This document shows positions 1 through 64,000 of a DNA stretch of 64,000 nucleotides, piece by piece. This DNA comes from Mytilus edulis (taxonomy: Eukaryota), in the NCBI RefSeq assembly GCF_963676685.1, contig NC_092347.1, forward strand, positions 2,728,001 to 2,792,000, written 5' to 3'. The notes below the pieces were generated by a model that was not told where the DNA came from, did no database searches, and worked only from the letters and a program-made list of their open reading frames with translations. The number at the start of each line of letters is the position of its first letter. The first letter of the stretch is position 1. The translations under genes were made by a program, and so were the position numbers.

Positions 1-2057
1 TCAATCGTGCGACGTGAATACAAGTATGAGATGTGATATAAATGAGAGTTTGACGAACCATTGACCAAAAGATCACACCACTAGGATTTGAACATCTGCT
101 GGCCTTTATTAGTTTATTTAAATCTCAAGTGTTTGTATTCTACGTCGATTGTTATGACCAATACAATGTCAGATTTGAACATCGGTACATTAATATTGCA
201 TAAGCTTTAACTTTTATGGGTGTAAACACTTTGTATTTTTTGCATTTGACTTTTTAATTGTTTTAATTCAATATTCGAGAAAAAAGAGCGGATGGCTTTG
301 CAAGCCATGTATATTTAATTGGTGACCAATTACAAACCACTGAATTACTGCCACTGTTGGTTACCATTGCAGTCTTCTGCGGTATCAACAGCACAGAAGT
401 AAACACTAAATTTGACATATTAAATGATATGATAATTACTATAAAACTAGGTTCAATCCACCATTTTCTACATTTGAACATGCCTGTACCTAGTCAGGAA
501 TATGACAGTTGTTGTCTTTTTGTTTGATTTGATTTATCATTTGATAAGGGACTTACCGTTATGAATTTTCCTTGGAGTTCAGTATTTATGTGATTTTTAC
601 TTTACATAATTTTACCGTATTTGCAACACTCTGTTATGCTACAACAAGCATATATGGCCCTTGTAATATTTGTAACAATTTTTAAATAGATGTTATTTTC
701 AATGCTATTCAACTTTGTATTTATTTGGCATTCAACTTGTTTTAAGCAGGCGTATTAGTCTTATGTATACAATTCTCGCATTTTGTGCAACAAAGTCCAA
801 ACTTGGTATCTAAAATTAGTTTGTTTTGATAATGAGCAATACTCATACTGTAAAAAAATGTAAAATTGGAATTACATTTTGATACAAAAGTCCTAGGCAT
901 TATTAGATTTTTTTTAATCTATAATAAATCATAAATAAATATGATAAAAGTACTAAAGAGTTGTGAAAGATACCAAATGGACCTACAAAACTCATAAGTC
1001 GAAAATAAACTGGCCACGTCATGTATAAAGAAGAAAAATACAAACAATAACACAATAAAACACAAAACGCAGCAGTTTCATAATCAAATGTCATTCATGT
1101 GTGACGGACAGTTCGTGGTTCTGTTGTGCTGCTTTTGTGTGCTGTCCAAGGTTGTTTTACGTGTTCGTTGTTATATTGGAGTTAGCATGTCGAAATGTAC
1201 TATTGTAATGTTTATTGGTGAATTTCTCTGTCCTGAATGATCTTTCATGTATTTGTTCTGTACTCCTGTTATGTAAATACTCATCAGTGACGCTCGAATA
1301 AAAAAAAGTTAAAAAGACCAAAAAGGTAATGTTGTCGTTTTAAAGATAAATTTATCATTGCCACAAAAGCGCGAGGTTAGGTTATTCACAAAACCAGGTT
1401 CAATCCACCTTTTCCCCCCTATAATGTCCTGTAGCAAGTCAGTAAAATGACATTTGTTATCTTATAGTTCGTTTCTGTGTGTTATGCATTGTCGTTTGTT
1501 TTTTTGTTGCACTTTAGTGTTCCTGTTGTTTAGTTGCTTTCGTCTTATAATTGATGTGTTTCCCTCGTTTTAATTATAGTTTTTAACCTGGATTTGTTTC
1601 CTCTCAACCGATTAACGACTTTTGGAGAGCGGTATACTACTGTTGCATTTTTTTTATTCAGATACCACATTCTTCAATATTCTGTCAGATTCTTATCAAA
1701 CGTGAAAAAGTATAACACCATCTAGATAATAGAGATAATTTTCACCAGATTGTCAGATCAGAAGGAATAACGATACTCTTAACAATACATAAATGAAATA
1801 TACATTTTTTTTACATTAATAATTATGTATAAAAAACGGCAAATCACAATTAAGTTTCAAATGATGATATAGACTTTGATGATCAGAATTATTATTATTA
1901 TTATTGATGACTGCATCATAGATCGTATGAATAACGTAACTTACATATAGATTTTAAGTACTCACATTGTTTATCATCTCAATAACTTGTTAAAGTGTGC
2001 TTTTATAAGTGCATAAATAATTATTTTTACTGTTTAAACTTTTTTTTGTGATGAAAA

Positions 2058-2410
2058 TTTGATGTGGCTCGGTACTTATACCTCCCTTCATTGTGTTATA
2101 GTGCTATGGTATATTTTTGTGTTGACAATTCGATGTGGCTCGGTACTTATACCTCCCTTCATTGTGTTACAGTGCTATGGTATATTTTTGTGTTGACAAT
2201 TCGATGTGGCTCGGTACTTATACCTCCCTTCATTGTGTTGTAGTGCTATGGTATATTTTTGTATTGACAATTCGATGTGGCTCGGTACTTATACCTCCCT
2301 TCATTGTGTTATAGTGCTATGGTATATTTTTGTGTTGACAATTCGATGTGGCTCGGTACTTATACCTCCCTTCATTGTGTTATAGTGCTATGGTATATTT
2401 TTGTGTTCTT
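2058..2410. repeat. 71-bp minisatellite, about 5 near-identical copies
   Basis: Unit GATGTGGCTCGGTACTTATACCTCCCTTCATTGTGTTATAGTGCTATGGTATATTTTTGTGTTGACAATTC starts at 2061, 2132, 2203, 2274 and 2345. It explains the duplicated spurious ORFs at 2277 and 2348. Confidence 0.95.
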
Positions 2411-4599
2411 GTATTTTATTTTTGCTGGTCTGCTTTGTCTAAATGCTTTTATTTCTTTGTTCTTTTACGATTACGAAATAACACAATGTTGACGACTGTA
2501 ATCCTAATTTTGACATTTTTATCTATCATGATCGATTCACATATTATTGTCTTCATATAAGTTAGTGGTTTATCTATCTTTGAAACAAGATTTAATCTCC
2601 CATTTTAAGGACTTTGCTTTTTGAATTTTCCTCAGATAACAGTATTTTGTAATTTTATTATTTTCTACCTAAGAAAATGCTTCTACCTGTACCTTATGAG
2701 GAATTTGACAGTTGATATCAATGGTTTGATATTTGACTATTAGTTTGCCATTTAACTATAATAGACTTTGCGTTTTGAATTTTCCTCGGAGTCAAGTAAC
2801 TTTGTTAGTTTACTATTTCCGTTGTTTGTTTAACATTTGTCTACAAAAAAATATATCTCTATTTACAATTTTTGTCTCAGTTGACGTAGAAATCCATATA
2901 TTTGGAAAAAATGGAACTTAAATTTTTTTAATTTCGTTGTTAATTTTTGCATACTATTTTTTTTTTTTTTATCAATTTACAAATAGAACTCCAACTTTTT
3001 TTAGAAGTTTCCTTTAAGTAGTCAAACAGTAGCCCATTAGGTAATAGGTAATTAGGAAATATAAGGAAACTTTTAGAATGAATAAGTTTTTAAATAACTT
3101 TACTTTACATATTTGAATATAGAAGGGGTTCATCATGGGCAAAGGACTAATTTTGTCATTTGCATTTGAGTGAATTGTGTGGTATTTACATGGATTAACT
3201 CTACCTTAATCTGTTTAGAAATTAGATAACCTATAAGTTATGAAAAATTGGTTTTCAATAATTTATGTTCAAAGATTGATAAAACCCAAACGAATTTATT
3301 TTAGTTGTGAATCATTGAAATGTAAATATATTATAATGCTATTCTAATACCCCGATCAATATATAGATCTATTTTTAGGTCATCATATATGCACAAATAC
3401 TAAATTCCGTTTCCTCGCTCTAATAATGCTGTTGAATATTACAAATATGTGTAACATCTTAAACTATTGATTCAACAAAATGGAGGAAAACAGAAGGACT
3501 TCGCGTTCTTGAATGAGTACTCAGTACTAGTAAGAAAGGTAGTATCTTAATTATTTAGTAAACACGCCAAACAGGAAGTCGACATGACGTAATAATATTA
3601 TAGATAATTCTATAAAATTAACAGTATTTACAAATAAAACAATTCTGTTTCAAATACGTTCGATCAAACATGTAAATTTATGAATAAGGGGATGCAGGAT
3701 CAAAGTGAGGATTCCGGGGGTTGGAACCGCCTTTTTTCTGACGATCATTTTTAAAAGTAAATGCTGGCACGTTATGGTTGGAACTCTCCACATCTTGATT
3801 TAGGGTTCGCCCCCTTTTGAAAATTGCTGGATCCAATCATTGCAAATTAGATAAATATTCATCAAGATTCAAATACGGGGATCTGAACAACTAAAGGGTA
3901 CGAAACGAGTCGAGATCTATTATTATTCACTGTAATATAATTGTTTTGTAAAAATGATTACAAACTAAATAATAATTTGGTGTAGTAAAAGTTGTTCCAT
4001 TTCTTTTTAAAACTACCAACACAATAGCTTGTGTCTCTGATTGTTATTCCTCGAGGATGATATAATCAAAATAGTTCAATACTTTGGTATCACCTCGATA
4101 TCCCAAAGATACTTGTTTTTGAAACTAGCTGTTTTAAAACTGAAGAAATCATTCAAAAGTAATTCTGAATATATATATAAAAAATCAATGTGGTATGTTT
4201 GTGGCAATGCTAAGGAGACAATTCTCCACAAGAGACCAAATGACACAGAAACTAACAAGTATAGGTATCCGTACAGCCTTCAACAATGAGCAAATATCAC
4301 ACCACATAGTCAGCTATGAAAGACCCCGAAATGACAATGTAAAACAATTCAGCTCTGCGGTTGTATAAAGCTGCGCCCTGCGGATCATCTGGTTTTGTCT
4401 AGTTTCTGTTGAAGTAACTGCAACCAAGGTTAAAAAAGAATGCTAGAAACACCTTCAGTAAATACCGGTATACGTCATGACACATGTACTATTGATAACA
4501 TTACCGGTACTAATTTTCTTACACCAGATGCGCATTTCCACAATACATGTCTCTTCAGTGATGCTCGTGGCCAAAATATTTGAAATCCAAAGCTAATAA

Positions 4600-4790
4600 A
4601 AAGTAAAATCACAAAAATACTGAACACAGAGGAAAATCAATTCGGAAAGTCCATAATCACATGGCAATATCAAATAACAAAACGCATCAAAAACGAATGG
4701 ACAAGAACTGTCATATTCCTGACTTGGTACAGGCATTTTCAAATGTAGAAAATGGTGGATTGAACCTGGTTTTATAGCTAGCTAAACCTC
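4600..4790 (+). mobile_element. Abundant non-autonomous interspersed repeat (representative copy)
   Basis: Motif AAAGTAAAATCACAAAAATACTGAA...AACTGTCATATTCCTGACTTGGTACAGGCATTT...GGTGGATTGAACCTGG recurs at about 435-605(-), 1370-1460(-), 2560-2810(-), 5620-5690(+), 14745-14910(-), 17160-17560(-) and 61870-61990(+). Confidence 0.8.
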
Positions 4791-4855
4791 TATGATGAAG
4801 AGCTATAATCAAAAAGGTCATTCAAAAGTAAACAAAAAAGTAAACAAGAAAGAGC

Positions 4856-6275
4856 CTTGGCTCACACCGATCAACAAGCTATAAAGGGCCCCCAAATTAC
4901 TAGTATAAAACCACTCAAACGGGAAAACCAACGGTCTTCTCTATATAAAATAAAAAAACGAGAAACGAGAAACACGTAAAAATTACATAAACAAATGACA
5001 ACTACTAAACATCAGATTCCTGACTCAGAACAGGTGCAGATTAAGAACACACAAGCAGGGGTACTGGCCTAGTGCTTGTATATGAATACAAGTACTACAT
5101 TTGTATTTGAGCCAAGGCTCTCTTTACAAAAAAGATGAAGAGCTATAATCAAAAAGGTCCAAAAAGTAAAGCTAAATCCGTGAAAGGAATCAGAGCTTTG
5201 CATGATTTGTATTAATATTCGTCATACATTTTTTTCAGAATGCATTTTATCACAGAGCCAAATTTAGTATTATTTTTTCTGATGTACCTCTTCATGGACA
5301 GTTGTTACGGATTGTATTCAATTAATTGTAAGTTTACTCAGATAGTTACCAGTTTAGTGACCCATGCATAGTTACTGTGATGCTTTATTTTTGGCTACAT
5401 ATTCACACAGGTATAATATTATTAATGTCGGTTAGGTAAAACTGAGTCTACATAAAATATTTTGATAAACATTACGAATGTAGTTATAATTTTCATCTTA
5501 ATGATCGGTGACAAATGACAGCAAACAGAGATTTTGTACATGTGTTAGATTAATTGATAAAGAAATGAAAACAAAAACGAACTCAAACATACATAGAGAT
5601 GAACTTTCTGATAACAACTACCATATTCCTGACTTGGTACAGGACATTTTAAGATGGTGGATTGAACCTGACCAAACCTCATGTTTACATGACAATTTTA
5701 AAACATATTCCTAATATTATGTGTTCCTAACTAGTACATATTCTTCTCCGCTTCTAGTAACCGTGGAATTTCCATAAGTCATTATTAATAACCTGCTTAT
5801 TCATATTCGGATATGTCACAATCGGAGAAAATTTCACCGGAGAATACCTGCAAAAATTTAGACATATCCATAGACATCTGCAATACAGATATTCCATAAC
5901 GTTCATCCAAATTAAGATGTTCAGAATCACAATACTATCACATAGTGGTTTATAAGCCAGTGACCCTGCTTGTGTGTTCTTGGTTTCTTGATATGTATCA
6001 TAACCTAACCAGGGTTAGGTACTACAAATGTAGTACTTGTATTCATATACAAGCACTAGGCCAGTACCCCTGCTTGTGTGTTCTTAATTTGCACCTGTCC
6101 TAAGTCAAGAATCTAATGAACAGTAGTTGTCATTTGTTTATGTAATTTATACGTGTTTCTCGTTTCTCGTTTTTTTTAATTTTATATAGATTAGACCGTT
6201 GGTTTTCCCTTTTGAATGGTTTTACACTAGTAATTTTGGGGCCCTTTATATCGTGTTGTTCGGTGTGAGCCAAGG
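4856..6275. repeat. About 250-bp inverted duplication (4856-5105 / 6023-6275) flanking the start-codon exon of paralog A
   Basis: 5031-5105 is the reverse complement of 6023-6097 with 1 mismatch, and homology continues through the adjacent repeat. The left copy is bracketed by a 26-bp direct repeat (4794-4819 / 5134-5159). Confidence 0.9.
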
Positions 6276-9200
6276 CTCCGTACGCATGTTGAAGTCCGTA
6301 CATTGATCTATTTTTAAATTGTTATTTGGATGGAGAGTTCTCTCCTTGGCACTCACACCACATCTTCCTATATCTCTTAATTACTTGATATACCATAAGT
6401 AATGCAGTGTTCGATACTAACATCCATATACTAGCACTAGGCTGGCACCCTAGCCTGATAGATATGTGATATGTTCTGCAGTGTTCGGTACTGACCTTTT
6501 TTCTAACAAACGTTTCCTAAATTCTCCGTTAATAAATGTTAGGAAAATAAGGGTCCAAGGAAGTTGTATTTTTTGGCTATTTTGTTATGTCCCTTTTGGT
6601 CATGTAGCTCTTGCAAGGTTAGTCTTTTTTTCAAATGAAATTTATTTTTTTAGTTAAAATCACTTGCGTGTCGAATAAACAATCTAACCTATCAATCAGT
6701 TATCTTACTATTTCAGTACAGTTTGAGTCTCATTATTGTGACCAATACGTCAGACGACTTACAGAGAGTACATTTTATAATTTATCGTGGCATGGACAAA
6801 CTTCTCCTAAACTATGTGATTTTAGTTTTACTGGCGGAGAGAGTAGTGAGCATAGATCATATACAGTCTGCTTTGAGTCATTGGTATATGATTTACCATA
6901 TTCAGTAGGTGATATTATCTTGCAAGTAAAAAATGAGACGGGGAGTAAATCACAATGGGTAAGAGCAGTTTTATTTTTTGTTTTAATATTTTTAAAAGTT
7001 GTATCTCAGTTTCAGAGAATTTTTTGTTTAAATCAATGTGATCCTTTAAAAGGTAGAATTTATCCCTCCTTAAGACAAGATACTGGATTTACGTTGGTCA
7101 TTTTTTTTAAATTAAACAAAGCAATGCCAACTCTTTCAATTTGGATTTTCAGTTTGAAATGGGGATATTATTTTTGTAAAGTCTAGAAAAGTCAAATGTT
7201 TCAATACTATTGTAAGATGAAAAAGTCTTAGATAGCATGAACAATATAAAGTCCATAAAAGATCTTTGGTATTTTCTATATCCACATCTGATTAACGCCA
7301 TCTCTAGAATAGGCAGTTTCACAATAACTTCGAAACCCGGCTTTGATCGCTGATAAAACAGATGTTGATAATTAAGAGGGAGGTTTTGTGGAACACTTGG
7401 AAGACATACCAATATCCTGTTGTTTGTAAGGACACTTACGTAGTTTATGTATCCAATACAGTGATGGAAGATCCAGTTTTTTTTTATCCTTGGTTGAAAT
7501 TCCAAAGGAACATAGAACATACCTATGATTATCCAGGATTTCCTCTTGTGAAAGTGTCGTGAGGGTATATGTTGAGTTTCCGAGTGAATTCTCAATACCT
7601 AATAGACCTAATTCATTTATCAAGCAGTTTATGTAATGAGTTTTACATACAAAAAAGATTTTGTTTATGGATTTATCTACGGAGACAACAATATATTTTT
7701 CATGGAGGTAGGACACGTGTTTTGTAACATTTGGGTCTTTAAAGATTGACGTAGCATGGATATTGATAGATCCATTCAGTTTCTTAATTCTGATTTGAAT
7801 CAACGACCTCACAGCCGTAATCCATTCTGAATGAGCATCTACGTCTTCTTGCTTACGCTTCGCCCATTGCCTGTCATTATCCTGACTGAATCCACCAGTA
7901 TTTTAAAATTGTATTTCCAATTGATGGATTTAGGCTCACGATATTTCGGACCTTTGGATAACACATTTCGCCGGGAAGTGTTATTTAAAGTTTTGAGTAA
8001 ACTGACTAAGCGTTAGTCTTTTGAAGACCGTACGGGGGCCTATAGTTTTAAAATTCTGTGTCATTTAGTCCTATGAGGACGGTGGTGTCATTGGCAATCA
8101 TCTTCTTAATTTTATATTTTGTAATATACCGTATAATGTCTTATAGGAAAGGAATAGAACAATTAAAGTTGTTTTTCATCATGTTCATACCGTGAACTTA
8201 ACGTTGCGATTTGTGAGCTGTTATGCTATTCGAGACAAGGATTAACTTGATATAGTTAAGATAAATGTTGTTTGTGACACTAATTAGCACGACATTTACT
8301 GGATGACTTGATACTTTCGAAACGACGACAACGCTTCAGTTGAAATCATTGTAACTCTTATAACGCTTCCAATTTCATTTCCTGGTTTATAGGGGGATTT
8401 GTTTGCTTAATCTCTAAAATTGTGTATATAATTTGTAAATTTTTATCTGTAGGTTCATCTTTTTTCTATCTTTTAAACGTTTAATAGTTAGCTCGGCCTT
8501 TTAGAAATATTTTACATACTAGGAATTATTGCATAGAAGATTTCTCTGTGAGTAGATTTCGAGCCCTGATTTTGGCTATTGTTATTCATTTGTTTTAATC
8601 TACTGCAGTATTACACGGGACACGACAGATATATTGAGAAAACCTGCGTAAAGCAGGCGTACATGTTAACCATTTCCATTCTGCTACCTCATGGGTATAG
8701 AGAACCAATACCAAAACCTTACCTTATCATCAAAGTCACAGCATTTCGTTTTAGAGGTAATTAATATAGAATAAAGGCGCTACAGAAAAATATTTCTTTT
8801 AGCATGACAATGAGAAGACTGCAATAACATTCAATTGGGTGAGTTGGTGTACCTTTATTTTTCTCTCTCATGCTATCCAAATCTACAAAATGTTTAAATA
8901 CTGACTGAAAGTGATGTAAATGTGATAGACTGTAACCACTTTTCAATAAATAACTATATATACATAATAATCCATCAAAAATGTTATTTAACACTGTTTG
9001 CAGCTTGAAAAAGCTTACAAATTCTTCAGAATTTGGTCCACTTTTGAATGGGAACATATTGTTAACAAAACCGACAAAGTTACATCGAAATAAACATATT
9101 TATATTTGTTTCAGCGTAATTTTGTATTTGGTTTAGAATGCCCATTTAATACACCCACATTCATGAAAGGAAAGGGGAATGTAGTAACAACATTGGGAAC

Positions 9201-12200
9201 ATATCCGATATCATTTGATAAATGTTTATTTCATAACATTTAACCAACTCGTGATGGCGTCCATAAAATTTACGAAGGGATGATTTCAACTTCACCATTT
9301 GAAACTCATGGTTTAATAGCTTCCGTGTGAGCACCAACCCCCTATCAAGAAATTCATGGTAGGAAATGCAAGCATGGTAACATATCAAATGGGAGATATA
9401 TACCCGTATGCAAGTGCTGCTTGAATGTTGCTACTTTGAAATGGAAAGTTCACAATTGGAAAGCTGATATCATCTCTTTTGTCGTAAAGTTTTGTTTTAA
9501 ACCGACCCTCATTGTCAATTTCTAGATGTAAGTCAAGATATGAGGCCGACTTAACTGTATCTGTTGTATCCTTTATCTCTAGTTCGATGGGATATAAGCG
9601 TTCAGCATAATCACCAAATTATGAATTATTTAGTGAAAAAACATCGTCTATATAGCGGAAAGTAGAGTTATAGGATATTGCTAACTTCTTATCTTTATTT
9701 CTAAGAAGTTCCTGTATGAAGTCAGCCTCATAATGATAAAGAACCAAGTCGGCAAGAAGAGGGACACAATCGGTTCCCATTGGAATGCCGACAGTCTGTT
9801 CAAAAACACGTTCTCCGAACGAAACAGATATGATGTCAATCAAGAAACAAGCATTTTAATAATGTCAGTTTCGGTGATTTTTTTGTTTGATCCTTTATAA
9901 AGTAGAATTTATCCCTCCCTAGGACAAGATACTTGTATTTACGTTAGCTATTCTTTTTTATGAAACAAAGCAGTACCAGCTCTTTCCATTTGATTTGTTT
10001 TTATTGCGACTAATATTACATTACAATGTTGACTGTAGTACCCTAATTTTTTACGCTTTTTACCTATTACGTATGTTTGTTTTGCAAAAACACATTTATA
10101 TAACCAATATATATAATGGAATATAATGCGACTGGCATGCAATATATTGCTTTAGCAATTTCTAAAACCAGGTATTACCACCATATTCTACGTAATAAAA
10201 TGCCTGCAGCACATCAGGAACTGAAAGCAGGTTTCCATGCGTGACATTTTTCTGAGCTTTTGATTTTGACATTTTATAAAGCACTTTCAGTATTAAATTT
10301 CAGATAGAGCTCGTTATTTTATTCTTTTTTAAACCGGTAGTCGACCTGGTTTATCTGCTTTCAATTTCAGATAAAAAAATATAACACAACCACAAGCAAC
10401 AACATAGGTTATACAGTAGCTGGAGTTGTTGTCTTTATTGTTTGTGCATTTGGTATGTTCTGCTGTATAAAGTCGCGTCTCAGATCTAGAAGAGAAGTAG
10501 GCTTGGCATGTATTGGCGAGGCTGTATGTACTTGTTTCACTTGTGAATGTTTTGACTGTACAAATTGTCCATCGTGTGACTGTGATTGTGAAGATATATG
10601 TAAGCCATATGGGCTGTGTTATGCGGCCTTGGTGGGTTGTTGTACACCTTCAGTTTTAAATGTGAGAGGTGAGAGTTACCAAGATGATTCGTTGGAAACA
10701 ACAGGAATGAATCCAGTGTCTGAAGAGCTGGTACAGACTCGCACGTCGACTTTAATGCCAGAGCCTTCCGCACCCCCACCAGATTACCATACATTACAAG
10801 GTATCATTTATGTATATTTTACATTATTTTATACAACTATTGATACTTTCACAGATTAAAGCACACACTTATATATTTTTTGAATTCAACTTTATTGCAA
10901 ATAGGTCAATGGATAAACATTTCACATATAGCTCTGACATAATGCAGATGATTGTATTGCAAGAAAAATATTTGACAGTAGATTCGCAATGATGTCATCA
11001 GTTATAAAATGTTTTCCCGTTTTAATGATCGTTTTGTTCATTTCTATTTCTATTTCTAAATTTAGGAACAGACTTTTTAAGGTAAAGATTGCATGCAATG
11101 TAACCAAAGCCTTATGGAACTGACTTGATATCTAAATGTTCCAAGGCTGATCACTACTTTTTTAATACACAAAATATACTGCATTGATCATAACATTCTA
11201 TAGATCATATCCATGAACATTTCAAGAAATTTAACAAAGTAATATAAAGAGAGCCGTGGTATTGTGGGTAGTGCATCGGACTACTAACACAAAGGTTCCT
11301 GGTTCGATTCCCGTTTCGGATGAAAATTTCAGGAACTCAATTTTCGGCTCTCCCCTGACACCATCTGCGAGTATGGTCTTGGGGAAACGATGATAGTCCG
11401 TCGGAAGGGGACGATAAATGGCTGACCCGTGTTAAGAGAGCCATATCTCTTGCACGTTAAAGACACCCTTGTAGATTTCGAAAAAGAGTAGGCTAATGCC
11501 GCTACAAGGCAGTACTCTCACCCGCAAAGTGGAAAGGGATTAATATAAGTTGCAAAACTTGTTTCCCAATCCACTATAAATTAATAAGTTTAAACTAATA
11601 TATGTTCACATATTCAAGGCACAAATGAAGTCTCACTTGTCAAGAAAATTACATAACCTTTGCAAGGTGCAGAAATCTTCGAATATCTGATTTAAAATGA
11701 TAAATGATATAATGGTTAAAGTCAACCCATTGGAGTTATCTTCCTTTGTCTAAAATTGCTGTTAAATCAACTACAACCAATGCAATATTTGATTTTGCTT
11801 CCCACTGATAAATTGAAGCAATCTTTACCATTCAGTGCTTACAAGCACTTTGATAAATCAATGTCTATAGCTTCGAAATAACATTTACGTCGTCGGTTTT
11901 CTACGAAATATTTATTGATCTTTAAAAAAAATTAATCAAAAACCATGTATTACATCAATAAAACAACATAAAACACCAGCAAATAACACCATACCTCTCT
12001 ATAATCATAACCACTGTAAATGGTTCTTCAATATCTAACAATGATATCAGAAAGAATAGTGGCGAACATGTCAAAATAATTTACTTTTGGATGTAATGTG
12101 ACTTTGTGTTATTACTTTAAAGACAGAAAAATAGTAAAAACAATATCGAAAATGTGGTCATTTTTATAAATTTCCTGTTAACAAAACTTTCAGTTTTTCG

Positions 12201-12445
12201 AAAACACTAAGGATTGGATTCTCTTAGTACTAAATTATAATCCTTGTACCTTTGATAACTATTGGTCTTAGTATTGAAATTGTACATTTGTTAAGGTAAA
12301 AAACATTCCCACTTAACATTCATAAAGTTCACACTACATTTAATATGACTTTTTGTTTGTTGCAGGTGATTCATTACCGCCTCCTCCAAGTTATGAAACC
12401 GCTATACGTGATATACCTCCATCAGCACCTCCGACCAATCATTGA
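5240..12445 (+). CDS. Type I single-pass membrane protein, paralog A: signal peptide, 4-Cys ectodomain (possibly CUB-like), TM, Cys-rich juxtamembrane region, PSAP/PPxY tail
   Basis: GT-AG exons 5240-5327 (MHFITEPNLVLFFLMYLFMDSCYG...), 6717-6958, 8609-8756, 10371(or 10408)-10800 (TM GYTVAGVVVFIVCAFGMFCC; PEPSAPPPDY) and 12366-12445 (PPPPSY...PPSAP, TGA). Exon-by-exon homology and matching intron phases with paralog B. One phase conflict at the A7 run 10373-10379. Confidence 0.8.
7000..7992 (-). mobile_element. Penelope-like retroelement RT fragment (N-terminal RT half), decayed
   Basis: ORF 7372-7812 contains VVSVDKSINKIFFVCK, DLPSLYWIHKLRKCPYKQ and SSKCSTKP; 7149-7595 contains SIETFDFSRLY. 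These are PLE RT motifs with frameshifts. Confidence 0.85.
9160..9990 (-). mobile_element. Penelope-like retroelement RT fragment (C-terminal RT/thumb half), decayed
   Basis: QTVGIPMGTDCVPLLADL, TFRYIDDVFSLNN and LTRKLL...LKSSLRKFYGRHH in ORFs 9619-9843 and 9161-9388. Confidence 0.9.
11251..11595 (+). mobile_element. tRNA-derived SINE with Deu-like central domain
   Basis: tRNA-like head with A box (GTGGTATTGTGG) and B box (GGTTCGATTCC), central GCACGTTAAAGACACCCTT...TTTCGAAAAAGAGTAGG resembling the DeuSINE domain, AT-rich tail. Confidence 0.8.
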
Positions 12446-12612
12446 TGAAGACACATACGCACATCAAACCAATCATTGATGATGACACATACATACTACA
12501 TGAATCTAAGCATTGATGACTACACATACGTACTACGTGAATCTAATCATTGATGAAGACACATACGTACTACATGCACCAAATCATTGATATTGACAAA
12601 TACGTACTACCG
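12436..12612 (+). repeat. About 36-bp tandem repeat (x5) beginning at the stop codon of paralog A
   Basis: AATCATTGATGA(A/T)GACACATAC(G)TACTAC units at about 12437, 12472, 12507, 12545 and 12582. Confidence 0.8.
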
Positions 12613-13189
12613 TGATCCCAATCTTTGAAAGTAATCAATGACCCGACAAATAGCCAATGGAAATGTCATATTAACGTCTCATAAGGCTGGTTAAGCTAAC
12701 TAAATAAAAGCATGCTTGTATCACTTTTTCGTATCTGTACAGTGTGATACAATTAATATCTCTGCATGTAAGCATAATTAACAGGACATAATCATAAGAG
12801 AATTTCAAATATCCTTTTCCAGATAGACAAGGATGTAAATGTATATATTTTCAATTCTCTTATTACTGGTACTTCAAGCTGATAACATAAAAGCGATCAA
12901 TAAAAGTACATAGCTGGTTGAATCTGAAGACAACTGTTGAATAAAAACAAAAACAAACAAGTTTGTAAATAGGATACGGTGTACTGCGATTAACGGAAAG
13001 TCGGTTAGGTGCTCCATAATGACACAAAACAAATACATATTGCTGAAATGGCGTAAAACACATTTTTACAAATTCTTAAGATTTTGGTGTGTGTTTTTAA
13101 TTATCTCTCCCTATAGTATGAAACATAAGTCGGGTAAGACAGACCACGTATTGTTCGTTTGTTTTTGTTTGTATGTACGCTTTTATATG

Positions 13190-14745
13190 TACCAGGATTA
13201 TAATTTAGTACGCCAGACGCGCTTTTCGTCTACATACGACTCATCAGTGACGCTCATATCAAAATATTTATAAAGCCAAACTAGTACAAAGTTGAAGAGC
13301 ATTGAGGATCCAAAATTCCAAAAAGTTGTGCCAAATACGGCTAAGGTAATCTATGCCCGGGATAAGAAAATCCTTTTTTTCGAAAAATTCAAAGTTTTGT
13401 AAACAGGAAATTTATAAAATTGACAACATTATTGATATTCATGTCAAAGACAGGGCTTCGTCAGGTTAGATAACTATTTCACTTTTGAACAATAACCTTT
13501 TTGTCATTTCAGTAGTGTATTCACCACAAAAGAAATGAAGGACAAGCTTTTTTTCACAATGAATTATTTTTGTATTGAATGTATGTTATCTTACAATTAT
13601 ACTAAATTTGTTTACAAAGACTGTTATAATGTTTTACTTTTAGAGTTGCCCTATCATGATAATTATTAAACAGATAATGCGTTAACAGAATCTAGACGAA
13701 GAAGATATATATTTAATTAATTTTCAGTTTGAAATAAACTGAGAAAAGAACAAGGGGATGAGAAATCAAAACGATATATGGAATAAAACAAACACAACAC
13801 CATGAAAAACGACGAAAAGCCGATCGATTCATACTACACTACAGAAAAATAAATTTTGAGCAACACGAACAACATCCAAGGACGGATATGAATGATGTAA
13901 TGGTATAGAAATAAAGGAAAATCCAAAAATAAAGTTGTCCCAAGCTGCTTTGCAGGTAATACTTCACAGACTGCATTATGATGACGTCTTTATACTTTTA
14001 ATATTCATTTAAAGTTACTGTTTGATATATAAGGTTCAGAAAACAAAGGATTATAGACTTGATAGATATACAACTAAATAGTTCTAATTCGAATTTAGAC
14101 TGCATTTAATATTGTGACTGCGATTACTATTAGATTGATAATCGTTTTTCATGTATTATTGTTGTAGACATTCAACCGTGTAATACTCTTTTGAATGTTT
14201 TTACATTTTGCTTACATAAGATACTTTGAACGACAAAAATTATTCTTTATTTCTTCCTGTGTGACGTTCACATTCTGACGTCAAACACTCGCCACTACAC
14301 TAGAGTTGATGTTAATGCAGCCACGGCACTTCAAATATTGCAATCCTTTATGTGTTGATTTAAAATACATATATAAGTAAGCAATGAGTGTTGTTTTTAA
14401 ATTTGATAGATATTCTTTGTGCTTCTTTTTTAAATAATTGTATGTTTCTGTTCTAATTGAGGTTGGCTGTGACACAATGATGACTGCTGTACCCCTATTT
14501 TATAAATTTCCTGTTTACAAAACTTTGAATTTTTCGAAAAACTAAGGATTTTCTTACCCCCAGGAGTAGATTACCTTAGCCGTATTTGGCATAACTTTTT
14601 GGAATTTCGGGTGCTCAATGTTCTTCAACTTTGTATTTGTTTGGCTTTTTAACTGTTTTGATCTGAGCGTCACGGATGAGTCTTATGTAGACGAAAAGCG
14701 CGTCTGGCGTATTAAAATTATAATCCTGGTACCTTTGATAACTAA
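13190..14745. repeat. Two oppositely oriented copies of an interspersed repeat (13190-13445 +, 14497-14745 -)
   Basis: GTACCAGGATTATAATTT...GACTCATCAGTGACGCTC...GTAAACAGGAAATTTATAAAA and its reverse complement. A partial copy lies at 12150-12262. Confidence 0.85.
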
Positions 14746-16498
14746 TTAATCCACCATTTTCTACATTTGAAAAAACCATTACAAATTCAGGAATATGACA
14801 GTTGTTGTCCGTTCGTTTGATGTTTTATCATTTGATTTTGCAACTTGATTAGGGACTTTCCGCTTTGAATTTTCCTCGGAATTCAAGATTTTTGTTATTT
14901 TACTTTTTAGTAATAGGTTGAGATCATTGTTTAAACTTATTATACGCAATAGGTTGAGATCGTTGTTTTATATGCAACTCACTGACTGGTTGATGAATTG
15001 GGACATGTACATACGAATGTTGCGGGGTTCAACTTGTTACATGTAGCGGACGCACAAACCTCCCCTAACATGGGACAGTTGTGTAACAGTTCAAAATGAG
15101 AACAAATTTTAAAGATTAGTTGAAAAAGGCTTAATTCACTTGATGGATACAAATAGAAATACATCCAACAAAAATAATTACATCGGATGCATGTTTTATT
15201 GTAATACTTTATTTGATTGGCTAACATCAATCATTCTGAAATTAACATTCTTTTCGAAATGAATTGTAACATTGATGATGACACACATTTCCACAATAAA
15301 GTGCACAGGTAAATAAATGAAAAACTTAATTGTAATCGTGTTTTCGTGATCATAGCGAAAAAAAAAGGTAAATACAAGTATTGAATGCTTCTTTTAGTAA
15401 TTTCATAAGGTTGTAAAAGCGTTGATTGTGCGTACATTTTAAGAATGAAGCGCGTTAGAGCTTCATACAAAATGTACTTCGGTCAACGCTTGTACACCCA
15501 ATGAATTGACATAAAGAAGCATGCAATACTTGAATACAGATCAGACATGAAAGCTACTGTGTGATGCTTATTCCGAACACACCGAGTCTTCACTGCGGAA
15601 ATTGATATCATTTACGAAGTAGGAGCAACGGCTTGTAGTCTCTTATTATATATGTCATGTACTTACAGCCTTTATGGCAGTACATATCATAGAGCTAAAA
15701 ATGTATAACGCCATTTTATATATTTGGTAATCAAATTGAATTAGTATTGTTTTAATGCATTGGAATCTAAATTAAAAATAAAAATAACACCTAATAAATG
15801 TTTTGTACTCGCAGTTTTTTTCTGGATTTACTGTGGCCTTCACCAGGAAAGTCAAATGCCCTCAAAATAAAGGGAGGACGTATATGACAAAGAGGGACAT
15901 AAAGAGAATATTATATCATTTGTTATCGCATACAGTTTTTTTTTCTGACTGTTTTGGAATATCAACTTTTTATATTAATTATATCATAGTCATTTTAAAA
16001 CTCTTCTTGTATCCACTGGATTTTGTTTTAGAATGACATTGCAGTTCTAGACGTTATTGAAAACAATATCTCACGGACTCAAGATCATAAAAAGTTCTTA
16101 CAACTGGCTGGCAATGTCTAATCTGCGGCAAAACACAAACTTCTTCTTGTAGTTCAATAGGGGACATCCATCTAACTTTAAGGGGGTGGGTGTGGGTTAT
16201 GGTTTTCCAATTTGACGAAAAAAAAAATAATCCGGTCAAGCAGATGACAAAAATATTTATTCTAAATTCCAGATTTCCCCCATACTTTCTATTGTTTAAA
16301 AATATTAAAAAAAATTGGATTGAAAGTTTTGAAAAAAAACCCAACATATTAACCCCTCTCCCCCTTTAAGTCAGATGGTTGCTCCCTAATAGTACTTGGA
16401 TGAACAATAAATGTTACCCATTATAAGTGAACGACGATCAAATAGTACAGGACTGTAGCAAGATTAACCAAATAATTACTCCGTTGTAAAACTATTCA

Positions 16499-19400
16499 CT
16501 AAATCCTTTTTACCATACTAGGCGAGGCGGAAGTAACATGCCGAGCATTTATCATGATATCCGGTAAATGTGACGGAAGTTGTGAACCCGTAAACTTGCT
16601 CTTTTCTTCACAGTCCATTAACCACTGTACAATTCTTTGGTTTTTATTGACATTGTCACTTCTCATCGTCTGTAATACTTTTTGCGTCAGCTGCACTGGA
16701 TCATGAGGCTTGTGACTTGCGTCATTTTCTAAATCAGACAGTGTAACGTCAAAATTGTTTTTATTAATGTGAACGGTAGATGCTGTAAAATGACGTTCAT
16801 GTTGTCTGCGGATATCCAACATTTCGTTTATTATTATGTCATCATCCGAATCGTCCTCTTCTACTAATTCTGAAAACAGACAAGATGGATATTATGGTAA
16901 AAAAATCAGCGGGTGCCATAAGTTGACAAGAAAATTATATTTTTTTTGTGTTTTAAAACACTTTAGTTTACTAACCAGTTTTGTGCAAAAGGAGATCGTG
17001 CTACTTTTAAATAGTTAGTTTTGTACAATTTTTACATCAATAACTGTAACAAAACAATATAGAATTTTACGAACTTGGACACATTTCTTTTTATGATAAA
17101 AAATAAATTATGTTAAGGTATATTGCAAATATAATTTTGTCCGTTTTTATGCAACTATCATACAAGTAAGAGGTTTAGCTAGCTATTAAACCAGGTTCAA
17201 TCCAACATAATTAGAAAATGCATGTACCATGTCAGGAATATCACAGTTGTTATCAATTCGTTTGATGTGTTTGAGCTCTGATTTTACCATTTGATTAGGA
17301 CTTATATCTAGAACTTGACGATAAGGGTCGGTTTAAAAACAAAACTTTAAAACAAAAAAGATCGTATCAGCTTACCAATTGTGACCTTTTATTTTTTTTT
17401 ACCGGCTTTTTAATAACATCAGCAATGAGAAAATGCCTGTACCAAGTGATGAATATGATAGTGGTTATCCATTTGATGGAGCTTTTGATATTGCCATTTG
17501 ATTAGGGACTTCCCATTTGAAGTTTTCCTCGGAGTTAAGTATTTTCGTGATTTTATTTTTTACATATTTTTATCATTAATGGAAAATTAGGTTTTTTCGT
17601 GAACTTAAAATAACGATAAAGTCTAAGGAATTTCTTCATGCAGTTTTACGAAACTTGGACATCATTTTTTTCAAGAACAAAAGACAGCGGGTCATACTGA
17701 TAAACAGATCAAAATCTGGAATTTTTCTGTGTGTTACTGATAAAAGGACTTCGTTTTTTATCTGTTAATGTTTCCATACAGTCTGGGTTGGAAATGTATT
17801 CCAGCATTAATATCTTTGTCAAACATTCATGGAATGTGTTTGAAATTTGGATAGAGGATTCTTCCAATCTTCATCGATAAGACATATGTTTACCAACATA
17901 CCAAGCACTATGTAGACAGCGTTCCAAGCACAATGACAATATGTCGACAACATAACAAGCACTATGTAGACAACTTACCAAGCACACTGTCGACAACATA
18001 CCAAGCACTATATATATGTAGACAACATATCACGCACACTGTCGACACCATATCAAGCACTATAAAATTGAGAATGGAAATGGGGAATGTGTCAAAGAGA
18101 CAACAACCCGCCCAAATAAAAAACAACAGCAGAGGGTCACCAACAGGTCTTGTAGACAACTTACCAAGCACACTGTCGACAACATAACAAGCACTATGTA
18201 GACAACTTACCAAGCACACTGTCGACAACAAATTAAGCACTATGTAGACAACTTACCAAGCACACTGTCGACAACATATTAAGCACTATGTCGACAATTT
18301 ACCAAGCACACTGTCGACAACATAACAAGCACTATGTAGACAACTTACCATGCACACTGTCGACAACATATCAAGCACTATATATCTGTAGACAACATAT
18401 CAAGCACACTGTCGACACCATATCAAGCACTATGTAGACAACTTACCAAGCACACTGTCGACAACATAACAAGCACTATGTAGACAACTTACCATGCACA
18501 CTGTCGACAACATATCAAGCACTATGTAGACAACATATCAAGCACACTGTCGACACCATATCAAGCACTATGTAGACAACTTACCATGCACACCGTCGAC
18601 AACATACCAAGCACTATATTTATGTAGACAACTTACCATGCACACTGTCGACAATATAACAAGCACTATGTAGACAACTTACCATGCACACTGTCGACAA
18701 CATATCAAGCACTATGTAGACAACATATCAAGCACACTGTCGACACCATATCAAGCACTATGTAGACAACTTACCATGCACACTGTCGACACCATACCAA
18801 GCACTATATATATGTAGACAACTTACCATGCACACTGTCGACAATATAACAAGCACTATGTAGACAACTTACCAAGCCCACTGTCGACAACATAACAAGC
18901 ACTATGTAGACAACTTACCATGCACACTGTCGACACCATATCAAGCACTATGTAGACAACATATCAAGCACACTGTCGACACCATATCAAGCACTATGTA
19001 GACAACTTACCAAGCACACTGTCGACAACATAACAAGCACTAAGTAGACAACTTACCATGCACACTGTAGACAACTTACCAAGCCCACTGTCGACAACAT
19101 AACAAGCACTATGTAGACAACTTACCATGCACACTGTCGACAACATATCAAGCACTATATATATGTAGACAACAATTCAAGCACACTGTCGACACCATAT
19201 CAAGCACTATGTAGACAACTTACCAAGCACACTGTCGACAACATAACAAGCACTATGTAGACAACTTACCATGCACACTGTCGACAACATATCAAGCACT
19301 ATATATATGTAGACAACATATCAAGCACACTGTCGACACCATATCAAGCACTATGTCGACAACTTACCAAGCACACTGTAGACAACATATCAAGCACTAT

Positions 19401-20502
19401 GAAGATAGATCAGTCTCTGGACTGAGAGGGATAAGTTGATAAAACATGTAAATGATGCCAATTTGCTGACCCAGTGAATCATTCATAAACCAAATTTAAA
19501 TGTTATGGCACTAATGGTCTCCATAAACAGTTGAATGACATTTTTACATGTTGAATATATACATATATAAATATCTGCAGTTTTAATTTTGCTTTTGTGT
19601 TTATTTTCTTTATTCTATATTTTGTCATTTGTATAATCATTAAGAATTAATAATAATCATTGTAATAAATTGTTTGTAATTATACTGCTCTTTAAGGGCG
19701 TCCTTGATTGACAATAAAAATATTTTTGTTGTTGTTGTTTTTATAACTTACCAAGCACACTGTCGACAACATATCAAGCACACTGTCGTACTGACGCTTG
19801 TAAAGTAGACCAATGATTGTTCACAAAGTTGAAATTCAAAACTACCTCTGACAAGAATCCTTACTTTTTATTAATGACGAGATTAAACAGTGTATGTGTA
19901 AGAAATATTAAGAACTCTTTGTACCTCTATGGTCGTTTAGGAAATAATAATCATATTAGCTTCTGCAGCAATGCTGAAGAAATTTAACTTTTTTTTCAAA
20001 GTTAGTGATAAACGGGAAACTGAAATCAGAAATCAATTGATGTGACCTTAATTAGTGTATAAGACATACCTCTGTGATGATTCCAACATAATTTAGTGAG
20101 CGGTTTTTCGTTCGGGAGTGGAGTAGGACATCTCTTTGCAGAAAGTAATAGTTTTCCAGATCCTTCTCGTCTACTTGTTGCCGAACCCTTTTGTTTCATC
20201 TTGTACATCCCATTATTAGCATACATATCAGAGGTTTCATATGGTATTTGTGTTTTTCGACCTTTACCACTTGCATATCGTTCAAGCCTGGTACCCACTA
20301 CTGGTGTTCCCGGCCGACTTTGATCCTCCCTAAAAGGAGGACAGAGATCATGTCTAACAACTCGGCGCTGAATCTTTTCTTTTTCCTTAGTGGTGCGCGA
20401 ATCATGTCTTTTTCTTAAAGAGGGGAGAATGTCTTCGGAAGTTTGGTAAACAAATCCTCGTCTTATTTTCCCAGGAATTCTTTCAAGGGAGGATTGAAAC
20501 AT
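16499..20502 (-). CDS. Uncharacterised two-exon protein (about 267 aa, basic N-half, acidic linker, probably disordered)
   Basis: Exon 1 20502-20070 ends AGAG|gtatgt (phase 1). Exon 2 16869-16499 starts ttttcag|AA and reads in frame ELVEEDDSDDDIIINEMLDIRR...NQRIVQWLMDCEEK...KRI*. It joins two long ORFs. No domain recognised. Confidence 0.75.
17890..19400. repeat. Intronic minisatellite, about 23-bp monomer in about 46-bp A/B dimers (TGTAGACAACTTACCAAGCACAC / TGTCGACAACATATCAAGCACTA)
   Basis: About 1.5 kb of alternating variants, interrupted at about 18062-18150 by a fragment of an interspersed repeat. Orphan units at about 19745-19790. Confidence 0.95.
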
Positions 20503-23175
20503 TGCTAACTTTTCAATATCGTTTCAATAATATCGATTTTGTTCCCTTCATGGAATTATTAACACAAATCTTTATCACGTAATTTTTTTAACTCTTCCTG
20601 AGTTCACTTGTTATTTTTTTTCTAAGTAATCTTGTATCCGCAAATAAACAACATTTTGATTGTGAACAAGTTTCTATTTAAGGTGTTGTATTCGTGTCTT
20701 CCATTCTACTATTGTGGCTGTGCAATAATACAAATTAATCCCAGTTACAGTATGTTTAAATCACGTACTAAACTCTTATATACCGAGATTAGACGTACCA
20801 AAATGCTACATTATGTTTTATATTAATTTAAGGTTTAATCTAGGATTAACTTAGTGTATTATATGCACAAAACAACACATGGTAGAAATTTCAGCTGACC
20901 TGCTCAAATAAGTTCATTGAAATTGGATATTTGCCGATAAAAAATCTGTGCAGACAACTCTGAACAGAGCGTGCGGTCTCTTCACCAAAGTTGGACATAG
21001 AATTGAAAACGAGAAAATAAAAAACACAAACAGATTACATCTAAATTGTCTATCATGGTTAAATAAAGCTTGTTCATTTTTGCTTTCCTTTGATGTTTAT
21101 GTATCATTGTCAGATTCTTGTGTAAACTATGTAAGAGATTTTGAGAAAAAAAACTTAAAGTGGAACTTTATAACATCCAGGTTGATAAGAGTGAAATGTT
21201 ATGACATAACCATGAAATACACTCATTTTTGTTTTTAAGAAGCACGCTTTATTGATCCTACAAATTCGATGGTGTATGTGCCATGCATCAAATATTTGCC
21301 GCCTGACGTTCTGTAAAAAAACAACAACCATAAGTCGTTGTGTTCATTAAAATAATGTTTCAAATGCTTACTTAATTATCTATGAACATCACAGTCAAAC
21401 TTGTATATTTTAATAAACACCTATTCCATTCTACGTCTGTATTGTTCCACTGCATGGTGACAGTTTAAAGTGTTGTTACCTCGACATTTAGTAGTTAATA
21501 TACGTACCAGTTTTAAAGTACCTACTAAGTGTTTTAATAAATACTATAGATATCGGTATTTCATTTAAATATCTCATATCACTTGGGAATTTAATTTTTC
21601 TGATTTTTTTATTCATAAATTAAATATATGATATTTCCATAATATATGACTTTTTCAAGTCTTAAAATGGAAATAAAAATTATCTAACCGTAGAGTATCT
21701 AGCTGTCTCTGTATCCACAAGACAACGGTATGCTTTGAACATGGTTTTACATTGTGCAAGATCAATGTAAACTTTGAATATTTCATAAATATTTTGCACA
21801 GAAATTCATATCAGCTTTGACTGCATAAATGGAGGTTTCTTGCATTAAATAATAATGTGCTTTCTATTGTAAGTCTTACATGTCAGATGTATTTTTACAT
21901 GCATAAAATACGAATTTTCAATAAGCTATGAGAGATCCTTCACCGAAGACTGATCGACCAATTAATATTAATTTTTTTTATTCGAAACCGTATAGAATGG
22001 TCTCACTGACAATCATACAACATCTTCTTATCTTTATTTTTATCTAATATCTTCTCCGGGCCTAATGACTTAGCCTTTTTATCGAAACAATGTACGTTTA
22101 TAAATAACTAAGGAGTAGTACTTCATCGGAACAAAAAATAATATTACAGGATAGAACGATTGTCAATGGGCGTCTTTTGTTTAAAATGTCCAGTGGCAAA
22201 TATCACATGCATTTAAGTATGAAAACATGTTATGTGGTATTTATATAGACACCGCTTGTCAGTCTTGGCCTAAACATCGAGCTTCTTTATTTTTTTGTTC
22301 TTTAACATGCTTTAAAAACAGATTTTGTTCTCCGTATTAGATTTATAATAAGTCGATGTAATTTCTTTTCTAAGGAGTTAAAAGGCTGCTTAAAATTGTC
22401 ATGTTTTTTTCAAGTTCAATGGTCTAAACATTTCGTAGAACAGTGGCCTATATTCTGACCTTGGTTTATAAAGCTAAATAAATGAGTCACTGAATTGGAA
22501 ACGAATGAGTTTTACAGGATGCATAAAATAAAAGATTTGAGTTTTTCCTTTTTACATCGTTAACTTATAATTGTAAGATATATATTTTTTTTTCTCCGAA
22601 GGTGTGAATATCATTATATCTGATGTTACAAATATGTGAGCATTTGGTAGTGAAAATGTAAGATTTGCAAATATATATTTGCGGGATCTTATTTCAGGTT
22701 GAAAAACTGCGGTCGTAAGGAAAGTAATCATTTACACGCCAAGTTAAATGTCCGATGTTATTCTGATCCCGGCTTTGTGTATACAACAAATAATTATGAA
22801 ATAGGGTAAATATTAATGCCCACACAAAATCAATATTAAATGGACAGAATAAAATCAAAATGTAAAAACATGTATAAAAATGACAACGAAGTCGGATAAT
22901 ATACATAGACTAGTAAGTCCTTTTTTCAAATGATTTTCGAACAATTATATTCCACAATGTCACACATACAACATTTAACTGAATCAGATATAGATATTTG
23001 ATCGTCTGTTTTTAAAATTTCCATTTATATCTGTTTAATGGCTTGATATATTTATGTTATTGCTAATCATTTCTTTTAAAAATATAGCTATAAATCTTAC
23101 TGTCAAGGGGAGATAAACGATATTTTGTTTGTTACTTGTATTTTCTTTTATTAGGAGATTTTGTAGACTTTAAAT

Positions 23176-26100
23176 ATGTATAACAGCTATAAACTGAGAG
23201 CAGAATAAAAAAGGAAAAAACCAATTTTCCTCTTTTTTCACTCTTAATTCTGACAAGTGCAATTAGAGGCCAAATTCGGACCAGAACGTAATAAATTTAT
23301 TCTATAACCCATGTATTAGAGAAAAAATCATGAAAAACAAAGACAATTCTGTTATATTAGTATTTATTTGTTACATTTCAAAATAAATTTATACTGAAAT
23401 CTACACTTAGCTGTCCATTTTCAGTCAACTCTCTGTAAAGGATTCAACATAGAATAAATTTATTCTAAATGCATGGTGCTTTCGGTATATGATCATTTAT
23501 AAAATAAATTTATTTTATAGAGCCATAATATCTATTATTAGTTCGAGAAAATCATAGAATAAATTTATTATACATTCAATGTCATTTATGATTATAACAA
23601 TATTTAAAATAAATTTATTTTGAAAGTCCAATAATCTGTATGGTGAGGCTGAGACACACAATACATTTATTCTACATTCAATGCGATTTCGGATTATAAT
23701 AAAATATAAAATAAATTTATTTTGAAGTAAAGTTATCTGTATGGTGAGGCTGTGACACAGAATAAATTAATTCTATTTGAATGCGATTTCGGGTTATAAT
23801 AAAATATAAAATAAATTTATTTTGACGTAAAGTTATCTGTATGGTGAGGCTATGACACAGAATAAATTTATTCTATTTGAATGCGATTTCGGATTATAAT
23901 AAAATATCAAATAAATTTATTTTGAAGTAAAGTAATCTGTATGGTGAGGCTGTGACACAGAATAAATTAATTCTAGTTTCAATGCGATTTCGGATTATAA
24001 TAAAATATAAAATAAATTTATTTTGAGTTAAGTTATCTGTATGGTGAGGCTGAGACACAGAATAAATTTATTCTACATTCAATATGAATTTTGTTCATAT
24101 AAAAATAATCTTAAAAGTATTACATGATACAAAATTAAAATAATTTAAAAGAAAATTCCAACGGTCTTATTTATTACAGACAAACTGAGAGACAACTTGA
24201 AGCTTCGTTATAATGCATCTGGTACTAATCGTTTAGTAATCTGATCTTTTAGGGACATGCAGATCTGTAGCTGGAATTATTCATCTTCAAACTCTTCTGA
24301 CCTTTTCAAACAATCATCTTTGTAAATGTAATATTCCCAAATACATGTTTCCATTATTCCGTTCAACCAAAGCTATCTGAAAGATCAAATAAAAAAATGC
24401 AGTTCATACAAAAAAAAAGAAAAATGTGTCTATGGGCTACAAATGATCCTGCTCGTAAATGTGCACGTGTCAACTTCCACATTCAGATACATGTACAGGA
24501 TTCAAGTAGTGAAGACAGTTTTGTGATTTTAACATTCGGTTGAGGCAAACTTAAGTTAGAGAACAGAAACATCCAGCATTGTTTATGGTTATAAATGGGC
24601 ATAACCCAAGATGGTAAAAGTCTTGCAACATCTTACATTAACCTTGTCAAAAACGAATTGTAACTTGTAAAGTAAGCAAATGTTTCAGAGAGATGTACAA
24701 GGACTGAAGGAGCAGCCGGATCTGATCGCCGTATAGATAAGATGTGCAAATGATTGTACAACTGAACATCACATATCAGGCCCTCGCTCTAAAATTCATA
24801 ATATATTCCTTTTCATAGAGTAACCGATACATTGCACGCATTCTTAAAATAATGAATTTTAAATCACTAATAACAATTATATTTAAATTAACACTTTCAA
24901 AATCTTTAGCAATGAGATAAGAAAGAACACTTTTTATAAAACAACAATTATGAATCTTAATTTCAGCATTCTAAGATACTTCTTTTCTTTTTTTTTTTAC
25001 CTCTAAAGATTTTCCTCAAAATGTATCCTTCACTAATGTTCTCTGTGGTTGTAGTAATTTCTGCCATTTTGTCTGCCTTCTAAACTTTTGTGTTTCTTTA
25101 AAAAAAAAATCCTTTTGATAGAAGTGTCTGGTGACCTATAAAGAACAGCGTATTATATTTTGACTGAAATGGTCATGTTATCCATGAAGATGCAGACTTT
25201 TTGTCAATTATTCTGTGTGCCAAACAGATTGCATAAGAGTGTGAGTACAGTTCTTTAGGTACTTATGAAAATGTTCAAAACTATATTTTTTTTTACATAA
25301 TATAATCTCTTGCTCGTTTATTCGTTTTTCGCAATGGTGTGTTATTTTTTCATAGACTTATGAGTATAAATATGATCCTTTGGATTCAGTGGCGGACCCA
25401 GTTAGGGTTCTGTGCTTTGAACACCCTTTTTTTTTTACGATCATTGGTTTTAAATTGGAACAAATGTTTAGAACCCTCTTTTAAAAATGACTGGTCCCGC
25501 CCCTGGGTATCTTTCACTTTTTGCTAAAATAATAGGTACATTTTCCATCCTTCTATGAAACAATTTCATAGCTAGTGTGTCCTAACAGCTGTTCTAAGAC
25601 TAAGCGTAAAGAAAGTTAACTTTTTAATTTTTTAAATGTTTAAAAATTACTTCAACTTTCACCAGTAGGAAATAATAATGAGATTACCAATTAGAAACAT
25701 TATTAATATCATAATAATTAAACTTAAGATAATAAATAATATTTATCTAATAATTTTACGTTCAAACTTATGTTCGCATGTTTTCAGATACCATCTCCAA
25801 TATAAAAAAAATCACATCATGAAAAAATTAACTTGTTATGTGTTCCTCTTCTACTAGCTTCAAAATGTATCCAAAATCAAGAATGTGGAACATACTCTAT
25901 CTGACATAATCATTTAGTAACTGATGCAATTAGTGTCTCGAGCTCTTTTATTCCCGTCTTGAACATAAAAAACTAAATATAAAATAAACAACTCTGCTAA
26001 TGCTCAGGTTGGTTGTCATATCATGAAACATAGTTAATAATATAGAAACCAATGGGGATAACAAAGAACTTCTTTAGTCATACAAAACACAGTCAAAAAC

Positions 26101-29100
26101 CCAAACATACTATCCACACTGATCTGTGTCCACACTTGTAGTATATAAATTTATCTTTGTGATATAACAAATTGTCAGAGTAGTAAAGTCAAATTTAGTT
26201 ATAGCATTAAGCTTTGCTTCATGATACACCTCTTTCTTTAATGATATGATTATCGTTATCATAATCAGTTTTGGAGTTCCATAAATGTTTTATTCCAAAT
26301 TGTACTTGTTTATTATGGAGTGATCGATATTATTCTTATGCAGTGCTATCGTAAAAAAATATGCAAATTGATTCGCAGATGCGGATCGATCGAGGATTTG
26401 AAAAGGGACATAAGCAGAGACTTATTAAACGTCTAGTATGCATTAAGCATGTATGTCGGGTATCCACGAGGGGACCCCAGTATCCTTGACCCCCACCCCT
26501 CACCCCACCTCTAGTAAACTGAGCAAAACTAACCTCCAATTTCTTGAACTGTGATGAATGTTTCATAATCGAAACTGGAAAACTATCCCGTCTATGTTTA
26601 ACTTGTCTTTCCTCCTTTTGATGTCCACTGTCTGTCATCTTCGTTGCACGTACATAGAGAGAAATACCAAGTGATCATATTATACAAAATTACAGATCAG
26701 TGTCATATAAACTGGTCCGCCGTTCCATCTATACAATGTAGCTTCGCACCGTCAGTGTAGCGATAAGTGAACACAACAGGGGTCCAGTTTAAGTGTCCTG
26801 CGTCTTGTCATTAATTATCTTGTGTTTCCATTTGAAGACTTCTCGGCATGTGGTAACACTATGGGCCTACAATCAACGTACGCGTGCATTACATAAAATT
26901 GATAAGGCTTTTAAGCCGCGTTTGTTGTAATTAGTAATAATTATTTTACAACTTCTGATAGATATGCGGCACTTGTTTGCTAACATACATTAAACAAATC
27001 GAAGGTTGTAAATTATTTGAATCTGTGTCATTTCATAGAGGTTTTTAATGTATGGTCATTTTATATCTTTCAAATAAAATAATATGCTAAACAAAAATGG
27101 ACAACTACAAAATTATAATGGTCTGGATGGATGGTCCATCGATTTTGTATTCTTTTAATTTTTAAAACATTTTTTCTATTCTTTATAATTTTGCTCATTA
27201 TTCTCTATTTGATCATCCTTTTATTTTCTATTCTTTATATTTTTTTGTATATGCTATATGTTTTGTCCTTTATTCTGCGTTTCCCAGTCGCGTGATTTGA
27301 TATTCTGTCAACTCCAACAAGACCCTCAAGTATTATTACCGATAAAATAGGCGTTTGAGAATGTGTATCATTTTGTCTTATTCTTTCTTTTATTTGTTTT
27401 AAAAGATTGGAAAGTAGGTATATATATATGTATGGGTGTTGCTGAATTTATGGACACTTAATGGTGACTTGGGAATAGAATTGTCTTCATCCGCCAAAAT
27501 AGAAAAAAATGTAAAACCCGTATAAAAAGTTTACCGAACTTCATCCTGGTCTACCCTTAATTTATTACAGGTATTCCCCATGCATGGTAATACGTATGTA
27601 TTGTTTTAAAATAGCTTTTCGTTCCGTGCATGCATGCATGAACTATTTGACACTGCACGTTCTCAGTCTGCAACCACCAATCTGTCAATCAATCGATTTT
27701 ATAGAAAAGATGTATCATATCTTACATCAAAACAATGTATAACGCCACCCGTTCATCTTTTTCTACAAAATGATATATGTGCAGATCACACTGCTGACAT
27801 TACTAGACCACATATATGACACTTCGTCTATACCTGAGGATGTGGATGGGGGTTTACAGAATAGAGAATAATGAACAAAAAATAGAAATAATAGTATCGG
27901 AAGTATTGGAACAGAATATAAACAAACAGGAACATAAATTGTACGGCTTCTAATTATAAATGATTACAGTTCAAACACAGCTGCATCATACATTAAAGTT
28001 AACGGTCAGTCAGACAGTCTGCTAAAGTTCACGAAAACAATAAATCTACAAATACTTAACACTCTAGGCCAAGGCAAATTAAATACCGATCTTAGATAAG
28101 AAATAAATGTGCAAGTTTCACCCTATGACAGTTTTTAGATAAAAAAAAAAAGACGATTTTTAAGTTTGCTGAACACATGTTTAGGCTAAAATTACGTGCA
28201 TATTCAGGACTTGAACAAAATAACAATAAATCCAGTAGATATAGGTTCGTAATGGAATGTCTTCATTGACTTTGTCTTGTGTAAAAAGCTCTTTTGAAAT
28301 CCCCGCGGGTTTAAGCAACATTGAAGTAAGTGCTTTGGTACTTTCATAGTTTATATATTTTTTAAGTTAATTCGCCATTTATTATTTTATTATTTACATG
28401 TGAAACAATAACCCGGATAAATCATTCCAAAAACATGATAGTGCTTACATTTTATAAGAGGATAACGAAATTAGAGAATTATATTTATTTAGATTGATAT
28501 CCATGATGGAGCAAAGTTTCAACCACTTTTTTATGTCCCTTTTTACCATAAGATACTCGCGTCATTATTTATATAAAGAATGATGAGGATGACGATAATA
28601 ACGATGTATGATGTCCAGTGGTAACTATTACATACATACACCCAGAATGACAACATGCTTTATGTTATTAACACGTTTTGTACTAGACAAACTGAGTCAG
28701 ATGTTTTGACGCATTTTTCAGCAGATACAAATAACTTTGTAAGAAGACGTGCCAAGACGCATTATTCTAACTTCAATCGTACCAGTATTCAAATGCTTTC
28801 ATTACTTATAAACGAATGTTTTCTTAACCTTCATTATTTGTTTGATAAGAGCAATGTTACAGTAATATCATGGAAAAACCATTTTTACGGAAAGCTGGAA
28901 CACTGAGAAGCTAAGTCAACAGTGTAGTATTCCGGACGTCAACACCAAAAAACAGCATGCAAATATATATATGGGGGGTAAGTATACCATTATTTACACA
29001 TCAGACTGTACTAGTTATATCATAACTTTGAATACACCAAACTAAGTACTTCATATCTGAGTAACAGGCAATGTACGTCCTCAATTTTATAGAACTAATT

Positions 29101-32100
29101 CATAACTTTTTGTTTCATTTGTATTCATCTGTCAAATGTGTGTGTTCTGCAAGGTTCAGCAGTCCTTACCCTTTCATTTGATATATGTATCTTTATTACT
29201 TACCAAAAATGATTCTGCATATAATATAGTTTGATTTAATCACGTAAGAACTACTAAAATTTTTAAATACGTACTTCTTTCCTTTTTGATCGCACCCGTA
29301 ATGGTTGGTGTAACATCTTACGAAGTCTATTCATTTTTTTTGGCAAACTATTTCGCTCTGGCTGTTGCTAGTGGTCGTCTTACACGTGCAGTGCTGTGAG
29401 ATACTTTTCGTTCCACGTTGAAGGTTTAATGTGACTTACAGCGCTGTTCCTTTGCTTAATTTTTTAATGTGTTTTTTTAATGTGGTTATATTCATTTTCT
29501 GTCACGGATTGATACCCAATATTCTTTTTTGTTTTTCTATGAAAAAAATGTTCCTTTAGAAAACATATTGGTATATTCCAAACTTCGATTTTTTTTTAAT
29601 AACGTAAATGATTTTTAATTTTAGCAAGGAGGTTATTGTGAGATATTCTAACCTAACTAAACGAAAAAGAGAATTGTAATATAAAATCTTACGATTCTAA
29701 AGTTTCTTCGAACAAGATTTGTTATCATATGATATGCTAATTACCCATATCATATTTTAATGACCACATACTGTGCCCATCGTGATCATATAAACCCTAA
29801 TAAATTATAAACATTCGAATGTAAAATTTCGCACGATAGATAATGACAAACAAACGACGGAAATTACATAATAAATCCACAGCGTGTATCTTAATATATT
29901 TGTCAGTACATGGATAACCCGAATAATCCAGTCGTTATATTACGATCACTTCGATCACTCCATTAACCATTTCCTCGAGAAAGTAGTGGATAGGGGCGCT
30001 GAATTATTCGAGTTAGCACATGGAGGAAAGATATTCAAAGATTAGGAGCGACGATTCAATATCCATTTGTGTATTGTATTTGTCGTGGTTGAAACGGCAC
30101 CAGGAACATATCAGGATAGACAACAAAAGTCTGTAAGTATCTATTTTATGTATTTATAAATATTAACATAGATCCTATAAGCCTGTCATGCCTTCTGTTG
30201 ACAAATTTTCTTAACTATGCACTTTTTTAGTAGACCACCGATGTCCTTTTCGAACTAAACGAAACTCTTTGAAAAGACACACCTCAGTCGAATCTTTCTT
30301 CTCAAATGAATGCCTGAATGGTCATCAAATTTATACTTGTTATGGGCAAAAAATGTATTAATTCTGACTGCAAGGAATTTTAAATTGTAAATAATATACA
30401 TTTTATCTCGAGGGAAATGTATACACACTTAGACAACAGTGAATTTTTCATAAATAATATATAATGGTAAAAGTGTAGCATACACATGATATATATCATG
30501 TGTATATCATGTGTATTAACTATTAAACTCTGGAAGAAATATAGTCAAGCATGAATACAAATTAATGGGTCCTATTTGGAAAACAATAATTTTTCTCAGA
30601 AAGGTATCTCTTTCTTCAGAGGTTTATATGAAACTTTGATGTCTGTTGTGCAGTGATGGTTTTTTTCTTTCTCCGACGCCTGTATGCGAGACATAGTAGG
30701 TATTGCAACCCGTCTGACAGTTCTCAATTGACTGCGACCTCATTTTTATGGTTCATTGGACAATTTTTAGTTGTGTGGTTGGGTCAATTTTTCGGGCATT
30801 ATAAGCAATAGGTCAATAATATGTAGTGTATGGAACAACCATGACAACTGTGGTGTCATGTCTATCTGTCGGGGTTAACATGACCTTAACCTAATTGTTT
30901 GATGATAAGATGTTGTATTAAGATCTGATTCTCAGGTACTATTAGCAACACCAGAACACACCCACAAAATCGCGGTCATATACAGCTTGTGAACTGGGAT
31001 GATTTTTTTGTATTAAAAAGATATTATGTATGGAGAATTTCATAAAAAGGTATCAAAAGCCCTCTCCCTTTTTTCAAAGTCTGATATTTGTTTCCTTTCT
31101 GTTAAATTCAATAGTTTTTGTGTCTCTGGTCTCAGACCACATGCAATTATTCTTCTCCTTTGCTACAATGCATCTTTTGGTAAACTTTGCACCGCTCCAA
31201 ACATGAAATAAATGTAACTGCTTATATTTAGACCATATTAGTCTAATAAAATATGCTTCTATGACAATCCATCAGTGCTTTTTCTTTTGAGGGCATTATT
31301 AACATGCCAATGGTAGGATATGAATCTTGTATATATGACTGACCGACTAAGGCTAATTTGAGGGGTGGTCGGAGGGGTCCTGATCCCGAAATCCCGGGCT
31401 TAAAAACATGAAATCCCGAGATGCAGAATTTAAAGAAGTTCATATCCCGAAATCGAAAAATATATTCCCGGATCCCGCAAGGGTCAATCCCCAAATCCCG
31501 AGGTCCCGAAAAAGTCCTGATTCCCTCTTATCCCTACCCTACTTTCTTTTTTGCCAACTCACTACTTTCAATTTCAACAATAAATTTTATGCCCCTTTTT
31601 TTGGCATTGTGTTTTCCAGTCTGCGAATCTGTGCGTTCGTTCGTTTGTTCGTCCTTCCGTCTGTCCCGCTGCAGGTTAAGGTTTTTGATAAGTAAGAAAA
31701 AGGCGAGACATTTGCACTCATATTTTGGTAATAAAATGTGTAAAGTGTTGACAAAAGTACATGTACCTAAATTTCAATATATTTTTGTATCAGAGTGCCG
31801 AAGGCGCATCTTTAACATTTTGAGAGGAAAATGGATATTTTGTTGAAGGGGGGAATGTGTTGGGTACATTACTTATACTTTTACCTGAGGAAGCTGCTGT
31901 TCTTTTTGAAACATGTCTTACTTGTTTTCTGGTATGTTGAATGCGGTAGGTAAAAGTATTGTCAACACCAGTCCTGTGTTTTGTTTAAAACTTAATGAAA
32001 CCTGTTTTTAATTGTAATTTGTGTCTTCAGTTCGCTGTCTCCTAGGCATGAAACATTCATCTGTTTTAAGACTCTATGATTGATTGATTGATTGATCATG

Positions 32101-35100
32101 ACTGGCTGAATGTGCAATGGCAAATATTACATGCATATTCAGGAAGTTGGGAACGATTCATGCCAATCCTGATAAAAAATAAAGAAATATGCCTGAAGAA
32201 AAACAATAACAGAGTAAGTGTTCCTGCATTTTAACTTCAAATATTTCTTGTAGAGTGAGAAAAATGTTATGAAACACCAGCAAAAAAGATTAGATTGTTA
32301 TTCAGTCCTGACTTATACAGTGTTTCTGAAGATGGAGATTAGGTATGCAATAATGAGTTTTTAATTTGATAGAGTGTTGACTTTTAAATTGTAAAAGTTT
32401 AATGAGTTACTGTACGTTAATCCCTTTATTGTATAAAAATTCAACAATTGCTGTTCAAGTGCATAGCATAGCCATCTTTATCTTGCTGTACATGTATCCA
32501 GAGGCAATATATATATATATAAGAAGATGTGGTATGGGTGCCAATGAGACAACTCTCCATCCAAGTCACAATTTATTAAAGTAAATCATCATAGGTCAAA
32601 GTACGGACTTCAACACGGAGCAAGACTGTTATTAATGACAATTAAGAGAGTGAATAATATTATATAAACAAAATAGACATCATAATTAAAAGAAAGACAG
32701 ACAGTTTCTTCATCAAATATAATAAATTTTGGTATGATAACTAAAAATGTTTGAAATTGTTTTGAATTTGTCGTTACTTCTTTCAGATCAGGCCTATCCA
32801 GAAGCAAGAAAAAGAACAATTCATAGCACGTACATCTACAGAGAGAGACATGTTTTAAAAAACAGATTTATTTTCAATTTTAGAAAAATCTGTTGAACTT
32901 TTACTATTTCTTATCTGTTTATTTACATTTATATGTTGATATTTTGTTTTTTAAAATTGCTGCACAGTAATTGTATTCAGTCCCATATAACAAAATCAGC
33001 TAAAGAAATTGATATTTTCATATTTCAAGGGAGTGTCCTTTTGCATTGTTGATAGCAGATATAAGTATTGTCTTAAGTTGGGTTTAAAAACAGTCAGATC
33101 GCAACTTCAAATAATATACATTTTTATGAATGTTATATGTCATTAAATAGACATGAAAGATGGAAAATTATATAGGAACTCATTTTTTATGACCTAAATG
33201 TATTGTCAAGGTAAATTTCTTATTTGAACATATTATCAAAAACACTGCTGGTTTAAAATAAAATTATTCTATGTAGCCTAATGTAATCATACAGATCAGT
33301 ATATTTTTTCCTAAACAAATTTTACATATTTTTATAACCAGAATAAATTTATTCTGTTTCTCAACCTTAACATAATTACTGTACTATCAAAATACATTTA
33401 TTTTATATATCATAATACTTTTAATCCACATTGAATGTAGAATAAATTTATTCTGTGTCGCCTCCTTAATATGATAACTGTACTTTCAGAATAAATTTAT
33501 TTTATATATTATTATACAAGACAAAAATCACATTGAACATAGAATAAATTTATTCTGTGTCTCAACCTCACCATACAGATTACATTACTTTCAAAATAAA
33601 TTTATTTTATATATTATTATAATCATAAATGACATTAAATGTGAAATAAATTTATTCTGTATCACAGCCTCGCCATACAGATTACTGGACTTTCAAAATA
33701 AATTTATTTTAAATATTGTTATAATCATAAATGACATTAAATGTAGAATAAATTTATTCTATGATTTTCTCTAACTGATAATAATATCAAGGCTCTTTAT
33801 AATAAATTTATTTTATAAATGATTAAATACAGAAAGCACCATGCATTTAGAATAAATTTATTCTAAGTTGCATCATTTACGGAGAGTTAAATGAAAATGG
33901 ACAGTAAAGTGTAGAATTCAGTATAAATTTATTTTGAAATGTATCAAATAAATACTAATATAACAGAATTGTCTTTGTTTTTCATGATTTTTACTCAAAT
34001 ACATTGGTTATAGAATAAATTTATTACGTTCTGGTCCTATTTTTGCCTCTAATTGCACTTGTCAGAAATTAGAGTGAAAAAAGAGGAAAATTGTTTTTTT
34101 CCTTTTTTATTCTGCTCTCTGTTTATAGCAGGTTGTGTGCTGCTGCAATTTTCTCAGTATTTACCAGTCCGGTTCTCTCAAATACAGTTGATCGTAAGTA
34201 AAATATACTTTACAAAAAGACACATGCATAACAACTTTGAGCTCTCTGTATATATATAATGTTTTAAAATAATTACCAGAATGAACAACGTTGAAAACGT
34301 AAGATTATCAACCAGTGGACAAACTTGCTGGACATTGTATTTGTTAGAAAAAGAACTCGTTTCGACTACGCAAATTATCAAAAAGTATGTAACTGTTTTG
34401 TAGAGTTAACGTATAATTACGAAAAAGCAATATTTTGCATGCAACAAATCGAAATCTTCAATAAATTACATCGCAAATGACAGTTTACTTGTAAAAAGCG
34501 GCAAAATTCGACAAAAAACATTCTTGCAAGACAATTACCAGAAACCGTGACATTTTTAGTTGTGGTTTGAGTGCTGCCAAAATTCGGTTTCAATATGTCA
34601 TATTTACATGTAAGTACTTTGTGAGCATAATATATGAAAATGAAAATTTATATAAACTTATATTTTAAAGACCTATACATTTTGATAACTTACCATTTTC
34701 CTAAATCTGACCATGATCAAGACTATTTATTTTTGTCAAAAAATACCTTTGGTAGTTACATCAACGCATATTCAGTAATGTTGTTATACTTTATATCATT
34801 CATGCGAATTTTCGCGGATTTTATTCTTTTTCGAAGAGAACAAACACCCCCGCCAAAACTCGGGGAGTTATCAGGTACTCCGGAGGATAAACAGATCCTA
34901 CTCCTCATATGATAACCATCGTGTTGCTGTAGGGCACATGTGAGGATCAAAATGCATTAAAAATAAATATATTCGGTAGCTAATGAGAGTAAATATAATC
35001 TCAGGATTAGATGTAGCATGTCATTTACTAAATACTTGAGTTTATTTGGTCCTCCATATATGTGCGTTTCTGAAAGTTCAATAACTGTCTGAAATGTTCG

Positions 35101-38100
35101 AAACTATATAGAGATATCGGAAAAAATTCAACTATTCTAAAAAACCAAACCTTTCACAATTAAGGAATCAATTTTAGACAAAAAAGACACCAAAATCCAA
35201 ACTGTTTGCTAATCACACATATGATCATATTTATAATAAAACAATTTTTTAACGGATAAAGACGAAAAAATTAAACATCCTTCTATATTCATTAATTTAA
35301 TATACTCATTACCGCTTTTTCAGTACTGTTTAATTCCTACAACTGTGATGAGATGCCGAGGACGGTTTCTCTAGATAAAACCTACACTTTATCATGGTAT
35401 GGTAAGACAAGCCCACATCTGTGTACGTTTAATTTTACTGGTGGTGGTAATGGAGAGTCCTATATAAACATGCAACTTTGTTTTGAGTCTGAGGAGTATG
35501 ACCTACCATCGTATGATGTAAAGCTTATAGTGTCAGACGAATCTCAGAAATGGGTAGGTTTAACTTTTGGTAAATAGAACATGTAGATGTCGGATACTAA
35601 GTATTGGTTTCGGACACATCAAATATTGACATTGATGTACATAGCTTTGATCGTTGTCAATTGAACTTTGATAGATAGTTGTCTCATAGGCACTCCATGA
35701 TATATCCCTACCTATGCATAGGCGATTTGCCAGCTTACATTGTGACAAGACACTCTTAGTTTTAATGTGCGAATTTTATGCGTTTGTTTTTTTCTACATT
35801 TGCTAGAGGTTTAAGGGGAGGGTTGAGATCTCAAAAAACATGTTTAACCCCGTCGCAATGTTTGCGCCTGTCGCAAGCCAGGAGCCTCTTGCCTATGTTA
35901 GTTTTGTATGATTTTTAATCTTAGTTTCTTGTTTATAATTCGGAGTTTAGTATGACGTCCATTATCAATGAACTAGTATACATATTTGTTTAGGGGCCAG
36001 CTTAAGGACGCCTCCGGGGTGCGGGAGTTTCTCTCGGTGCATTGAAGACCTATTGGTGGCCTTCGGCTGTTTTCTGCTCTATGGTCGGGTTGTTTTCTGT
36101 TTGACACATTCCCCATTTCCATTCTCAATTTTATTTACACATTGTAATAGTCAACTGCCTAAAGATGTTTATTTGCTAGACAAAACAGTGTTTGTTTAAA
36201 TGGAAAGAAAATGATTAAGTGTACCTGATCAATACATTCACCTTATTTGATGTACATTGCTGTTGTATATAGTCAGTGCACCAATTACTTCTCCTATATA
36301 TATACAGGTTTATGATGGCTCACAGCAACAGATTGAAAGACAATGTATAGAGAGAGCCTATGAGATAATGTTCAAGATGCAACTAACAAATTATTATACA
36401 GAGTCGTCATGGAAACTAAAACTGAAAATAACAAGTGAAAAACTTACAAATGTAGACGACGGTTGGTATACCATATACAATTAAGAGGGTCAATCAAATG
36501 TACTTGTTTAGTTGATGCTGTTCAGTATCACTTTAAGCGACTTTAGTAATAGAATGATGGCTAGTTTTTATTGGCGGAAAATGCTAAAGTCGGGGTCCTT
36601 GGAAAGAACCGGCGACAGTTGGCAGGAAAACTTTCTTAACTTGTTAATAACTAGTATACTTTTATATCTTCGAAAATCTTACATTTATTTTACACTGTTA
36701 AAACTTACCTGGTAAAGTTGGGTTACAATGTGACAAACCGTTGATACATTGTATAGTTTTTTTATGCCCCACCTACGATAGTAGAGGGGCATTATGTTTT
36801 CTGGTCTGTGCCTCCGTCCGTCTGTCTGTGTGTCTGTTCGTCCGTCTGTGCGTCCGTTCGCTTCAGGTTAAAGTTTTTGGTCAAGGTAGTTTTTGGTGAA
36901 GTTGAAGTCCAATCAACTTGAAACTTAGTACACATATTCCACATGATATGATCTTTCTAATTTTAATGCCAAATTATAGTTTTGACCACAATTTCATGGT
37001 CCACTGAACATAGAAAATGATAGTGCGAAGTTCAGGTTAAAGTTTTTGGTCAAGGTAGTTTTTGATGAAGTTAAAGTTACATCAACTTGAAACTTAGTAC
37101 ACATGTTCCCTATGATATGATCTTTCTAATCTTAATTCCAAATTAAAGTTTGACCCCAATTTCACGGTCCACTGAACATAGAAAATGATAGTGCGAGTGG
37201 GGGCAACCGTGTACTATGGACACATTCTTGTTTAAAACAGATAAAATGACTGCAATATGAAAATACGAGGATATAGTATGGTTGCCGAAGGGACAACTTT
37301 GCACCAAAGAAATTTGACATAGAAGTCAGCATCCGTAGGTCACTGTATGGCTTTAACATGCAAAAAGCTAAATCCAAACCGTATACCAAGTTTTTAAAAG
37401 TTCCGACATGACTAGTAAAAATACAATCCAAACCAAAAAAGAACAAAAACAAACACGATATACAGCAATAGACGACAACCACTGAATAACAGGTGTCTGA
37501 CTGGAACAGTCATATACACAATATGGTGGGGTTAAGCATGTTTGCGGGTGCAAAGCTATCCCCTAACATGGAACCGTGGTGTTACATCACCACAAAGAAA
37601 CACACTATAAAACCAGATGATTAGGACTTGACTCTACACAAGGCACACTGAAAAAAACACCAAAAGAGCTCAGACATAAAGTATCGATAAGACAATACTC
37701 GCGGTAACTAAAAAAAGAAGATGTGGTAAAAAAAACTATGATTGCTACTGAGACAACTCTTATGAGATATCTAGATATTGGAATAAATAGCAAATGGCTT
37801 GCCATAGATTTCCCTTGATAAGGCGGGTTCCTGCGGCCCTTACCTTGAGAGCAGATTCTAAAAGATGCATCACGGTGGCCCCATACTCCATAGGTAGTGT
37901 ACTTGCTGCATTATTTGGTGTAATGACCTTTGACTGTGCATTAAGCACATGTGAATGTACAAGCCTCACAGTATCTAGACCAAAGCTTGCTATCATTCCT
38001 CTGTCCATGACCACCACAACCCCAAAATTTGGCTCCAGCTGCTTGGGTCGTTTCTGAGTATTGCATGTGGCACTCATGGCACTTACTCATATTGCACTCC

Positions 38101-40449
38101 TTGTGACTTTACCCTGCTCTTTCTAAGCAATAAATGATACAGTCTCTTCTAGTGTGCTATCGGTCTTGGAGTCACCTACATATAGCGGGTCAGACATAAT
38201 TTCTGGGTCTGCAATACCTCTTACTAAATTGTCCTTGATTATCTAATCACTTTAAAAAAATATATGGTTGCAAACCATTTCTTTGCATGTTGCTTTAAAC
38301 TGACAGAGTAATGCTTGGCCTCTGAGACTGGCCAACAAAACCTGATATTTGACCCAGGTGATTTAGGCATTCTGTTCAATTTTATGCGTTGGACCAGTAT
38401 GTTTTCTTCTTTGACGGACAGCCTTTTAATAGCATTTAAAAGATCTATCTCTATCGTACTGGCGACATCACCTTGAAGGTCACGCATCATAATGCCTATA
38501 CGAAGATTAGTGTCACAGCAGTAGAAAAGGGCAGTGGACAAGACATTGTCTGTGATGGCCATCCCTGTTTTATACATTTTCCACTGTCTGGTGAATGCCT
38601 ACCATCGATCTTGATCACATCCTGCAGCTATAATAGGAGGGTCTAACTTGTGTGTTGCTGGTTGGGCAAGAGATGGGTGGACTGTTCTGTCATGAATCTG
38701 CAGAGCAGCGGTAAATGCTTCATCCAAAGATTTCCAATTATAGCCGTATACGGGGCACTGTAGAACTGGCATATTGTGAAATTCACCATGTTTCAGCTGT
38801 TAGTTGAGTATCAGTCATAAATGAGAGTCAACATCTTCCTAGGTTTATATCTTTAAGTTTAAGGATGACTGATACCTGAAATGTTTATATACACAGTACA
38901 TAGTAAATGTTAAGTTTCTTATTATAAAACTAACAAACAAACAAAAAATGAATGGGTAATTTCGGAAATTATTGTTCTCACTTTATAGTTATCTTTTTAA
39001 TTCTAAACCACGTCTTAGTCTTACAATGTAATAAGCAAAGTATTTTAAAACTATTTGAAGGCATTATTGAGTTCTTCGATATATATGTTGTAGATTGGAA
39101 TGTGGGAGATTATATACAGAACACAGCCTTAGAAATTTTACCCTTTCTGATTGCTGCTGTTGTATTATTCTGTTGCTTTAGAAATGAAAAGCTGAGAAAC
39201 GGATTTTTTACTCGTATACGAAAACTTCTTAAAATTGGCAGTTCCAGCTCGAGTCAACAATCTACAGATACTCTAAGAGAAGGGTCAAGACGATTATCCA
39301 TCAATGAAAACCGTCTTAACTACGAATCAACGGGTAAAACATTAATTCTTATCATTATTGTCATCACTTGTCAAAATTAGCATTTTTTATATTAGTATAC
39401 ATGTAGCAACATAAGTTACATTTCAAAGCGTAAAAGGTTTTCGCTAAATCTTGCTTTGACTTTTTGTTAGATATTCGGAATCCTCTTGTTTTGTCCATGT
39501 ACTACTATTGAAATTTTTGCCCGCTTACTCCACTTTTCTTTTCATAATTTAATTACAAATCAGATTAAAAGAACACTTTTGAAAATCTTATCAAACCCTT
39601 TCTTCATATTTTTTTTAAAAGTACCATATTATGAATGTTAAATATATATGAAAATTCGATAGAAAATTAATTGTGTATTTCCAAATTTCCATGGGCAAAT
39701 TTGTTATAGCTTTAATACCTAAACAACAAGCACAACCCTACAATTTGCTTCTGTTTTTATTAGTCCCGTCATTTTCAACAGTCTTTTGAAAAGCCTGTTA
39801 TTTTGAAAAATAGTAGCGAAAATCCTCAAGCATATTGTGTGAATGAAATTACTGAAGGAATAGACGTACGTTTTACGTGAATGTGTGTGAAGTATAGAGT
39901 TCAAAACTATACCGGTAATCAAAATATAAGAGCCGGCTAAATAGCTTTAGTTGAAAAGTGCACATTATACAAAACATTGTACAAAACATGCAAATGTACA
40001 ATAGATATATAATACAACAAACTTTACCATTTAATAATGAAAAAAAATATCAAAAGACTACTAAAAATTATTGTATATGTAAGTTTAAGAGATTCGTGTT
40101 TTATTATTGTAAAGATAATTAGAATAACTATGTGAGAAGTGTTTACAGTTGGTTCAAAGAATACTTTGAAATGTTTTCTTTCTAAAGATATTTATCTTTA
40201 TTTATTTATCTTATTGTTATTGTATTTTATTCAGATATAACACATATGCAAGACAACGATTCAAGAACGTCATCAGAATTCTCATTGACGTTTCCATCTG
40301 AACAAGGAGAGTTTGCCACGGGACAATGTGTTCCTTCCGCGCCATACGAATTATTGCCACCTGAACCGCCTTCAAATGGACCACAAGCACCACCTCCAAG
40401 CTACGATGACGTGGTTGGAAAATCGCAAATGAAATCGGGACTTGGATAA
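23176..40449 (+). CDS. Type I membrane protein, paralog B (signal-peptide exon split by the foldback element)
   Basis: Ancestral start 23176-23186 plus 34132-34193 (MYNRLCAAAIFSVFTSPVLSNTVD), then exons 35324-35553 (LSWYGKTSPHLCTFNFTGG...CFES.EYDLP, homologous to paralog A), 36308-36461, 39094-39333 (TM ILPFLIAAVVLFCCF) and 40235-40449 (VPSAPY...PPPSYDDV, TAA). All phases are compatible. A possible replacement first exon at 30020-30132 is in frame. Confidence 0.8.
23187..34128. mobile_element. 10.9-kb foldback-type DNA element with about 0.8-0.9 kb internally repetitive TIRs and CAG target-site duplication
   Basis: Left arm 23187-~24080 is the reverse complement of right arm ~33340-34128 (termini CTATAAAC...GTTTATAG). 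Arms contain 100-bp tandem units with palindromic AATAAATTTATT cores. CAG at 23184-23186 and 34129-34131. Removing the element restores ATG TAT AAC AGG TTG TGT. Confidence 0.85.
24170..26638 (-). pseudogene. Decayed spliced gene or lncRNA inside the foldback element
   Basis: Exon-like blocks with GT/AG ends at 26638-26534 (MTDSGHQK...KKLE|gttagt), 25972-25896 (FFMFKTGIKELETLIASVTK*), about 25135-25000 and about 24376 downward. In-frame stops are present. Confidence 0.35.
36762..37233 (+). mobile_element. Helentron-associated non-autonomous element (HINE/pearl-like), 2 x 169-bp core repeats
   Basis: 5' TTTATGCCCCAC...GGGGCAT, (TCCG/TCTG)n tract, cores at 36864 and 37033, subterminal GTGGGGGCA, 3' hairpin GTGTACTATGGACAC, T-rich flanks. 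Confidence 0.85.
37790..38800 (-). mobile_element. Decayed LTR-retrotransposon gag (Ty3/Gypsy-like) in an intron of paralog B
   Basis: W.AFTRQWKMYKTGM, LFYCCD.NL, DLLNAIKRLSVKEENILV, GIADPEI and TLEETV.FIA, plus frameshifted Cys/His knuckle-like segments near 37850-38020. Multiple stops. Confidence 0.7.
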
Positions 40450-40954
40450 AAATAGAATTTTAACTTTTATCTTGAAAAATTTATTTTATATAATACTTGT
40501 GCAATATAACATTAAGGCTATAACATCTATAGATTTGGGTTACAGTCATTTCCATTTCCAAAGAAAGAACACATACACTTTTGCATTATAGTATTTTCTT
40601 TTTTAGAATTCCGATCTTCCCTTTTCCACAAAAAGTCGATGATCTCTAATTGTAATTTTTCAGTTCTTTCAATTAACGTAAGGTGTATTCCAATTCTAAA
40701 GAAAGAGGTCTTAATGTATTACTAGTAATGTTTCATTTTATTTTTTTTCGCCACAATAAAAAAAAAATCATTGGTTGACTTTAAATTTTCCCTGGCGGAG
40801 TACTAGTATTGCAAAAATGACTTATTTCTGAAACATAGAACACATTATAGACCGCCTTGGTAGTCTCATGAAAGCCTGTTTATCTCGAATGCATGATTTT
40901 TGCGCGAATGTGGCGTAAAGCATTAATCAACAATCTTTCAACCAATCTATCAAG

Positions 40955-41150
40955 CGATTGAAGGAGGTCATAGGTTTCGAATCGAGGCAGGGTCTAACGA
41001 AAGACTACGAAATTGGTATGTGCTGATTTTCTGCTAAGAACTAGGAAGTTAGAGGGAAATCTGGTTGGCTCGTACTGGGACTAATACATTCGGGTAGAGA
41101 GATATATGTCTTCCTGCGGACTGTTACTAGCGCATTACAAGTCCGGCTTA
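40955..41150 (+). mobile_element. Degenerate SINE (Meta-SINE-like central domain)
   Basis: B-box-like GGTTTCGAATC followed by AAAGACTACGAAATTGGTATGTGCTG...CTGCTAAG...CTGGTTGGCTCG...GCGGACTGTT. Confidence 0.55.
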
Positions 41151-42499
41151 TTGTGTATAGATATAAGAAGATGTGGTATAAGTGCCAATGAGACAACTAC
41201 ATCCAAGTCAGTCTATTTCTATTTTTATATTTATGGGGAAAGACATGCTATTACACCTGATGGAAATCGACAATTCATCGTTATGATGGGGAGGGGGCAT
41301 CGGTGTAACAACTTTTAGTATAAAATGACATGAAGAACAAGACATCATCTTCTCTTTTTTAAACTACATGTTCATTAAAAATTCTCTTTAACTGCATGAT
41401 TTATTCACTTCTGAAATAAAAACTCTTTAAATTAGCAAAATATATTCAGCAACCCTCCATTTAAAAAAAGATGCAGATAGCCTCACGGTAGAAAATACGA
41501 ATTAAATACTTCTAGAAAAAATGCACTAGTATTGTCTTTAAACAGTAAAAGATATATTTTTTAACTAATGTTGAAAAAAAAAATGTACTAAATAGTATAC
41601 AGTATGACATTTTTCTGGTTGTTTCACATTTGACATTTGTCAAGAGTAAAACAGTTCATTGTCGATTGAAGTTACCTTTTCGTTATTACTCAGTTTTCTC
41701 CTTAGATCATGTACTTTGGATAACAGCGAAACAATAAATTAAAATGATAGGGAACGATTCTGTCACCTCTTTTAAATCACCAGTCAGTTGACAGACTTTT
41801 TCGAAACACGTGACTGACTTGTTCAAATATGAGTAAAAGTGAAACATTAGCCATATTCTTAAGTATCTGAGAAATTTTTGGGATGTCTAGAAATACTTTC
41901 GCTAGTCATGTCTTGGTGTACAGTGTCAACATGTGAAAATGATACTATTGGGATTTTTTTCTGAATTAACCGTCGTATATTAAGGAACTTCAAATCCAAT
42001 AAAATCACTCAAACGACCGACTTCAAGGTTTTAAGTACACGACAAACTAAATAAACATGAGCATACAGACCTTAAAAGAATATAGCCAACAGCTTGCATT
42101 GCATGATGGAGTTGGGAATGTAGTTTCTTTAACATTATTGCGCATGTACAAAAATAGTAGGGCGTGTTTGTATGCGACACACGTAATGCAACATTAGCTA
42201 GTATGTTTGGTTTAATTATTATTCTTAAATTTAAATCTTATTATTGAAATTACGGGGGCTTTCAAATAAAGAAGATATAAACCAGTAATAGTTTAATTTT
42301 GGCAGCTTGAATTAACATATAAGATACATAAATAAGTATAATTTACACACAAAATATTCATATAATACAATACAAAAGATACACATACGAATAATCTAAA
42401 TAAAGCGGGCCTAAAAGAAATAACAAAATGCGCCAAACAACCCGCCAAAAAAGATTAACAAAAACAAATTGTACACACACGCAAATAGAAGAATTGAAA

Positions 42500-42695
42500 C
42501 CCAAGGAATGAGACACTTCCTTGTAAGTTCCAGTTGAATATAAAAGACATAAGAAACTTCCTTTATACGACACACCCAGAGAATATGACGAACTTCCCTG
42601 TAAGTGCACTAACTTCAAGTAAGCTTATGATCCCAAAGAATAGTACACTCCTTTGTAAGATCAAAATCCTAAGGGATAAATTGCTCCCTTATAAG
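42500..42695 (-). ncRNA. Array of 4-5 related bulged stem-loops in the element's 3' UTR
   Basis: Sense-strand units CUUA(C/U)-stem-loop-stem-GG at 42668-42695, 42632-42659, 42575-42604 and 42500-42527, plus a degenerate one at 42543-42568. Compensatory changes and G-U pairs. Confidence 0.6.
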
Positions 42696-42783
42696 ATTAA
42701 CAACGATGACCTCCTAACAATATACAAAGCATACAAACAAAAATTTAGATGATTATCATAAAACAAAAGGTAGATAATACAGA

Positions 42784-43307
42784 TTATATATGACTCATAA
42801 CATGTTGAAAGCATCTGCGAAGCTCGTATAGATCAGCTTCATTAAGATGCAACCCTCCGTCCTTAAAGGCAAAAAGAGACCTAATAGGACGTCCTCTTAC
42901 AAGAAACCTTTTATATGATTTTATAAAAATAATGTTATATTTAGAACATACAGAAAGTAATTGCCTATTAATATTAGCACATTTAAAACCAGTTAAATCA
43001 AAATCTACAGGTCTTGGTAAAATAGAAGATATATAAAGCTTGACATGCGGAGACAAAGATTTAAATTTTACAAATAACTCTCTAAAATCAGCAATGATAC
43101 GATCTACAGAAAAGTCTCTTACATCGTTAGTTCCAACATGAATAAGACAGTAAGAATAGTTACTTAAGTTTATTTCACCTTGATCCAGTTTCTTGTTAAT
43201 AGTGGAAATACGAGCACCACTGTAAGCTTGAAGGTCCATGTTAGAAATGCCAGATAAATGTTTACAGATTGAATCGGATAACACCAGTACATGTTTGTTG
43301 GTTATGT
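42784..43307 (-). CDS. SGNH/GDSL hydrolase (esterase) of the YR element
   Basis: Block I LSDSI, block II SGARI, block III HVGTND, block V DGGLHLN. Intact ORF from the acceptor ttttttcag|AC at 43307. Confidence 0.9.
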
Positions 43308-43318
43308 CTGAAAAAATA

Positions 43319-44289
43319 TTATAAAAGTTTGGCCATTGACTCTGCAACAGATATTTTCTCCTGCATAGTAAAATTCAAATATAGCTTATAGGCATCACTT
43401 GCCCAGTCACCGTGCAGCTGTATCAGTTCACTAGGGACTCTAGCCTGAAAGGCAAATGACGCACCTCCCCGTCTAAAAGAATGTGTAGAGTAAAGGCGAG
43501 TATCTCGTCCAGTCAATGAAATGATACGCTTAAGTTTAGATTGAAACTGTTTGTAAGTTACTGTTTTAAGACTAGCATTTCTCTTGATAACAAAAGCAGG
43601 AGATTCTTCAGGAGCAGGAATCATGCGGCACATTCTATTGTATGCAGTAACGGGACATAAAATAGAATCATCTATTTTGACCAAAGGTATTTTTAAAATT
43701 CGTTCACCACATTGTATAGTTTTAGTCCATTCAAACACCACAATAGCTACTCTTTCATGCATAAAAACTTTGCCTCTAGTAAGTTGCCTTTTATAATCAA
43801 AAGAATCTACAGAATCTGGCACTAAATTAGACTTACGAGACATAAGAAAAAAGGCAAATAAAAATAAACACCAATACACAATATCTGTACAATTATCAAG
43901 GTCTAAAAATTTAAGCATCTCTTTTAGCAAATCGGGAGTAATAGGCCTAGCTTGTCTAGGACAGTGTTGTTTGACTCTAGAAATTCCCGCCATTAACAAC
44001 TTAAATTCAAAATTATCTAAAGGGGGAAATGGAAGATCTAAATAAAAATGCATAATTTTAACACCATTGATATAATTCCTGATAGAATCAGTCGATTTGA
44101 ATGATCGACTTAAAAATTGCGCATAACAGTTAATCGTTTTAAAAGTGACAGGAATAGGAGCAACATCAAAATAAAAACAAAAGAGCAAAAAGGCTCTCCA
44201 TTGTGAAACTAAATTTTTCTTAGTTCCTACTGCAAACGCAGACTTAGTAGACTTTTTAACATCTTTCTCTAACTGTTTAAACTGAACAT
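43319..44289 (-). CDS. Tyrosine recombinase (phage-integrase family) of a DIRS/Ngaro-like element
   Basis: Uninterrupted ORF from the acceptor ttttcag|AT at 44289, with N-terminal core-binding region (SAFAVGTKKNLVSQW...CYAQFL...IRNYINGV) and catalytic R (MSRKSNL), K (WTKT), HSFRRGG, HGDW and Y (SDAYKLY). Confidence 0.93.
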
Positions 44290-44816
44290 CTGAAAAAAGG
44301 AATTATGTATATATATGTATATATAAATCACCAACTGTGACTAAAAGAAAATAGGCTGTCCTCAACTTCAAATTCCTCTAAATTCGAGGAAACAGAGTTA
44401 AAAAATTGAGTTCGATGCAAATCAGACAAATGCCAACGACCCTAAAAATTTTACGTCTAATTCAAACAATCGAAATCAAATAATAAAGATATAACATAAC
44501 AGTGTGAGCAGGTTTCACTCACTTACAAATTTATTTATATTTTATACCTTAAGGCTATCCAGTCAAATTAACAGACGAATTTCAGCCAAGTAATTACTGG
44601 TTTTTAAATTATAAAAACAAACCTATGTATCAACAGTATTGTGTGAATTATCAAAATCATTGTAATAAATTACTTTGCTTTTCGTGGGCCCTCAGGTCAA
44701 GGACGTATACAAATCCTTGTCTTATCTTATATTCAAAATAGAATAAAAACAGGAAAAAGCAGAAAAATGCATATCACGTACAGTTACAGAAAGTTCAAAC
44801 TGTCAAGAACGATGTA

Positions 44817-47330
44817 CTTCTTCTTCTTCTTCTTCTGGAAGTCCACCCTATCTACAGGGTCACCGCATTTAAATTTTTTGTTTATTTTTAAAATTGCGTT
44901 ATTTAAAATTCTATCTACTGGTTAAAATTTAAAATAATATTAACAGAGTTAGAATAGGATAAAACTAAATATTAGTTAAAACAGGAACTTGTATGTACAC
45001 TATACATTTAAAATTATAAAATGGATAAAAGTAATATCTTATCAGTTGTTTAAATTCTCTTAGCAAAGGAAAGTGAAAGGAACTACTAATCTGTACTAGT
45101 AATTGGTTAAATTTATGGACTAGTATGGTTTCTTAATAAGTTTAAATATATGTAATTATTAATAGATAAAATGGTAAGGGATACGAATAAAACAAGAAAC
45201 TTGTAAAAATTAGTTTTAAGTAAAACAGTAGAGTTTGTCAATAGAATTTGGGTCTATAAGATTATTTACAGGGGTAATTAATTCATATGCTCTAGTTATG
45301 GTTTAACTATGAATTACTTAGCTACATCACCTAGTATTAATTAAGTATATAGACAAAGTAGTATAATACTTGTTATATGTTACATGCCCACGACTGACAG
45401 CCACTTGTAGTTTAAGCTCAGAACTCAACTGATTGTTCATTTGTTTTCCAAAAGTTGGGTTCTTTTAGCATGCAATGCATAGATCCAGTCTTTGCAGATT
45501 CGTTCTAAGTCTCTCTGCTGAGGCACAGTTATAAGGTCGTTACTAGAACAGTCAACCAATAATTCTAGAAGATCCTCATCAGAATCAATTATACTGCAAT
45601 AGTGGATATGATTATCCTCTAGTAGGGATTTTAGTCTATCTTGATGAATTTTTCTCACACAATTCAGACTTTCACAGTTGATTAGGAAATGTTTATAATC
45701 CTCAGGTCCTACCATGCACAATTTGCATTCTGCAGATTTTTTTCCGTCAAATCGGTTGGTAATACTTTGGGTTTTGTAAGTTCCTGTAAGTATCCTGGAT
45801 TTTATTATCCCTTTGCTAACATCTCTTTTATTATCTCTGACACTGCTCCAACAAAAGTTTGGTTTTTTAAAGTTCCAGTTGTTTACTTCCATATATTTGA
45901 GTGTTGATTTGCTTCTAGCAGATTCGGTCCATCTGTTTTTCCAGGTTTTGTCTATAACATCATGAGTCAATCGTTTCCAATTTTTCTCTGGATTTAGTAT
46001 AATCTCATGTGCGGATGGAAGATAATAAGATTTGAGAGTTTTGTCCACATTTATGTACCAACTATTTGATTTATCATCTTTTGTAGCTAGCTGTCTAATT
46101 CCAATTTTACACTCAATTGAGTTGGGATCTTTTGAAATTCATAGAAATAGGGAAATGACAGCTTTATGTACGAGTTGCTCAATAGATTCGGCTCCGAGTA
46201 AGATATAGATAGCAGCATCTGCAGTTCTTTGTGGTAAGGATAGAATTTGTTTAAAAGTTTTTTTCTGAAAAGCTTCTAATTTTTGGATATCAGTTTTAGT
46301 AATGTTGAGAATTTCAATTCCATAGATCATTCTTGGTATAACATAAGTCCGCCATAGTTTATACGATAATAGTGGATTTATACCATTTATTCCATGTAAT
46401 CCAGCTCCTAATAGGGAATACATTGTAGCTCTTGCTACAGAAATTCTATTCTCTACATTTGGATTATTTTTCTCTTGTCTTTCAATTCCTAAATGTTTAA
46501 TGTTTTGCTTTTCGTCTATTTTTTCATTAACAAGTTGAAGATTTATATCTTTATTCTTCTTGTTTATCATTAGAATTTCAGTCTTTTTGCTGTTTATCTT
46601 TACCCGATCGTTTTTGGTACAGTTTTCAATGATGCGGAGTTGGGTTGAGGCATCATGTTCTGAGCCCGGCCAGCACATAGCATTATATATATATGTCATC
46701 TGCGCACGTTGGGCAACCCACATAATTGGTTCCAATTTTAATTCTTATGTTTGTGGATTCAAGAGTATTTAGGATATTCTTATTATAGGCCTTGTAAAAA
46801 TTGGCAGAGAGAATTCCACCTTGTTTGACTCCCTGCTCATTTACAAATGTTTCCGAGATATATCCTTGAGATTTAACTTGTGTAGTTGTTTTGTTATATA
46901 GTTCCTTAATTAGTAACCATGAAGCTCCATTAATTCCTTGATGATATAATTTCCAAAATAGGTGTATATGGTCTACCACGTCAAATGCTTTTTCTGCATC
47001 CAGAGTTATTAGAATGAGACACTCGTTTTTATCTTTGGCTTCGTTAATTGCTTCAGAGATGAGAAGAGCAATATTAATAGAGGATGCACCCTTAGTGAAA
47101 CCTTTCTGAAGCTTGTTTTGATGTTTATTTAGTGTACCCTCGATTCTAGCTCTAATACAAAGCTCCAAAATCTTACAAATGATGGAAATGACTGTGATGC
47201 CTCTATAGTTGGATGGAATAGTAGGGTCTTTGTCTTTTTTGTGGACAGGGGTCAGCAGACCTTTTTTTGATGATTTCAGGAACATGCTTTGTATAGAATA
47301 TATTGTTAATTAAGGTAACTAGGAATTCAG
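44817..47330 (-). mobile_element. 5'-truncated non-LTR retrotransposon (RTEX/RTE-like LINE), RT plus C-terminal CCHC, frameshifted
   Basis: NYRGIT, QKGFTKG, LDAEKAFDVV, GVKQGGILS, CPTCADD, YSLLGAGLHG.NG.NP and CKLC...HFLINC. (GAA)n tail at about 44817-44835. An (AT)n expansion frameshifts just after ADD. Confidence 0.92.
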
Positions 47331-47608
47331 TCAACTCTGTTCCACCATAAATTAGATGTTCTGCAGTTAAATCTTTTACATCCCCAGCCTTTTTTCTTTT
47401 TAATATTGAAATACGCTTGGTGATTTCTGTTGAGGTAACAGGTTGAATTGTTATTTATGATGTACATATTTCCGGATCTGAAGATGTTTTCCGATATTGA
47501 CATGATTTTACATAAATTTGGCGGGGAAAATCTCCCACAATTCTCTGATATTTGTAAACAAAGTGATGTTTCGTAATCATTAAAACACGTGTGTAAGAAG
47601 CTGCTAGG
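47330..47608 (+). promoter_or_regulatory. Candidate compact NEIL1 promoter/5' region
   Basis: About 280 bp between the LINE 5' end and the ATG, with an E2F-like TTTGGCGGGGAAAA (47517-47530), an ETS-like TTCCGG (about 47470) and CACGTG (47586). Motif matches only. Confidence 0.35.
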
Positions 47609-50600
47609 ATGCCTGAAGGACCCGAATTGTATATGTCTGCACAGTTTATCAACCAAACTTGTAGAAACAATCTCTTTTCAGGGCAAATATTTAAATCATC
47701 AGTCAGTCGACAGCCAGATATTGATTGGAATGAAGAAACATACACAATATCTGCTGTGACGAGAGGGAAAGAAATAAAATTAACGTTACAATCGATTACA
47801 AATGATCAAAAAGAAAAGAAGAAATGTGCAAAAAATCAAAACAAAACACTTGACATTGTTTTCCAGTTTGGTATGTCTGGTAAATTTGATTTTTATGAAG
47901 CAAATGAACTTCAGAAACATGCTCATTTGAACTTTTTCACCAAAACTGAAAATAACAAAAGTGTTCCAATGGTGTTGAGTTTTGTAGACTACAGACGTTT
48001 TGGGAAATGGCAGCCTAATGGAAACTGGTCTGTGGAACGAGGACCCTGTGTACTCACAGATTACGTTCCATTTAGGTATTTATAAACAAATTGACACTTG
48101 TATTTCATGGAATGAGTTAGTCCAAATAATTATGCCGTCTAGAAAGGCTATTTTTGATTTTGCTGTTACGCGTCCAAATTTTTTTTATCAAAAAGCCGTA
48201 CTAAAACGGCATAATTATTTGGACTAGGAATGAGTAAGAAAAGGAATGATCAGAGGCAGATTTAGTGGGACCGCTGCAACTCTTTTCTGGGAAAAAAATT
48301 GATTGATTATATAGTGAATCTTTGAAGCTTGGCTGTATACCCTCTAAGGCATTTAGTTGGCCCCACTTATGAAAATTTCTGGATCCGCCTCTGATGATGA
48401 CAGTATAACACAAATCTATAAATGGCCGCCAAGTGCAATGAAAAATAATAATATGTAATTTAAATTACTTAACCATGTGAACATGTTTTGGAAGCTGTGA
48501 TTTAAATTATATGAAAATGTCCCCTAACCACTGAAATTCAGTTACGACCTGAGATTTCATTCTTCAATACAGGTCATGACCTGCGTTTTCATTGTCATAC
48601 ATGTAGGTTGACAGGTTTTATTTTGAAACAAAAATTCATACAGTTAATACCTAATGTTTATTTATTAATTTTGTTATTTTCCTTTTCAGAGAAAATATAT
48701 TAAAGAATGTTGAGCTCTCTGTGTTCAGAAAACCTATTTGTGAAGTACTTTTGAATCAGAAGTATTTTAATGGTATTGGAAACTATCTCAGAGCAGAAAT
48801 ATGTTACAGGTAAAGTGATACTGAGATTATATTTGTCTAAAAGAAGTTGAAAAGTGATACTTTGGCATGCTGTTTACGGCACTGTCAACAATGTACAATG
48901 TATGAGTTTTTTAAAGGTCAATTTAAGATAAGCATTAGTCATCATGATCATGACCAGTGGTACAATGTAGGTGAATGAAGTTTGGTATGCAGTTGTATAA
49001 ACATTCAAACTTTACATGATTCCATGAACCTATAGATAAAAGGCAACCATGGACTTTGCAATATTTTGGTTCATTCTACATGTATAGTACTTTTACATTC
49101 CTATAACTTATAAACTTTTGCCTAGTTTTGTTTGAATTAAATCCCTTGAATAATTGTCAAGTTCTGTATAGAATAGTCAAAAGCCATTAATAAATAACAC
49201 TTAAAATGGATCTACCGATGACTGAACCGCTTCGCAGAGATCAAGTACATGGAGCACTAAATTTACTGTACAATAAAATAAATTCCTGACATATATTACA
49301 TTGTCAAAAAATGTATATGCTTTTGCCCTATTGATTCTATTGATGCCAGATTGATGCCAGATAACAGCAATATTTTTCTTTCATACTGTGAATTCATTTA
49401 TTTTCATGGGTATCAATTTTCGTTGATTGCTGAAAACTTGCATATTTGTGGAAATTTGATTTTGTGGTTTTGATTTTGTGGTTTTGCCAATCTCTGTATA
49501 TAAAGCCTATTAAAAATATGTTATTCGTTGAACATTTGAATTTGTTGTTCACCTGTATCCAAGTACCCAACAAAAAAGCGAATAATAATGAATCCACATG
49601 GGGTATACACAGTGAGTATTAACTTACATGTAAGTGTATGAAACACATGTTGATAGTTGTCTTTCTTTGAACTGTTGTCTGAGGACAGTGAGGTTCCATT
49701 CTTGTTTTAAATATACATGGATTGCATTAACTAAAATGTATTAATCTCTTTTTCCTGACTTTGTACATGAATATCTGGATATTATGATGTCACATCTTAT
49801 TTCTAATAAATTGATGGCAAAACAAAATCAGAAGTTTAATACATGGGAAAAACTGTGATAAAGAGAGGTGAAAGATATATACATGTACCAAAGAGATATA
49901 CAAACTCACTAAAAAACAAACTGACTGGGGATTATGTCACATTCTAACACAAATTTTTGACAGAGATCTTAAAAAATGTTAGTATAGGACACAGACTGCC
50001 TAATTCCAAACAATGAAAAATTGAATTGAAATTGATATTTTGGCTTCAAATTGAATAAATGAAGCATTGTGTATAAAGTTATTATACCCCCGCTTTGAAA
50101 AAAAGGGGGGTATACTGTTTTACCTCTGTCTGTCCTTCCGTCAGTCTGTCAGTCAGTCCGTCCGTCCCATGAATATTTTTCGTCACATTTTTCTCAGGAA
50201 CTACACTACCAGGATTTCTGAAATTTAGTTTCATAGTTTATATATGTCAGCTTTACCGTGTGATGCATTTTCAGATTCATCACTGGACAACTTCCTGTTT
50301 ACCGAACACTTGTATCATTTTACACATGATAGCCAAGTTGAAAATTTCCGTCACATTTTCTCAGGAACTATACTAAAAGGATTTCTAAAATTTGGTTTCA
50401 GGCTTGATATAAGTCCGCTATACCGTGTGATGCCTTTTCAAATTCATCACTCGACAACTTCCTGTTTACCGAACACTTGCATATTTTTACACTATTAATA
50501 TTATCCACTTGCGGCGGGGGTATCATCAGTGAGCAGTAGCTCACAGTTTCACTTATTATAAGATTATTTTAAATTTTGAATTTCAAAATAATTGGTAGGT

Positions 50601-53600
50601 TTTAGAAAGGATTTGTAAAGCATGTATAGTAAGTAAGTTTCTATACAAATCCTTGGTTATAGCATGAATATTAACTTGCATTACAATATTATAATGTAGA
50701 TCTAGAGGAATATACAGATAGTTGTATACAGTTAACTACGAACAAAAAAATTGTTTTAAAAGATCAAAGTCATGCATAAATGTGTCTTATTACTTATATT
50801 TTTATTTATTACAACAATAACCCCTCAGGTTGTTTTTATAGGGGAGGAATTCTACCATTTCAAGATGCAAGATCAGTATTAGAACCGCTACTCACCGAAA
50901 CAAATGAAGTGAAAATAAAGTCTGAGAAACCAGATATACTGCAGCTTTGTCATTTGTTGCCTAATGAAGTTATTAACTTAGGTTTGTAATTTAGTACTGT
51001 GTATTCCTAGTGTTGTCAAGATAACATGCTGGCATTATAATTCAACTTCAGTGTACTTAGTTAACACATGATTTTCGCTTCAACCATTTGAAAACCATCA
51101 GGCTCTATAAGTATATATCTTAATATACATGTGTTTTCTGGCAACCAATTGCTCAGAAACTCATGGACATGCAATCATACAGATATAGGAAGATGTGGTT
51201 TGAGTGCCAATGAGACAAATATCTCAATTTACTGCAATGCATTATAATTGCCATTTAATGTCTCAATTTACTGCAATGCATTATAATTGCCATTTAATGT
51301 CATCAGACATTAAGCATACTTTTGAACATCTGCATTCATTTATTGTCAAAGTTGTCCAAGAAAGGAGCTCATATAGCACTACACACTACATAGATATACA
51401 CTTTACATACATTTGTACATGTGTCTATAAAACAACATGGAAAACAAAGAAAAAATTTATTCCAAGAAAGATAACTCAGTTTATTCTTTTTCCAAGTACT
51501 GATAAAATCTGTTTAATTCTGGATCAGGGAATAGACAATGATTGAAACCAAAATTAAGGAATAGAAAAAGTTAGTAATGAAAATGAATTGAGAACAAAAC
51601 AGTGGTTTGTGATTCCAAACTTGTGTTTTGTGAGTCGACTCAACATAAATCATGGATGTGTACATTTTCTGTTTTTATTGGTATGCTTTTCAATAAAACA
51701 ATTTTTAATATTTAAATTCCCCATTTACATTTTCAGTTGTCTTAAAACAGTATTTTTTGAAAATTTCATAATGGAAATGGGGAATGAGTCAAAGAGACAA
51801 CAACCCTACCAAAGAGCAGAAAACAGCTGAAGGCCACCAATGGGTCATCAATACAGCAAGAATATCTGCACCCAGAGGCGTGCTTCAGCTGGCCCCTAAA
51901 CAAAAATGTGATAATGGACATTTGTAATTGTCATAACTTTAAAACTGCAGGAAGTCTTTTGACAAGTGAGAATTAAAACCATATTGATATAATTTTACAA
52001 CTCTTATATTACAGGAGGTACAGGCTATGATCCAGAAAATAGAGATCCTGATTACTCCAAGTTTACAGAATGGCTTCAGTGTTACTACAAACCTGGCATG
52101 AAAAACATGGCTGACCACAATAAAAGAACCATGTGGTATGATGGTAATCCAGGGCCATTAAAACCATCAGGTAAGGGCGACCTACTAAACACAAGTTGTT
52201 TGTCTTAAATCAGGTTAGGGTGACCTACTAAATACAATGTTGATGACCTACTAAATACATGTTGTTTGTGTTAAATCAGGTAAGGATGACCTACTAAATA
52301 CATGTTGATGACCTACTAAGTACATGTTGATGACATATATACTAAATTAATGTTTGTGTTAAATCAGGTAATGATGACCTACTAAATAAATGTTTGTTGT
52401 ATCAAATATGTCTAGATATCTATTGACACAGAACCATATGGCTTTAATTTGTCCTGACTTTTGCAGATTTTTAATGAAATTGAAACCTAACAGTATTATT
52501 AATTTGTTTAAATTGATTAACTCTGAACTGATTGGTAGAGCTTACAAATTACTCACCAGACCTCTATTATATCACTTGGACAAAGTTCATTGTCACAGTA
52601 CTGAAATTGCATATAGTACCCGGAAATGTGCTTATTTTGCAGACATTAGGAGCAGAAAGTTTCTTATAGACTAAATACATGTATTAGTGATTAAACATTA
52701 TTTACGTCTTTTCAACATCAATGAATATATTTGGATATACTTGAAACATATACAGTATATTTCATCAGATGAGGTGTTTAGTGGAAAATGTAATCACATC
52801 ACCAACTTCTACAAACAATAATCTTTTCAACAGATTTATATTTCTTATAAAAATGAATAGCAAATATTGACTATTATCTAGATGTATTAAATAATTGGTG
52901 AAATAAAACAAAACCGAGTTATGTGATTTATACATATGCGAATTAAGTATGGAAACAATTTGGGTACTCATTACATATGCATTGGTCATTTGGCGATCAG
53001 TTTAAACCCATTTTACTATGATACAATATGAATAAAACTTTAAACTGTTGAAACTTTGTGGTTAATAATGATACAACTTCAAAATATACACAGAATACAA
53101 ACTTTTTAATATTTCAGTTGAGAAAGTAAGAAAGATTAAGAGAAAAAAGAAAGTATCTGAAGAAGTGGAGAAGACTGCATTAAAGGTAAAATAGAAACAT
53201 CAATTTATATAATAAAAATAAAGATTAAACAAAGATAATTATCCTCATGAAGAACATTTGGTTTCTAATTAAATCAATAATAATCATTACAGTTACAGTT
53301 TCCATGTTTAAATGATTTAACACTAGTAATATTTGCCTCCTTAATAACCTGCTGTAAGGTGTGGGTCGATGCTCCGTGTTGAAGGCTGAACTTTCACCTA
53401 TAATTTGTAAAAATAGTTAAGATATATTTTCTGTAAGGATTTAACGTGCAAGTTCTTTAAGCTTATTACCAAATGTAAAACAGAAGTGTAAAGATATTGA
53501 TGTTTTCTGCTATTTGAGATGCCACAAAGTTTAATATCACAGACTTTGATGTTATTTGGTAGATTAAAAAAAGATTTTTGTTTATATTGATAGCATTATT

Positions 53601-53953
53601 AAATTTTGTTAGCTATTTTTCAGAAACTTAAAGTAGAAAAAACAGATCATGACAGTAAAGCAGAAATATCTGGAAAATCCAAAAGAAAAAGAATAACTGC
53701 AACTGGACCTATTACACGTAAAAATGTGACTGAGGAAGAAAGCTTGAAGAAAAGCAAAAAGAAATCTTCAGCAATGGCTAAAAATGCAGATCTTGAAAAG
53801 AGCACACTGGAAGCAGCTGGGAAGAGAAGAGCTACTAGAAGGAAGCTATCTAAGACAAGTGTTTCTGATACAAATATATCAGTATCAAATACTCCTAAAA
53901 ATAAAATGGCTGGAAACACTGTTAGAAGAACAAGAAGGGGGAAAAGGAGTTGA
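47609..53953 (+). CDS. NEIL1: Endonuclease VIII-like 1 DNA glycosylase/AP lyase (about 426 aa)
   Basis: Exons 47609-48075, 48690-48809, 50842-50981, 52015-52170, 53118-53185 and 53624-53953, all GT-AG and in phase. Motifs: MPEGPEL (catalytic Pro2/Glu3), RGKE, FGMSG, DYRRFG.W, H2TH LLNQKYFNGIGNYLRAEI, zincless finger WLQCY...KRTMW...PGPL, basic disordered tail. AATAAA just after the stop. Confidence 0.96.
50080..50558 (+). mobile_element. HINE/pearl-like element, 2 x about 168-bp cores, in NEIL1 intron 2
   Basis: TTATACCCCCGC...GGGGGTATA, (TCTG/TCCG)n tract, cores at 50181 and 50349, subterminal GCGGGGGTAT, hairpin GTGAGCAGTAGCTCAC. Confidence 0.85.
52167..52400 (+). repeat. Tandem repeat derived from the NEIL1 exon 4 donor region
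   Basis: TCAG|GT(A/T)A..GACCTACTAAA.ACA.GTTG repeated, with donor-like sites after 52170, 52213, 52279 and 52367. Confidence 0.85.
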
Positions 53954-54107
53954 GGAATAAATGGTTCTCAAATCTTTTTAAAGGAAGTTCAAATGATGGA
54001 ATTTGAACAAGATTGTAGTGTAAATAATTGAATGCCTTGAACTGTAAAAAATGTTTAAACAAGTGTAGCATTGTGATATTACAAACTGTCATCAAGTGTA
54101 AATTTAC

Positions 54108-56268
54108 TAGTCCGAGATTACTCTGACGTCCAACAGCTGTTTTGCCAGACAAGCTGGGGCCGTGGGACGTCAGAGCTTGTCCCATATCAAAAAGTGGATG
54201 TTTTCCTTCTTGTTTGCCCACCCAAAATAGATGCGCTGCTTCGTCGCTTCTGGTGCCGATTGAGGGCCTTGGAATTATATAAATCGAGCATCAATCTGTT
54301 CATTTTTCATTTGTCTCTTCATTTATGTAAGTTTCACCTACCTGCCAACCTTAATTTTTCCATATTTTAACAGTTTTCACAGAGGCCCATCGATTTCTGC
54401 ATTTTGACTTTCACTTTCAAATGGACGTCAAGTTACGAGAGAGTTGGTGGCCTCGAGACTCAAATATGCAAATATTTATATTTTTTCACCTCCTTTATAG
54501 GAGATCTATGTTTAACATTTAGAAGCCAACCTTGATATTTCACCTCCTTTCAAGAGATCGGTATTAAGCATTTAGTTCCGACCATGATAACAATTGGAAG
54601 CTCTCGGACATTTACATAACTTGCATAGTAAATGAACGAGGTGTTACATTTTGGTCATTTGCACTGTTTCTCGTGGTCACGTGACAATCTTTGAAAATGA
54701 AAGTCAAAATGCAGAAATCGATGGGTCTCTATGAAAACTGTTAAAATATGGAAAAATAAAGGTTGGCAGGTAGGTAAAACTGACATAAATGAAGAGATAA
54801 ATTAAAAATGAACAGATTGATGCCCGATTCATATAATTCCAAGGCCCTCAATCGGCACCAGAAGCGACGAAGCAGCGCATCTATTTTGGGTGGGCAAATA
54901 TCCATTTTTAGCTCACCTGACCTGAAAGGTCAAGTGAGCTTTTCTCATCACTTGGCGTCCGTCGTCCGTCGTCCTGCGTCCGTCGTCTGTCGTCCGTCGT
55001 CCGTAAACTTTTACAAAAATCTTCTCCTCTGAAACTACTGGGCCAAATTCTACCAAACTTGTCCACAATCATCCTTGGGGTATCTAGTTTAAAAAATGTG
55101 TGGCGTGACCCGTCAAACCAACCAAGATGGCCGCCATGGCTAAAAATAGAACATAGGGGTAAAATGCATTTTTTGGCTTATAACTCAAAAACCAAAGCAT
55201 TTAGAGCAAATCTGTCAAAGGGTAAAATGGTTGATCAGGTCAAGATCTATCTGCCTTGAAATTTTCAGACGAATAGGACAACCTGTTGTTGGGTTGCTGC
55301 CTGTGAAATGGTTATTTTAAGGAAATTTTGCAGTTTTTGGTTATTATCTTGAATACTATTATAGATAGAGATAAACTGTAAACAGCAATAATGTTCAGCA
55401 AAGTAAGACCTACAAATAAGTCAACATGACCAAAATTGTCAGTTGACCCCTTAAGGAGTTATTGCCCTTTACAGTCAATTTTTAACAACTTTTCGTCATT
55501 TTTTGTAACTTTTCTAAAAATCTTCTTCTCCAAAACTACTTTGCCAAATTTAACCAAACTTGGCCACAATTATCATTGTGGTTTATAGTTTAAAAATGTG
55601 TCCGATGACCCAGCCTGCCAAACAAAATGGCCGACATGGCTAAAATTAGAACATAGTGGTAAAATGCAGTTTTTGCTTTATATCTTTGAAACTAAGACAT
55701 TTAGGGCAAATCTTTCAAGATTAAAATGTCCATCAGAATAAGATATATCACCTCACAAATTTTGAGTTGAATCGGACAACCTGTTGTTGGGTTGCTGCCC
55801 TAAAATTGTTGATTTTAAGGAAATTTTGCAGTTTTTGGTTATTATCTTGAATACTATTATAGATAGAGATAAACTGTAAACAGCAATAATGTTCAGCAAA
55901 GTAAGATCTACAAATAAGTCAGCATGATCAAAATTGTTAGAGGACCCCTTAAGGAGTTATTGCCCTTTATAGTCAATATTGAACAACTTTTCGTCATTTT
56001 TGTAACTTGTATAAAAATCTTTTTTAAAACGACTTGGCCAAATTTAACCAAACTTGGCCACAATCATAATACTAGGGTATCTATTTTTAAAAAAAGTGTC
56101 TAATGACCCCGCCTACCAACAAAGATGGCCGACATCAGTAAACACATTAACAGGTGAGCGACACAGGCTCTTGAGAGCCTCTAGTTTTATATGAGACGAG
56201 CTCTGACGTCCCACAGCCCCAGCTTGTCTGGCAAAACAGCCGTTGGACGTCAGAGTAATCTCGGACTA
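54108..56268. mobile_element. hAT-type MITE with long palindromic arms and 8-bp TSD AAATTTAC
   Basis: TIR TAGTCCGAGATTACTCTGACGTCC... / ...GGACGTCAGAGTAATCTCGGACTA. TSD at 54100-54107 and 56269-56276. Arm 54190-54425 pairs with 54690-54905. Confidence 0.92.
54907..56186 (+). mobile_element. HINE (Helentron-derived) nested in the hAT MITE, about 500-bp tandem cores
   Basis: 5' AGCTCACCTG, (CGTC)n tract, cores at about 55015, 55516 and 56013, subterminal CAGGTGAGCG, 3' hairpin AGGCTCTTGAGAGCCT, inserted in a T run. Confidence 0.9.
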
Positions 56269-57460
56269 AAATTTACTTGCCATGAGCCACCAGAAAGGTT
56301 ACACTACAAGAACAGCTTACCCTTCCAGAGTGCCTGAGTTTACTCCTTCTTGTTGATGTGATCAGGTATAAATAGTTTCATCACAAGTTTGTCTGTGTAA
56401 AGTTGAGGAATGTTGGCTGGTTTTTAATATTAAATCTATATCAAATTGATAATATAGTCATAAATTTGGTTAAAAATCATATTTTAGAGATTTATAACAA
56501 TATGTGATGAAACAAAAAAAACCCAGAAAACTACAATCTTTAGATATTTCTAGATTAAAATTGAATCATATTTTGAATTTAACAACCAATTTTTAAGCTT
56601 CAAAATTCATGTTTGATTCAAATTTTGATTGGGTTAAACAAATGAAATATGTAGTTAACATACTTTTTCACACGTTATTTTTAATCTTAAATTGTATCTT
56701 TAAAATCTCATGCCTTTGAAAGGGTATAAACAGGATTATTGATCAGTTTCATTTGACAATGTGTGATGCAATTTAGTTGAAAATTATGTGTTCAAATTCA
56801 GGAGTATAAATGTTAATTTTATATGTGTATGAATTTTAATTTCAGATTTACTGTTTAAACAAATCGAATAAACATTAATCTACTTTTATCATTTATAAAT
56901 CATGTGCCAATTTCCTATTCTCATGCATATTCAAAATTGCACAGTAGTAACCCGTAGTATGCAGTTGAATAGACATTTTACTCATTTTAATTTCATGTTC
57001 TCTGTATTCTCATATAAATTTTTCTGATGAAATCTTAGTCTAATCATGTTAATAATTTGTTTTTATATCCTTGAAATAATTTGTGTAATGTAAATAAAAT
57101 GAAATAATTATGATCTTGTTATTAGTTTTATTGGTTAAACATGTTAAATGATGCAGAATTACTTTTGATATCTAGATACTGTGACTTTTCAGTTATGATA
57201 GAAGACCTATAAATATATATATATAAAATGCTGATAACCAACCATCAATGTAACAGTTTCAAGACATTATTTTTACCAATTAGTTGTTTTTTAATACCTT
57301 CAGTTACAGTTAACATTTCAGTAACATGTTTTTTATGACAATTTCTCTGAAATTTTATCATTTCAAATGATTGTATTGTTTGAATGACTATGTGTATGCA
57401 TGGTGTGTTTGTGAGAGAACTATTTACTAGGTCCGAACAGGTTCGAGATTTGTTTCTATT

Positions 57461-58238
57461 TTGATGCCCCACCTACGATAGTAGAGGGGCATTATGTTCT
57501 CTGGTCTGTGGCTCCGTTCATCCATCTGTGCTTCCGTTCATCCGTCTGTCTGTGCGTCCGTTCAGGTTAAAGTTTTTGGTCAAGGTAGTTTTCGATGAAG
57601 CTGAAGGCCAATCAACTTGAAACTTAGTACACCTGTTGCTTATGATATGATCTTTTTAATTTTAAAGCCAAATTAGACTTTTGACCCCAATTTCACCGTC
57701 CACTGAACCTAGAAAATGAAAGTGGGAGTTTCAGGTTAAAGTTTTTGGTCAAGGTAGTTTTTGATGAAGCTGAAGTCCAATCAACTTGAAACTTAGTACA
57801 CTTGTTGCTTATGATATGATCTTTCTAATTTTAAGCCAAATTAGACTTTTGACCCCAATTTCACCGTCCAATGAACATAGAAAATGAAAGTGGGAGTTTC
57901 AGGTTAAAGTTTTTGGTCAAGGTAGTTTTTGATGAAGCTGAAGTCCAATCAACTTAAAACTTAGTAAATTTGTTCCTTATGATATGATCTTTTTTATTTT
58001 AAAGCCAAATAAGACTTTTGACCCCAATTTCACGGTCCACTAAACATAGAAAATGAAAGTGGGAGTTTCAGGTTAAAGTTTTTGGTCAAGTTAGTTTTTG
58101 ATAAAATTGAAGTCCCTATAGTATAATCTTTCTAATTTTAATGCCAAATTAGATTATTACCCAATTTCACAGTCCATGCAACATGGTAAAGGATAGTGCG
58201 AGTGGGGCATCCGTGTACTTTGGACACATTCTTGTTTT
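57461..58238 (+). mobile_element. HINE, same family as 36762-37233, with about 4 x 169-bp cores
   Basis: Same termini. Cores start at 57563, 57732, 57900 and 58069. Confidence 0.9.
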
Positions 58239-61200
58239 ATATGAATCTGTGAAATAGTATGAATGTATAAAACCTTATCTTTCTGTGAATAAAACAATGT
58301 GTCAATAATTATGTTATGCCATGTATATAGTCCATTGTTGTTTGTTAATGAAACCTTTGCCATAAAGCCCAAATATAATTTTTAATCCTAAAATTTTGTT
58401 TAGCTTCGCCTTAAGGTTGTACACAACACCTTGACTAATATTAATTTGGCTCGTTTAATTTTCATAAATTTTTTACAAAATGTTTAAATCAACCCTTTGA
58501 CAAAACTTCAAAAATTATTCAAAAATTTCAACCAACCACTTTATCAGAAATATTTCATTGATTGACAATATCAGTTTGACAAACACTAATTTTGATCATT
58601 GAGAAGCGTAATATTTCCCTAACAATTCAACATGATTAAAACGTTTAGCTGATTTTTACAGAGTTATATCCCTATAGTGTTAGGTACCAACACTATTCTA
58701 GACATGGACTGTACATAATATAAATGCACTATCTATGAAAACTATTATAAAATAGTGCAGATGGGCAGCAGGACAAGGTGTACAAATATATAAGCATGGC
58801 AGAATATATGTTGGTCAACACTTTATAGACGTTATTGACCTTCAATGATGATTTTTGTACACATGTTGGATAAAAGTGTTGGTGGATAGTTCAAATGACC
58901 AGTAATATAAGATCTATATGTTATTATAGTGTGGGGAGATTGTCTGGCAACTCTTATTTAAATAATACACCTCAAATGATTATTTTTGTTAACCCAATGT
59001 GCGCATTATTGAAGATGCAGGTAATCAACAACACAAGTGTATTACAATAAAACTTATTCATAGAAAGCTTTTAAAGTTTCATATAAAGAGTTTCTGGATA
59101 TGGTACAAAATGTTGAAAATCTAATTCTAATATTTTGCTTATAAAATGAAACAAGATATTGTATTGCACACCTATTTCAAACAATGAATGATTCACTGTT
59201 GACAATGTAAAAGAAATGTCTAAATTGAGTTGGAAAAAACTGGTCTTATATGTGGACTCTAAAAATGTTTGACTACTTTTACCAATTTTGACTTGTATGG
59301 AGAGTTGTCTCTTTTGCACTCCTACCAGTCCGCATCATCTTATACCTATCTAGCAGTTTTTGGAAAGATTAGAACTTGTTCTAAATCTTTACTTAGGCAC
59401 CGGCCTCCCCTAACAACAGGACAGGTTAGCTACTGTGTTACTAAATGTATTCACACTGAAATATAGTTCCCTATGGTTATGATGTATGTGCACATAATAC
59501 ATATATAAACTGAAAAAAACTTGGTATATTATTGGAGCAGTTCATTCAAGAATGTATGTCATTAAGGTGTGTTGGTGTGCAGGCTTTTTAAAAAACATTT
59601 TAATTAGGTAACTGGGTATTGATTCAACTAGTATGATTGACAACTGTCATTATCACTAAACAATCAGAGACAAGGTGGACCTTTAATTACAATGCCCCAC
59701 CTCCTAAACTGCCAATCAAATTGACCACATTACCTATCAACCTCAGTCTTACATAATCATACAGACCACTCAATATAATTCTTAATATACAAGTATTTGA
59801 CCTCATAATTGAATATACAAATGTGTATATTAGATGTTTGATATTTATAAGGATGATAGATTTATTTATTGCCAATTACTTTTGATCTACATTACATAAA
59901 GTGATTTTGTAAATTATATCTGAAAGATAAATGATTAATGGATTAACAAGATCTTAAAAAAATTAAATATGAATATAAATATGAATAAATAAAAGGTATT
60001 CAAGTAAGGCCTATAATTTACTTGATAAATTTCCAATAATCATCTGTAATTAATCAACAATTAAATTGGTACACTTTTTTTTTTTATCAGGAATTGGCTT
60101 GAAACAGTTTAAAAATTTTAAAACTTTTAATTATAACAAACCATTGTTTATTAGTTTATTTCTCATCAATCATTATGTCTATTTTAGTCATTTACGTTGA
60201 AAAAGTACATTTTCAATGCCCTGTGTTGAAAAATACTTTAAAAATTGATCAAAAGGCACTCTAAAACTTTTAATCTTCAATGCCATATAACCTCTGTTTC
60301 AACTCTCTGTTTCAACTTACAAAATGCCCCAAAACAACATTTTTCAATTATTTTTTTTTGACACTTTAAAGTTTTAAGCTGTTGGTCAAGATTTATGTCT
60401 TACAAGGATAGTTGGTAACATTTACTAGAAGAATTTTTGCATTCTTTTGTTTTTTTGATACATGTTCAGAACCGGCAACATAATTTCGATAAGATATAAA
60501 CTGCAGTTTAAATAAAATTGTGCAAATTAAGAGACCCATATTATTTAATTTGAGCTCATTTTATCCTCATACTGGAAAAGCAAGTTTCCTTCTAAAGACC
60601 TGCTGTAAATACAATTTTCAGCAATAGTGCTTTATAAATGTCCATTTTTCCCCACCATACCTTAATATGAAATAATTCAAACTACTCTTCTAATCTTTCC
60701 ATGAGTGATTTCCATCACTTTGATTAAAATAGACTTAGTATAAAAAATAGCCGTTTGTAGTGAACTACAGGAAATACCATAATCATTTGCTTATTCAAAT
60801 ATGCTTTTTAACATATCTGTATCAATTTGCACGTCTTCTATTACTATTGCCTTTTCTTTAATTTGTTATTATTTTTACATGTAAATATTTTTTGGGTATT
60901 TCGAATCATAGATGTTTACAACCAGAAGACTGTCTTATGCATATGTGCGTATGACCCATTGTTGTACTTCGGCTGATTTATGCTCTTTGATCAGGTTGTT
61001 GTCTCTTTGACTCATTCACCATTTCCATTCTCAATTGTATATGCCTTGCTGAAAGGAAACCTTCGATTTTTCATTCTCTTTAATAAATGGAAGGTTACTG
61101 AATGGTAGATGAACAGTTTCAGAAAGTCGTTTAGCATTCTGACTCTCATTCTGGGTTAAAATATTATTGACATTGCATATGTAACAATAATTATATTTAA

Positions 61201-62525
61201 CAAATCTTGGGTAACTCAAAACGTTTTGAGACCATTCAACTTGCACACATTGGCATGTAACATTGTAGAAGTTCCGTAAAAATATGAGTCTATAGAAAAC
61301 CAAGGCAATCATGTTTGCAAGGAAAATTATTGCAAAGGTCGATTTTCTCAGCATCTTTAATATCATTTGATAATACCTTGATTAGGGAGATCCCGGGAGT
61401 CCTAAATTATTTCCCCAACTGCTGTTCCTATGCCATTATAATACATATGCACTTAAGTTTGATTGCTCTTCAAAGTTGAAATGTTAAAGTCACTGTGGCA
61501 CTGTGACGTACGCTTGTAAATACAAGTCATATCAGATTTTTTTTGGCAGTCGACAAAACATCATTTCACACGAACGTGCCATGTTCTTATTAAAAGCTGA
61601 AATACATTTTAAACATACAATACGTCTAGATGTTCTAATGTTTTTGATCGAATTGTCACATAGAATATCCTTATACACTTCCTTTTAAGCAGTTTGATAT
61701 TTAGAAAATTGGATTTAGCAAGTTAAATTTAAATTCTTTCAAAGTATTGTCAATATAAATTAATTCTAAAACTAAAATCACAGTGCTGTGAATGAACTAT
61801 AATCATTCCATTATATAGATATAATGAATAAGCGTTGATTCTAGAAAAATACACACATTGAGCCCGTAGGTTAAAAAGTAAAATCACAAAAATACTGAAC
61901 TCCGAGGAAAATTCAAAATGGAAAGTCCCATCATCAAAAATGAAAAGCTCAAACACATCAAACGAATGGATAAAAACTGTTATATTCCTGACTACGAATG
62001 CATGGTTTGTATGAACAGACAACGTGCAGTTTATTTGCATAATGTTTGGTTAAAGTATAGCAGAAATAGCATCGATATTAACATAGTAGGTCAGTGTCTG
62101 TTTTAGACATCAAATGTAGATGAAAATTGTTAAATTTAGGTAGTCGAAGGAACAATTGTTCCCCGAGATGGATTCTTACATTGAGGTTATATAAAACTAA
62201 GAAAATAAAGTATGACTGGCATTGGGACAACTCTCCATCAGACTAAAATGAAGAAGAAGGTAACATCTATAGGTCACTGTCTGGCCTTTAACAACGAGGA
62301 CTGACTTGGGGCAGGCACATGATTGTTAATCATTGAGTATCAGAATTCATCATTCAGAAATAAGAAAATATTTTATTCTTTAATTATAGGATTTGTTTAG
62401 CAAATAATCGTCCAAATTTTACGTCTCGCTCCGTTCGACAGTATCTATTTTATTGTCTGGATTTAATTCCCCCTTGTAAAACATTCAAGATCCACCCCTG
62501 CAACTGGCTAAATCTAATAAATGTA

Positions 62526-63000
62526 CACAGGCAAAATTAGCTCACATGAATTTCACATCAATCTCACGTGAAATTCACATGAAAAATTTCATGTGAGATT
62601 CACCTCAATCGAGCTTATACATGAAACTCACGTGAAAATTTTCATGTGAATTTCACGTGAATTGAGATTCACATGATTCTGATGTGAAATTTTTCACATG
62701 AATTTCACGTGAAATTTACAACAAAAAAAATTTTCATGCTTTTAATTAAATTTGAAAATTTATATGTTATTTGAATTACTCTATTTTAAAAATTCATGTG
62801 AATTTCACATGAAAAATTTTACGTGATTTTCATGTTAAATTCACATGAGTTTCACATGAGAATCACGTGAAACTCACAAAAAATGTTTTCACGTGAGTTT
62901 CACGTATAAGCTCGTTTGAGGTGAAATTGATGTGAATTTCACGTGAGATTCACATGAATTTAAATTCACGTGAAATTGATGTGAGTGAAATTTGCCTGTG
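62526..63000. mobile_element. Palindromic MITE with TA TSD, built from TTCAC(A/G)TGA(A) repeats
   Basis: TA|CACAGGCAAA...TTTGCCTGTG|TA. The two halves are reverse complements. Confidence 0.88.
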
Positions 63001-64000
63001 TAGTTGATAGTACATACAAAATGAAAAACCCAACAAAAAAGAAAGTTAAAACATAAGTAAAATATAATTTACACAAGGGTAAAGAAAATGAAAACAACAC
63101 TCCTCATGCGTCGGAATAGCAACTCTGGACCCACCTGATATTGTACAAAATAAAGGGAAAACAGTTAAAACAATTGTACACAACTTTGGCACCTTTGATC
63201 TTGAATTGAATTGAAGACAGACTTGTATTATATATGAAGTAAATACTAAATATTTATCTTTGATTGTAAGTAGGCATGCACTCTTTTTTTTTATTCTATT
63301 CGACAAAACCCTGGCTCGTTCATTTCTTTGCTCACCCACGGATGTCGTTTAAAAACGCTTTACTAAATTCTTCTATAGTTACAAAGATTCGGTTTTCAAG
63401 TTTGGCTGTACCTGAAGAAAAAAGTTATGTCATACGGAAAAGCACATCCTAAATTGTACGGTGATGTTTTAACAAGCCCGGTAATTTAGATACAAAAGTA
63501 CAAACGTCGGGAGTGTTTTGCTATTCGTACTCGACATCTCACTTCAAAGTTGAACTCGAATTATCAATTTCAAATTAATATGGACAATGTTAAAGTTGCA
63601 GGTGTAATGTACTTTATGTAGATATTTTATAGACAGCATTGTACCTTAAAACTTATAAGAATTTCGTAACCGTCTGTTTCTATCTAGTTCAATTTATGAT
63701 ATGTCACATATCAAATCTATTTTTCGTTAATTCGTAGACGCTATATATGGGAACTTATATAACTTGAGGATTCAAAGACTTTTGTTAATAACGGAAAAGT
63801 ATTATCTTTTTTATCATATAAACATTACTCCTATGGGAAATAATTTCAATGTTGGTAGACGCAAAGCCATCTTATAAATATTATTGAAAAATGATTACAT
63901 GTATAGTCTGGCACACAAGAGATAGGTAAAAAGATAAAATAAAGTCGAATGACCGAAAAACAAAGCTTATAATTGCGGAGCAGAAATTGGTAACAAGGCA

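What the first reader, a model, noticed from the sequence alone, without database searches (positions are those of the whole stretch)
23167..34193. 10.9-kb foldback element inserted into a signal peptide, with a precisely reconstructable empty site
Seen: left junction ttgtag|ACTTTAAAT ATG TAT AA[CAG]CTATAAAC..., right junction ...GTTTATAG[CAG]G TTG TGT GCT GCT GCA ATT TTC. Removing the element and one CAG gives MYNRLCAAAIFSVFTSPVLSNTVD, a plausible signal peptide that ends in phase 1 and follows an acceptor just before the ATG, as in paralog A. The TIRs are about 0.8-0.9 kb of 100-bp tandem units carrying AATAAATTTATT palindromes about every 50 bp. Known: 3-bp TSDs fit PIF/Harbinger (some use CWG) or CACTA, and internally repetitive TIRs typify Foldback/Galileo elements. 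Inference: an unclassified large cargo-carrying DNA transposon with no recognisable transposase.
Basis: partly seen in the sequence, partly recalled or inferred. Interest (0 to 1): 0.85.

Follow-up and report, generated by a model that had tools for sequence, protein, structure and literature searches.

The report
Large gene-less transposon splitting mussel gene
A 10.9-kb jumping gene with long repeat-filled inverted ends but no gene of its own sits in the first coding exon of a mussel membrane-protein gene; it is real and recently mobile, but its ends and target duplication (4 bp, not 3 bp) were misread, so the proposed family assignment falls.

Summary
The element is real, but its borders were misplaced.

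It belongs to a family with 58 termini in this 1.37-Gb mussel genome, about 24 pairs of 7.5-17 kb. All copies start with AACTGAGAGCAG. Ten of 11 paired copies have perfect 4-bp duplications.

Insertion sites favour a palindromic target, YTAY-N4-RTAR. The window's site, CAGC-TATA-GCAG, is nearly palindromic itself, which made the inverted repeat seem 6-9 bp longer.

Orthologous proteins of Mytilus coruscus and M. californianus begin MY(T/N)SY. They align without a gap only to the 4-bp reconstruction.

The arms are about 0.9 kb each.

I found no coding capacity:
- 117 ORFs gave no Pfam hit.
- The subfamily consensus has no ORF above chance length.
- Substitutions show no codon-position bias.
- There are no Rfam or tRNA hits.

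Two subfamilies, of 13.5 kb and 10.9 kb, differ by about 9%. Each has copies about 1-2% diverged, so both moved recently.

The best reading is a large non-autonomous cut-and-paste transposon mobilised in trans. Its features resemble Sola, but the superfamily is unproven.

The parts
23167..23187 (+). 5' part of host exon 1, before the duplicated TATA. The acceptor AG is at 23165-23166 and the ATG at 23176. It encodes M-Y-N-S.
   Evidence: Sequence read. The reading frame joins to 34128 onward.
23188..23191 (.). Left copy of the 4-bp target site duplication, TATA.
   Evidence: family homology begins at 23192. Ten of 11 paired copies have perfect 4-bp direct repeats at this register.
23192..34123 (.). 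The transposon proper, 10,932 bp, a member of the 10.9-kb subfamily. Its termini are AACTGAGAGCAG and, on the right (reverse complement), AACAGAGAGCAG.
   Evidence: Near-identical copies lie at C4:1046448-1057444 (98-99.5%), C14:30146676-30157611 (98%) and C7:59778251-59789886 (99-100%).
23192..24094 (+). Left inverted arm. The outer roughly 365 bp are unique, followed by the tandem array.
23556..24083 (+). Left array of 100-bp units, 5.2 copies at 90% identity. Each unit carries two 16-bp palindromes built on AATAAATTTATT.
24095..33256 (.). Internal region. It is specific to the family and collinear with the other copies, and I detected no coding or RNA gene in it.
33257..34123 (-). Right inverted arm. 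It includes the 102-bp tandem array at 33340-33760.
34124..34127 (.). Right copy of the 4-bp target site duplication, TATA.
   Evidence: In one search, contigs of runs X1 and X15 start or diverge exactly at 34124.
34128..34193 (+). 3' part of host exon 1, holding the hydrophobic core and cleavage region of the signal peptide. It ends in phase 1, with the GTAAGT donor at 34194.
35324..35556 (+). Host exon 2. It is 95% identical to residues 29-105 of the 306-aa Mytilus coruscus protein CAC5408041.1.
5240..5327 (+). Exon 1 of the tandem paralog: 29 codons, phase 1, with an acceptor CAG one base before the ATG.
   Evidence: The paralog's exon 2 lies at about 6692-6898.

Best explanation
Window 23192-34123 is one copy of a low-copy family (about 30 copies) of large, gene-less terminal-inverted-repeat DNA transposons in a Mytilus genome.

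Shown:
- The termini are fixed at AACTGAGAGCAG.
- Insertion duplicates 4 bp of the target.
- Insertion sites favour a 12-bp palindromic pattern, YTAY-N4-RTAR.
- Each roughly 0.9-kb arm carries about 15 copies of a 12-16-bp palindrome at about 50-bp spacing.
- No protein or known RNA gene is detectable inside.
- Two subfamilies, 13.5 kb and 10.9 kb, each have copies only about 1-2% diverged.

Inferred:
- The element moves by cut-and-paste, using a DDE/DDD-type transposase supplied in trans by an autonomous partner I did not identify.
- A symmetric transposase multimer binds the arm palindromes and makes 4-bp staggered cuts in the target.
- Among known superfamilies the features fit Sola best: 4-bp duplication, arms up to 1.1 kb, elements over 15 kb, and presence in bivalves.

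Effect of this copy: it landed in codon 6 of the first coding exon of a mussel-specific single-pass membrane protein of about 306 aa. The start codon is now 10.9 kb from the rest of the gene. The upstream reading frame stops 5 codons into the arm, so this allele is most likely null.
For: Borders and duplication:
- 38 termini share AACTGAGAGCAG with unrelated flanks.
- 10 of 11 pairs have perfect 4-bp direct repeats. The chance probability is about 1e-21.

Copy number and age:
- 58 termini genome-wide (29 forward, 29 reverse; the control pattern gave 0).
- Together, this gives about 24 pairs, 7.5-17 kb apart.
- copies on other chromosomes are 98-100% identical to the window copy over the full length.
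- 13.5-kb subfamily copies are 1.3-2% from their consensus, and the window copy is 8.7% from it.

Target preference:
- T at position -7 in 27 of 38 termini (p=3.5e-6).
- A at -6 in 25 of 38 (p=4.8e-5).
- A pyrimidine at -8 and at -5 in 31 of 38 each.

No coding capacity:
- 117 ORFs of 36 aa or more gave no Pfam hit.
- 10 ORFs from other copies also gave no credible hit (best: MscL, E=0.069, below its cut-off).
- the longest ORF in the consensus is 114 aa, against a shuffle mean maximum of 104.
- substitutions between the subfamilies fall 172/196/170 on codon positions 1/2/3 (p=0.31).
- no Rfam or tRNA hit.

Empty site:
- the 4-bp reconstruction aligns without a gap to the M. coruscus ortholog and shares MYNSY with the M. 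californianus ortholog.
- a contig of run X1 matches from 34124 rightwards, with 141 unlike letters before it. A contig of run X15 starts exactly at 34124.

Literature:
- Sola: 4-bp duplications, arms of 11-1124 bp, some elements over 15 kb (PMC10741241; PMC3627910).
- Among molluscs, Sola appears restricted to bivalves (PMC10294476).
Against: - No transposase was found, here or elsewhere, that can be tied to these ends, so the mechanism and the Sola-like label are inference.
- Sola, Academ, Kolobok and Zator transposases have no Pfam model (PMC5751038). The Pfam blank alone therefore does not exclude them. The case against coding rests on ORF lengths and codon-position counts.
- ORFs of 40-60 aa are modestly more frequent than in dinucleotide shuffles (117 vs 91±7 at ≥40 aa). 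A gene of many very short exons is not strictly excluded.
- I saw no short, MITE-like deletion derivatives. That is odd for an element whose interior is dispensable.
- The letters of the 141-base loose end in run X1 were not shown. The empty allele in DNA is therefore inferred, not read.
Confidence: 0.8

Rival explanations
1. One reading: the element ends at CTATAAAC...GTTTATAG, makes a 3-bp CAG (CWG) duplication, and is therefore PIF/Harbinger- or CACTA-like.
For: In this one copy the inverted repeat does extend to 23186 and 34129, and CAG flanks it on both sides.
Against: - In 37 other termini, homology stops at AACTGAGAG, and the preceding bases are unrelated.
- Ten of 11 pairs have 4-bp duplications at that register.
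- Orthologs keep the S-Y codons that this model deletes. It needs a 3- or 5-residue gap.
- Contigs break at 34124, not at 34129.
- The apparent extension is explained by the near-palindromic target CAGC-TATA-GCAG.
Confidence: 0.02
2. A non-autonomous element of a superfamily other than Sola: CMC/Chapaev-like, Academ, or a superfamily not yet described.
For: - The terminus AACTG differs by one base from CACTG.
- Many subterminal repeats and a large size are typical of CACTA-type elements.
- The CMCT clade makes 2-5-bp duplications (PMC12730594).
- Academ is abundant in bivalves (PMC10294476). From my own knowledge it makes 3-4-bp duplications; one source says 3 bp (PMC5199201).
- A 12-bp palindromic target with TA at ±6/7 is not a feature I can attribute to any superfamily.
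Against: - The termini are AA...TT in all 58 copies, not CA...TG.
- No hit to CMC transposase Pfam families in 117 ORFs.
- From my own knowledge, Academ arms are short.
- None of this is decisive without the transposase.
Confidence: 0.35
3. The element is autonomous. Its interior encodes a transposase split into many short exons, of a superfamily that has no Pfam model.
For: - Earlier notes of this scan report multi-exon transposases in this genome (unchecked).
- There is a modest excess of 40-60-aa ORFs over shuffles.
- The collinear interior is retained across about 9% divergence, and there are no short derivatives.
Against: - There is no third-position excess among 538 substitutions in ORFs of 50 aa or more between the subfamilies.
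- Conservation along the element is even, 86-96%, without exon-like islands.
- The longest consensus ORF is 114 aa, and ORFs of 80 aa or more are fewer than in shuffles.
- The best-conserved ORFs translate to low-complexity, hydrophobic strings.
Confidence: 0.06
4. Not a transposon: a local inverted duplication or an assembly artefact.
For: None beyond the inverted repeat itself.
Against: About 30 dispersed copies on 14 chromosomes have identical ends and 4-bp duplications. Contigs from independent public runs cover the arm and the flank.
Confidence: 0.01

Closest known systems
Sola superfamily (Sola1/2/3) non-autonomous elements
   Same: 4-bp target duplications, highly variable terminal sequences, inverted arms reported up to 1124 bp, and elements that can exceed 15 kb (PMC10741241; PMC3627910). 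Among molluscs they appear restricted to bivalves (PMC10294476).
   Different: No Sola DDD transposase is linked to these ends. The only Sola-like transposase noted earlier in this genome reportedly has TGT...ACA ends and a TA target (scan note s1-834842, unchecked). Reported Sola2 duplications are AT-rich (AWWT), whereas here they include ACTG, GTAC and CTCT. The flanking YTAY/RTAR preference is not something I can attribute to Sola.
CACTA/En-Spm and the wider CMC(T) clade
   Same: Large elements with large non-autonomous derivatives, many short subterminal repeats in both arms, and a terminus one base away from CACTG. The clade makes duplications of 2-5 bp (PMC12730594).
   Different: The termini are AA...TT, not CA...TG. 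Classical CACTA makes 3-bp duplications. No CMC transposase domain is present.
Foldback elements and Galileo (Drosophila)
   Same: Long inverted arms built partly of tandem repeats, and many copies without a transposase.
   Different: From my own knowledge, their duplications are 9 bp (FB) and 7 bp (Galileo, P superfamily), against 4 bp here. The arms here make up about 16% of the element rather than most of it.
MITEs and other non-autonomous TIR elements
   Same: No coding capacity, defined ends and duplication, and presumed mobilisation in trans.
   Different: Size: 11-13.5 kb, against under 0.8 kb for MITEs. Copy number is low (about 30), and I saw no short derivatives.

Membership tests
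Sola superfamily | 4-bp target site duplication | tested here: met
   Ten of 11 paired copies have perfect 4-bp direct repeats, TATA in the window.
Sola superfamily | Terminal inverted repeats within the reported range (11-1124 bp) | tested here: met
   The arms are about 0.87-0.90 kb. The range is taken from PMC10741241.
Sola superfamily | Encodes, or is mobilised by, a Sola DDD transposase | not testable with these tools
   Pfam has no Sola model (PMC5751038). No autonomous partner was found.
PIF/Harbinger | 3-bp duplication (TWA or CWG) | tested here: not met
   The duplication is 4 bp with no fixed sequence.
PIF/Harbinger | DDE_Tnp_4 / Plant_tran transposase, or remnants of it | tested here: not met
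   No Pfam hit in 117 ORFs or in 10 ORFs of other copies.
CACTA / CMC | Termini CACTA/CACTG (CA...TG) | tested here: not met
   All 58 termini read AAC(T/A)GAGAG.
CACTA / CMC | 2-5-bp duplication (3 bp for CACTA proper) | tested here: inconclusive
   4 bp lies within the clade's range (PMC12730594) but is not the CACTA value.
Foldback / Galileo | Duplication of 9 bp (FB) or 7 bp (Galileo) | tested here: not met
   The duplication is 4 bp. The family values come from my own knowledge.
Foldback / Galileo | Arms made of tandem repeats that form most of the element | tested here: not met
   Tandem arrays are present, but the two arms total about 1.77 kb of 10.9 kb.
Ginger | TG...CA termini and a Gypsy-like integrase (rve) | tested here: not met
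   The termini are AA...TT, and there is no rve hit. The criteria are from PMC10741241.
piggyBac / Kolobok | TTAA target | tested here: not met
   Only 1 of 11 duplications is TTAA.
Non-autonomous TIR DNA transposon (generic) | Inverted ends, a constant-length duplication, multiple dispersed copies and no transposase gene | tested here: met

The most novel reading that the evidence does not exclude
The family may be the non-autonomous partner of a cut-and-paste lineage not yet described. Its marks are AACTG ends, a 4-bp duplication and a 12-bp palindromic target, YTAY-N4-RTAR. Its 9-12 kb non-coding interior may be required in cis, or carry a non-protein function. That would explain why two subfamilies kept it collinear through about 9% divergence and why no short derivatives exist.
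Probability: 0.15. Interest if true: 0.55.

Novelty: new member of a known kind. Interest (0 to 1): 0.33.

Why it matters
For annotation, it corrects the borders, the duplication and the empty site of a gene-disrupting insertion. It also defines a previously unclassified mussel transposon family: its ends, its 4-bp duplication, its target motif, two subfamilies and about 30 copies.

For transposon biology, elements of 11-13.5 kb that have no gene yet moved recently are unusual. Their arm palindromes and palindromic target give concrete handles for finding the transposase that moves them.

For mussel genetics, it is a candidate null allele of a Mytilus-specific membrane protein. It adds one more case of transposon-driven presence/absence variation. 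None of this is a surprise at the level of principle.

Tried and rejected
- Nested LINE: a 1303-aa ORF in copy C6:65160742 is a nested LINE with RT, endonuclease and PHD domains. It is not the family's gene.
- Terminal hairpin: the fold of the first 109 bases is not better than shuffles (z = -1.7).
- Related family through the terminal 14-mer: AACTGAGAGGAGAA has 26 unpaired hits.
- Exact 14-mer hits outside the family are 12 scattered, unpaired sites.
- Empty allele inside the assembly: exon 1 is unique in the genome, so no second haplotype is present.
- The papers by Yuan & Wessler (2011) and Bao et al. (2009) are not held. Superfamily traits are therefore cited from secondary sources or marked as my own knowledge.
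- Host-gene exons have no Pfam family.
- Earlier scan notes gave no element with these ends.
Full report
**1. What is in the sequence.**

The window is G000:C4:2728001-2792000 of a 1.37-Gb genome with 14 chromosome-sized contigs. It is AT-rich, about 32% G+C. Orthologs and earlier scan notes place it in Mytilus.

An inverted-repeat pair encloses about 10.9 kb. The arms 23186-23531 and 33784-34129 are 92% complementary, and further arm pairs run out to about 24094 and 33257. Tandem Repeats Finder gives a 100-bp array with 5.2 copies at 23556-24083 and a 102-bp array with 4.2 copies at 33340-33760.

AATAAATTTATT, allowing one mismatch, occurs 31 times in the window. Fifteen are in the left arm, 14 in the right arm and two elsewhere, against 3.4 expected. 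Within the units the motif sits in two alternating 16-bp perfect palindromes.

**2. The borders and the duplication are different.**

The outer arm has many near-identical copies in the genome. In 38 distinct termini, homology always starts at AACTGAGAGCAG, and the bases before it are unrelated.

I fetched eleven complete copies. Ten have a perfect 4-bp direct repeat directly outside AACTG...CAGTT: CTAA, CTAT, CTTT, ACTG, CTCT, CTGT, GTAC, TGAT, TTAA and, in the window, TATA. The eleventh is off by one base. The chance of 10 or more out of 11 is about 1e-21.

The element is therefore 23192-34123 (10,932 bp), with TATA at 23188-23191 and 34124-34127.

**3.

Pooling the 38 flanks shows a target preference just outside the duplication:
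- T at -7 in 27 of 38 (p=3.5e-6).
- A at -6 in 25 of 38 (p=4.8e-5).
- A pyrimidine at -8 and at -5 in 31 of 38 each.

Both ends show this, so the target is a 12-bp palindrome, YTAY-N4-RTAR. The window's site is CAGC-TATA-GCAG. It lacks the central TA pair but is itself almost palindromic. The inverted repeat therefore seems to run 6-9 bp into host DNA, and a CAG appears on each side.

**4. Independent check of the empty site.**

Exon 1 is unique in the assembly, so no empty allele is present there.

A whole-library protein search with exon 2 (window:35326-35556) found a 306-aa Mytilus coruscus protein, CAC5408041.1, at 95% identity. The match starts at its residue 29. Its 90% cluster also holds M. 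californianus XP_052100549.1.

Removing 23192-34123 and one TATA gives 27 codons plus one base. With the split codon, that places exon 2 at residue 29, exactly as in the ortholog. The N-terminus then aligns without a gap to M. coruscus, and its first five residues, MYNSY, are identical to M. californianus.

Contigs of public runs agree with this:
- In run X1, a 427-base contig matches 34124-34409, and its first 141 bases are unlike the arm.
- In run X15, which has zero mismatches and may be the assembly's own sample, a contig starts exactly at 34124.

A break at 34124 is what a filled/empty branch predicts under the 4-bp model. The loose-end letters were not printed, so the empty allele in DNA is inferred rather than read.

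**5. The family.**

The 23-base terminus, allowing one mismatch, occurs 58 times (29 forward, 29 reverse), and the control pattern occurs 0 times. With this gives about 24 pairs, 7.5-17 kb apart, on all large contigs, plus about 10 unpaired ends.

There are two subfamilies:
- The window's 10.9-kb type, whose right terminus reads AACAGAGAG. It has copies at C4:1046448-1057444 (98% over 9.2 kb; 99.5% over the first 1.7 kb), C14:30146676-30157611 (98%) and C7:59778251-59789886 (99-100%). A more diverged copy with insertions lies at C9:66946947-66962989 (94%).
- A 13.5-kb type, whose copies are 1.3-2% from their majority consensus. A few reach 3.4-6%, probably through misaligned or nested insertions.

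The two types are collinear and about 9% apart. Both were therefore mobile recently. The two arms of a single copy differ by about 8% even in copies whose arms are identical to those of other copies. Arm divergence is thus a family trait, not a measure of age.

**6. No gene inside.**

- All 117 stop-to-stop ORFs of 36 aa or more in the window's interior gave no Pfam hit better than chance.
- Ten ORFs picked from other copies also gave no credible hit.
- The only long ORF, 1303 aa in copy C6:65160742, is a nested LINE.
- This element is a cut-and-paste transposon without viral genes, so I built a majority consensus of the 13.5-kb subfamily in a script, only to look for ORFs. Its longest ORF is 114 aa, against a mean maximum of 104 in shuffles.
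- ORFs of 80 aa or more are not enriched. ORFs of 40-60 aa are modestly enriched.
- The 538 substitutions between the subfamilies in ORFs of 50 aa or more fall 172/196/170 on codon positions 1/2/3 (p=0.31).
- Conservation along the element is even, without exon-like islands.
- There are no Rfam families and no tRNAs.
- Only about 100 bp (32510-32615) is a common repeat. The rest is specific to the family, and every genome match to it lies inside family copies.

So "cargo" in the sense of captured genes is not supported. Sola, Academ, Kolobok and Zator transposases have no Pfam model (PMC5751038). A cryptic gene of many short exons therefore remains a small residual possibility.

**7. Mechanism.**

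Shown: fixed ends, a constant 4-bp duplication, a symmetric target preference, arrays of palindromes in both arms, no gene, and recent copies.

Inferred: the element moves by cut-and-paste, using a DDE/DDD transposase supplied in trans. That transposase probably binds the arm palindromes as a symmetric multimer and cuts the target with a 4-bp stagger.

**8. Comparison with known kinds.**

- PIF/Harbinger (3 bp), classical CACTA (3 bp, CA...TG ends), Foldback (9 bp), Galileo (7 bp), Ginger (TG...CA ends, rve integrase) and piggyBac/Kolobok (TTAA target) each fail a defining feature tested here.
- Sola fits on the 4-bp duplication, arm length, element size and presence in bivalves (PMC10741241, PMC3627910, PMC10294476). 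Its defining transposase could not be tested.
- The wider CMC(T) clade makes 2-5-bp duplications (PMC12730594), and the terminus is one base from CACTG, so it remains a rival.
- I file the element as an unclassified non-autonomous TIR family, Sola-like in its features.

**9. Effect on the host gene.**

The host protein has a signal peptide, an extracellular region with no Pfam family, one transmembrane helix and a PPPSY tail. A tandem paralog lies at 5240 to about 10859. Relatives number only 16 in 1.8 billion cluster representatives; the two named ones are from Mytilus.

The insertion lies in codon 6. Reading on from the ATG, the frame stops 5 codons into the arm. This allele is probably null, but I did not test expression.

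**10. Limits.**

- The single reads call returned contigs only.
- I joined the two exon-1 halves only inside scripts and did not send the joined sequence to any search tool.

Noticed in passing
L036:3579-7487 (-), i.e. inside family copy G000:C6:65160742-65176842: An uninterrupted 1303-aa ORF with PHD finger, endonuclease/exonuclease/phosphatase and reverse-transcriptase domains. It is a young LINE nested in one copy of the family.
   Followed up: partly
window 5240-10859 (+): A tandem paralog of the disrupted gene with the same exon plan. Its exon 1 is at 5240-5327, its exon 2 at about 6692-6898 (about 45% aa identity), and it has a cysteine-rich tail with a PPPDY motif at 10455-10859. The protein family seems specific to mussels. 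One library hit (P0008, 1513 aa) matches the exon-2 domain in 22 separate stretches.
   Followed up: partly
window 34100-34131: The right end of the arm plus the duplicated TATA and the flank forms a pyrimidine tract ending in TATAG and CAG, which looks like a splice acceptor. An earlier scan note (s1-837006) proposes rescue of the gene through it. I checked the sequence only and have no RNA evidence.
   Followed up: no
window 42784-44188 (-): Adjacent intact ORFs of 289 aa and 187 aa. Other notes of this scan describe them as a tyrosine recombinase and an SGNH-type hydrolase. I did not run them against Pfam.
   Followed up: no
window 45437-47285 (-): A run of ORFs of 198-203 aa that look like fragments of a reverse-transcriptase-bearing retroelement.
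   Followed up: no
window 36759-37233 and 57459-58237: Arrays of a roughly 168-bp tandem repeat, 80-90% alike between the two places. A related piece lies inside the element at about 31604-31663.
   Followed up: no
window 2059-2560 (+): A 71-bp tandem repeat that stays open in one frame, giving a series of overlapping ORFs with the same 59-aa peptide.
   Followed up: no
window 47609-48085 (+): An ORF starting MPEGPEL, which from my own knowledge is the N-terminus typical of Fpg/Nei-type DNA glycosylases. It is probably an exon of a NEIL-like host gene.
   Followed up: no
G000, 26 sites (e.g. C1:66685530, C1:66855541, C1:66895195): The 14-mer AACTGAGAGGAGAA, one base from the family terminus, occurs 26 times against 4 for the control, and the sites are unpaired. 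I could not inspect them and do not know whether they are related.
   Followed up: partly

What the first reader, a model, noticed from the sequence alone, without database searches (positions are those of the whole stretch)
42500..42695. Covarying hairpin array downstream of a tyrosine recombinase and SGNH hydrolase
Seen on the sense (-) strand: CUUA-UAAGGGA gcaauuua UCCCUUA-GG; CUUA-CAAAGGA guguacua UUCUUUG-GG; CUUA-CAGGGAA guucgucaua UUCUCUG-GG; CUUA-CAAGGAA gugucuca UUCCUUG-GG; plus one degenerate copy, separated by unrelated spacers. The flanks (CUUA, GG) and the 7-bp stem are conserved while stem bases change compensatorily. The G-U pairs work only on the sense strand, which points to RNA or ssDNA structure. 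A further hairpin (GCGGGUU...GGCCCGC) lies at about 42405-42445. Inference: repeated protein-binding sites (packaging, RT priming or recombinase recognition) or a processed small-RNA array. I know of no description of such an array in DIRS/Ngaro elements.
Basis: partly seen in the sequence, partly recalled or inferred. Interest (0 to 1): 0.85.

Follow-up and report, generated by a model that had tools for sequence, protein, structure and literature searches.

The report
Bulged RNA hairpin array, Ngaro 3' UTR
A mussel jumping gene of the Ngaro type carries, just after its last gene, a row of four to five small bulged RNA hairpins whose stems have changed in a paired, compensating way across three element families, which marks them as a selected, so far undescribed RNA signal that most likely binds a protein.

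Summary
On the minus strand at 42698..42495 lie five hairpins: four canonical, and one damaged only in this copy. Each has a 4-8 bp lower stem, a 2-nt 5' bulge (UA or UU), a 7-bp purine-rich upper stem and an 8-nt loop (G-U...A).

The host element is a Ngaro-type tyrosine-recombinase retrotransposon in a Mytilus-like genome. The window copy has lost gag and RT/RNase H by internal deletion, and the RT next to it belongs to another repeat.

The same array sits at the same place in two other Ngaro families of this genome (recombinase 67% and 57% identical):
- All 13 base pairs show double-sided changes.
- 90.7% of cells pair, against 70% in shuffles.
- G.U outnumbers A.C 28 to 2, so the structure forms on the sense strand, most simply as RNA.

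It is absent from more distant Ngaro families and matches no Rfam family.

Best reading: a multivalent protein-binding signal on the element's RNA, for ribonucleoprotein (RNP) assembly, packaging or RT recruitment. The partner protein is inferred, not shown. I rate it a new variant of a known kind of retroelement cis-signal, of moderate interest.

The parts
42665..42698 (-). Hairpin unit 1: lower stem AAUCU/GGAUU, bulge UA, upper stem UAAGGGA/UCCCUUA, loop GCAAUUUA
   Evidence: Sequence, flanked-hairpin scan, RNA minimum-free-energy (MFE) fold, unit alignment
42628..42663 (-). Hairpin unit 2: 6-bp lower stem, bulge UA, upper stem CAAAGGA/UUCUUUG (one G.U), loop GUGUACUA
   Evidence: covariance-model hit of 47.2 bits. 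Units 1 and 2 start 36 nt apart in all three families.
42573..42606 (-). Hairpin unit 3: 4-bp lower stem, bulge UA, upper stem CAGGGAA/UUCUCUG (one G.U), 10-nt loop. The third unit has the long loop in all three families (10, 10 and 12 nt).
   Evidence: centroid structure; covariance-model hit of 34.6 bits
42539..42567 (-). Hairpin unit 4, non-canonical (no 5' bulge). It is damaged in this copy by two private substitutions, one of which breaks a pair; other family copies have AAAGGAA / GUUUCUUA / UUCCUUU.
   Evidence: Copy alignment; per-copy substitution table
42495..42532 (-). Hairpin unit 5: 7-bp lower stem, bulge UA, perfect upper stem CAAGGAA/UUCCUUG, loop GUGUCUCA
   Evidence: best covariance-model hit, 49.7 bits
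42405..42446 (-). GC-rich hairpin (GCGGG...GGCCCGC) holding a double GGCG box. It straddles the border between the internal region and repeat B1.
   Evidence: Conserved in the two sister families. A double-box motif was found in 31 of 110 Ngaro loci on the sense strand against 2 on the antisense strand.
42248..42437 (-). Terminal repeat B1 of the split direct repeats. It ends in ...CCCCCGTAATT and holds an ATTAAA poly(A)-signal-like hexamer at 42297..42292.
   Evidence: B occurs twice in the full-length copy; coordinates. The poly(A) role is an inference.
42784..43347 (-). ORF4, SGNH/GDSL hydrolase (187 aa). Its stop codon lies 85 nt upstream of unit 1.
   Evidence: Pfam Lipase_GDSL_2, E = 2.5e-9. 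SGNH blocks xDS, GTND and DGGLH are conserved in three families.
43319..44188 (-). ORF3, tyrosine recombinase
   Evidence: Weak Pfam Phage_integrase hit. 772 homologues, some named 'Tyr recombinase domain-containing protein' from Mytilus. Invariant R118, H236, R239, W262 and Y270.
44443..44626 (-). Terminal repeat A1. In this copy it is joined almost directly to position 44439, so about 3.2 kb of gag-like ORF1 plus RT/RNase H present in the canonical copy is deleted (2.75 kb relative to L017, which itself lacks about 0.4 kb of ORF1).
   Evidence: Comparison with the full-length copies L016 and L017

Best explanation
The array is a conserved, structured cis-element in the 3' untranslated region of the sense-strand RNA of one lineage of Ngaro-type tyrosine-recombinase retrotransposons.

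Anatomy. There are four to five bulged stem-loops. Each has a lower stem, a 5' UA/UU bulge, a 7-bp upper stem with a purine-rich 5' arm, and an 8-nt loop that starts G-U and ends A. The array lies between the stop codon of the last ORF (SGNH hydrolase) and terminal repeat B1.

Proposed mechanism. The stem sequences vary freely while pairing, bulge and loop ends stay fixed. I therefore read the hairpins as repeated binding sites for one protein that recognises shape plus the bulge and loop. The most likely partner is an element-encoded protein: the ORF1 gag-like protein, which has a conserved C-terminal Cys/His motif, or the RT. Several copies of it would load on the genomic RNA to select that RNA for RNP assembly, packaging or reverse transcription.

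Shown: the structure, its covariation, its strand, its position and its restriction to one clade. Inferred: that a protein binds it, which protein, and the step it serves.
For: 1. The hairpins are real and non-random and dominate the predicted fold of the sense strand.
2. The same array lies at the same place in three families whose recombinases are 100, 67 and 57% identical. Units correspond one to one: units 1 and 2 start 36 nt apart in all three, and the third unit has the long loop in all three.
3. Counts on 14 units: 90.7% of cells paired against 70.4 +/- 2.2 in shuffles (0 of 500 reach it); 13 of 13 pairs changed on both sides; 41 compensatory cells against 12 +/- 3.2; register slides give 32-55% paired.
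4. RNAalifold independently predicts five hairpins, and 23 of 57 pairs are compensatory.
5. G.U/U.G 28 against A.C/C.A 2, p about 9e-7. Sense fold -82.8 against antisense -49.2 kcal/mol.
6. The first and last loop bases are invariant, and the second loop base and the closing A-U pair are nearly so, while the stems vary.
7. Within family 1, the 3 stem substitutions shared by two or more copies all keep pairing. Private ones split 4 keep to 5 break. The old fragments L022 and L023 mostly break pairs. This fits selection in active lineages and decay after insertion.
8. A covariance model and a structure-only descriptor find arrays only in these three families, not in about 90 other Ngaro loci or elsewhere in the elements. 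A clade-specific signal fits a co-evolving element-encoded partner.
9. ORF1 has a conserved Cys/His-rich C-terminus preceded by a basic stretch.
10. RNA-seq reads cover the element, including the array, at low depth.
Against: - No binding data exist, and no partner is identified. ORF1 has no Pfam or PDB match.
- The covariation comes from three families of one genome plus paralogous units.
- RNA coverage is thin (56 reads in the best run) and the library's strand convention is unknown. If it is the common dUTP type, the dominant reads would be antisense.
- A host protein would explain the same anatomy.
- The argument from clade restriction to an element-encoded partner is indirect.
Confidence: 0.5

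Rival explanations
1. The hairpins are binding sites for a host RNA-binding protein. They would promote nuclear export, stability, localisation or translation of the unspliced element RNA, in the way the constitutive transport element (CTE) of simple retroviruses or the direct repeats of Rous sarcoma virus act from the same position, between the last gene and the 3' repeat.
For: The anatomy is the same as for the best explanation. The position between the last ORF and the 3' terminal repeat is as in those retroviral elements (the retroviral comparison is from my own knowledge). Loop ends and bulge are conserved over families whose own proteins have diverged to 57% identity, which a slowly evolving host partner would explain well.
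Against: Other Ngaro families living in the same genome, and so with access to the same host proteins, lack the motif. No Rfam family, including host-protein-binding hairpins such as the iron-responsive element (IRE), matches. A UGU-type PUF-protein site fits only some loops and fails in family 3.
Confidence: 0.27
2. The hairpins are epsilon-like origins of reverse transcription. The RT would bind a bulged hairpin, as in hepadnaviruses, start cDNA synthesis there (protein-primed or otherwise), and then move to the terminal repeat. Packaging and priming would be coupled.
For: The primer for reverse transcription is unknown in the whole DIRS order, and a 3' hairpin has been suggested as a self-primer for DIRS-1 (PMC7192593). 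The units have a lower stem, a 5' bulge, an upper stem and an apical loop, the same layout as epsilon (epsilon's layout is from my own knowledge). They lie just upstream of the conserved GGCG double box at the B1 border.
Against: The bulge is 2 nt (epsilon's is 6 nt). Four to five copies are not needed for an origin. The array lies 250-450 nt upstream of the predicted RNA 3' end. No terminal-protein domain is seen in the RT ORF. No Rfam epsilon match.
Confidence: 0.08
3. The units are duplex-DNA sites for the element's tyrosine recombinase: inverted 7-bp arms around an 8-bp spacer, as in lox or FRT sites.
For: Each unit is an inverted repeat with an 8-nt spacer in most cases, next to a recombinase gene.
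Against: - Arms differ between units while remaining complementary within a unit, which a sequence-reading protein does not require.
- Mismatches are almost all G.T on one strand: 28 against 2.
- The asymmetric 2-nt bulge and the covarying lower stems have no meaning in duplex DNA.
- A better candidate for the recombination site is the conserved palindrome at the B|A junction.
Confidence: 0.04
4. The array is a precursor of small RNAs, or a functionless tandem duplication of a palindromic unit.
For: The units are repeated and hairpin-shaped.
Against: Stems of 11-16 bp with a bulge are shorter than known Dicer or Drosha substrates (own knowledge). Tandem Repeats Finder sees no tandem array there, because the units are not similar in sequence outside the motif. 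Neutral sequence would not stay foldable across families with 57% protein identity, and decayed copies do lose pairing.
Confidence: 0.04

Closest known systems
Stringent-type LINE 3' UTR stem-loops recognised by their own RT (eel UnaL2, insect R2, SART1); comparison from my own knowledge
   Same: A structured element in the 3' UTR of a retroelement RNA. It is lineage-specific and conserved in shape more than in sequence, and is thought to select the RNA for reverse transcription.
   Different: Those are single structures at the very 3' end of target-primed elements. Here there are 4-5 repeated bulged hairpins, 250-450 nt from the predicted 3' end, in a tyrosine-recombinase element whose priming mechanism is unknown.
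Retroviral 3' UTR transport and packaging elements (Mason-Pfizer monkey virus CTE, Rous sarcoma virus direct repeats); from my own knowledge
   Same: Located between the last ORF and the 3' terminal repeat. Repeated structured motifs with conserved unpaired bases, acting on unspliced genomic RNA.
   Different: No sequence or Rfam similarity. The CTE is one long hairpin with two internal loops that binds a host export factor. The partner here is unknown and the motif is clade-specific.
Hepadnavirus epsilon
   Same: Lower stem, 5' bulge, upper stem, apical loop; a retroelement RNA signal.
   Different: Epsilon has a 6-nt bulge, a single functional copy and a terminal-protein domain in the polymerase. 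None of these is seen here.
Five iron-responsive elements in the transferrin-receptor 3' UTR, and phage MS2/PP7 operator hairpins; from my own knowledge
   Same: Small hairpins with a 5' bulge and a conserved loop, read by one protein through shape plus a few bases. In the transferrin-receptor case they form an array of five in a 3' UTR.
   Different: The loop and bulge are different. The Rfam IRE models do not match. There is no link to iron regulation or to phage coat proteins.
3' hairpin of DIRS-1 noted by Poulter and Goodwin (as cited in PMC7192593)
   Same: A hairpin near the 3' end of the RNA of a tyrosine-recombinase retrotransposon, discussed as a possible cis-signal for reverse transcription.
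   Different: That is a single small terminal hairpin proposed to self-prime, in a different superfamily (inverted repeats, methyltransferase). It is not an internal array of covarying bulged hairpins.

Membership tests
Ngaro-type tyrosine-recombinase retrotransposon (host element) | Split direct repeats: A1 at the 5' end; B1, A2, B2 at the 3' end (definition as in PMC9210276) | tested here: met
   Family 3 copy L148: A1 1228-1375, B1 6486-6631, A2 6631-6778, B2 6846-6991, 99-100% identical. Family 1 copy on C3: B1-A2-x-B2 plus A1 upstream. The window copy itself has only A1 and B1.
Ngaro-type tyrosine-recombinase retrotransposon (host element) | RT/RNase H ORF | tested here: met
   ORFs of 612-619 aa with RVT_1 (E = 1e-7 to 9e-10) and weak RNase H hits in the full-length copies of families 1 and 2; family 3 has a 616-aa ORF in the same position that was not scanned. 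Not met in the window copy, where this part is deleted. The RT at 46683-47285 belongs to an unrelated 2.6-kb repeat.
Ngaro-type tyrosine-recombinase retrotransposon (host element) | Tyrosine recombinase ORF downstream of RT/RNase H | tested here: met
   The Pfam Phage_integrase hit is below the cut-off. Homologues are named Tyr recombinase, and invariant R, H-x-x-R, W and Y residues are present.
Ngaro-type tyrosine-recombinase retrotransposon (host element) | No methyltransferase domain; optional SGNH hydrolase ORF after the recombinase | tested here: met
   Pfam scans of the ORFs of families 1 and 2 and of family 3 ORF1 show no methyltransferase. Lipase_GDSL_2 E = 3e-10 to 4.5e-9 in ORF4 of families 1 and 2; the family 3 ORF4 aligns with them and keeps the SGNH blocks.
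Any Rfam RNA family (IRE, epsilon, CTE, histone stem-loop and others) | Score against the family covariance model | tested here: not met
   cmscan of 41000-44000 at E <= 1 gave one chance-level hit outside the array (STnc410, 18.6 bits against a gathering score of 50) and none in the array.
Tyrosine-recombinase core site on duplex DNA (lox/FRT-like) | Arms of the same sequence at every site; no strand bias of imperfections | tested here: not met
   Arms differ between units with compensating changes at 13 of 13 pairs. G.T 28 against A.C 2. The 2-nt bulge is asymmetric.
Retroelement RNA packaging or RT-recognition signal (functional class) | Specific binding by the element's Gag-like protein or RT, and a requirement in cis | not testable with these tools
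   Only indirect support: conserved shape, loop and bulge, clade restriction and multivalency.
Oskar-type OSK domain (RNA-binding SGNH pseudo-enzyme), considered for ORF4 as a possible binder | SGNH fold with loss of the catalytic residues | tested here: not met
   The OSK hit is E = 7.6e-4, 19.2 bits, below the 27-bit cut-off. The blocks xDS, GTND and DGGLH are retained in all three families, so ORF4 looks like an active hydrolase.

The most novel reading that the evidence does not exclude
The bulged hairpins are the long-sought site where reverse transcription starts in tyrosine-recombinase retrotransposons. In this reading the RT docks on a hairpin, as the hepadnaviral polymerase docks on epsilon, and cDNA synthesis is coupled to RNA selection. 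The adjacent conserved GGCG double box at the B1 border would be the acceptor for the first template switch.
Probability: 0.08. Interest if true: 0.85.

Novelty: new variant of a known kind. Interest (0 to 1): 0.55.

Why it matters
Tyrosine-recombinase retrotransposons (the DIRS, Ngaro, PAT and VIPER groups) are the least understood retroelement order. How their RNA is chosen and how reverse transcription is primed is not known (PMC7192593).

A covarying, strand-specific, clade-specific hairpin array in the 3' UTR is a concrete cis-signal. It can be mutated, probed and used as bait to find the protein that reads it.

It also gives annotators a compact structural marker for one Ngaro lineage in mussels. 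Finally, it shows that the window's copy is a deletion derivative that has kept the recombinase, the hydrolase and this signal.

Tried and rejected
Cross-species covariation is untested.
- A metagenome scan gave 80 Ngaro loci. None carries the motif by strict scan, covariance model or structure-only descriptor. The one close relative, L055 (67% identical), is too short to reach the UTR.
- The viral-contig scan found nothing.
- The divergent fragments L022, L023 and L024 looked promising for covariation, but they are decayed pieces between other repeats and say nothing about selection.
- A genome-wide pattern scan gave 174 hits against about 67 in the control. The excess comes from the three Ngaro families plus an unrelated high-copy repeat with a single CAGAAAA...UUUUCUG hairpin without bulge or array.
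- Loop-to-element long-range pairing (cyclisation): no complement of any loop exists elsewhere in the elements.
- Kissing-loop dimerisation: only some loops hold a short palindrome.
- PUF-type UGU sites fit families 1 and 2 only.
- Splice-site or branch-point mimicry fits only some units.
- ORF1: no Pfam, PDB or informative Atlas match.
- RNA reads: coverage is low and strand-biased, but the library's strand convention is unknown, so sense or antisense origin is undecided and no 3' end could be mapped.
- I built no element-level consensus and repaired no frame. Only 40-nt unit alignments were made (A2, A3).

Full report
**1. The observation**

- A scan for CTTA, a 7-bp stem (G.U allowed), a loop of 8-10 nt and GG finds four sites. 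Their upper arms start at 42691, 42655, 42600 and 42523. No other site exists on either strand of the 64-kb window.
- Of 20,000 Markov sequences with the composition of the 421-nt region, 29 had one such site and none had two.
- Tandem Repeats Finder sees no array there, because the units share shape rather than sequence.
- Folded as RNA, the sense strand gives -82.8 kcal/mol (z = -2.98) with the hairpins in the minimum-energy or centroid structure. The antisense strand gives -49.2 kcal/mol.

**2. The anatomy is richer than described**

The fold and the unit table show that the C-U of the 'CUUA' flank pairs with the 'GG' flank, and that the helix continues outward for 4-7 bp. The 'UA' is therefore a 2-nt 5' bulge between a lower stem and the 7-bp upper stem.

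The lower stems differ completely between units (for example AAUCU/GGAUU, UGAUCU/GGAUCA, CACU/GGUG, UGGAACU/GGUUUCA) but are always complementary. The loop is 8 nt in most units, starts G-U and ends A.

It is intact in the other copies of the family and carries two private substitutions here, one of which breaks a pair.

**3. The host element**

The ORFs upstream are an SGNH/GDSL hydrolase (42784-43347, E = 2.5e-9) and a tyrosine recombinase (43319-44188). The recombinase has 772 database homologues. The nearest are named from Mytilus galloprovincialis, M. coruscus and M. edulis. The genome is 1.37 Gb with 14 large contigs, so it is very probably a Mytilus genome.

The RT at 46683-47285 is not part of this element. 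It lies in a separate 2.6-kb repeat (window 44816-47456) with many copies at 96-97% identity.

The element proper spans 44626..42248 and has only about six close copies in the genome. Two of them, on C3 and C4, share a 4.9-kb internal region. It holds a gag-like ORF1, a 619-aa RT/RNase H ORF, the recombinase and the hydrolase.

The C3 copy has A1 and B1-A2-x-B2, giving 5.95 kb from A1 to B2. The window copy has A1 joined almost directly to 44439, so ORF1 and RT/RNase H are lost by internal deletion.

Split direct repeats, the absence of a methyltransferase and a hydrolase ORF after the recombinase are the defining features of Ngaro elements (PMC9210276). The host element is a Ngaro member.

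**4. Conservation in sister families**

A search of the genome with the recombinase found many Ngaro families. Two of them carry the same array at the same place, 80-90 nt after the hydrolase stop and before B1:
- Family 2: recombinase 67% identical, at least nine copies.
- Family 3: 57% identical, at least five copies.

Full-length copies of both have four ORFs. The ORFs of family 2 and ORF1 of family 3 were scanned against Pfam. Family 3 has textbook split repeats.

Units correspond one to one. Units 1 and 2 start 36 nt apart in all three families, and the third unit has the long loop in all three (10, 10 and 12 nt). Family 2 often has UU instead of UA in the bulge. Family 3 often has A-G instead of G-G after the stem, which turns the U.G at the top of the lower stem into U-A.

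**5. Covariation**

Fourteen units from the three families were aligned in one register (A2) and the 13-bp bulged structure was counted:

| Measure | Observed | Control |
|---|---|---|
| Cells forming a standard pair | 90.7% | 70.4 +/- 2.2 in column shuffles (0 of 500 as high) |
| Pairs with changes on both sides | 13 of 13 | – |
| Compensatory cells | 41 | 12 +/- 3.2 |
| Paired after sliding the partner 1-3 columns | – | 32-55% |

RNAalifold on five whole arrays, with no structure supplied, predicts five hairpins with the bulged layout. It marks 23 of 57 pairs as compensatory.

Within family 1, the three stem substitutions shared by two or more copies all keep pairing. Private substitutions split four to five. 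Two old fragments of the array mostly break pairs. That is the pattern expected if active lineages are under selection and inserted copies decay.

**6. Which strand, and RNA or DNA**

Among paired cells there are 28 G.U/U.G and 2 A.C/C.A (two-sided binomial p about 9e-7). On the complementary strand those 28 would be mismatches, including the conserved U.G at the top of the lower stem. The structure therefore belongs to the sense strand.

In DIRS-1 the single-stranded cDNA intermediate is the copy of the mRNA (PMC7192593), which is the wrong strand. The simplest carrier is the element's RNA.

RNA-seq reads from one study cover most of the full-length copy at a depth of about 1-3, including the array, with a strong strand bias. 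The library's strand convention is unknown and no ends could be mapped. Expression is shown; orientation is not.

**7. Distribution**

A covariance model of the unit (R1) scores 35-50 bits on most of the units it was trained on (8 of 12 reported). It finds nothing convincing in the 15 loci of other Ngaro families of this genome or in the 80 Ngaro loci from metagenomes that were searched (best 18 bits, E = 0.7).

A descriptor that uses shape only finds clusters only in the three families and scattered singles elsewhere.

Other Ngaro lineages have different 3' UTR hairpins. One example is a single 8-bp/8-nt-loop hairpin with compensatory changes between L043 and L056; another is two repeated hairpins in L065. 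Structured 3' UTRs may thus be general in Ngaro elements, while this particular bulged unit is specific to one clade.

No Rfam family matches. Searches of the paper library found no description of such an array in DIRS/Ngaro elements. That library is incomplete.

**8. Mechanism**

Fixed shape, a fixed bulge and fixed loop ends over freely varying stems is how proteins read small hairpins. Repetition suggests multivalent loading.

I commit to a protein-binding signal on the genomic RNA. An element-encoded partner is the more likely one, because the motif is restricted to one clade although other Ngaro families share the same host. ORF1 ends in a conserved Cys/His-rich segment after a basic stretch and is the first candidate; the RT is the second.

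The hydrolase gives a sub-threshold OSK-domain hit but keeps its catalytic blocks. It therefore looks like an enzyme rather than an RNA-binding pseudo-enzyme.

A host partner, as for retroviral transport elements at the same position, is the main rival. An epsilon-like role in priming is the most novel reading not excluded. Duplex-DNA recombinase sites, small-RNA precursors and neutral duplication are disfavoured by the strand asymmetry, the bulge, the lower-stem covariation and the short stems.

**9. Context downstream**

- After the array comes the GC hairpin (42446..42405). Its loop holds the second of two GGCG boxes, and repeat B1 starts exactly there.
- A double box of this kind occurs at the same place in 31 of 110 Ngaro loci on the sense strand against 2 on the antisense strand.
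- B holds an ATTAAA or AATAAA hexamer about 45 nt before its end.
- The B|A junction is a conserved palindrome flanked by GTAATT. It is a better candidate for the recombinase site than the hairpins.

**10. Verdict**

The array is a selected, sense-strand, clade-specific structured element of Ngaro 3' UTRs whose partner and role are still unknown. It is a new variant of a known kind of signal.

Noticed in passing
window 44816-47456 (minus strand): A 2.6-kb repeat with an RT domain (RVT_1 E = 1.4e-15, weak zf-RVT) sits directly upstream of the Ngaro copy. It has many copies at 96-97% identity across the genome and is a separate, probably non-LTR, element.
   Followed up: partly
window 42431-42449; also L030 3216, L040 3434, L043 3221, L056 5783 and others: A T-run followed by two GGCGG-like boxes 4-16 nt apart marks the border between the internal region and repeat B1. 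It occurs in 31 of 110 Ngaro loci (own genome and metagenomes) on the sense strand, against 2 on the antisense strand. In distant families a 3-bp mini-hairpin between the boxes covaries.
   Followed up: partly
L016 4640-4700 (minus strand); the same junction in L030, L037, L043, L056: The B1|A2 junction reads GTAATT | GGTTTG...palindrome...AAACCAGTAATTAC. The layout is conserved across families. It is a candidate circle junction or recombinase site.
   Followed up: no
window 44439-44443 and 42248; L017: The window copy and the C4 copy (L017) have A1 and B1 but no A2-B2. Each has a different internal deletion that starts right after A1. The C3 copy has the full A1...B1-A2-x-B2.
   Followed up: partly
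L148 1436-2701, L147 1325-2593, L016 8682-9491 (ORF1): The gag-like ORF1 has a low-complexity acidic/basic N-terminal half. Its C-terminus is conserved, with Cys/His spacing C-x8-C ... H-x-C-x2-C-x9-H-x2-C. It has no Pfam or PDB match.
   Followed up: partly
L147 5484-6029 (ORF4): The hydrolase gives a sub-threshold hit to the Oskar OSK domain (E = 7.6e-4), an SGNH-fold RNA binder. The catalytic blocks are nevertheless retained.
   Followed up: yes
L043 (own genome) and L056 (metagenome contig JYMV01005804.1), 3' UTRs: Another Ngaro lineage has a single 8-bp hairpin with an 8-nt loop upstream of the GGCGG boxes. Four of its eight pairs differ between the two families, three on both sides and one on one side, and all remain paired. 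L065 has two repeated hairpins of yet another sequence.
   Followed up: partly
L147 6476 and 7395 (repeat B of family 2): A hairpin (GAUUUAU...AUAAAUU) encloses the GGCCAAAUAAA poly(A)-signal region in both B copies.
   Followed up: no
genome-wide, e.g. G000:C4:2708446, C1:39610109, C3:35784971: An unrelated high-copy repeat carries a single CAGAAAA-GUUUAUAA-UUUUCUG hairpin, which mimics the upper stem and loop pattern but has no bulge, no lower stem and no array.
   Followed up: yes
window 36862-37196 and 50189-50492: Two short tandem duplications with a period of about 168 nt (87-96% identical) flank the region.
   Followed up: no

Follow-up and report, generated by a model that had tools for sequence, protein, structure and literature searches.

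How tyrosine recombinase (YR) retrotransposons with split direct repeats express downstream ORFs that lack a Met, and how they rebuild their ends, are largely unworked questions. Spliceosomal introns reportedly occur in some YR retrotransposons, as the abstract of Goodwin and Poulter from 2004 is said to state. The accessible part of PMC4157794 holds nothing further on splicing. Several related systems are described in the accessible parts of the published record. Xenopus DIRS-53_XT and DIRS-54_XT have split direct repeats in the order A1..B1A2B2 and encode gag, RT/RH, YR, and an SGNH hydrolase of unproven function (PMC9210276); neither "splic" nor "intron" occurs in the accessible text of that paper. 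Type 2b and type 1 Ngaros of Cafeteria burkhardae show ~2 kb 5' deletions covering ORF1, alongside isolated AB repeats (PMC8547959), and an A2-B2 unit is termed a SIRE (PMC6681497). The model for DIRS-1 posits a cDNA that is linear and single-stranded, whose ends are rebuilt from internal repeats, and a circle integrated by the YR, with an unknown primer (PMC7192593). The ORF1p esterase of ZfL2-1 (L2/CR1/RTEX; PDB 4C1B) is preceded by a coiled coil and basic peptides (PMC3905857), and the env/ORF3 of retroviruses and LTR retrotransposons is a 3' ORF expressed from a spliced message and sometimes encodes an SGNH esterase (PMC5408684).

The window analysed here is a 64,000-nucleotide stretch of the Mytilus edulis genome (contig NC_092347.1, positions 2,728,001 to 2,792,000, forward strand). 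The feature that we studied in it belongs to a known family, the hydrolase-bearing Ngaro-like retrotransposons, and the best overall explanation, to which we assign a probability of roughly 0.8, is that it is a recent, truncated Ngaro from a family in which one gag leader serves two phase-1 splice acceptors. A DNA search of the M. edulis genome recovered relatives of the window copy at 95-99% identity, among them a full-length Ngaro (L031, C3:82551253-82557204) arranged as A1-gag-RT/RH-YR-hydrolase-B1-A2-spacer (62 nt)-B2, in which A1 and A2 are 100% and B1 and B2 99.5% identical. This single element supplies both the full-length copy and the split direct repeats that the original prediction had proposed to look for. 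The order gag, RT/RNase H, YR on a single strand is found in L031 and L041, and the L031 pol stops ~40 nt before the YR. Within pol, the Pfam domain RVT_1 scores above its cut-off and RNase H below; the gag-like ORF has no Pfam match, and no methyltransferase, a trait of DIRS and PAT, was found at E 0.01 in two pol ORFs. Repeats, ORF order, and methyltransferase absence in the full-length relatives fit the Ngaro identity that had been suggested, and on sequence grounds the window family is Ngaro-like (order DIRS).

We examined 48 hydrolase loci, 40 taken from a hydrolase search (150 matches listed) and 8 collected earlier, which fall into 10 families; family counts below use one representative per family. 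Solo A-spacer-B units of family 1 (L046, L047, and L048 on C11, C12, and C14) complement the A-interior-B arrangement seen in the window, and four copies (L032, L043, L070, and L073) are embedded in tandem satellite arrays. At ~6000-6520 of L073/L074, a related SGNH ORF, whose phase-1 acceptor is strong, sits behind a 536-nt tandem array, with no YR or A repeat upstream.

The window copy consists of repeat A, a joint of 3 nt, the final 2,192 nt of the interior (99.4% identical to L031), and repeat B (Table 1). About 3.15 kb of the full-length element is gone: gag together with the splice donor it contains, RT, and the greater part of RNase H. The copy also lacks the A2-spacer-B2 block seen in full-length elements, and one A and one B remain. 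The ~37 surviving codons of RT/RNase H reported earlier are a real tail (44441-44328), colinear with the L031 pol, and the description of the copy as recently truncated agrees with a divergence of only ~0.4-0.6%. Its repeat A contains a single GTAAGT (44526), with no ATG upstream of it. A splicing origin for the deletion itself is ruled out, as its ends are not GT..AG, and none of the six other internal deletions checked in relatives is GT..AG either. The window copy is a recent, 5'-deleted retrotransposon copy that is likely nonfunctional and was probably dead on arrival.

Table 1. Positions of the Ngaro features within the window
Feature	Position	Strand	Basis or remark
Terminal repeat A, 181 nt	44443..44623	-	98-99% identity to A1 and A2 of full-length L031
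TATA-like TATAAA in repeat A	44546 and 44539	-	Motif search
Deletion joint, 3 nt ggg (first g possibly templated)	44440..44442	-	Between last A base and RNase H tail
Last RT/RNase H ORF codons including stop	44328..44439	-	Colinear with L031 pol
YR phase-1 splice acceptor	44289..44310 (AG 44291-44290)	-	Same phase in relatives
Tyrosine recombinase exon, 323 aa from acceptor Asp, predicted Cre-like fold	43319..44289	-	
Hydrolase phase-1 splice acceptor, 12 nt past YR stop	43307..43325	-	Homologous acceptor used exactly in spliced copy L054
SGNH/GDSL hydrolase exon, private Gly159-to-Asp	42784..43307	-	Pfam Lipase_GDSL_2 E 2.9e-9
Terminal repeat B, 188 nt, TAATT junction core at end	42248..42435	-	

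Both ORFs of the window copy are open and lack a convincing Met of their own, as first proposed. The YR frame runs from 44302 to 43319 on the minus strand (327 aa stop to stop), and its first in-frame Met is residue 80, which a profile alignment to the Cre N-terminal helices places beyond most of the Cre-like core-binding helices. The acceptor ttttttcag/AT, whose first exon base is 44289 in phase 1, has the top score among 14 nearby AGs. For the hydrolase (43374-42784, minus strand, 196 aa), the first in-frame Met is residue 24, past the catalytic Ser13, and the phase-1 acceptor tttttcag/AC, with first exon base 43307, scores best of 7 nearby AGs. By its predicted structure (pLDDT 77; Foldseek match to Cre/Tre at E 9e-9, TM ~0.46), the YR is a tyrosine recombinase with a Cre-like fold; the profile match to Cre is at E 0.0025, Pfam Phage_integrase reaches only E 0.075, and sequence matches in the PDB at E > 0.1 were disregarded as chance. 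The residues R152, K190, H270, R273, W296, and Y304, which we take to be catalytic by analogy with Cre, are all present, and the R-K-H-R-H/W-Y set is invariant across 8 aligned YR sequences. The hydrolase exceeds the cut-off of PF13472 (Lipase_GDSL_2), and its nearest solved structure is 4C1B, a LINE ORF1-encoded protein (E 9e-7). Its presumed catalytic residues S13, G31, N61, and H154 are present and invariant in 9 sequences, among which the acid residue is not invariant. The earlier statement that all catalytic residues are intact holds for both enzymes with one qualification, namely that position 159 of the window hydrolase is Asp, a change private to this copy at a site that is Gly in all 8 other aligned families.

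In this family, a single gag leader is likely spliced onto one or the other of the two phase-1 acceptors, yielding the recombinase or the esterase. The single upstream phase-1 donor that had been postulated is found in L031 at gag codon 108 (AAAG/gtgaga, phase 1), within the stretch deleted from the window copy. Across families, the best hydrolase acceptor is in phase 1 in 10/10, compared with 36/78 of all nearby AGs, and the best YR acceptor in 7/9, compared with 46/103, by an acceptor score that is crude; in the other 2/9 families the best YR AG is not in phase 1. The top gag donor by matrix score is in phase 1 in 8/8 families and weak in one. Metagenome contigs yielded 80 loci, 63 of them scored and the remainder without a YR start or upstream room; the best YR acceptor is in phase 1 in 52/63 scored loci versus 194/467 AGs, the rows being partly duplicated and not independent. 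For pol, which has its own early Met, the best AG of a candidate acceptor is in phase 1 in 4/7 families.

The most direct evidence comes from L054 (C13), a copy in a sister family which, relative to the 99% identical L053, lacks exactly 3,839 nt, from the gag donor to the hydrolase acceptor. Its join reads GAAAG/TAATG, where the parent has the donor GAAAG/gtgagg and the acceptor ttgcag/TAATG; all four repeats are retained, and an in-frame 284-aa fusion results. Because the missing stretch coincides exactly with the donor-to-acceptor interval, L054 is a retrotransposed spliced mRNA. A second copy, L229 (family 8, 93-96%), has the same join at the exact length, with two mismatches in the first five exon-2 bases. 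The public gene model XP_071142525.1 (P0001), itself a prediction, equals exon 1 plus the hydrolase of the intron-bearing L056 with 0 mismatches and differs from L054 by 4; its single-sequence fold is poor (pLDDT 43), the sole confident part being a helix at ~65-105. Six other candidates (L096, L226, L230-232, and L237) were rejected as spliced copies, as they stop near a donor and run on into unrelated DNA. Expression controlled by splicing, as originally supposed, is thereby shown in genomic DNA for a sister-family hydrolase, and splicing of the gag leader to the hydrolase is very probable for the family as a whole. For the YR we infer the equivalent joint, which the acceptor phases make probable, since neither the 89 matches listed in the gag-region searches nor the 48 other hydrolase loci include a copy spliced from gag to YR. 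An early in-frame Met occurs in some families (hydrolase residue 2 in family 3; YR residues 9 and 16 in families 8 and 9), so these three could also initiate internally.

The products would be leader-YR and leader-esterase fusions, and the latter would rebuild the layout of a helical domain plus an esterase known from the ORF1p of L2/CR1 elements. In L031, L040, L056, L075, and L080, the gag leader opens with a basic R..(N/D)YK motif, after which come an acidic stretch and a helix rich in charged residues. Around codon 130, downstream of the donor, the gag of L031, the full-length copy of family 1, has a frameshift in an A-run, so that leader-YR and leader-esterase would still be possible from this copy and full Gag would not. 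Three further gene models (P0003, P0004, and P0022) join pieces of the family-3 gag leader or hydrolase to other sequence (a fibrinogen domain, COG8) and are likely annotation chimeras.

RNA depth at the predicted sites is 1-3 overall, too sparse to show either family joint. No joint at the predicted sites is present in the raw reads on the full-length element (66 and 53) or in two sets of contigs. In window positions 38500-49500, where depth on the element is ~1 and its flanks are barely covered, a check for spliced reads into 44289 and 43307, which the original prediction had called for, returned none. Reads on the window copy are mostly antisense, as calibrated on the neighbouring plus-strand gene; contigs X1 and X2 span the acceptors unspliced and may be DNA. 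That neighbour (47609-48073 and from 48688 onward, plus strand) is an expressed NEIL1/Fpg-like DNA glycosylase gene (Fapy_DNA_glyco, E 5e-12) with an intron in the reads. A broken LINE lies between it and the Ngaro (45437-47450, minus strand; RVT_1 E 1.7e-15, a weak zf-RVT, a stop, and frameshifts), starting ~150 nt upstream of the NEIL1-like ATG, head to head, and ending in a (GAA)n 3' tail (~44817-44836) ~190 nt upstream of the Ngaro A repeat. On the other side are a small spliced host gene (38952-40449, plus strand) with a hydrophobic stretch, PPxY-like motifs, and an intron at 39332-40234 in contig X3, and an imperfect tandem array of ~102-nt units (33327-34026) with the internal palindrome AATAAATTTATT.

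The truncation point of the window copy is not random: the deletion begins at the end of repeat A, as it does in most 5'-deleted relatives. Our tally, whose sampling is hydrolase-based, covers 47 loci, namely the window copy and 46 of the 48 loci; L073 and L074, which have a hydrolase and no YR or A, were excluded, and L082, which has no full-length reference, was judged from its pol match. A left A is present in 41 of them: its normal 5' continuation follows in 16, the break falls at -3..0 nt of the A end in 20, the spacer specific to A2 comes next in 3, and the break lies within A in 2. Of the 25 sampled copies in which the left A is not followed by its usual sequence, 20 thus have their breakpoint at the A end, and the points at which the interior resumes differ. 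The normally continuing group includes the spliced L054, as well as L067 and L069, which are deleted further in. Joints at the A end have 0-7 nt of microhomology or 2-12 nt inserts. Contigs of another sample (run X2 on L031) contain two more family-1 deletions joined at the A end, with joints 3062-7525 and 4554-7525, and in L055 (1785-7377) the A end is joined to an inverted 3.5-kb interior segment, then to the forward 3' part. LINE-1 twin priming produces a comparable 5' inversion.

Directly behind A2 lies a C-rich tract. CCC-N-CCC occurs within 2 nt of the A2 end in 9/9 families, whereas the 64-kb window, counted on both strands (128,000 strand-bases), has 9 such sites in all. Four C-runs are present in 7/9 families and three full runs in 2/9; the four runs persist although the loops between them vary in length (1 to 9 nt). 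Counted by hand, 440 kb contain 36 four-run motifs, 20 of them at A2 ends; the window contains none. In the metagenome, L198 has the tract directly behind A2; L156, L162, and L189 have it between two B copies, and L149 has none. The window copy itself has no such tract. On the complementary strand, four G3 runs with short loops form a G-quadruplex pattern in 7/9 families. In L076, L077, and L089, the spacer of A2 and its tract lie behind the left A, which indicates that a left A can come from A2.

These observations suggest, tentatively and at somewhat less than even odds, that Ngaro follows a retrovirus-like programme in which one gag leader is spliced to the recombinase or the esterase, and a G-quadruplex behind A2 creates a plus-strand strong-stop DNA that jumps to the other end of the cDNA. 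The left A would be copied from A2. The minus-strand cDNA would fold a G-quadruplex at the C-tract, and plus-strand synthesis through B1-A2 would stop at the A end; the stopped piece would normally anneal to A1, closing the circle. Were the first-strand cDNA incomplete, the plus-strand end would instead be joined by microhomology or short inserts before integration, giving an A followed by a truncated interior. Loss of A2-spacer-B2 would occur by recombination between B1 and B2 or by resolution of a two-junction circle. A G-quadruplex stop is possible, on the motif pattern, as the cause of the truncations. If this scheme is true, the plus-strand stop sets where repeat A ends, and failed jumps yield a class of LINE-like 5'-truncated copies with a perfect left end.

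It is also a credible reading, if a doubtful one that falls clearly short of an even chance, that splicing is real and the A-end joins arise otherwise, with the C-tract acting as a primer-binding, cleavage, or protein-binding site, or with the A end being fragile or cut by the recombinase and deletions following integration. The sequence of the tract also suits priming, the copies with only A..B (the window copy, L051, L061, and L088) are consistent with a cDNA begun at the end of A2, and the joints resemble ordinary end-joining. Most A-end-joined copies, however, retain B1-A2-spacer-B2, a block that would be missing from such a cDNA; the A2 spacer behind the left A in L076, L077, and L089 cannot be produced by a postintegration deletion at A1; and loop lengths range from 1 to 9 nt while four runs are kept. 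An account in which the YR is not spliced at all is improbable. The YR would then be translated from an ATG at the acceptor (44289) followed by a -1 frameshift at U_UUA_AAC four codons on, or by internal or non-AUG initiation; ribosomes would reach the hydrolase through a shift of frame at the stop codon of the YR. Family 1 does have this ATG together with a U_UUA_AAC heptamer in the phase needed to enter the YR frame, and YR ORFs are described as frameshifted relative to pol in the accessible text of PMC3783388. The ATG-plus-heptamer is nevertheless absent in the 8 other families, the downstream structure is not unusual (z -0.88), and the exact donor-to-acceptor copy L054 is left unexplained.

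Very improbable is the idea that this copy has been domesticated, or captured by a host exon splicing into its acceptors, which the original prediction had entertained. Both ORFs are open with intact acceptors, and the LINE and the start of the NEIL1-like gene upstream on that strand could supply transcription. Against this, open frames are expected at such low divergence, and a full-length Ngaro with 99.4% identity to the window copy exists elsewhere in the genome; we therefore do not regard the copy as domesticated. Relative to L031 and L032, it has 8 private substitutions in 2,192 nt, 6 of them coding, which divide into 5 nonsynonymous and 1 synonymous and strike an otherwise invariant Gly; the numbers are small, and the pattern fits drift rather than selection. 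The dN/dS comparison suggested as a test of domestication gives, on these small counts, no sign of the purifying selection expected of a single old host copy. Capture, for its part, is opposed by the lack of any read joint into 44289 or 43307 at the window locus, while the neighbouring host intron is seen in 4 and 2 reads of the same data, and by the position of both flanking genes on the opposite strand. A-end joins explain open stretches of YR plus hydrolase without RT in genomes, and such stretches should not be read as domesticated genes.

The favoured reading is a truncated Ngaro whose family likely splices one gag leader onto two acceptors. A spliced genomic copy shows where the recombinase and esterase begin, information that biochemical work on either will need, and connects the esterase with the ORF1p organisation of L2/CR1 LINEs; joins at the A end, together with the tract behind A2, offer a concrete, testable step of second-strand synthesis. 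The main-text passages of the literature searched contain no description of the gag-leader splice, the A-end joins, or the tract behind A2, although prior mention is possible.

Compared with the systems introduced above, as far as their accessible texts describe them, the mussel family resembles DIRS-53_XT and DIRS-54_XT in its repeats and in its ORF order, with the hydrolase last; the Xenopus ORFs overlap, whereas those of the mussel have hardly any overlap and begin at splice acceptors, and the mussel genome contains a spliced copy (PMC9210276). The 5'-deleted Ngaros of C. burkhardae are like the window copy in their 5' deletion and AB repeats, but those deletions were read in terms of target preference, and the accessible text states no A-end breakpoints or tract after A2 (PMC8547959). 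DIRS-1 has inverted repeats and an ICR, with no plus-strand stop signal described in the accessible text, while the mussel family has split direct repeats (PMC7192593). With respect to env/ORF3 (PMC5408684), the difference is that in the mussel family the integration enzyme itself appears to depend on splicing, with two acceptors sharing one coding leader. The layout of ZfL2-1 is what the gag-leader splice would create in the mussel family; in ZfL2-1 it is encoded by one ORF of a non-LTR element, whereas the putative mussel esterase would be assembled by splicing (PMC3905857).
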